From Jimgerdemannia flammicorona (taxonomy: Eukaryota), in the NCBI GenBank assembly GCA_003990765.1, contig RBNJ01000087.1, forward strand, positions 1-42,591: 42,591 nucleotides of DNA, given 5' to 3'. The position numbers were made by a program, and so were the translations under genes. The notes under the pieces are model-generated. The model had not been told where the DNA came from, searched no databases, and saw only the letters and a list, made by a program, of their open reading frames with translations. Position 1 is the stretch's first letter, and each line of letters starts with the position of its first letter. Shown in pieces: positions 1-42,591 of the stretch.

Positions 1-744
1 CCCCCCCCCTCTCGAGCTCAGAATAGCGCACAATGGCTGACGAACCGCCTTACCATGTGCCAGCGGCCCAAGAGTAATATTTAAGAAAAACCCGTTCAAC
101 CGGTGTATGAGATGGGGGCAATAAAACACTGTGCTTGAGAAAGGGGCAACGCAAGGCCGATTTGGAAGTGTTGCGATTGTCAGATGCTATTTGTAGCCAG
201 TTTAAATCTAGTTTACCTTCGGCTGCTCGAGTTTACTGTTCGTGGCATAGTTTAATCAAGTGTCTCCCTTCTTTTTGGGTTACCTCCCGATCTGTTCATG
301 TGGTCAAAACATGAGTGATTGTGTCCCCCTCCCCCTATAGCAGCAGATGGTGGACCTTGAGGAGTCAAACAGACGATAAGTGTTGATGATTTCATTTTGT
401 AGGGTATGTTTTTGACATGCGCTCGTGCTCCAAGGGAGGGCTATCCTTCCCATAATGCATTTGGTATTGTGTCTCGCCTTTAATAAGACCAGAAAAAAAA
501 GAAAAAAAAAAAGGGGGGGGGGGGAGCCTCGGAGAGTCTCTTTTTCGAAATGAAGTGTTGCCAACTGCAATATCAGTGAATGCAATTGTCGCAATCATAT
601 ACAGTAGCTCATTAGATTTTGATATCTTTTTCCGGGTTTCTCAGCCGTTTCGCTAACCACATGCCCAACTCCGTCCGACCCTTTGCACAAAAGCAATATA
701 ATCAAAACAGTCAAGAATAAAAATAAATATATAAAAATATAAAA

Positions 745-775
<31 letters not shown>

Positions 776-3700
776 CAGACAAAAAAAAAAAAAAAAATAT
801 AAAAAAATAAAAATATTAAAAAAAAAAAAAAAAATTAAAAAAAGGCACAACCTACCGATTGATTGGACATCCCCCAATAAGAATGTCGATAGTTCCAACA
901 AATCTATGCCTCGCAGCTCGCTTTTTCTTCTCTTCCAGGCAGGAATCGGAGGAAAGAGAACCTTATGCTGGGAAAAAAAATTTAAAAAAAAAAAATGTCC
1001 GCCCTCCGCACCCACCGGGGCATTCTCCTTTCCAGGCAAGAAGCGGGGATAACTAGGCCGCACAATGAACTCACCACCAGTGTGGGAGGGAATTAAAAAC
1101 GTGGTGCCGTAGACTGCCTGAAGGTTGATCATCTCGTTGCGTTATCGTTGTCACACATCATATGCCGCTAGTTCGAATGACAGCCGATCAAGTGACAGCG
1201 CTTGCAAGTCGTAGGTTATGGTAAGTACCACCAAGGTTCCGTCCTTTGACAGGTGCCGCGGATCTGGGCTTGGGAAGGAGGACGATGACGACTGTGGGGT
1301 AGGTGAAATCCAGTGGATTGGTTTCGAAAGGGTGCGAATGGGGAGGCTGGTGAGTGCTCGTGGGAAGGTAGTTCAATTCAAGGGAACTGGGATTGAGCAT
1401 CGAGGGAAGTGTTCGTAAACCCCATGGATCCTTTCTAAATTTTCTACTAACCGCTTCATTATTCTTCCAGGACTTCAATTCTAATTCTATACTCCTAAGT
1501 TTCAAACATGCAAAGTGCTTAAGCAATTCTACTTACTGAAATCCACAAGCACCATCTCTCTTCGTTGTATTAAATGCAGCAATTGATTGTCAGCCCAGAT
1601 TTTTCTTAGGCTCGTATACCTTAGTTTTGCAACACCTCTCGTAATTTATTGTACTTTGTTGTTAAGACAGCTCTAGCTCCCATCAATATATCAAACCATT
1701 AAAAGCTCATATTTAATCACTTCAAAATTTTATTCAAAGTCGAAGCCCGGTAAAGTAACCGAATCTTTAACGAAATATGCAAAATAATACTAGCGCCAGT
1801 GTAGATTGAGAGAATAACCTTCCGATAAATCCCGTCGACAGCATATCCCCTTCTCCATTGACGATAATGGTTGAATTCTATGTCTCCATCATAATATCGA
1901 AGAATCCGCACAAGTAAATCCAGTTATAGCCTATACATGGTAATACTATTTTTATAAAAACATTCATACACACAAAATTCCCAGAGACCCTGTTGCACTT
2001 TCGTGTCTGTGCGAGCACACAGGATTAAGAGAGAACACGAGCATCCTTTGCATACTTATGTAATTGTCATCTGAGGCCAAACACCTCATCTCCGAGAGAC
2101 TACAATTCAAGGCATACTGCCGCGGCAAGCCGAACCATCCAAAAAAGGCATACACGTGGCACACAATTCAGAACTATACGGCCGATAACAACATTGGGCA
2201 CACCCTTACCGGCGCCGCATTTGAAGCTGTATACACGCGAGAAGGTTCGGATTCCGAGACACTAACGTGCACCCAGCGGAGAAACTGGCCGAGCTATGGG
2301 AACATGAACCAAAGCGGCCAATGAATAAACGTCCGACTTCAACTTGAAAGCAATCCAATTGAGAAGGTTACGCTCATCGATCATCTAACACTATCTGTCT
2401 CCGTCGACGCTATCGCAAGTCGTCGTGGGAGAACGAAGAAGCGGCGCCTTGTCAAGTCGTGTGCAAGTCGGTTTCGAATACATTTCAACCATTTCCTTGG
2501 TTGGAAGGCAATTGTTTTTCATGGTATTAGTATCAATCATTGACCTTTTTTTTTTTTTTTTGTTTTGTTCATTTATCAATGGGCTCATCGTAAGAAGCCG
2601 TCGTGATAACCTATCAAATAGCGCTGGCACAAAGATTATGAGTCACTGATGAGCGAGAAAGGTTTTGATAACGATACACACATATTTCCTGTTTCGCCAA
2701 TGCGTTAAATTTGTCGCACACTTGGTCTTTCGACGTTAACAGGTCCCCACGTTGGTGGAGCATCAGTCCCATGCGTTTAATGTTACATATTTTGCATTAT
2801 TTCAACCTATCAATGTTCGCTTTCTCAATTATTAAGACATAATGCACAAACACATTCTGCAGGAAAGCCCCACCGCCTATCGCTCATGCGTCAAATTAAC
2901 TCATGCTACCCAATTTTTATGTTATTTATCTGTGTCATCGATCTCTTGCCCTCTCTTAAAAGATATTACTCAACCAGTCAAAATAAGTTTTGCTCATTTT
3001 TTGATATATGAATTATTATTATTATAAATCCGATTTCATCTTGAGCAGAGCATTTGTTATTATTGAATCATAATTCTCAAGTTTAGAAACATGTCATAAG
3101 CAAGAGAGAGAACCGACCGCTAAGGGCATTGGTCATATATTTGGGCGAAACGATTAATTCGCTTTCGCCGATACCATCAGACCTCTTCAATCAACCATTA
3201 ATATCGAACCAAACGACGCTGACACTCTGAAGACGGAAACTATTGGCCCATGACCTCCACTTTTATTTTTATTTTTACCTGACTTGCGAATTAGTGGAAT
3301 TAGATGCAACTGGGCGCTGGATTCGTAACAACAGCAATAAACACAAACCTGTGTGTCAAACCACACACTCATTTCACGCGTTTTATTTCATAAACTCTGA
3401 CTACAGTTATCTTATACGTATATACCATCACAACCACTCATGGGACTTTTTCTAGCGACATTTTGGCTCCTTCCTCACAATCCTCCTCTCATCATCCCCG
3501 ATCCCCTCCAGAAAAGCGGCCCAGAGGCATCCGGACATTGCCCATCGCTTGGCTCGCGGTGGTTATGTCGACCTCGACATTCCTTGTATTCACATTGCTA
3601 TCTCTTTCATTACACTGATCGAAGTAACTCATCTGTGCGTATTTTATGAGGCCACAACGCAACTCTTTCCTTTGGCACTCGACACATAGAAACCATAGTC

Positions 3701-4447
3701 TAACTCCCTAGCACTTTAAATATGACAACCCATTGATGGCCGATCCAGCTTACGCGGCTATAACCCGTGTCCAACGCCCAAGTCGCCCAGTGACATCGCA
3801 CAGAGTCAAAGAGCCTTCACATCACGTCTGACGAAAGGGTCGACGACACGCTCAACGACTACCTACAAATCCATTTCCATCTGCGTGAGCAAAAGTCGAT
3901 GTCAAGCCCAAGCTTCGCCTGAGGGGTGATGCAGTCTATCCTTTTGTTTTAGGTGTTCCGTCAAATAATGTATAAATACCTCACAGTCAACTCTTCAGTG
4001 AAAACCAAGCATTAAAAAGCACAGAGACCAAAGGATTGAGTCGTGAAAACTCAATACATGCACTCGGAGGATCTTTCTCCGGGCTTTGCTTGATCCTTAG
4101 GTCCTTAGGGTCTTAGGCCTATCGGTTGCTCTCGCGTCAAATTGGGGCCTTCCGAACTCGCAGGGGACCTCTTGAGGGGTCGCCAGTGCCCAAAAAGGTC
4201 CTTGGGGGCGATGATACTGAAGAAGGAAGGGAGTTGGGGCCCGCGCCGGTCGAGTGCATGGCGGATTTGACACCATCTTTATCGTGAAGAAGGAATTCCA
4301 TTGGTGAGAGGATGTATACGTATATTTGTTGGTGTTACAGAAAGGTTCCGGTTCACACTTGTTCAAATGCAAAGCCCCTTTATCCATTTGTGGACACCAA
4401 AGGCGCCCAACGATTCTGCTCGCTCGCCCCACCATCAACCCACAAGC

Positions 4448-7421
4448 ATGCCCACCAAATACTCCATGGCCAGCTCACGCTGGCGCCGCATCTTCAGAAC
4501 TTACCGCAACCCGCTCTTCATCGTCGTCATCCTCTTCCTCATCGTCAACCACTTCTACTTCCTCCAGCCTGAAACCCAACCCCCCCAAATCACCCCGAGC
4601 GGTATCTACGGCCTCAAGGGATTCAAGTCCCCTCTCGGCCACGTCCAGCACGAGTTCGGTCCAGAGGACAAGCAGACCGCCGAAATCCGTGAATCCCGCC
4701 GCAACGCCGTCCGCGGCGCGTTCCTGCACGCGTGGAATGGATATCGCACTTACGCCCTTGGTCACGATGAGGTCCGCCCCATGACGAATCTCTCCAAGGA
4801 TCCCTTTGGCGGGTGGGGCGCTACCCTCGTCGACGCTCTGTCAACCATGCTCGTCATGGAGCTGCAGGAGGAATACAATGACGCACGCGACGCCGTCGTG
4901 GCAATTGATTTCACCACCACCATAAACAACGTAGAGATCTCCGTGTTTGAAACAATCATCCGATACCTTGGCGGATTCATCTCCGCATACGAGCTGTCGG
5001 GCGACGAGCTAATGCTCAGGAAGGCCGAGGAGCTCGGCAAGGTCCTGATCCCGGCGTTCAACACGCATTCTGGTCTTCCTTGGTCTCATTGGAATATCAC
5101 AGCGTAAGTATCTCCGAGAAAAGAATCGGATACGAGGGGAAGGGAGGTGGGGCGCTTGTCCGTTTCACGTGAGAAGGAGCAATGCCATCCCGAGATCCTC
5201 GGAACGTCCGAAATGATCCATCCACTCAACATCTCAACACCCTCATCTCTCTCCCTTCAGCCAACGTCACAACATTTCCCATTCAGGATATTACGCCCGG
5301 CCCCCGGGCGCGCCGCGCGGGCACAGTGGCATATCCAATAGCGCCGAAATCTCCACCCTACAGCTCGAGTTTATTCGCCTTTCGGAGCATACGGGTGATC
5401 CTTTCTACGGCGAGAAGGTCGGTCGGGCACGCGTGTTCGTGGATTTTATAGGGTGTGGCTAGTGGTGGTGGGGTGGAGATATATGTGTGTGAATTAGGGC
5501 CATTATGGTGAGAAAGCGGGGGGGCAATCGAGCGCATCTGAGACTTGAATCTTCTTCACAGGCACGAAACATCACCGATATGCTCTACGCCATGGGCTAT
5601 AACGAAGGTGTGAACATTCCCGGGCTATACCCGACGGCGATCGATCTGCAGGACGGCATTTTTATCGGCGGTGAGTAATTTTTTTTTTTCAGGGTGTCAC
5701 GGTGAAGCGGGAATTCGAAGGTGGGATCGTGATTTTGCATCACGTTCTCTGACTCGAACCATTCTTTCATCGTGTGGCTCTGGCAATCCCTACAGGTATA
5801 GCCAGCTTCGGTGGCACGGGCGATAGCATGTTCGAGGTGAGGGTTGGTCTCGCGTTGGGTGGATGTGGATGTGTATGCATATTGGTTGATGGTGTCTGAT
5901 GAAAGAAAAAATCTCTATCGCACATTTATTAGTACTTTCTCAAGGAACATATTCTCGTGGAGGGGGCGGTACCGCAGTACGCGCAGATGTGTAAGTAGTC
6001 CATTTCATTTAGCGCAAAATAAGATTATTATTTATTGTGGGTTGACACATTCCCTCATGGCACCCGCTACAGACATTGAGGCCGTCGAGGGCATGAAAGA
6101 TTACATGCTCTTCCAGGAGACTCAGAATGGCAAGGACTACATCTTCATCGCCCAAGTTGATACTCGCGGGAAGACGCCCATCAACCAGATGGATCACCTG
6201 GTGAGCTCCCGCATACTTTTTTTTTTTTTTTTGGTAATCCTTTCCACATGGTTCTTATCTACTCACCTCTTCCACTCCATCCACCCCATCCTTCTCCCAG
6301 TCCTGCTTCGTTCCAGGTATGCTGGCCTTAGGCGCGCGCGTCCTGAATCGGTCCGAGGACCTCGAGATTGCCAAGGGCATTGCCGAGACGTGCGTCCTGC
6401 TCTACACCTCCACGGAGACAGGTCTGGCGCCGGAGTCATGGTCCTTCCCGGCCCGCATTCCCTATGTCGCGAGAAATTGGGTCACACGTAGCTCCACACC
6501 TACGCCCGGGAAGCTCGTCAAGAGGGCGCCACCAGAGAAGGAGGGAGAGCCAGAGACCGAGGCTCAAGAGTCCGAAGAGGAGGAGGAAGAGGAGGAGGAA
6601 GAGGAGAAGGAGGTGGTGGGGGGGGGGAAGGGGGAGGAAGGTGAGGCGGAAGTGGAGAATGAGACCCAGAACACAGTCATATCAGGGGTGAGCTCCTCCC
6701 AGAATCGTAATCGGTATAGACACCGCCTCGGGGGACCCCGCATTCACAATCCGTGGGGGGCGACCGAGTGGCCGGACTCGACCACAGTCAGAATCGAGAC
6801 CCCGTTGTTCAATGTATTGAATACGGGGTATCTGTTGAGACCTGGTATGTTCTAGGGTTTCTCTGGTTCGTTATTTGATTTCATTATTTTAACCCGTCTC
6901 TCAATTAATCTTCTTCCATACCCCGCCTCCCAACTGCAGAAACGGTCGAGAGCCTCTACATCCTATACCGTATCACGGGCGACACCAAGTGGCAAGAGTA
7001 TGGGTGGACCATCTTCCAGGCGATCGAGCGGAACTGCAAAACCAAGGTAGCATACACGGCCTTGCGGGACGTGACCAACGTGCAGACCATGGAGGAAGCG
7101 GAGGGAGAATCCGGAACTTATTCCAACTTCTCGGATTCTATGGAAAGGTGCGTGGTGAGGGTGGTTGGTTTGGGAGTGAGGCTGGGACGTGTGAACAAGC
7201 ACCTAGCTAACGAGCCCTTTCGCCATCCATCCCGCAGCTTCTTCCTCGCCGAGACCCTCAAGTACCTCTACCTCCTCTTCAGCCCGCCCGACGTCATCTC
7301 TCTCGACAAGTTCGTTTTCAACACCGAGGCCCACCCGTTCATGCGCAGGCCGTACGTGGGGCCTGTAAAGAGCAAAAAACCGGTAGCGGATGCCGAGTCC
7401 GTTAAGAGCCAGAGCCATTAG
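4448..7421 (+). CDS. Glycoside hydrolase family 47 class I alpha-1,2-mannosidase, type II membrane protein, 9 exons
   Basis: Exons joined by eye at GT-AG sites with the frame kept: 4448-5103, 5261-5417, 5562-5670, 5796-5836, 5933-5990, 6073-6200, 6301-6844, 6940-7147, 7238-7421. N-terminal TM ([11 protein letters not shown]). GH47 motifs: [115 protein letters not shown]. Confidence 0.95.
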
Positions 7422-8136
7422 AACACGGATGAGCGCTAAGCGATGTGATGGAAGGTTTAGCTCTAAAATGATGGCATCATTAAACATCGCTATGGGTCGC
7501 GATGTACGGTGCGAACGGGAGACAAAGTGATGTGCCGTTGCATCTTGTACATTTTCGTTCCTTATTTCCGTTTTGTGTCGTACGATTGTTCTTTGGATGG
7601 GTGGGTGGTTGTTTATATATATATATACTGGATTTCGCTCTTGTTTTACTTAGTGCCTGTGTCATTTCCATTTCGTTCTGTGCATACTGAAATGTCAATG
7701 CCATTGATACGTGTCCTCCATACAATATCCTATACAAGGATTTCTGACTACGATATTAATTGTCAATGCCCACGTGACCATCTATAATGACAATAAATAT
7801 CTTCATCTTTATTTATTGAAGATGTCCCTACCGCCCTCCCAAACGTCTACTAAACTATTTCGCCCCTGCAATCAATTATGTATTGAATTCCAAAATATAC
7901 AAATATTTGGTGTGATGTGTGCGTGACGTCACCAAAGGTTGCTTTCGCCAGGTCCACGCCCATTCGACAAGCAGGCAAAAAAAAAAATACCACTGAAGGT
8001 CAACCCTTATCGGTGGATGATTAGGCCCGAGTTGCCATATCGCACGTCTCCTTTCCGTTCTAGCTATCTGGCCGAATCGTGGGCTCAGGAAACATGTTTA
8101 TTGAACCAAATCATCCCTGGTATACAACATACAAAA

Positions 8137-8187
<51 letters not shown>

Positions 8188-8842
8188 CGAGAGGGCAAAA
8201 AAGTGGAGGATACCATATGGTTCCAACCTCCGCACAGCGTCGGAAAAGGCAGCCCCTCGCGCCCGAGTGTATCGGAAGTTTACCTTCATGACGTATATAG
8301 TCTGATGAGCATCGCGAGGCACGGATTGCTTGCGTTCGTCAAAGCTCGTCATTGGAACTACCACCCCTCCCGCCTCCGGCCAATCCAATCCATCCACCCT
8401 CTCTCTCTCCGTCCGTTCCCCCCTCCTCTTCTCTGCCCTTCCCTTCCCTCCCGTCCCTGCTCCCGTTTGCGTTTGCACGTCCCATTACCTCCACATACAC
8501 ACCTCTGGTGCTCGATCCTGACGTCTCCTGTTCTCCCAGACACGCGCCGCGCCTTACTAGCTCCTCGCTCGACATGCATTTACGCACCCTGGCGCTGGCC
8601 ATCACACCGCACCAGTCGCCTCTGGGCGCAAGGGAGTGTATCGGGATTGAATAATGTGAGGGTGTGGAAAATGCACAATTAGGTCTTTCAGAGATGTTTT
8701 GGTAGTCGTACAATTAATATTGAAGGTAGTCATTACGTGCGGAGGGATGGAAGACTGTACAGTAAAGAAAGAATACGCAAACACTATGTACAAAATTCTG
8801 AAATCGTACTCCGTGTACCTCCGCCCTGCCCTACTCCCGCCC

Positions 8843-9895
8843 TTATAACAAATCCTCCAAATCACGCAACGTCACCACGCCTTTCCACCTATTACTCTTA
8901 TCCAACACCGGTAGCATGGAGATGGTATCCCCGTCGGGTCTCTCCTCCATCAACCTCTTCGCCTCAGACGCCATATCCTCGTTTGAGCACGTCACCAGAT
9001 CCCTGCTCATCACATCACTCGCCCGCAGCTGGAACACCCTCTCTCTGAAAGCTATCGCCCGCCTAATGTCCCCGTTCGTAATCACACCCACAATTTTCGC
9101 ATTCGCGTGCTTGTCTCCCCCACCTCCCGGTAGCGGCGACACGGGCTCCATCACCAGCACGGCGCCGCACCTCGGCTTTTTGGTCGCCTCGGCGATCACA
9201 GTGTCCATAAACGCGCCGGGCTCCACCGTCGCCACCTCGCCGTTCCGCACCATCACGTCCTTCACCTTGAGCAGAAGTTTTCGGCCTAGCGAGCCGCCGG
9301 GATGGTTGAGCGCGAAGTGCTCCTTGGTAAACCCGCGCAGCTGACAGAGCGTCAGCGCCAGCGCGTCGCCGATCGCCAGTGCCAGCGTTGTCGACGATGT
9401 CGGCGCAGGGATGTGCGTGCAAGCTTCTGATTTCACGTATCCGTCAAGCCAAACGTCGCACTCGCGCGCGAGCTTCGACTTCGTATTGCCGCCGAGGCCG
9501 ATGATTGGCACGCCGCGGTGCTTGAGCGAGGGGAGGAGTCGGAGAATTTCTTCCGTGTTGCCGGAGAAACTGAGGGCTAACACCGCGTCCTTGGCGCCAA
9601 TGACGCCAAGATCGCCGTGCAGGGCCTCTGTCGGGTGAAGGTAAACGGCGCAAGAGCCTGTGCTTTGGAGCGTCACAACAATCTTCTCGGCGATCTTGCC
9701 TGATTTACCAACGCCCGTGACGACGATCTTACCGCCTTGGTCCACAGCGCGGAAGAGATGGAAGATGGCCTTGTGGTAGCCGTTGTCGTGTGGGTCCTGC
9801 TGGAGACGGTCGGCAGCGTCCAAGAGGGCGTGGGCTTCGGAGCGGAGGATCCGTGCGGCTTCAGTGACCATTTGATCAGAAGTCATGACGGGCAT
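8843..9895 (-). CDS. KpsF/GutQ/KdsD-family arabinose-5-phosphate isomerase-like protein (SIS domain plus CBS pair), intronless, 350 aa
   Basis: Motifs IVVTGVGKSG, STG...HPTEALHGDLG, SFSGNTEE, EAC..PAPTSSTT..LA.GDALA, RGFT.E.FA.NHPGGSLG.KLLL.V.DVM. C-terminal CBS pair (VGVITNGDIRR, LPVLD...GVVTLRDL). Confidence 0.93.
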   Translation of the reverse strand: MPVMTSDQMVTEAARILRSEAHALLDAADRLQQDPHDNGYHKAIFHLFRAVDQGGKIVVTGVGKSGKIAEKIVVTLQSTGSCAVYLHPTEALHGDLGVIGAKDAVLALSFSGNTEEILRLLPSLKHRGVPIIGLGGNTKSKLARECDVWLDGYVKSEACTHIPAPTSSTTLALAIGDALALTLCQLRGFTKEHFALNHPGGSLGRKLLLKVKDVMVRNGEVATVEPGAFMDTVIAEATKKPRCGAVLVMEPVSPLPGGGGDKHANAKIVGVITNGDIRRAIAFRERVFQLRASDVMSRDLVTCSNEDMASEAKRLMEERPDGDTISMLPVLDKSNRWKGVVTLRDLEDLL

Positions 9896-11622
9896 GGTGA
9901 ATAAGAGTATTTGGTGACGAGAGGGTGTATATGTATATGGGAAGAAGGGGTTAAGCTGGTGTGCGTTATATGGTCTAATACGGGTTGTAAAAAGAGACGG
10001 ATGTGTCGAGCCAACTGAGCACGTTCAATGTATGATTTCTAGAGGAGACCCTGATGATTCACGAGTGCTGATGATGCCGAATGTCTTTCGAAAACAAAAA
10101 CTTTTTGAGGAGCCATAAGCACGGCAGTCTCTCCGTTTATATAGACCGCGTCTCGGGCTAGTGCGACGGACTCATCTCGCACGAGCGCGCGGCCAAATAA
10201 TGCCAAATTCTTGGTCTGGTTCCACAGCGCTCGGCATGTGACCTCGCTCATGGCACGGGGCTCGGAGAGTGAGCGATCCTTCGGCTATTGTCTATCAGGG
10301 CATTTTTGTCGTTTGTCTGGGCCGGATTTGTGATGCATCATAGAATTTATTGAATCGGTCCCAAGTCTCATCACCTTCCGATTGTTCGGCCATTCGTCAA
10401 CCATTATTTCTCCATCTGCGTGGCCATAGATCCATCCATCGAATCCTCAATAAACATTTCCCTCCCCTCAGAAATACTTCCTCCCCCGCCATCGCCAAAA
10501 TGACGTCGTAGATAATCATTGAGGTCACCCCCGTGCTCCTACCAGAAATACATATGAAGGGCCAATACATCGAAATGACTGCTGACCGATCGATTCGCCA
10601 TTCCATCCAACTTTCATCTGCTAACTCCCCCAATTATCGTCTCGCGCCGCAGAAGTCCTGGGGCAGAGATAGGGGAATCACTATACCCGGCACCGATAGA
10701 CTCGGCCGCCGATAGTGAGGGATGAAAAGCATGCGCAGAAAGAGGTCATCTCGGTTGTGGTAGAACTTGGGTCTGGCGACCGAGAGGGGACAATGACCCC
10801 TAGGACGCATTGAAAGTTGTCCGATAAACAAGGCTTCTTGTGTTTCTTTTGGGTTCGTTGGGTATCGCGCGTAGGAATGGCTCCTTGCGATCATGGACAG
10901 GTTGCGAAAATTGTCGGGATACACAAGGTCGGATGCTGGGAGATAGTACGCAAGGTTTGTTCCACCGGTGATTTGGATTTCATTTCGTTAGTTGATCCGG
11001 AGTAAGGTCCGAGCTTGCGTGGCCCCGAAACTCATGGCCGACAAAGTCCACATTTCTGAACAAAACCCCTCTATCCACTACTTGTCATCACCCTCTCACA
11101 ATTTCCTTTTTTTACATTTTTTTACAAATAAGCAAACCGATCCGGACCTCAAGCTACGCCATTTATATCCGGTTGCTATGCCCTCACCTGCGGGGAAATT
11201 GGCGCGACGTCGCGTCGCGACCCATTATCAATACAATTTGCCAAACACGACCCGTACGGAAAAAGACCCCGAATTTGGTTTATCGTCTGATAGGTTGACA
11301 AGCATGTGTCCAGACATGAATGGGTGTAAATAATGTTTGTTTTGATGGCATGTGAAGGTTGGAAGACGTGTTTACATAGCGGTAACTCACTTCCTTGCTG
11401 AGGTTACACACCGGATCCGGCGCAGTCGCGACGCAAAACTGATTCCTATTTATACTTTCATAGATGAAATCGAGACAAAATAATGATAGCAATAGCCTAC
11501 TGCAACGTAAGTCAATCAAAATAGCTTAAACGAAGGCCGTGAGGAGGTCGGGTGTACCTATGACCAGTGCCTGGGTGCCAATCATACAATTTTATCCTCG
11601 GCTAAACTTCAATGCCCATATG

Positions 11623-13797
11623 TTAAATTCCTTGAACCTCTTCACAGCATTCCACCTCTTCCTTTACTTCCCCAATAGCCCTCAACACGATCCCGGACTC
11701 TGGCCTGACAACCGGCCACCCCGCACTCCATTCCTCCTCACCTACCAACTCTGGCCCGGCACGGTACTCGAGCACGCCTGCCTCGATCAACCTATCCACC
11801 TCCTCGTCGCCAACCTCCGCACACAATGCGTCGTAGCTCAGCTGATGCATCAGGCTACGCGTCACTACGAGGAGCGCCAGGAGGGCGGGCTTAGACTTTG
11901 AGCGCGAGAGGCGGCGGAGCAGGGAAAGCGCGTGGATATAGGGTGAGAAAGTCGAGGCTGGGGGATGGGATGGGTGGGCGAAGATCAGTATCGTGCATTC
12001 GACACCCGAAATTACCAAATACCGCGACCAAATCGAATCGAATACCCACGCTCGATCACCCGTCCGAACGCCCGCGTTTCTTCTAGGTACGCCCGCCAGT
12101 GCGCTATGCGCCCGCCAAGTAGGTCGTACAGGCGCTCAAAGTCGAGGTCACTGGCGGCAAGGTGGTCCTTGGGGACCGACGATAGATCGTGGACCGACGG
12201 CAGGTAGCGTGGTCGTAGTAGTGGCGCGCGCGGGCCTTGTCGAGGTCGCCGAGCATGAGGGGAGTGATGTGTTGGGCTGGTGCAGAGAATGGCGTTGAGT
12301 TGGGTTAGGCTGAATTGTTGAGATGGATGCCAAAAAAGCGATGAGAGAAGTTAAATGGGACGTACCGATTTGGACTTGCGAGCACGTGCAGGTAGTGAGT
12401 ATATTAAGTTACTTGCAACCAACGATCCCCCCCCCCCCAAAAAAAAAAAAAAAAAAAAAACATTATACATCAGCCACATTTACTCACGCTCCTCGAGCCA
12501 CCTCCCGTACTGCAATGGCTGGTCTGTGATGTGCACGACATGGCACAACGCGTCCGGCGCGACTAGGGCAAGCTGTGCGTCGAACGCAATCCGCGCCGCG
12601 AGATCGTCCTCCAGCAGGAAGCGGAGGCGGTGCGCTGAGTTAACGAACAGGACGGGAATTTTCTTATCAACTAAGGAAGGAGGGATTGATGAGATAAGGT
12701 GGAAGATCCGCTAATTGTTTTTTATTTCTGGTAGTGCGAGATTTGAAGTAGAGGATCTCCTACCGAATGTCGTCAGTTCGGGATGACCAATATCACGACT
12801 CTTCTCCGCGCCGCTCCAAAGCCACCTCACCGCTTCACTAACTCCCCGCGCGGCTCTCCTTTTCTCCTTTCGCACCCTGGGCACGAACTCCCTATACTCA
12901 ATCATGGCCGATGCAAATCTTTCCCATAGCTTAGCCACGTCCGCGACGGCCTCTCTCCTCGTCCTCTCGTCCATCACCTCGCCCTTCTCCCTTACCTCAC
13001 GCCTCTCCTGCGCCAGCTTCAGCGTGTGCCGGAACGCAATCGCCTGATTTTCGAACTCACGGTGTGGGTTCCCGTCCACGTCGTAGTACAAAGCCGTTAG
13101 GCGGTCGAAGAAAACGGAGAACAGTGAAGCGAGCCGATCGTGTAGGCTCGGGATTGAGGCGAATCCTACGAGGGGGAGAAGAGGGTTGAGCAAATAGGTA
13201 CGGAGGGAGGGAAGAAAGGAAGAGGGGGGGGGACGCACCGGGAATGCGAAGATCGATGTGGATGACGTGATAGCGGTCGTCGAAGAGAACTTCGCGGAGG
13301 AGTGTGGTCTTGCCGACACTGATTGGATATGGCAAATCAGTACATGTAAGGCTAGGAAGGTACAACTGCTCATTTCTGGATGTCATTCCCTCAAATAAAA
13401 TAAACTCGTCCATTAAGTAAAAAAAAACGAAATATTTTTACCCACTCGCCCCACTCACGACCAGAAACCTCGCCCTCCCCTTGCCCAACACCTCCTTCAA
13501 CCTCTCCACCTCCCGCTCCCTCCCGACGACACCGCCGGGCAAGCGCGCGAACGTGTGGGTCAGCGGGATGCGGCGTCGTTCCAGCATGTCGTACGCCTCT
13601 TCCAGCATGTCGTACGCCTCTTCCTTCATCTGGTGGATATCCTTCTGCGTCTCGCGCAGGGACCACATGGCCTTGATCGGGTTCATGAGCGAGTTCACGA
13701 GTGGGAGAAGCGAGATACCGCGTCGGGGAGGGGAGAGGAAGGGCTTGGGGTGGGCGAGAGAAATTGAGATGGGGTGGAGGCGTGTGAGAGAGTTCAT
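11623..13797 (-). pseudogene. Fungal P-loop (AAA/ATPase_2-like) protein with degenerate Walker B and one apparent frameshift; either a pseudogene or an assembly error
   Basis: Exons by eye: 13797-13442, 13318-13239, 13165-12764, 12670-12488, 12374-12366 (9 nt), 12276-12050, 11957-11623. VGREREVERL precedes Walker A (SGASGVGKTTL, split by an intron). The Walker B position reads KIPVLFVNSAH. Later motifs LGDLDK and LYDLLGGRIAHW lie in different frames across ~12210. The N-terminus is R/S/L-rich and resembles a mitochondrial presequence. Confidence 0.75.
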
Positions 13798-14165
13798 TGG
13801 GGTTTCCTGGCTGTATTTCGAGGCGAGATAGGGAAGAAGTAAGGAGTGAGATGGATAAAAGGGCGGCAACTGAAGAATGATGCACTTTGAGGTAAGAAAG
13901 TCATTTTGGCGTAAGAAGGTGACTGTGATGCATTGTCATTGGCCCATTTTATGTGTTACTTCATGCAATGCCGAAGAGCTGTGCTAATACATGCGTCTCT
14001 GTGAACATGTAACAACTGCATGGTCTACGCCTTATACATTCACAGCCTTTCCAGCAGGTATAAAATACACCAAGCGCACACTGCAAACCCACCATCATCC
14101 AGCAATCAGGCAACAAAAAATCCAACCCAAACAACCTCTCTCTCAACACCCAGCAAAATCCAATC

Positions 14166-14360
14166 ATGCTCCCCATCATCCGCATCTCCCTTCTCACCAC
14201 TCTCTTCCTCCTCGCTTTTCTCGTCCCCATCATCCGCGCCATCCCGATCGCGAAGCGCGGCCCCTACGTCCATGAGGATCACTCCGGTATTAACGTCGGC
14301 ATCAACTGGCGCAACAGGATGGGGGAATTCAATCCCAAGTTCAAGTTCGTTTTGGAATAG
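14166..14360 (+). CDS. Small secreted protein or prepropeptide (64 aa)
   Basis: TATAAAA at ~14058. Hydrophobic signal peptide MLPIIRISLLTTLFLLAFLVPIIRA, then IPIAKR (Kex2-type dibasic site). A candidate intron lies downstream at 14387-14480. Confidence 0.65.
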   Translation: MLPIIRISLLTTLFLLAFLVPIIRAIPIAKRGPYVHEDHSGINVGINWRNRMGEFNPKFKFVLE

Positions 14361-15572
14361 ACGCAAAAGATGGTCATGCTACTCAGGTGAGGTTCACATT
14401 TGGTGGGTGGCGGAATTGTGTTCGGGGGGATGGGAAGACGTGAGCATGATAACGAACCTGCTTTGTGTAAAATTTTCCAGGACACCTCGGTGTATAAGAC
14501 GACCTGTCAATTAGCTTTTCTCATCGATTTTAGGCATACCTTTTGGTCAATGATACCCATAGATATTCCGAATTCAAAACAATAAATACACAAATCTACC
14601 AGCTGCACCCAAAAGACAATTCTAAATGTTAGTGGCGTGTTGAGGAAAAATAAGAGAATGGGCACCGAAGCACAAAGTTCATATAACGCAAAGAAAATCC
14701 CACAAAACCGAGCGTAATGACCTGTTATGGGGTCAAACTCCGTCTTAAACTATTCTGAAGCGCGTCTTGGAACGTTGCTGGCTTGTTGTACATCTCAGGA
14801 CCAATCCGGCACTTTATGCTCCGCCAGGACGAGCATCTGTTAGAAACGGGAAGAGGCGTGATGGCAAAATGATCCGATTCTTCGTAAGGATTGCCGTCAA
14901 GTTTTGGCCGTTTTCATCCTTACTCAAGGGACTCATCGGTTAGATTCCACATCTAATGCGGTATCCGAAAGACATGCGAGGTGACAAGCCCACCATCTTC
15001 AATAGAGAGTGTGGGGGTACAAGGTTCAACATGTCAACATGGTTGACTGCTTATCTCACAAACGGCAACGTCACGCGTAGTAATAATACTCCTAAGCCAC
15101 ATTTTAATCGCGGCCACTTAAAATGTTACCTCTGGTGTTAAGTATGACTAATTAGAAAAATTATTATATTGGTTAGAATATAAATCATTTGGACTGATTG
15201 CTCTTAAAAATCAGCCTCAGGTTCAAACTCTGTTAAGTCCCACGGAATGTGCGGTAGGCTCACATTTCTCCATTTCTGGTGGGTTTCGGATGCAGGCTGT
15301 CTCATGGGGCTGAGTGATAAGAACTGTGAACGACGGGCCGGCCGATTGGGCTTGGTGAAAGGGGCTTTTCTTTTTTTTTTTTTTTTCCTTTATTTGTCGA
15401 AATGATCTGTTTTTGGAGCATTACTTAATTGAGAGTATATGCGAAGACAAGCCACGTTCGAGATGGCGCCGAAATGTATAAATAGCCATGACAGGCGAAG
15501 GCTGAGTAAAAAAAAAAGTTAACTTTATAATCCTCTTTTGCTCTTGTCTCGCTCTCGACCCGACAACAGACC

Positions 15573-17216
15573 ATGACGAAATCCAAATCCACCGTGCTTC
15601 GCGTGCTGGCCTTGGCCTTGGCTGCTACCACCCCTGCCGCCGTTTCTGCAGAGCTTTCTGGAGGTCTCTTCGGCCACGCCGCAACCGTCGCCAATGGTGC
15701 CCTCCATATGTGAGAGTCTACATTCCTTCCCTCTCCACGTCTCTGTTACCTTTCACCTTCTCTGACACCCCCCCCTTCTCCTTCCCACACCACCACACCA
15801 GCCTCGGTGGCAACGCCCCTTCAGCACCTGCCTCAACCGACGTCGTCCCGGTTAGCACCCATTACGAGCTAGACCTCACTGTTTCTTTCAACATCTCCTC
15901 CCCGGCCCTGAAGGTCACGAGCACAAACTTCACCGCCACGGGCGGCCCCCCGCCCCTCGCATACCACACCTCGTCCCTCCGCGATGACAACAACTCCCTC
16001 GTCATCTGGGGCGGCGGCACTTCCGACGGTTTCGTGGGGCAGCTCACCCCCGACACCGTCTGGGTTTTCTACGCCAAGAACAAATCCTGGACCACCGCAA
16101 AAATTCCCGTCGGCCCAAAACCGCGTCGCCACCACACTGCTGTCATCAACTCAACTGATCCATCGTGGTTCGACGTCTATGGCGGCGTGCAGGATACAGC
16201 GACGGGCTTCACGTCCGCACCAGTTCTCCAGAACTCCGTTTGGGGGTGCGACACCGACGCGTTCACTTGGGCAAACCTCACAGCGGGGCCGGGAGAGCGA
16301 TACCAACACGCTGCAGTCATGACGCCGTAAGTAATTCCAATTCTCTTATGCATCCGTGCTCTCGTCTCAATCCAACCCGAAATAATCCCCCCTCCCCGTC
16401 AACACATAGCAACGGCACCATGATCGTCATCGGCGGCCTTCAGCAGTACATCGCCGCCGCCGCCAACGCCTCTGCCGCCGTCCTCGCTCAAGCTCTTGCC
16501 CCCATGAACTCTATCGGCATGTACAACTCCAAGACAGGAGTGTGGGCTAGCATGGCGGTCACTGGGGCCAGCGGATCCACGCCGGCGGATAGGGCCGGTC
16601 ATACAGCGGTGATGAGTAAGTAGAGAAAAGGCGGGTTTCGGTTCTGGGCGGAGGTTAGATGGGTGGTTTTGGGGACGAAGGGAATGTGTTCCCTAGATCT
16701 TATACTCTTGTTCCGACAGATAAACGAACATACCTGTCCACCGCGCTAACCTACCCCCTCTCCTCCTCCTTCCTTATTTCACCTCACTCAGCTGAGGACA
16801 ACAAAATCCTAGTCTACGGCGGCTACGACGAGAATAACCAGCCCCTAGGAGACCTCTTCATCCTCGACCCCTTAACGCTGACATGGACGAAACCCAACGT
16901 GACGGGTACACCCCCATCCTCGCGCTTCTTCCACACCGCCAACGTCGTCGACGGACAGATGGTCATCGTCGGCGGGTCTGGTTCCAGCAATGCTGCTCGC
17001 GGCGATGTCGCTGTCCTCACTACCTCCAAGGCCACAAATGACGCGCCACCCACCTATGTGTGGTCAGGAACGTTCGTACCAAAGGGTTCAGAGGTCAGGG
17101 CGCCACAGCCTTCGCCCTCGCCCTCGCAGCAGGGGTCTCATGCTATGAAAAAGCATGTTGGCTTCATGGGAGTCGTGGGGGCAGTCGTGGCTGCGCTGCT
17201 TGTTGTGGCGATGTAG
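15573..17216 (+). CDS. Secreted kelch-repeat beta-propeller protein with a C-terminal hydrophobic GPI/TM segment, 4 exons
   Basis: Exons 15573-15709, 15802-16326, 16410-16615, 16792-17216. Signal peptide, then repeated kelch motifs: FGHAA..ILGG, YHTS..IWGG, RRHHTA..VYGG, RYQHAA..VIGG, RAGHTA..VYGG, RFFHTA..IVGG. Ends GVVGAVVAALLVVAM*. TATAAATA at ~15477. Confidence 0.9.
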
Positions 17217-17638
17217 GGTGAATAATCGGGTGGGTGAATGGTGAGATGATACGGAAGAGGAGGTTAATCGGTGCCTCCCGACTCTCGGATTACTGGTACC
17301 TTCGGCTTTCCTTCGTCTCTGAACATTTCATGCAATCTCAGTTTGCTATGCTTTGTCCATTTCCTGTGTATGGGTGGTGGGAAAATTGGGTATTCCGTGT
17401 TAGCTATGTTGAACATGGGTAACCTATTTTTTGGATTTGAGCACCCATATACTAAAAGGAGCGTTATCGTGATCTATCACAATATACCCACAAAACAAAC
17501 ACACATACAACCAAAGCTATGAACACAGAAACTGGCATCGCATATTCCAAGTTCGATTCGGACGCTTTTCTGAATTTGGACGAACTTACTCGAAATGCGA
17601 CTTTGGGGAATGGTGATACACATGTCCAAGATACGATA

Positions 17639-18270
17639 TTGATGAATTTGTCCCGGTAGCGACCCGATTTTCATGTTCCCGGCGACAACACCCTTAGCCT
17701 GAAACGTCGGCGTACAGAAAATTATTCATCAGTGGATAGAAATGGTGCCACGGAGAGCAGTGATATTGGAGACACGAAGGGCGCGATGATAGGCCGAAGA
17801 GGATGACAAGATGATTGAATATGAGGACAGGGAGGGTGGTGATGAGCGGACGTCCAGGACGAGGATGGTTATGGCAGCGAAAATGGAGACCGAGGGTGAT
17901 GATGAAACGAGCAAGCCTGCTGGGGTGCTCAGGTCGGATGACCCGATCGCAAACCGCACAACCACATCGACTTCGATGCAGCCTCCAAGAAATGCTCAGT
18001 CAATGCTTGGTCGTTACCAACGTCTTGGCGGTAGAACAGAGGATATCACTCTTGTCATATAATGATCACAAATCTCCAATATAGGATGTCTTTGTTTGCA
18101 TGTATACAGGTTCTGGATTAGATTTTCAAACCTATTCTACTTTATATATTACTATACTTTTTATTTTATTTTTATTTTTCTCTCACACATTATATCTTTC
18201 CGATCATTTTATTATTTATAAAAATAAAGTTAATTATAAAAAATATATATATTAATAGCTTAGATTTTAT
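17639..18270 (+). repeat. Direct repeat copy A (~0.63 kb)
   Basis: Aligns with 21240-21972, e.g. the shared gaatatgaggacagggagggtggtgatgagcggacgtccaggacgaggatggttatggcagcga and aacctattcta..tttatatatt. Confidence 0.92.
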
Positions 18271-18516
18271 AGTTAGTCTAATTTATAAATCTAAAGAGAT
18301 ATATTAAAAAAATCTTTAAAATTAATAAAAAATAAAACTAATTATTAGTTAGTTTAATAAACATTATATATTTTTAACTATTTAAATATTTAAAATTTAA
18401 ATACTTAGTAATTTATAATAGTAATTTAATTTATAATACTTAGATAGTAAAAAGTATAATTATAATTATTATACATATTGTTTATAATAAATTAAATTAG
18501 ATATGGATATTAGTTT

Positions 18517-18547
<31 letters not shown>

Positions 18548-18819
18548 GATAATCTAAAATAGATTTTTTAAAATATTATTCTAATATTATATATTATAAT
18601 AAATTAATTAAATACTTAAATATAAATATAAATATAAATATATAAAGTAAAAAGATATTTTTTAGGAACAAGTAATTTAACAATCTCACAATGTGTGTTA
18701 GGATATTTTTCAATCAAATTTTCTTTTATTTATCTATTACTTTATTTATTATAATTTTTCTTTATTTATTTTAGATTGATAAAAAGATAATAATATTATT
18801 AGAATATTATATAAATATA

Positions 18820-19200
18820 TTCAAATCAACAAAACCGTTAATTAATTTGAAATACTCATATAAGTTTTAAAAATCACGAGTCTCCCGATTTCGATGACCT
18901 TCATATCATAGGAAAGCTATTATAGAGGTCTTTCTAATGACACCAAGAATGTTAAACGTCGCTGAGTTATCAAGGAAAACGTTCTTTTTGAAGAAAATTT
19001 CCAAAATTGGCAAGTCTGACGTTCTTGATAACTCAGCGACGCGGCATCTAATTTTAAAATTCTTGGTGTCATTAGAAAGACCTCTATAATGGCTTTCCAA
19101 TGATACCAAGATCATCAAAATTGGAAGACTCATTGCCAAATTATTGATGTAAATGTTTAATTGTCTAATTTGGAAATCAAAACAATGAAATTGATATTGA
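18820..19200. mobile_element. Foldback/MITE-like palindromic element; CpG-retaining copy
   Basis: Inverted arms ~18888-18972 and ~19026-19118 (ggaaagctattatagaggtctttctaatgacaccaagaat and its reverse complement). Homologous to the core of 34026-34561. Confidence 0.8.
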
Positions 19201-19496
19201 CACATTGAATTCATGTCGAATTGTACCACTTCGAATCATTCGAATCAAAGTACATTTATTGTTTCTTCACTAAATAAATGTAGGACAAACAGTTTTGTGA
19301 TGCAGGCCGTGTTGTCTCTGCATTTCTGCAAAGACACATACGATATATATATGGGTATTTATTTGATGAATACAAAATATTGTGGACGGCAAGCTCATCT
19401 CTTGGATGGGATCGATCGTCGAAATACTTCATGCAATGGTATTAATTAAAAGGCGGAATTCAAATTTGCTCAGCGTGTGAGGTGGAGCAAGATCTA

Positions 19497-20365
19497 TTAC
19501 AAGATTCTCATAAGAGTCAGGAGCATGGGCACAAGAAGGACGAAAGGCGAAGGAATAAAACCGCGGTTAGCAGCGCCGGTGCTCGGGGTGGACGTCGGGG
19601 GCTTTATGGAACTCATTGAGGTAGTGGTAGGTGAGGATACGGAGGGGAAAATGGCCGTGACGGAGGTAGAAGTGACCGTGGTGGAGATGACCGTGGTGGA
19701 GGTGACCGAGGTGGACGTTGAGGTTTGGGATGTAGATGTGCTTGTCTCGGTCACAGATGTATAGATAATCAATGTGTTTGTGTTGTCCGTAACGCAAACG
19801 TTAAGGACCGTATCACATCTTTGTCCGGTTTTGCAGCAACCGCCGGTGCTGCAAAGTATGTCGGTAGGGCCGCAAATTGCATCGCAACGATTGTTGCTAA
19901 GACAGGCCACACCGGTGGGGCAGCAGTAGGCACTGCCAGGGCAGGCAGAATAGCCAGAAGTGCAGCACTGTAGATAGCCTCCACACTTGACGATATGAAC
20001 AAAATATTGTCGAGAATTATGTGTGGTTTGTGCGAGAACGGGGGAAGGGAGTGAGGGAACAAAGAGAACCATTACCATATTAGGAATCCAAAGCCACCAA
20101 GTTGCGTTTGTTGAGATTTTTTGTGGCAACAAAGAAATTCAAATCCATTTACCGTGGATCCTGTAGGGCAGCAGGTGGCCCCATCGCTACAAGCGTAATA
20201 TCCGAAGTCGCAGCCATAAACGGCGGCTGGCGAGGTGCCATTGGAGCCGATGGCTTGAAAAGGTCCCGAAATGAGCTGAAGACCTGTGACATCTTCGGAA
20301 GCCACAACATGAACGAGAGCAACGATGAGTGTCAGGAGACGGATCAAAGCCATTTCGCTAAGCAT
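19497..20365 (-). CDS. Cys-rich secreted surface protein with Ser/Thr stalk and GPI signal, 2 exons
   Basis: Exon 1 20365 (or 20353)-20153 encodes a signal peptide and CDFGYYACSDGATCCPTGST. Exon 2 19985-19497 encodes CGGYLQCC..CCPTGVAC..GGCCKTGQRC, a T/S-rich stalk and a hydrophobic C-terminus (FVLLVPMLLTLMRIL). Confidence 0.85.
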
Positions 20366-20724
20366 ACTTCAATGTATGAAGAAACCCCCCCCCCTGTAGA
20401 ATCCATCGCCAATTTATACAAAATGCTTTTGCTGGTGAAAATGCCAAACGTAAAATATTCAACAAACCCGGTAGTGTGCAATGTGCTTAACACCAATCCC
20501 GGGCTCTCACGCTCAGCAGAACCCGGTTTGAGCTTCTGGAATAAAACTGTTACGCAAGATGGTCATTTCTTTGGTCATGTTGGATTCAGTGGAACCTTAG
20601 AACTAGTTAACGAGCAATTTGCGCCGTGTATCTCGCGACTTAGCGACGTTTGTGTAATAACGGAGGCTTAGTCAACGGTCTGTAAATTGTTCCCATGTTT
20701 TTCTTGCCATATAAGTAACAATAT

Positions 20725-20832
20725 TCAGTGACACGACAGATGAAGTTAAACAATCAGTGACACGACAGATGAAGTTAACAAACAATAGTCAGTGACACGC
20801 AGCTGATAGTCAGGTGACACGACAGCTGACAC
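20725..20832. repeat. Short imperfect tandem repeat with four GTGACACG cores
   Basis: cagtgacacgacagatgaagttaa twice, followed by two shorter variants. Confidence 0.8.
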
Positions 20833-21239
20833 CATGTTTCAAATTCAACCAACTGATACTTGATTGTCGACCATAACTAATGCTCCAGGGCCTATTCACA
20901 CGGTTTATCGACAGACCCCATATGTGTCAGATTATCGAAGTGTTGATTTGCTAATCCGAATTCTTCACATTATGCCCTCTGCAATGTGGAATGATCGGTC
21001 GCACGACCACCATCCCTTTGAGGATGCCCGGCATTCACTCTCGCAGCATGACCAAATGATTATATTTATTTATTATTTAAAATAATAGTACACTTTTATT
21101 AAATTTATTAAAATAAATTAGGTATATTATTTAGAGTAGTTTATTTTTTATTTTATTTTTATTTTTAAATTTTAAAAGATATTTCTTAATTTATCGTCAC
21201 AATTATAAATATGCATACTATATATATATATATATGATG

Positions 21240-21972
21240 TTGATGAATTCGTTCCGGTTGCGACTCGATTTTCGACGATACCCGCAACCGGAAACGTCGG
21301 CGTATATACAGAAAATTTAATCAGTGGATGGGAATGATGACACGTGAGTGGTGATATTGGGAACATGGAAGGCAAGACGTTGGTTGGGTGGGGATGGGGT
21401 GAAGAGGATGACGAGATGATTGAATATGAGGACAGGGAGGGTGGTGATGAGCGGACGTCCAGGACGAGGATGGTTATGGCAGCGATACCCACCATGGACA
21501 GTGGGGGGTGATCCAAAATGGAGACCGAGGGTGATGATGAAACGAGCAAGCCTGCTGGGGTGCTCAGGTCGGATGACCCGATCACAAACCGCACAACCAC
21601 ATCGACTTCGATGCAGCCAGCATGAAGTCTGCATCAGCAGCTATGAGAGGTCCAAGAAATGCTCAGTCAATGCCTGGTTGTTACCAATGCCTTAGCGGTA
21701 GAACAGAGAACATCACCCTTGTCATATAGTGATTACAAATCTTCAATATAGGATGTCTTTGTTTGTATATATACAGGTTCTGGATTATGAGATCTTCTAA
21801 CCTATTCTATTTTATATATTATTATACTTTTTATTTTATTTTTTCTTTCCTCTCACATATTATATCTTTTAGATTATTTTATGGTTTACAGATATATTTA
21901 TTTGAAAAATAGATAAAAATAAAGTTAATTATAAAATAATAATAATAATAATATATCAATAGCTTAGATTAT
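21240..21972 (+). repeat. Direct repeat copy B (~0.73 kb, with small extra segments relative to A)
   Basis: Same-orientation homolog of 17639-18270. Confidence 0.92.
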
Positions 21973-23159
21973 ATACTGATGATATTTATAGAATGATATA
22001 GTCAGGCTATACTACTATATATTACGTATCTAGATGACTGAAAAAGATCTAAATTTCCTGCTTAAAAGTATAAAAATAGGTCAATGGAATAGTGAAAAAT
22101 AGAAATTCTATATAATTTTAATAAAAGATCAATAATATAAATCCAGATCTATTTATAAATAAAGAGATGTAAGTAATGTTAAAGATATTTATTAGTGCTT
22201 TAAAAAACTTTCTATTATTACTATATAATCATTATTACTTACTGCTTACTAGTATAGAATTACTATTTACTAATATAGAATTACTACTTACTGATGTAGA
22301 ATTATCCATAAGTCTCATTTCTTATATATATAAGTCAAACTTTATTTAGAGAAGATCTTTAGTCAATAAATCTACTATTATATATTCTGTTAGCTATATA
22401 TTAATATGTTTTATTCTAGCATAATATATAGAGTTCTTTGCTATAGTAATGGTACTCTACTTGTATAGATAATGTTGCTATAAAAGATTACTTATATATT
22501 TGCTATGAAATAGCTCTGTTTTTGCTGATTTGAAAGAGGTATTCAGTCTTAAATATACATAGTATATAATATATCAGATCTTATTTTAAGTATAAGATAT
22601 ATGAGGGATTCTATAACTTACTAATAGAGAATATTATTATCTTCAGATATAGTATTACTAAACTTCTTTAGTCTTATAAATATCTCTATAAGTATTCTGA
22701 CTAACTTGTATTTGCTTATACTAAATTATTCAAGTATAGTCTAAATATATATAGCTTGTAATAGATATACATATAGCATATTTATATCTATTATATATAA
22801 TTAATATTCTAAGAAGATAGAATATATTATCTATATCTATCATCTTGAATTTCTGATATAGTGTTATTTTGACTTCATTAATCTCACTTACTATTCTGAC
22901 CAGAATGATATTATCTATCCAAATTTCTAGGTATACTATTTCTGAGGATATATGTTAGATATATATATATTGGTCAGCCTCATAATACTTAAATCTGTTA
23001 TCTAAAGAGTATTTATTAATTTTTTTTAGTTATACAGCCTTACTACTTATTTAATACCATAAAGACCTTTATATAATTTATATATAAGCTCATTTCTATT
23101 ATTGTTATATAATTTATATTATAGTAGTGAATATATATATAGTTCTATATCTATATTAC

Positions 23160-24824
23160 TATAATAGAATAAGTAGTAAGTGAATAGACAAGATGTAATA
23201 TATAATGAGTAATTATATAACCTAGCAATGATATCACTATTGATTGAGCATAATATATGATATATGAATAACAAATATAATAAATGATGTAAATAATGTA
23301 GAAAACAATATCTAGCTTATCTCTAGCAATCAGTACTATAGTAACTAGTACTAATTATTGCTTAGCAATAGAGATCTTGATCATAAAGTATTTTTGATTA
23401 CAAACTACCTGATAAAGATTGTAATTACAAAGATGGCTAGTTCTTGTAATGTATCAATAAGATAAAAAAAAAAGTGGCCCAAGATTTGTCAACCCTATAT
23501 AACTATAATTGCAATATGGTGATATTTTGGAAATTAGGATTTTCTCATATAACTAGTACATATTCTACTTATAGTAATAGGTCACACATCTTACTAGAAA
23601 ATGTGATTGAAATGAAGTTACACCAAACAGGTGAACAAGTATAAATACCCAAAGTAAGAGCATACTACAACTCTCATCTCCCTCTCCTCTCTCTAAAGAA
23701 AAGACAAGATAAGAATGCCTGCTACCTACCACCAAGTAGCCTATCATAGCCAGCCCCTCTCAAGCCAGATTGACTGCCTTTTTGGATACATTTAGGTTAC
23801 TATCCAAGGAAGAAACCTACCACTTTGAGACCCTTAATCTTACTAGTCAGAACCTAGAATATTATATCCTCAACTACTATAAAGTCATCAAAAGAGCCTA
23901 CCTTACTATCAGCTATCTAGAAATCTAATATGAATACAAAATTAGCCATTAACTTCTTTAATATACAAATGGCCTACCCACTGACCAGATCTCAGACTGG
24001 ACCAATCTAGATAGATATAAGTAAAGACTAATCAAGAAGATTCATCAAATTATATACTATGTACTCTTTGTAATTCCCAACTCCAACTATATATAACTAA
24101 AGGATTTCCAGAACCTTTTCTTCTCTAAGGTTGATAAACTAGAGATCAAGGTTGTCTAAGAAGCTAACTTCTGAATTACTCTCAAGTCTACTAACTGTAA
24201 ACTCTACTGGAGCTCTCTCTTGAATGATAACTCAGACCAATGGCTCCAAGGTCTCTCTGATCTCTTTGAAGGACTGTCTATCTGAATAGATATCTCCAGG
24301 CATAAGGATCAAGAACTCTACTTAGATGGTCCTAACCATATTAGATAGAGACCTCTACCCCACTGTCTATATCAGTTCAAAAACCATTTGTAGACCTCAT
24401 TGACTTCTCTATTCTGGATACTGAGCCATCAGCAACTACTTCTTCAACTACTAGTAGAGATGGAAATAATACTGAGAAGGATTCCCCACTCTTTTCTCTC
24501 CTAGTTCTCAATTTCTGAATCAATAAGAATATTGATTTTTAAGGAGAAAAAGATGTAATAGAATGAGTAGCAAGTAAATAGATGAGATATGATATATGAT
24601 AAGTAATTATAACTCAATAATGATATTACCATCAATTGAGTACAATATATAATATATGAATGATAAATATAATAAACAATACAAATGATGTAGAAAATGA
24701 CATTTAGCTTATCTTTAGCAATTAGTACTATAGTAACTCATACTGATCATTGCTTAGTAATAGAGATCCTGATTACAAAGTTATATTCCTAATTACAAAC
24801 TATCTGACAAAGGTTGTGATTATA
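23160..24824 (+). mobile_element. Internally deleted Ty3/Gypsy-like LTR element with paired ~270 bp LTRs
   Basis: LTRs 23160-23429 (TAT..TTACA) and 24554-24824 (TGT..TTATA). PBS-like TGGC follows LTR1 and polypurine tract aaggagaaaaaga precedes LTR2. Gag-like relic YTNGLP. Confidence 0.8.
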
Positions 24825-27118
24825 AACCTCACTATAGTTATCAAATTAGTTACTTATACTTAGTCAGAAATTGCAGACCAACTTATATAAATACTCTCTA
24901 GTTTTTATCTGAAATAAAGATAGTTTTAGTTTAGTTCTTGATACAAGAATCAAGTTTCCCTCTATACACATATATTCTCCTGAGTTTTAGTAATAATATC
25001 TAAGTGACTCTAGTGTTTCTGACTAAACTTTAGAAGCCTAGCTAACTTCTACCAGAACTGAGACTAGTATATAAATAATAAAGACTTAAGTAAACCCATT
25101 GAACCTAAATTTTAAGACAAATTCTGTCTATATATATATAGTAAAGAACAAGTCCCTTACAACTATGGTTGATAAGAAGGATACTACTGCTACAACTATT
25201 TTCAAGTAAGCACTTCCTCATACTAAAGGCTTCTTGGTATATATTGTATATTAAGTCTCTAAGTAATACCTTGTTTCACTAATTATCCAAAAGATAAAAG
25301 AGAAATAGAAATAAGAGTTATTACAATCACTATTCAAAAAGACTGTCTTAATATCTATTTAGTGGATTTTATAGTTATATTTAGCTCCAATTACAAGAAG
25401 TATTCAAAGTGAAATACTATAAAAAAGATCTCATTATAGTCTATATCATATTTTTATAAATACTCCTTTGCTACAAATTGAGTCTTATACTACTTTATAT
25501 CACTATTACTATTATGTTTAATTTTATATATCTATTGAAATTCTATAGCTTATTAATTTACTAGGAGAGGGACCAAATCTCATATGTCATTTTTGATAAG
25601 TAAATAATATTTCTCATCTATAGTCTTTTTCTACTTCTTTCTATCATTCAAATATAGCTTCATTATAGTTTATAGGTTCACTAGTTATTATAATATAGAT
25701 ACACTCATAGGTATAGTTTATATGATATTTGCTATTATGATAGAATATCTTAAGCTAGTCTTAATAATCTTCTAAATCTGCTTTGACTTTATTTTATAGT
25801 CTAGATCTGTACTTTTTCTTATCTTTTAGAGAGGTATTCTTATTATTATTCTTGTCTATAATTTCTATAATTCTTAGCTCTGATAGTCATATTGATATAT
25901 ATATATATTACACTAGTACTGATATAGGTATTATTTTGCTCATTTTTAAAGTTGGTATAAATGTCACTAGCTATACCATTGAGTTAGTAGAGATAGAAAT
26001 TTTAATACAAATCATCTACTCTTTAGTCTTTTTCTTGAATTGAATATCATAAGAGATAATGATATAGTATTTCTATAAATTCTATACATATATATTTATC
26101 TATTTTAGACTCAAATTTGTCTCTATTATTACCCTTATCTAAGATATAAGTCTCACTTTCAAATATTTGTAAATGTAAAATATCAGACTTAGATCTACTC
26201 TATAATTCTTCAGAAGTATGATCAGTATTATTTTTGAATTACTAATTATTATTAAATCTATCAGAATTCTTACTTAAAGTTTAAGAAACACAATAATTCT
26301 AGGTATATACTACTATATTCACTACTTTGATCCAAAAGGAGTACAGTAAACTAGTTATATTTATCATTATTTGAGCTATCTCTACTATTATTTAGTTAAA
26401 GCATTCTGCTATACTGTTCTATTCAGATATATAGGGAGCTATTATAGAGTATTATATATCATACTTCTTAAGAAGTATTTAAAGGCTTTGTTGATATATT
26501 TTTTACTATTATCTGAGTATAGAGTTTATATCTTATATCTTGTTTTATTTTCTATAATCATTTTGAATTCTTAAAATTTTTTAAATATCTCATTCTTCAC
26601 TATAAGAAAGTATATATAGATTTTATAAGTATAATCATTAATAAAGATGATAAAGTACCTCTTTTCAAAGTATGTTGAAGTTTATATAGGGCTGTAGATA
26701 TCTGTAATATTATATTAAGAATGCTGGTTACTCACTTTATCTATTTCTAAAATGATTGCTAGAAAGTCTTATTTATTATATATCTATTATAAAAGCTAAA
26801 ATCTGGTAGTATATAGTTTGATAATCTATATATAGATTTACTTGTTATTATCTATTCCAGGCTTGTTTTACTGATATATCTTAAGTATTCATACTATATA
26901 TACTAGAGATTCTCTCTGATTATAGTTATAGAATATAGATGATATATTATTTAATATACCATTGATTATATATAGGTTTCTCTTTTTTGATATATATATT
27001 AGCTTATTATTCTTTAGATTAATTACTATCATACTATTTAGATATATATTTACTCTTTTATCTTCTTGAGCTATTATATGATCTATTAAGAAGAGGTTCT
27101 TACCTATATCTGGTATAT

Positions 27119-28335
27119 TTTTTATTTTTTTTTTATTTTTATTTTTTATTTTTTTTTATTTTACAGACTCAGAGTCTCACAGATTTTTATTAGAAGGGAA
27201 TCTAGACTATATAGGCCAAAACCCTCCTCCACTACCCATCAAGCACTACTCTCTCATTAACTTAGGTTAGCTATTGTCCAGCAGCTTGATCATATCAGGT
27301 ACAGTAGGATCTATATTGGCCCATATCTCATTTTATATACTATACTCTCCCTACTACTAAGGAGAACTCAGCTATATGCCAATGACCAAAAGCACATACC
27401 TGAGACTCCACCATATATACAAGACCATACCTGAGCTGAATAGAATAGCCCCTACTACTCCAAAGAGAATGATAGACAAAGAAAAAACTCTCATCAAAGT
27501 ATATTATGGTGGGTAGGGTCTGGTTCTCCCAGATGAGGTGAGTAGAGGACTTATATATGAAGTAAGAGGAGACCTCCAATACTTCACTACTCAAGCCTGC
27601 AGATCTTGATCACATTGCTATATTAGCTCTTGGTTTTAGTTAAGTATAGCCAAGATGCCTAAAATGGATAGTCTCAGGCCCCCCAACTCCCCCCCAATAA
27701 CCAGGGCCCAATCTGCCAAATTGCTAAAAGAAGCTGAGAGTGATACCTACTATCTAACTGCTCTGCACCAATCAAAAGGCCCTATAGAAGCAGTATCTAC
27801 CCCAGCCCTAATGACTGCCCCCAGTCTAGCACTCTACTGATTTACTGTAATTACCCTTCCTCTTATCTATGATGGCCATCTCCTCTCTTATTCTGATAAT
27901 ACCTAAAAAACAGCCACCTATGTTAGAACTATACTCATCAAGAAGCTTGCTAAAGCCAGAGAGCCCCACCATAGACACTAAGGACCTACAGATAACCTAT
28001 ACTGGACACTTAATGTCTAAGATTGGCTGACTCCCTACATAATCCATAATGTACCAAGATAACATCTTATTGGTGATGGCAAAAGGAAGAAGATGCCACA
28101 CCAAAATGAGTATACTCCAGATACAGCTGAAGGCACCAGAATCTATGAAAAAGTAGAGAAGACACCGATCTGATACTAATAAAGAGACAACTCATCACTA
28201 TTGCTCTCCTTCCACTATATCCATACAGGCACAGCAAACCAACCTGAGGTAGAGGGGGTAATAATAGGGGAAAGGAGACTTGAAAGGTTATCTACTAAAC
28301 CTTGTGACTAGTAAGATAGCAGAGAAAGAAGCTGT
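27119..28335 (-). mobile_element. 5'-truncated poly(A) retro-insertion (LINE 3' end or retrocopy) inside Copia #1
   Basis: Poly(T) tract ~27119-27162 on the + strand. Perfect 15-bp TSD ctatatctggtatat at 27104-27118 and 28336-28350. A long, mostly open minus-strand frame. Confidence 0.85.
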
Positions 28336-29870
28336 CTATATCTGGTATATATAATACATATATCCATAAAGATGTCTGAAGATTTATCAATATTCCTGTA
28401 TAGATATATACCAACATTGCTCTAGCCTTGAGTATAAATGACATTATTATCACCCAATTTGATAGATATAGAGTGCTTGAACTTCTCATATATAGAGAAC
28501 TAATAATATGCTATTATATACTATATTGCATTAGAATCTATAAGCCAGATCTCTTTGCTATATATATTAGTACTGCTAGATATATAACTTATATTGGTAC
28601 TAGTACTGAAATAGATAGAACTAGTGATTGGAGTATTTTTTATTAGTATAAAAATAGTTTCTGAATTTACTCTTATATCTATCTCTATAAAGAATAGATC
28701 TCTACTACTATTGTTATTAGTATTCATAATGTTCACCTGCCTATATTACTCATCTTTTTCCTTCTTTTTATAGTTATAGTCTTGCTTGCAGTATCTATAC
28801 TTATCACAGTAGAAGTATTTATTATTGAATTTGGCTTATTGACTGTTATGCTAACTATCATACTACTGACTTTGATCTCATTCTTTATCTTATTCTGTCT
28901 GTTGTTATTATCTTTATCTTATCTATATACTCCATAGAAGGCTTTCTTATCATCTTTATTATCATTACTACCTAGCCTTGATTCTTTATTTAAAAGACTT
29001 ATAACAATAGGCTTATAGTCTAATAATCTGTCAGATTCTCTCATAGTAGTAACAACTATATTATATATCTTGATTAGGTCTCATATAAGAACTAGGACCT
29101 TTTTTATCCTTGATAGTATCTGTTAGTATAGATATAAGAGAATTCACTTAATTCATCAGTTATTAACATAATTGATATAGTCTTAGATGCTCTCCTTAGA
29201 CTTTATTTAGAGATTGAATAGTTATACTTTTAGGTGAAATCTATTAGATATAGATACCTATTGGTAGTAATTATATAAGATCTCTCAGACTTCATTTACT
29301 ATTATAGTATTGATTATAAGTTTTATTTATATATTTGAAAAGATAAATATAATCTCTCCTAGTGCTTTGTAATCTTTCATAATATCATATTTTATTATTT
29401 ATACTTGTGGTTTTCAGTAGTCCTCCAAACTATATTTCTCTAAGAGATTTTTTATATGATATCTATATGGTATAATTCTTACTATTAAAGATAGAAATCA
29501 TTCTCTTTACTATTATTAGCACTACTGTAAGAATATTGTTATAGTTGTAACTATTATAATAGGTGCACTTATACTACTAGTACCTATTCTGGATTCTATT
29601 CTGCCTATACTACTTAGTAGGCTCATATTTGATATACTTGGGTTTCCTAGGTTTGATATCTTCTTTGCATAGTATAGTATATATATTAGAGAGATATATA
29701 TATATTTGTTATAGAATACTTGAAAGATAGATAGAGAAAAAAAGGGTAGTATTTATTTATAGATAGCTTATCTGCTTTTATACATATTGATGATATTTAT
29801 ATAATAATATAATTAGACTATACCACTATATATAAAGTTACTATAACTAAGATATTTCAATATTTCAATA

Positions 29871-31781
29871 CTCTTGCTCAATAAGATATATCCAAATATA
29901 TTTACAAATAAAAATATATAAGTAATATTAATGAATATATATATAATATGTAAGATATAATGAGAGGCTTTTAGTACTCTAAAAAACTTCTTATTATTGC
30001 TATATTGTTGTTATTATTTTTGCTTATTGCTTACTAACATATAGTTTCTGTTAGTATAGAGTTACCTGTAAGTCTTATTTCTTATATGCATAAATCAAAC
30101 TTAGCCTTTGGAAGGGCTTTAGTCAATAAATCTACTATTATATACTCTATTGAGATATATTCTAGATATGTATATAGTACTATTTTCTATATATTTTTTT
30201 ATAAATAATATTATATATCAATATGTTTGATTTTTGCATAATATATAGAATTCTTTATCATAGTAATTATAGATTGACTGTCTTGTTGAAGTAGTATAGA
30301 GTGCTGTTAATTATATTCTAACTCCTTTAGTAGTTTCTGAAGTCATATAGCTTCCTTTATTACTGTAGATAATACTTGATACTCTTCTTATATAGATAAT
30401 ATTACTACTGAAGTTTACTTATATATTTGTCATGAAATAACTCCATTTTCACTGATTTTAAAGAGGTATTTAGTTATAGATCATCTGTCATCTAGGTCAT
30501 TAGTCTAATTGGCATTATATATACTTAATAACTTTATAGTACTCCTGCTTTTTCCCTTATTATAATTATCCAAATTGAGTATATAGTATACTGTATCTTT
30601 AATATACTAGAAATTATACTTGATTGCCATCTAATGTAAATTTTTATAGTAGAATGAGTATTGTACTACTTTGTTAACTATATATATATAATATATTAGA
30701 TCTCATCCTAAGCATAAGATATATGTATGAGAGATTCTATAGCTTACTAATAGAAGATATTATTATCTTTAGAAATAGTACTGAACTTCTTTAGCCTTAC
30801 AGATATCTCTATAAGAGTTCTAATAGATTTATATTTATCTATACTGAATCATTTGAGTATGGTCTAAATATATGTAACTTATGATAGATATATAGTATGC
30901 TCATATCTGTCATATATGATTAATATTCTAATAAGATAGAACATATTACCCATATCTTCAATTTTGAATTTCTAGTATAATATTATCTTTATATTATTAA
31001 TCTTACTTATCATTCTGATCAAAATGATATCATTAATCCAAATTCCTAGATATATTATTCCTGAGAATATATATTGAGTATATATATATAGATTGGTCTT
31101 GCAATACTTAAATCTATTATTTAAGAGATATTTGTTAAATTTTTAATTCTACAGTCTTGCTGCTTGTTTGATACTATAGAGACCTTTATATAACTTATAT
31201 ACAAGCTTGTTTCTATCATTATATAATTTATATTCTTATGGTTAATAGATATATAGCTCCATATTTATATCTCTATTTAAGAAGGCTGTCTTAATATCTA
31301 TTTAGTAAATTTTATAGTTATATTTAGCTCTAATCACAAGAAATATTCTAAGTGAAGTAAGTTGAATACTGAAGAAAAGATCTCATTATAGTCTATCTAT
31401 ATTCTTGTAAATATCTCTTTATCACAAATTGGACCTTATACTACTCTATATCACTATTACTATTATATTTGATTTTATATACTCAGCAGAATTCTATTGC
31501 TTATCAATTTATCAGAAGAGAAACTAGATCTCATGTATCATTCTTAATAAGTAAATCATATTCCTTATCTATAGCCTTTTACTATTTATTCTTATTATCT
31601 AAGTATATGGTATCATCATAGTTTGCTGGCTCACCAGTTATTGCTATGTAAGTATACTTATAGATATAGTTTATATAATGTTTGCTATTGCAATAGAATG
31701 TCTTTCAATATTCTCCTAAATCTGCTTTGACTTTATTTTATAATCTAGATTTGTATTTTTTCTTACCTTTTAAAGAGATAT
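29871..31781 (-). mobile_element. Degenerate Ty1/Copia #2 (RT-RNase H), same family as #1
   Basis: Collinear with 22180-23159 plus 25326-25840. A PPT-like TGAGCAAGAG (minus strand) abuts the LTR at 29870. Confidence 0.88.
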
Positions 31782-33249
31782 TGTTATAAAGAGAGGGGCA
31801 TTTTTATTGAAGTTATATGGATTATATATTTGATACTTTACTGATAAATAATGTAAATCTGATAGAATAGTATAAGATCATATGCTGACATATTGAGTTA
31901 CTATCTCAATACTCCTACTTAATGAGATATATAATCCAAAAAGAATACAACATATATCCAAAAAAAAGAATGCAAACTAGAAAAAGCAATGCATAATATA
32001 TATAAAACTAGAACTATATAACTCAATTTACTATATAAAAATCCTATATTTAAGGAATTTTTATAGGTTGAAAAGTATTCCAAAATACTCAAAATATCTG
32101 AAATATCTATAAATGAAAAATGTAAAGAATGTAATATATGTAATTCTCTTATAGATAAGTGATATAACTAACATATATACAGTGTAAGACTTTTAATAGT
32201 CTGAAAAGTATTTTATAATCAATTGCATACTAGTGTATAGCTTTTAAGATCTATTTCTTTAGTATATTACTTAAACTTCAGCTTTGGAAGGACTTTGGTC
32301 AATGAGTCTGCAATCATATACTCTATGGAGATATATTCTAAGTATATAGTACCATTTTCTATATATTCTTATATAAAATAATGCTATATATTAATATGTT
32401 TCATTCAGCTATAATACATATACTGGATTCTTGGTAAGCACTATTATGAATTGGTTATCTTGTCTGATCAGTATAAGGTTCCTCTGAGTAAAGCTGAGCT
32501 CCTTTAAAAGCTTACAGAGCCAAATAGCCTCCTTTGTTACCAATGACAATACCTGATACTCTGCTTATATGTTTACTATAAAATGATGGACTCTTTGTTG
32601 TTTTTGTCAATATAGAAAAAATATCTAGTCATAGACTGGCAATCATCCAAATCTCTGGCCCAATCAGTATCACATATATCAGATAGCTAGATGTTGTTGC
32701 TCTTGTCATTACTTCTACTTAATCTAATATCACTACTATCTAATATAAGTATATAGTATACTAATCTCTTTAAGTATTGGAAAATCCTCTTAATAGTACT
32801 CCAATGTGAATTATCATAGCAGGAGGAATACTGTGTTACCTTATTGATAATATAGGATATATCAGGCCTTATTTCAAGTATAAGATATATGAGAGAACTG
32901 ACTATTTGCCAATAAGAAATATTGTTGATAGGCTTAAGTATATTGTCATTTGTTTTAGACATAGTAACAGGCTTCCTTAACTTTATAGAAGTATCTATCA
33001 GAGTACTTACAGACTTGCATTCACTTATATTAAAGTATTTGAGGATAGCTTTGACATATATCATTTGTGAGAAATATATAGTATATATATTTCTATCATA
33101 TATAATGGATATCCTCAAAAGAAAGAATGCATCACTCATATTAGTCATCTTGAATTCTTAGTATAGAGCTTCTTTAACTCTATTAAGCCTATTCTTACTA
33201 GTAATAATAATTATATCATCAATCTATATATTAATGAATACTATACTGT

Positions 33250-33252
<3 letters not shown>

Positions 33253-33284
<32 letters not shown>

Positions 33285-33378
33285 GTTGCTCAGACTCTGC
33301 CATTTATTATCAGTCTATATATAATTATATTATCTTCTCTCACTACCCAATCCCTATAGGGGAACTCTCCTCTCCTAT
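33253..33378 (-). mobile_element. Short poly(A) retro-insertion (~126 bp) in the RT of Copia #3
   Basis: Poly(T) 33252-33281 and AATAAA on the minus strand. 16-bp TSD aatactatactgtcat (33237-33252) versus aatattatactatcat (33379-33394). Confidence 0.8.
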
Positions 33379-34025
33379 AATATTATACTATCATAATAAT
33401 ATTAGATATATATATAATTATCTACTTCACAATATATAAATCTATTATTAAGTAGATACTTATTGATTCTTTTATTCTATAGTTATACCACTTGCTTGAT
33501 GCTGTATAGTCTCTTATATAATCTATATATGAGCTTGCTGTTTTTATATTCTTGTGGTTGATAGATATATAGTTTAGTATCTATATCACTATTTAGAAAT
33601 ACTATCTTACATTTATTTGATGGATTTTGAGATCATATACTATACCAATTGTAAGAAGTATTCTAAGAGAAGTAAGCTTAAATACTGGTGAAAAATTTCA
33701 TCATAGTCTATACTATAATCTTCCAAATAATCCTTAGTAACAAAATAAGCTTTATATTGCTCTATATTACTATTAGTATTACACTTTATTCTATATATCT
33801 ACTTGGATCTAATTGCTTGATGGTTTGGTAAAAAATGCACTAGGTTCCAGATATCATTCTCAATGAGCAAATTATATTCCTCATCTATTACATATTCTCA
33901 TTTCTTACTATCTGAGCATTACATAGCCTCATTATATACACTTAGCTCACCAGAAGATGTTGTGATATATATGCATTCATATGCTTCAGCATAGCTCACA
34001 TGGTCTTAATATTGCTGCTTCTAGG

Positions 34026-34561
34026 TAGTACTCTAAATGAGTCAATATGGATGAGATTCAAATCAACTATTGTTTTTATTTCCAAATTAAACAATTAAAC
34101 ATTTACATCAATAACTTGATGAATAATTATCCAAATTTGATGATCTTAGCATCATTTGAAAGCCCTTAATAAGGTCTTTCTAATGATATCAAGAATATTA
34201 AAATCTGATTATGCATTGCTAAGATATTAAGGAAACTGTTCTATTTGACAAAATTTCCAAAATTAGCAATTCAGACATTTTCCTTCATAACTCAGCAACA
34301 TATGATCTGATTTCAATGTTCTTGGTATCATTAGATAGGCCTTATTAAGGGCTTTCAAATGACACCAAAATCATCAAATTTGGATGATTATTTATTGAGT
34401 TATTAATATAAACATTTAATTGTCTAATTTGGAAATCAAAACAATGATTGGTTCAAATCTATCTGGATGGGATTTGAATCCCATCTGAGTCAATCCAGAT
34501 AGGAATCAATCCAAATCAATCTGAATCTAATCCAGATTAAATTGATTCATTAGGAGTACTA
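34026..34561. mobile_element. Non-autonomous TIR element (hAT-like ends) containing a long foldback palindrome
   Basis: TIRs tagtactctaaatgagtcaat and attgattcattaggagtacta. Internal inverted repeat ~34070-34445. Homologous to 18820-19200. Confidence 0.8.
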
Positions 34562-34837
34562 TGTTTAGAGCTTACTAATATATCACAATAACTTTCTAAT
34601 TCTGAATATATTTTATTCCTAAGCTTATGCTTGCCCTTACCCTTGATGGAGGATTCCTCATCATTAGATTCACCATCATCTTCATCTTTGATCTCAGTGA
34701 TCCTTGGCTCAGACAACTCTGGCTCAGATATATATAGTAGTTGATAATAATTTAAATTCACTACTAGAATCATTAGAGATATTGGCAGCACTAGGTATTG
34801 TGCTGGCTGGAATATAGATATAGAGATCTCCATGGGC

Positions 34838-35180
34838 TAGTGCTCCAAATGAGTCAATTTAAATCAAATACAGATTCAATTTATCATATAATAGTTTGAC
34901 CCAAATCTTAAATCTAAAGTAATCTGAATCAACTTGAATTAATCTGAATTACCTCATCCAAATTACTCCATCTGAATCACCTATCTGAATTACTCTATTT
35001 GAATTACTCCATCTGAACCACTCAATATAAACTATTCAATCTGAATTACTCAATCTGAATTACTCAATCTGAATTATTTAATTTAAATTCTTCAATCTGA
35101 ATTCTCATCTGAATCCTTTAACTGAATCCTCCAATCTAAATCCTCTAATTCAAATCCTCTAATCTGAATCCTCCACATAA
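34838..35180 (+). mobile_element. One end of a TIR element with subterminal ~14-bp tandem repeats
   Basis: Starts TAGTGCTCCAAATGAGTCAAT, the same TIR as at 34026. Repeated tctgaattactc(c/a)a units at ~34920-35175. Confidence 0.7.
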
Positions 35181-37699
35181 CTTATATGCTAGACATGTCC
35201 ATATTGTAATGTGTCTGGCTCAATAGTGGCAAATTACAAGGTTGGGAGTTGATGTAGTTTGGCTTGAGCCCCCAGTTACTTTGTCAAAAGCAATAAAATT
35301 TTCTTATAGTTCCTGAGGTCCTTGGTGGTATTTAGTGGTATAATATTTAAAGCTAGATATCTGTGAGCAATTCTGATGATTTTCTTATTGAGACAGATTT
35401 TTAGATATAGTGATAATTTTGTATGTATGGCATAGGCAATTTGTATAATAGTCTCTATATAATATAATAATCTTCTTATATATGACAATCTGGTAATTTA
35501 GCAGTTTTCCTTCTTAGGTAGTAGTGATCTCTACATGATAATCTCTATATAGTGTGATAATCTCCAAAAGTATGTAATTTCTATGTGATAATCTTAGTAG
35601 TACTCCTTATGCAGATTTAGTGAATAACTTAATTTGGTATAGATTTTCCTGAATCAGACTTACTGGGAATAACAACTTGACAGTTCTTCTAGGAATGACA
35701 GATAATTTAGATAGCATAGATTCTTCTGAATTGGCTCACTGGGAATTGTACTGATGGCAGATAATTTGGATAACTCAGATAACTCAGATATTGTAGATTC
35801 TTCCTGAATTGACTCACTGGAAACATGTGAATAACTTGAATGATACAGATAATTTGGATAACTTGGATGTCATGGATTCTTGGCAAAGTTATATCAAAGG
35901 CTAGCTTCATTTGTACAAATGAGTCATTGCAAAGTTGTATTAAGAGACTGACTTGTGGTAAGGTTCCTTATAGCAGGCTCTCTAGAAATGCAGATAACTT
36001 GGAAATAGTGGTGAAGTCCTTCACTTGAACTAGGCAGAAAACTGCAGCTTATTCCTTAAGTGGTAGATTTTTCTTCAAAAAGTAGTAAAGTTCTTTCTTG
36101 AACTTTGACAGCAAATCTTCTGACTTAGTCTGGCAAGCATACCAATCAATCTTTGTATTGGAAAGTGGATTAGAGTAAAAAGAAGACCAATGCTCAATCT
36201 TTAGAGGCTTCTTTGGTATTTGTATTTCAGACTAAGGTTTATTTACTCTTATCTCTAGAGTATTTTATACATTGTGGTTGCTATCTGATTGCTATCTGGA
36301 TAATTATAGATTTACCATTTCTGGTAATATTTGGATATATCCATAGGACATAAGCATGTCCACCAGATATAGGTGTATCTTCAGGACACAGATAAATAAC
36401 CCTAATTCAGTATTCTGACTAATTATAAGTATAACATATATAAGTAACTATAATATACTGAGAGTTTGTGTTATCTGGCTATATTATACTATTTGCTCAT
36501 CACATCAGCCCCTACTGAAGGATAGTTTGTCTCAGACTATTCTTCAGTCATCATCTTAATAAGTATAAGTAGCTTCTACATATATACTAGTTCTATCATC
36601 TTCATTATCTATACTATAGTCACTCTATTCTAAAGGCTCTTCTTCTTTCTTGGGAAATAGGATCTCAACTTGGTGAATAATACTGAGGTAGATAGACAGG
36701 GTCATTTTTTGGAGATTATTTAGAGAGAACTAGGCCTAGATTAGAGCTGAAGGGTTTCATTTGTAGATTGTGTATAATATTTCTATAGCAGTAGTATTTC
36801 TTCTGTTTAGGTCAGTAGTGTTATAAATATAGGCTAGGTCTGAGAGAAGAAGATCTATAATTATTCTCCAATTGTATAGTAGGCTTACAGCTAGTAGACC
36901 TAGAGTAGTCTCTCAACCAGAGTGAGGTTTTCTTAATGGACCTGGATTCTTTGAAGATATATTTCTAGTGCTCTGCAAACCCAATCCGATTAACCTGAAA
37001 CCTGACCTGTAAAACAGCCAACCCAGAATTAGATATCACTTGTCTTTAATCCAATTCAGAATTATACATCACCCATCTTTAACCCAACCTAGAATTATAC
37101 ATCACCTGACTTTAACCTGATCTAGAATTATACATCACCTATCTTTAACCCAACCCAGAAAGATACATTACCCATCTTTAATCTGACCCAGAATTAAATA
37201 TAACCCATCTTTAATCTGATCTGGAAATATATGTCACCTGATCTATTATTTACCCTTAACCCAAACCTAAATCTGACCTCTGAACCTGACCCTGAACCCA
37301 ACCTCTGAACCCGACCCTGAACTCAACCCTCTGAACTCTGCCCTGAAAAAATGATTCAGATAATATTTAGATAATATTCAGAGCAATTAGAAGTGAAAAA
37401 TATCTGAAGACCACCAAGAATCCAAAAATATGTATATATAAATTGTATTTATACACAAGCTGTTTTGACATTCAGTTCTTAGCTTACTAGCAATAGAAAA
37501 AATACATTCAGATAGAACAGATGTTACCAAAATAACAAAATAATTATAAGCCATTTGTGAAAGATTAAGATATACTGACTGATTTCACTATCACCAATCC
37601 AGTATATCTATATGAGGATTAGCTAAATTCTCTGACAAATAATTGAAATAGAGAAATATGAGTGAAAATTAACCAAGTCAACCAAAAAACATAAAAACA

Positions 37700-39550
37700 A
37701 CACTCACTATTCAAGCTCATCATCTATATCAACATGCTGTTTCTTCTCATATATTAAGTTGATAAAATCATTGGCATTACAGGATATTGAGGATATAATG
37801 ATAGTATTAACAGGCTTATACTCTTTTTCCCAGATACATTCTATCTGATTCTTCCATTCATCAATTAAGGATTTTTTCTATTGCTCATAATGGAAATAAT
37901 ACATATTGATATATGGATCTAAGACTGAAGCTATGCTGTATAATAGTGTCATCTTGTAGTAATACTTTAGAAGTTTCATATGTATTCTTAGCAGCAGTAA
38001 GTATTATCTATAAAAAATAAAAAATAAATGGAAATATATACATATTACTTCCCAATTACTTACTAAATTAGTTCCTAAATTCACAAATAAAATTACTTTC
38101 AAAATCATATATATATCTAATTAAAATGTTCATCAGTTTGATATATCGATAACATCTTCAAGATGATCATATAGCCAATTAAATAGTGAGATAACAGCCA
38201 CTATTATAGAATACTTCAAAGCTGATATTACAGTTGTCACTTTGGCAAAAGGCTTGAGAAATCAGCAAATCAATTCAAATTATTGCTATATATTTTCAGA
38301 TATATTGCTCATTTGCTTATCTATGATATATAATATATCTAAGCCCTATTTAGATATAATATCAATTTATTTAGTACCAAAATACTTCTGAATCATATTC
38401 CAAAATCTATACAAATAGATTCAAAATCTTACCTTATGAATCTTCAGAGCATATACTAACATTTCATGTATAGAACTCCATCTTGTCATAATATCTAAGA
38501 GAGGCTTCAAAATAGGAATTCCAGAGGATTTACAGACCTTCATCAGTTATACTTGTCATTGTACTGAATTTTTGATCTTCTTTATTAACTCTTGTAGCTT
38601 TCCAATGGATTCACTAAGAGAACCAAGAGCATCATAAATAACAAGATTCAACATATGTCCGAAATAGTATATATGAGCAAGCAGATGATGGAGATTCTCA
38701 AACAGAGTATTATTATTACTGGTATTGTCACATACAACAGTAATGATTTGATTATCACTAGGCAATAAATCATCTATTATCAGCTCCAGACTTTTTACAA
38801 GATTGGTACCCATGTATATTATTTCACTGATATTTACAAAGTCTAAGATAATGTCATATATCTTCCAATCACTGTCAATCCAATGGGCTGTTATTCTAAG
38901 GAAGGCCTTGATGTTAATATCTGATATCTAATAATCAAGTATAAGTGATGCCTTCGACTTGAGCCCTACTAGCCTTGCTTTTACTTGAGTCTATAATAGT
39001 TCAAATTTCTTTCAAATAACTCACAAAATTATATCAGTCAATGGAAATTTTTATCACTTAAAGTCTTGTTAGTATATTCCTATTTGTAATAATAAAATTT
39101 GATGAATTATTTTCTAATAACCTCCTAAGTACTTCTTGAATTCCATTCTATCCATACTTATAATATCATTTTTCTTAGACCAGTAAGGATTCTCAGCATG
39201 CTGGAGAGGTAAGAGTATGGTATTGTGATGCTTTCAGAGATGTCATTTAAGATTATTGATATATATTACTGTCCTTTGATATATAGCTCCAAGTTATACA
39301 ATGGTTGCAACTAATGAACTTACTTTATAAATTCTATTTGAATAGAGAGATATGAGACTATATTAAAACCTCAACTACTTACAACTGATCATCCTTATGA
39401 CTGACCACCCTTATGACTGATGAGACCAACTACCTCTATAAATGTAACTATTAGTATAATGTATAAAACTACCTTTGTGGAATAATTCCATACTTAGCTA
39501 TTATCAGATTTTGTTTTTATTTTTATTCTCATGCTCATTGGTGATAATGA
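37700..39550 (-). pseudogene. hAT transposase pseudogene with introns
   Basis: Motifs ASLILDY*ISD..AFLRITAHWID, VVCDNTSNN, HIYYFGHMLNLVI, LLDIMTRWSS and ASVLDP, plus a BED-finger-like CNHC near 39305. Many stop codons. Confidence 0.88.
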
Positions 39551-40050
39551 ACTAGTGGAGATATCTGATATATCCTCCAATATATCCTCTGATATATTCT
39601 CCAATATATCATCCAATAGTTCTGCGATTTCTCCTAAATATACTTCTTAATCTTTAGATATATTAAAAAGTATTTAATGATAGCAGGGACTGAGAGCTTG
39701 AGTGGGAGGCTGAGAGCTGGAAAGTGACTAGGAAGTGGTGAGTTAGGGAGTGGCAAACTGGGGAATGAGCTGGGGGGGTAGTGAACTAGGGGGTGGGGAG
39801 TTGGGGGGAGGCAGTGAGTGATAGAGAAAGCCAGGAACTGTGGGGCCTGGAACAGGAGTCAGTAAGCTGGGGGGCAGCAAGATGGAGAGCAGCAAGATAG
39901 CAGCATAAGATATGATAGCTAATGATCAATTGTGGATAGAGGATAGATGAATAAATATACACAGGTAGTAAACTGGTACCTATTATACAACTGCAAACAG
40001 CAAACATACTTTGGAGATTTAATGTGTTCTATATGATTTAGCATATTTTG

Positions 40051-40580
40051 TATAAGCCCCAATTGAGCAAGGTTTGCAATAATGTTTGAGCAAGATTTGT
40101 AGTACATTTGAGCAAGATTTGCAGTGAGGTTCAAGTAAGATTTGTAAGCAAGATTAAAGTGAGATTTGTAAGTAAGATTAAAGTGAGATTTGTAAGCAAG
40201 ATTAAAGCAAGATTTGTAAGTAAGATTAAAGCAAGATTTGTATAAGCCAGGCTTTGCAAGTTTTGTGCTTACAAGTCTAGATAAGCTCAGTTACAAGCTG
40301 ATATGATATGTATATAAGCTGATATCACATAATATCAGCTATCAGCTAAGCTTACAAGTACAAGGCTTGCAAAGCCTGGCTTATATAAATCTCACTTTAA
40401 TCTTACTTACAAATCTCACTCAAACCTCACTGCAAATCTTACTGCAAATCTTACTCAAATGCACCACAAATCTTACTCAAATATCATTGCAAACCTTGCT
40501 CCACTCAGTCTGACAGGCTAATAATAAGCTGATATCATATGATATCAGCTATCAGCTGAGTGGAGCAAAGCTTGCACTTA
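40051..40580. repeat. Nested foldback/MITE complex with a 20-bp tandem array
   Basis: Inverted arms ~40064-40275 and ~40350-40503. About five gatttgtaag(c/t)aagattaaa units at 40139-40240. Inner perfect inverted repeat tataagccaggctttgcaag (40241) and cttgcaaagcctggcttata (ending 40385). Confidence 0.8.
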
Positions 40581-41329
40581 TGTTTATACTTATGCTTACA
40601 ATCCAGAGCTTTTCTTACTATATTTTACTCCTCTTGTATTCCACTCCTCTTGTACAACCCTCACATATTCCTCTACCTCCCTCACTCTCATTTCTCAGAT
40701 TGCAAACAATATGCAATTTAGAAATGGATTTTGAAAGAGATTTTGAAGAGATTCTAAAAGAGATTTTAAAAAGATTCTGAAAGAGCTTCTGAAAGAGATT
40801 TTGGAGAGATTCTGAAAGAGCTTCTGAAAGATATTATTTAAGATATCAAAATCTTACTTTTATCTCTCATTCTTTTCATCTTGTCCTTTACTTCACCTCA
40901 TCCTTTGCTTTGTCTCACTTAATTCACTGCTATGTTGAGAAAATATAGATATGACTGCCTGGCCAATAAGTATTTACTTGGCCCCCCTCAAGCTCAATGC
41001 ACTTCAGCTCACCATTCTAAAGCTTGGCACTCTAAAGATGCTCAGCTTACCAATACCCAGTCTGCTGAGCTTGCCAACATCCAGCCTGCTGAGCTTACTG
41101 ACACTCAGATTGCTGAGCTTGCCAACTCCCAGTTTGCTGACCCTTAGCTCTCTGATCTCCAGCTTGACCACCAGCTCACTACTGGTCTATAAGCATAAGG
41201 TCCCTCACCAGATCCCAATAATGTAGCTTGAAAAAGTTAATTTTTGTTTTTTTTTCTTTTTAAATCAATGTTTGAATTTTTTTCCTAATAACATTCGAAA
41301 TATACATATCCTCCAGCTTCTAAGCCTGG

Positions 41330-42157
41330 GCCAGAGTACAAATCTTGCTACAATTGCCATTTTTGCCATTAAGTTTACCCAAGCACTATCTGGAAGCATT
41401 GTCAAACCAATTTCTCAGATACCCTAAACCTCATAGAGAAAAGACCTTACAAATCAAACATTAAGCATACTTTCACTGTAGCCAATAAATATATTAAGAA
41501 AGTACATGATGACTAACTGAGGCAAAAAGTCATAAGAGTGATAGAAAACTATATGAAAATTATAGAATATTTATCATACTATACCAGCTTCAAGGTGAAT
41601 ACCAAAACATAGAACAAGCAAGATTGTCCAGATGAAATTATCATCATAGATGAATATAAAAAACTGCTGGCCATATTTGAATGAGTACTGGTGAAGAATG
41701 ACAAAATACTTTATATATGACTAATAGATAGCAGGCTTGTGTATTTTGTTGAAGAGGGTAGTGGTGAAGAAGATAGAGAGGTGGGAGAGGTCAGTATGGA
41801 GGAGGTTGGTGTGGGGGATGTTGGCATAGAGAAATATGGGGAGGTTAGTATAGAGGAGATCAGTACAGGAGAGGTTGGTGCAGAGGAACATGAGAGGTTG
41901 GCATGGGGAAGGTCAGCATAGAGGAACATGGAGAGGTTGGCATGGGGAGATTAGTACAGAGGAACATGAAGGTTGGTGCAGAGGAATACAGGGAGGTCAG
42001 TGTGGAGGATGAAATGAAGGTTAGTGTAGAGGAGGTTAGTGTAGAGAAGAATATAAAGAAGGATGATATAGAGGAAAGTGGTTTGGAATATATAGAGGAA
42101 GATGGTTTGGAATATGAGAAGGAGAAGGATCAGTTGGTTTATAGCAATGAAGAGTAA
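41330..42157 (+). pseudogene. Second, divergently oriented ORF relic inside the hAT element, with an acidic C-terminus
   Basis: One frame reads LIEKRPYKSNIKHTF..VHDD*LRQKVIRVIENY..CPDEIIIIDEYKKLLAIFE*VLVKND.., with stops that C>T/G>A changes could explain, followed by E-rich repeats. Confidence 0.55.
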
Positions 42158-42591
42158 GATCTGTTCACACTAGTGAGTTCTTTATTTTTCTGATTTACTT
42201 CCTATTTATTTCTGATTTCATTTTGATTTCTGATTCCTAATTATATTTCTATTTATTTATTCTAAATATATATCTTATATATGCAATATATATTTTTTTA
42301 TAGCTTGTAGCTTAAAGATGGGTCACATATATTTCTTAGATCAGGTTAAAGACAGATTATGTATAATTCTAGATCAGATTAAAGATGAGTGATATATATT
42401 TCTGGGTTGGGTTAAAGATGGGTGATATTTGATTCTGGGTTGGGTTAAAGATAGGTGATATGTATTTCTGAATCAGGTTAAAGATAGGTGATATATATTT
42501 CCAGATAGGGTTAAAGATAGGTTATATATAATTTCAGGTTAACTGTTTTACAGATTGGGTTTTGAGTTAATCAGGTCAAGTTTGTAGAATA

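Follow-up and report, generated by a model that had tools for sequence, protein, structure and literature searches.

In the repeat-induced point mutation (RIP) of Pezizomycotina, directional C>T and G>A changes affect both strands of repeats only, create stop codons and leave AT-rich blocks beside genes of normal GC content. The target order in Neurospora is CpA > CpT > CpG > CpC, and Aspergillus-type variants of RIP target CpG and CpA. For Zymoseptoria tritici a mutator is reported in which Dim2 drives mitotic C>T changes, including CpA>TpA, in transposons and 5mC regions; the changes are cumulative and meiosis is not needed (PMC8016269). In Pucciniomycotina, repeats of a non-ascomycete lineage carry a TpCpG hypermutation with CpG as the prime target (Horns et al. 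2012, PMC3318451). Within the Mucoromycota, most transposons of Rhizophagus irregularis are described as high in mCG and a DNMT1-related enzyme is expressed there (PMC8647823). Mucoromycotina are reported to have an enzyme of the DIM-2 type (Phycomyces; PMC7862722, PMC13297926), and Phycomyces has enzymes of both the DNMT1 and the Dim-2 type, with methylation of 2.2% in CG and 0.3-0.5% in non-CG context (PMC7862722).

Here, we describe a locus of Jimgerdemannia flammicorona that departs from these systems. The window, i.e. the whole stretch of DNA analysed, comprises 42,591 nucleotides. Its KpsF protein matched best to Endogone sp. FLAS-F59071 (81% identity), followed by Bifiguratus, Umbelopsis and Glomeromycotina (58-59%). 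Judged by this placement the host is an Endogonales fungus (Mucoromycota), and thus an early-diverging fungus, as an earlier note on this DNA had considered, and not an ascomycete. From 21.7 to 42.6 kb, dead transposons form a nest with cytosine-specific C>T mutation, which is limited to this zone. The zone contains three Copia copies, a nested LTR element, a foldback MITE and a hAT element, and its AT-rich block (GC 0.22-0.30) adjoins genes of 50% GC. The following features were used in the analysis.

17631 to 18271, plus strand: segmental duplicate of 21232-21975, control for background substitution (629 aligned bp)
18878 to 19200, no strand assigned: sister copy of the MITE in the gene-rich part (aligned 18870-19210; CpG kept, 18877-19042)
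21697 to 42591, no strand assigned: CpG-void AT-rich zone, GC 0.292; runs to the contig end, so this extent is a minimum
22558 to 29326, minus strand: Copia-1, a degenerate Ty1/Copia element found with a profile of 11 Copia polyproteins against the six-frame translation; pieces are gag (28401-29326), integrase (26077-26705), RT (25320-25645) and RT/RNase H (22558-23112)
23162 to 24826, no strand assigned: insertion nested in Copia-1, with direct repeats (LTRs) at 23162-23431 and 24556-24826
30079 to 31659, minus strand: Copia-2, RT/RNase H fragment (profile positions 814-1335, domain E-values 1e-10 to 2.9e-38)
32240 to 33996, minus strand: Copia-3, RT/RNase H fragment (profile positions 807-1340)
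34054 to 34460, no strand assigned: foldback/MITE-like element, CpG-free, with arms 34054-34239 and 34275-34460 (82% complementary)
34461 to 36971, no strand assigned: CpG-free DNA that falls in no class, with a 14-bp tandem array at 34942-35108
36972 to 42588, minus strand: hAT DNA transposon with a broken transposase at 37405-39047

The composition shifts between the last CpG cluster (21696) and about 21976-22129. The segment 21700-21975 has a homologous copy at 18053-18271, relative to which it shows no stronger C>T shift (10 vs 8 for the latter), so the transposon zone proper begins near 21976-22129. DNA homology of Copia-1 with the other copies starts at 22129 and picks up again at 25326, past the nested insertion; its Pfam matches were weak and lay under the curated cut-offs (Retrotran_gag_2, E=3.7e-4; SH3_retrovirus, E=0.0099). 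Homology of Copia-2 covers 29878-31787, with 79.7% identity to Copia-1 over 1503 bp, and Copia-3 is 67% identical to both. The LTRs of the nested element share 80.6% identity over 273 bp (self-BLAST). The hAT transposase was matched by a profile of 45 hAT transposases (E=6.2e-67 and 3.9e-15) and had 1631 relatives by phmmer at E<=0.001; its 33-bp subterminal repeats lie within terminal inverted regions at 36972-37238 and 42321-42588 (inverted repeat, 76-77%). No Pfam family was detected in the six frames of 34461-36971 at E<=0.01, and these 2.5 kb without a recognisable transposon domain are likewise CpG-free. Two codon strings quoted in the earlier note as decayed motifs were located on the minus strand, that of the integrase at about 26392-26442 and that of the hAT element at 38922-38945, the latter as a single match that occurred in 0 of 100 shuffles.

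The window holds 1281 CpG dinucleotides, just 9 of them beyond 21696. Across 21700-42591 (20,892 bp, GC 0.292) these 9 compare with 445.9 expected (O/E 0.02), and mapping of all CpG positions gave none from 28166 to 36987; the region is nearly CpG-free, as had been noticed before. CpG O/E was 0.83-1.18 in all 11 2-kb windows starting at 1-20001 and 0.00-0.08 in all 11 starting at 22001-42001, with a value of 1.01 for the genic part as a whole. Between 21.7 and 34 kb the O/E values were 1.25 for TA, 0.81 for CA, 0.92 for TG, 1.46 for CT and 1.51 for AG. From 34 to 42.6 kb they were 0.03 for CG, 0.95 for TA, 1.14 for CA and 1.12 for TG, and the genic part had a TA value of 0.72. The TpA richness ascribed to the entire region thus holds for the first part and not for the second. 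Remaining cytosines are concentrated in CpT/ApG (genic CT 0.89, AG 0.87). CpG was lost zone-wide while CA and TG differ between the two parts, which points to a graded and gradual process. In 34-42.6 kb, CpG depletion went along with a gain in TpG/CpA, confined to transposons next to CpG-normal genes, as is expected of 5mC deamination.

The direction of change was determined with 11 outside polyproteins as reference: 358 Copia codons aligned with residues that are conserved in 80% or more of them. These codons carried 159 C>T or G>A changes (58 and 101, respectively), 4 T>C or A>G changes and 54 transversions, an excess over both the reverse changes and transversions such as RIP leaves in repeats. 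At codon positions 1 and 2, transitions had occurred at 155 of 377.7 ancestral G/C sites (41%) compared with 4 of 338.3 A/T sites (1.2%). Of 42 codons for Q, H, W and C, in which CpA/TpG is unambiguous, 21 had turned into codons containing TA, while none of 14 Tyr codons had made the opposite change to His or Cys (Fisher p=8e-4). Mutation was therefore not restricted to CpG, and CAG>TAG, TGG>TAG and TGT>TAT indeed go beyond CpG deamination, as the earlier note had argued. Conserved Gly codons (GGN) were kept in just 2 of 41 cases. By the same per-site measure, the hAT element had transitions at 21.3 of 76.8 G/C sites (28%) and at 4 of 105.2 A/T sites (3.8%), and the non-CpG load of the MITE was weak (34 vs 17). 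Hypermutation across all repeats, as claimed earlier, is thus strong in its non-CpG part for Copia, weaker for hAT and weak for the MITE. The KpsF control gene showed no bias (145 of 159 conserved codons identical; C>T 3.0, A>G 4.3), and on this control the codon-polarity method is unbiased. When the three Copia copies were polarised by majority rule among themselves, T>C (192) apparently outnumbered C>T (122); the outgroup analysis supports reading this excess as probable convergent C>T in two of the three copies, of which the DNA-only data are no proof.

In the three Copia copies, the estimated loss per copy depended on the 3' neighbour (CpG 0.90, CpA 0.655, CpC 0.52, CpT 0.245), and all 28 reconstructed CpG sites were hit in at least one copy. 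Loss at CHG (0.40) and CHH (0.465) did not differ. A context dependence of this kind resembles that of an enzyme. Since CpC was mutated as well as CpA, the process does not target CpA specifically; the earlier claim that CpA/TpG is targeted as well as CpG stands insofar as both are hit, and fails for CpA as a specific signature.

True RIP, in which a premeiotic C>T mutator of the RID/Masc1 type is triggered by homology and acts on duplicates with a CpG/CpA preference, appears rather unlikely. The locus resembles Pezizomycotina RIP in its directional changes on both strands of repeats, its stop codons and the position of the AT-rich block next to GC-normal genes, and every multi-copy family in the zone is affected. 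The thresholds for RIP are TpA/ApT >= 0.89 and (CpA+TpG)/(ApC+GpT) <= 1.03. The most affected part has an excess of TpA (TpA/ApT 1.04-1.17 across 22-34 kb) and the composite index exceeded 0 in 4 of the 11 zone windows of 2 kb, but both classical indices were passed in only 3 of these 11 (starting at 22001, 24001 and 28001) and in 0 of 11 genic windows. The order CpG >> CpA > CpC > CpT, with CpG first, CpT least targeted and CpA not preferred, is not that of Neurospora. In two runs of this organism, contigs with at least 80% identity to the zone differed from it by 316 transitions to 25 transversions (X1) and by 301 to 35 (X2), a ratio among copies of 8.6-12.6 that fits RIP and, as evidence from beyond the window, also the methyltransferase-linked reading given below; strand-wise runs of C>T versus G>A were not seen (z -0.6 to -1.4). 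The genic sister copy of the MITE is unmutated though repeated, and its 10 aligned CpGs read CA (5), TG (3), TA (1) and AT (1) in the zone; against RIP this is a weak point, given the short length of the genic copy (about 320 bp). A RID-type gene is retained in Glomeromycotina, but RID and DNMT5 are described as lost in the sister clades of this group in Mucoromycota (PMC8298701). A positive RIP index is reported outside Dikarya for Zoophthora (PMC11105155), whereas RIP signatures are given as undetected in Gigaspora or Mucoromycotina (PMC8647823, citing Venice 2020) and a kingdom-wide k-mer screen places them in Ascomycota only (PMC12543289). Of the RIP-like reading in the earlier note, the non-CpG excess, which persisted after normalisation per site, and the early-diverging host remain, and RIP itself is left as a rather unlikely option; neither an ascomycete host nor a lack of non-CpG excess, both named there as grounds against the reading, was found. 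Our best guess is a process that is RIP-like in outcome, not in context preference.

Old transposon relics could also have decayed under ordinary AT-biased mutation, a GC>AT bias being common among eukaryotes, together with ordinary CpG methylation. The elements are old: the LTRs of the nested element, identical at insertion, now differ by 56 transitions and 14 transversions over about 270 bp, so a long time has elapsed, and Copia-1 and Copia-2 differ by 52 transversions in 1503 bp. The 5' LTR opens with TATAATAG (TA) and the 3' LTR with TGTAATAG (TG), which, in the one case checked, agrees with the reported change of LTR ends from TG to TA. AT-rich intergenic stretches occur in the genic part as well (e.g. 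GC 0.08 at 18301-18600); however, its AT-rich 300-bp windows keep their CpG (52 observed, 44.8 expected). The control duplicate pair had 50 transitions and 21 transversions (ts/tv 2.4) with symmetric direction (27 vs 23), i.e. 7.9% unbiased transitions at 3.3% transversions, compared with 16.8% at 3.5% for Copia-1 and Copia-2. Together with KpsF and the genic MITE copy, which keeps the CpGs missing from its counterpart in the zone, these controls confine the C>T excess to the transposon zone, as had been proposed. If rates of 41% and 1.2% per site were ordinary, the equilibrium GC content would be a few percent, and the sparing of CpT with enrichment of CT/AG is unexpected under a context-free bias. 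We regard ordinary decay as improbable; the window already points to a far lower and symmetric spectrum in neutral DNA outside the zone.

Editing of retroelement cDNA or ssDNA by an AID/APOBEC-like deaminase, before or during integration, would yield directional C>T/G>A changes with many stop codons, and deaminase-fold genes are widespread in eukaryotes. It is very unlikely here, as the 5' neighbour was without effect (loss flat at 0.44-0.57), the strands were equally affected (C>T/G>A 116/103, 141/119 and 96/80), the DNA transposons hAT and MITE were hit as well, and the LTR pair of a single insertion accumulated its differences in place. An assembly or sequencing artefact, in favour of which nothing was found, can practically be dismissed, since the pattern follows element boundaries and reading frames and contigs of two further runs, possibly not independent of the assembly's own sample, were at least 99% identical to segments of the zone (2 of 104 aligned contigs in one run and 4 of 106 in the other).

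The reading towards which we lean fits better than canonical RIP, drift alone or editing of the APOBEC type: the zone would be the footprint of a DNA-methyltransferase-linked process on transposon heterochromatin, the enzyme link being an inference. Dense CpG methylation of the DNMT1 type would lead to removal of CpG via 5mC deamination. CpA and CpC would then be converted more slowly by a non-CpG component, either methylation or mutagenesis of the DIM-2 type. Changes would build up with time in the domain and not in one burst. The Copia block is furthest along (GC 0.22-0.27, down from at least 0.37), and hAT and MITE have lost CpG while TpG/CpA products are still present; at one locus, age and hypermutation load are inseparable. 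The outcome is RIP-like, with stop codons, AT-rich blocks and permanent inactivation. Methylated vertebrate DNA has a CpG O/E of about 0.2. The value of 0.02 in the zone is far lower, so plain spontaneous deamination may be too slow.

The known systems each share part of this picture. CpG as prime target in non-ascomycete repeats recalls the Pucciniomycotina, and the CpG O/E of 0.03 with TpG/CpA excess recalls 5mC-driven decay of methylated transposons, but the large non-CpG part (21 of 42 clean codons) is unlike both. The 5' T effect of Pucciniomycotina is missing at non-CpG sites of the zone and is unreadable at CpG, where no CpG survives. With the Dim2 mutator of Zymoseptoria the zone shares C>T in transposons including CpA>TpA; however, the order there, with more than 98% of changes at CpA and CpG spared (PMC8016269), is opposite to the zone, where CpG was lost first and completely and CpC was hit. 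R. irregularis is of the same phylum and has transposon-targeted CG methylation, but that work, as far as its account goes, reports methylation and no mutational scar (PMC8647823), and the zone is such a scar. A 2026 review describes 5mC in early-diverging fungi as near-undetectable, which runs counter to a methylation reading (PMC13297926). A more specific version, which we put forward tentatively, is that Endogonales have an active transposon-directed cytosine mutator with the 3' order G >> A > C > T, acting on both strands with no 5' motif, and of DNMT1/DIM-2 type rather than RID.

In the accounts consulted, RIP-like scars are confined to Ascomycota (PMC12543289) and none are reported for Mucoromycotina (PMC8647823, citing Venice 2020). 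The zone departs from both, with a CpG O/E of 0.02 and about 40% of the remaining G/C converted to A/T in a context-dependent manner (41% being the Copia figure). Because conversion of CpG to TpG/CpA refills the substrate term of the RIP index, such scars would escape standard RIP indices. If the pattern is genome-wide, cytosine-directed mutagenesis of transposons would have an earlier origin or a wider spread among fungi than assumed so far. If the mutator reading is true, methyltransferase-linked mutagenic defence either predates Dikarya or re-arose in Mucoromycota, and it could help explain how Jimgerdemannia, whose genomes are said to be up to 77% repeats (PMC10386755), keeps its transposons dead. 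The DNMT1/DIM-2 genes and the methylome of this repeat-rich mycorrhizal lineage are the target that results.

CpG dinucleotides are nearly absent from the transposon zone, which runs from ~21.7 kb to the contig end. The window holds 1281 CpG, only 9 of which lie past position 21696; in 21700-42591, 9 were observed versus 445.9 expected, in agreement with the nearly CpG-free region claimed in the earlier note. GC content in the gene-rich part (1 to ~21.7 kb) is 0.39-0.59 per kb, one AT-rich kb excepted. AT-richness alone does not explain the void, since AT-rich genic windows keep their expected CpG: in the first 17.5 kb, the five windows (300 bp) whose GC was <0.40 contained 52 CpG (44.8 expected), and the remaining 61 windows before 21.7 kb (300 bp, GC at least 0.40) contained 1171 (1171.6 expected). 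An AT-rich island at 18001-18900, with an extreme GC of 0.08 at 18301-18600, carried 8 CpG versus 7.2 expected in three windows. It shows no depletion and is therefore a different kind of sequence from the zone. Within the zone two grades were visible. GC was 0.267 at 21.7-34 kb, with observed/expected ratios of 1.25 for TpA, 0.81 for CpA and 0.92 for TpG; the corresponding values at 34-42.6 kb were 0.329, 0.95, 1.14 and 1.12. CpT/ApG ratios were raised to 1.46/1.51 and 1.28/1.26, respectively, versus 0.89/0.87 in the genic part, and GpC was normal in both grades.

The zone was mapped by self-BLAST, repeat finding and profiles made from outside homologues. A Pfam scan of six frames, translated in pieces with X at stops, gave two sub-threshold matches only on Copia and no match in any frame of 34460-36972 (2.5 kb).

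Elements of the transposon zone
22558-29326, minus strand: Copia-1, a degenerate Ty1/Copia copy found with the outside-homologue profile; gag 28401-29326, integrase 26077-26705, reverse transcriptase (RT) 25320-25645 and 22558-23112
23162-24826: insertion nested in Copia-1, with 270-bp LTRs at 23162-23431 and 24556-24826
30079-31659, minus strand: Copia-2, RT/RNase H fragment of the same family
32240-33996, minus strand: Copia-3, a second such fragment
34054-34460: foldback MITE, with a sister copy in the genic part at 18878-19200
36972-42588: hAT transposon; its ends are inverted and its transposase (37405-39047) is broken

The integrase and hAT-motif codon strings given in the earlier note were both found where it had placed them. 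The two inverted hAT ends carry 33-bp subterminal tandem repeats of 5-6 units (36992-37255 and 42311-42540), which may be transposase-binding arrays. Short tandem arrays also occur at 34942-35108 (14 bp), 40123-40242 (24 bp), 40704-40841 (12 bp) and 41039-41158 (24 bp). The zone also contains a hairpin (40110-40501).

DNA copies alone give no direction of mutation. Majority-rule polarisation of the three Copia copies yielded 192 T>C versus 122 C>T changes. It was not kept for inferring direction, since under saturation T in two of the three copies is likely; saturating convergent C>T would also produce the apparent T>C excess. Polarity was therefore anchored on proteins from outside the genome. 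Eleven Copia polyproteins, 24-34% identical and mainly of plant and metagenome origin, were aligned into a profile. The six frames of the window, with stops masked as X, were then aligned to this profile, and codons were scored where the residue was common to at least 80% of these proteins. Of 358 conserved codons, 170 still encode the ancestral residue. The cheapest paths to the altered codons comprised 101 G>A, 58 C>T, 4 T>C plus A>G, and 54 transversions. At codon positions 1 and 2, ancestral G/C (377.7 sites) had undergone 155 transitions and 18.7 transversions, versus 4 and 23.3 at ancestral A/T (338.3 sites). When the same pipeline was applied to the intact KpsF gene as a control, 145/159 codons were identical, with 3.0 C>T and 4.3 A>G changes; the method is therefore not the source of the bias. 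The hAT transposase has mutated in the same direction under a lighter load. In columns at least 80% conserved, 31/44 residues were identical, with 12 C>T/G>A changes, 1 reverse change and no transversions; at 60% or more, the counts were 22.3, 4 and 4.7. Transitions affected 28% of G/C versus 3.8% of A/T sites. Cys, Trp, His, Gly, Ala and Val of P0145, an 81% identical hAT fragment, correspond to Tyr, stop, Tyr, Arg, Thr and Ile in the window, as judged by eye on the alignment.

Dinucleotide context was unambiguous at codons that fix both bases. Trp (TGG) had become TAG in 7/15 and TGA in 4/15 cases, Cys had become TAY in 7/8, Gln TAA in 5/13 and His TAY in 2/6. CpA/TpG>TpA thus amounts to 21/42 at Trp, Cys, Gln and His, versus 0/14 for the reverse change of Tyr to a His or Cys codon (Fisher p = 8e-4). 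Only 2/41 Gly codons were still GGN, and 6/16 Arg codons had become TAY or TAA, which requires a CpG change followed by a non-CpG change. Between Copia-1 and Copia-2, CA stood against TA at 100 of 253 transition differences, and their common dinucleotides included only 33 CA/TG versus 211 TA. For the loss model, C or G in any copy was taken as ancestral, and a per-copy loss probability was fitted to the three-copy patterns. It was 0.90 at CpG, 0.655 at CpA, 0.52 at CpC and 0.245 at CpT, and ranged from 0.44 to 0.57 across all 5' neighbours. CHG (0.40) and CHH (0.465) did not differ among the three Copia copies. C>T and G>A were near equal in each copy (116/103, 141/119 and 96/80).

A segment present twice in the CpG-normal part (17631-18271 and 21232-21975) provided the background. 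This pair differs by 50 transitions and 21 transversions (71 differences) in 629 aligned bp, with a symmetric direction (27 versus 23), and no spill of mutation was detected in its last 239 bp at 21700-21975 (10 versus 8). One copy of the duplication is without a 30-nt and a 31-nt block. Copia-1 and Copia-2 show a similar transversion load (52/1503) and 253 transitions. The LTR pair of the nested element was identical when inserted and has since accumulated 56 transition and 14 transversion differences. Where the genic MITE copy has 10 aligned CpGs, the zone copy reads CA (5), TG (3), TA (1) and AT (1); overall, 34 C>T/G>A changes, 17 reverse changes and 34 transversions separate the two. The symmetric control pair, the Copia transition load and the MITE comparison therefore tie the process to the transposon zone. 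The elements are old; CpG was lost first and completely, other cytosines more slowly.

Two public runs from the same organism (X1 and X2, run type uncertain) contain 0.60 and 0.54 of the words sampled from the genic stretch. At a likeness of at least 80%, 104 and 106 of their contigs were placed on 21000-40999; since most are <90% alike, they mainly represent other copies. Relative to the window, the X1 contigs showed 316 transitions and 25 transversions, and the X2 contigs 301 and 35. The window has T/A against contig C/G at 198 places in X1 (opposite, 118) and 182 in X2 (119). Sister copies elsewhere thus diverge almost exclusively through transitions and were struck at different sites. Contigs placed on 21232-21975 carry exactly the 30-nt and 31-nt gaps and therefore probably derive from the 17631-18271 copy. 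Summed contig depth was highest at 27003-28336 (176-519 in X1), which is thus probably a further nested, abundant repeat. Within the Copia block, AT-richness is lowest in this segment (GC 0.378, GC skew -0.23), which occupies the expected place of the Copia protease, yet is ~1.2 kb too long. Contig joints hinted at an inverted repeat within 27.0-28.4 kb; none was found by BLAST. For the hAT family, P0145, P0146 and P0150 are ORF fragments 60-81% identical on metagenome contigs of 0.6-2.1 kb, which indicates that the family, or its host lineage, occurs in environmental samples. A search of metagenomes for close sister hAT copies matched 8 loci at 24-41% identity, none of them close, and these were left out of the analysis.

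The host was placed by a protein encoded left of the zone.

Genes of the gene-rich part
GH47 mannosidase, two exons (Pfam Glyco_hydro_47, E 5e-48 and 8.5e-38)
8843-9895, minus strand: KpsF/GutQ sugar isomerase (arabinose-5-phosphate isomerase; SIS and CBS domains)
Kelch-repeat gene

KpsF matched Endogone sp. FLAS-F59071 best (81% identity), and the next named matches, at 58-59%, were Bifiguratus, Umbelopsis, Ambispora and Paraglomus. Judged from this protein, the host belongs to the Endogonales (Mucoromycota) rather than to the Ascomycota, and the early-diverging host considered possible in the earlier note is borne out. KpsF homologues occur in Mucoromycota and Basidiobolus (48-59% identity) and in Bdellovibrionota bacteria (52-53%); it looks like an old bacterial-type gene retained in early-diverging fungi. 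Intergenic long poly-A/T and (AAG)n-like tracts at 8098-8200 and 653-1141 result in poly-Lys/poly-Phe reading frames.

The process is cytosine-specific, limited to the zone, equal on both strands and dependent on the 3' neighbour. This dependence fits enzymes reading the base 3' of cytosine, i.e. DNA methyltransferases. We favor, with moderate confidence, methylation-linked deamination of transposon heterochromatin, in which DNA methyltransferases would act on the transposons and deamination would proceed through a fast arm at CpG and a slower arm at CpH. Phycomyces is described as having DNMT1 and a Dim-2-type enzyme, with CG exceeding non-CG methylation (PMC7862722), and most R. irregularis transposons as having high mCG (PMC8647823).

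True homology-triggered RIP is rather unlikely. The block resembles a RIPped isochore, but its context order is different and the classical indices mostly fail: both passed in only 3/11 zone windows of 2 kb, and the composite index was positive in 4/11. Strand-wise runs, as in RIP-like processivity, were absent among the three Copia copies (z -0.97, -0.63 and -1.41). The literature also suggests that RID is missing in the host's subphylum: all five 5mC methyltransferase types are described as kept in Glomeromycotina, and DNMT5 and RID as lost in Mucoromycota sister clades (PMC8298701). The scar is like RIP in outcome, but fails the Neurospora-type context test. The interpretation in the earlier note is partly supported: the early-diverging host holds, the non-CpG excess stands after normalisation, and the genome-defence system it points to is a candidate mechanism. 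APOBEC-type editing is argued against, as the 5' motif, strand asymmetry and limitation to retroelements expected of it run contrary to the observed profile. Ordinary AT-biased drift is opposed by a per-site ratio of 34 to 1, the sparing of CpT, the CpG kept in AT-rich genic DNA and the symmetric control pair.

General 5mC decay and the TpCpG hypermutation described for Pucciniomycotina (PMC3318451) share CpG targeting with the scar, which adds a large non-CpG component. In Zymoseptoria, a mitotic, Dim2-driven C>T mutator acts in methylated repeats (PMC8016269); the CpA component is common to both, but this mutator, as described there, spares CpG and the zone scar does not. A kingdom-wide screen reports repeat-enriched mutation signatures in Ascomycota only (PMC12543289), and Dallaire et al., citing Venice 2020, give RIP signatures as undetected in Mucoromycotina (PMC8647823). 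A positive RIP index is reported for Zoophthora (Zoopagomycota) (PMC11105155). Our literature search found no RIP-like or CpG-void transposon scar described in Endogonales; the texts or supplements of Chang 2019, on Endogonales genomes, and Bewick 2019 could contain one. We rate the zone scar as a new form of an already known phenomenon, from a single locus.
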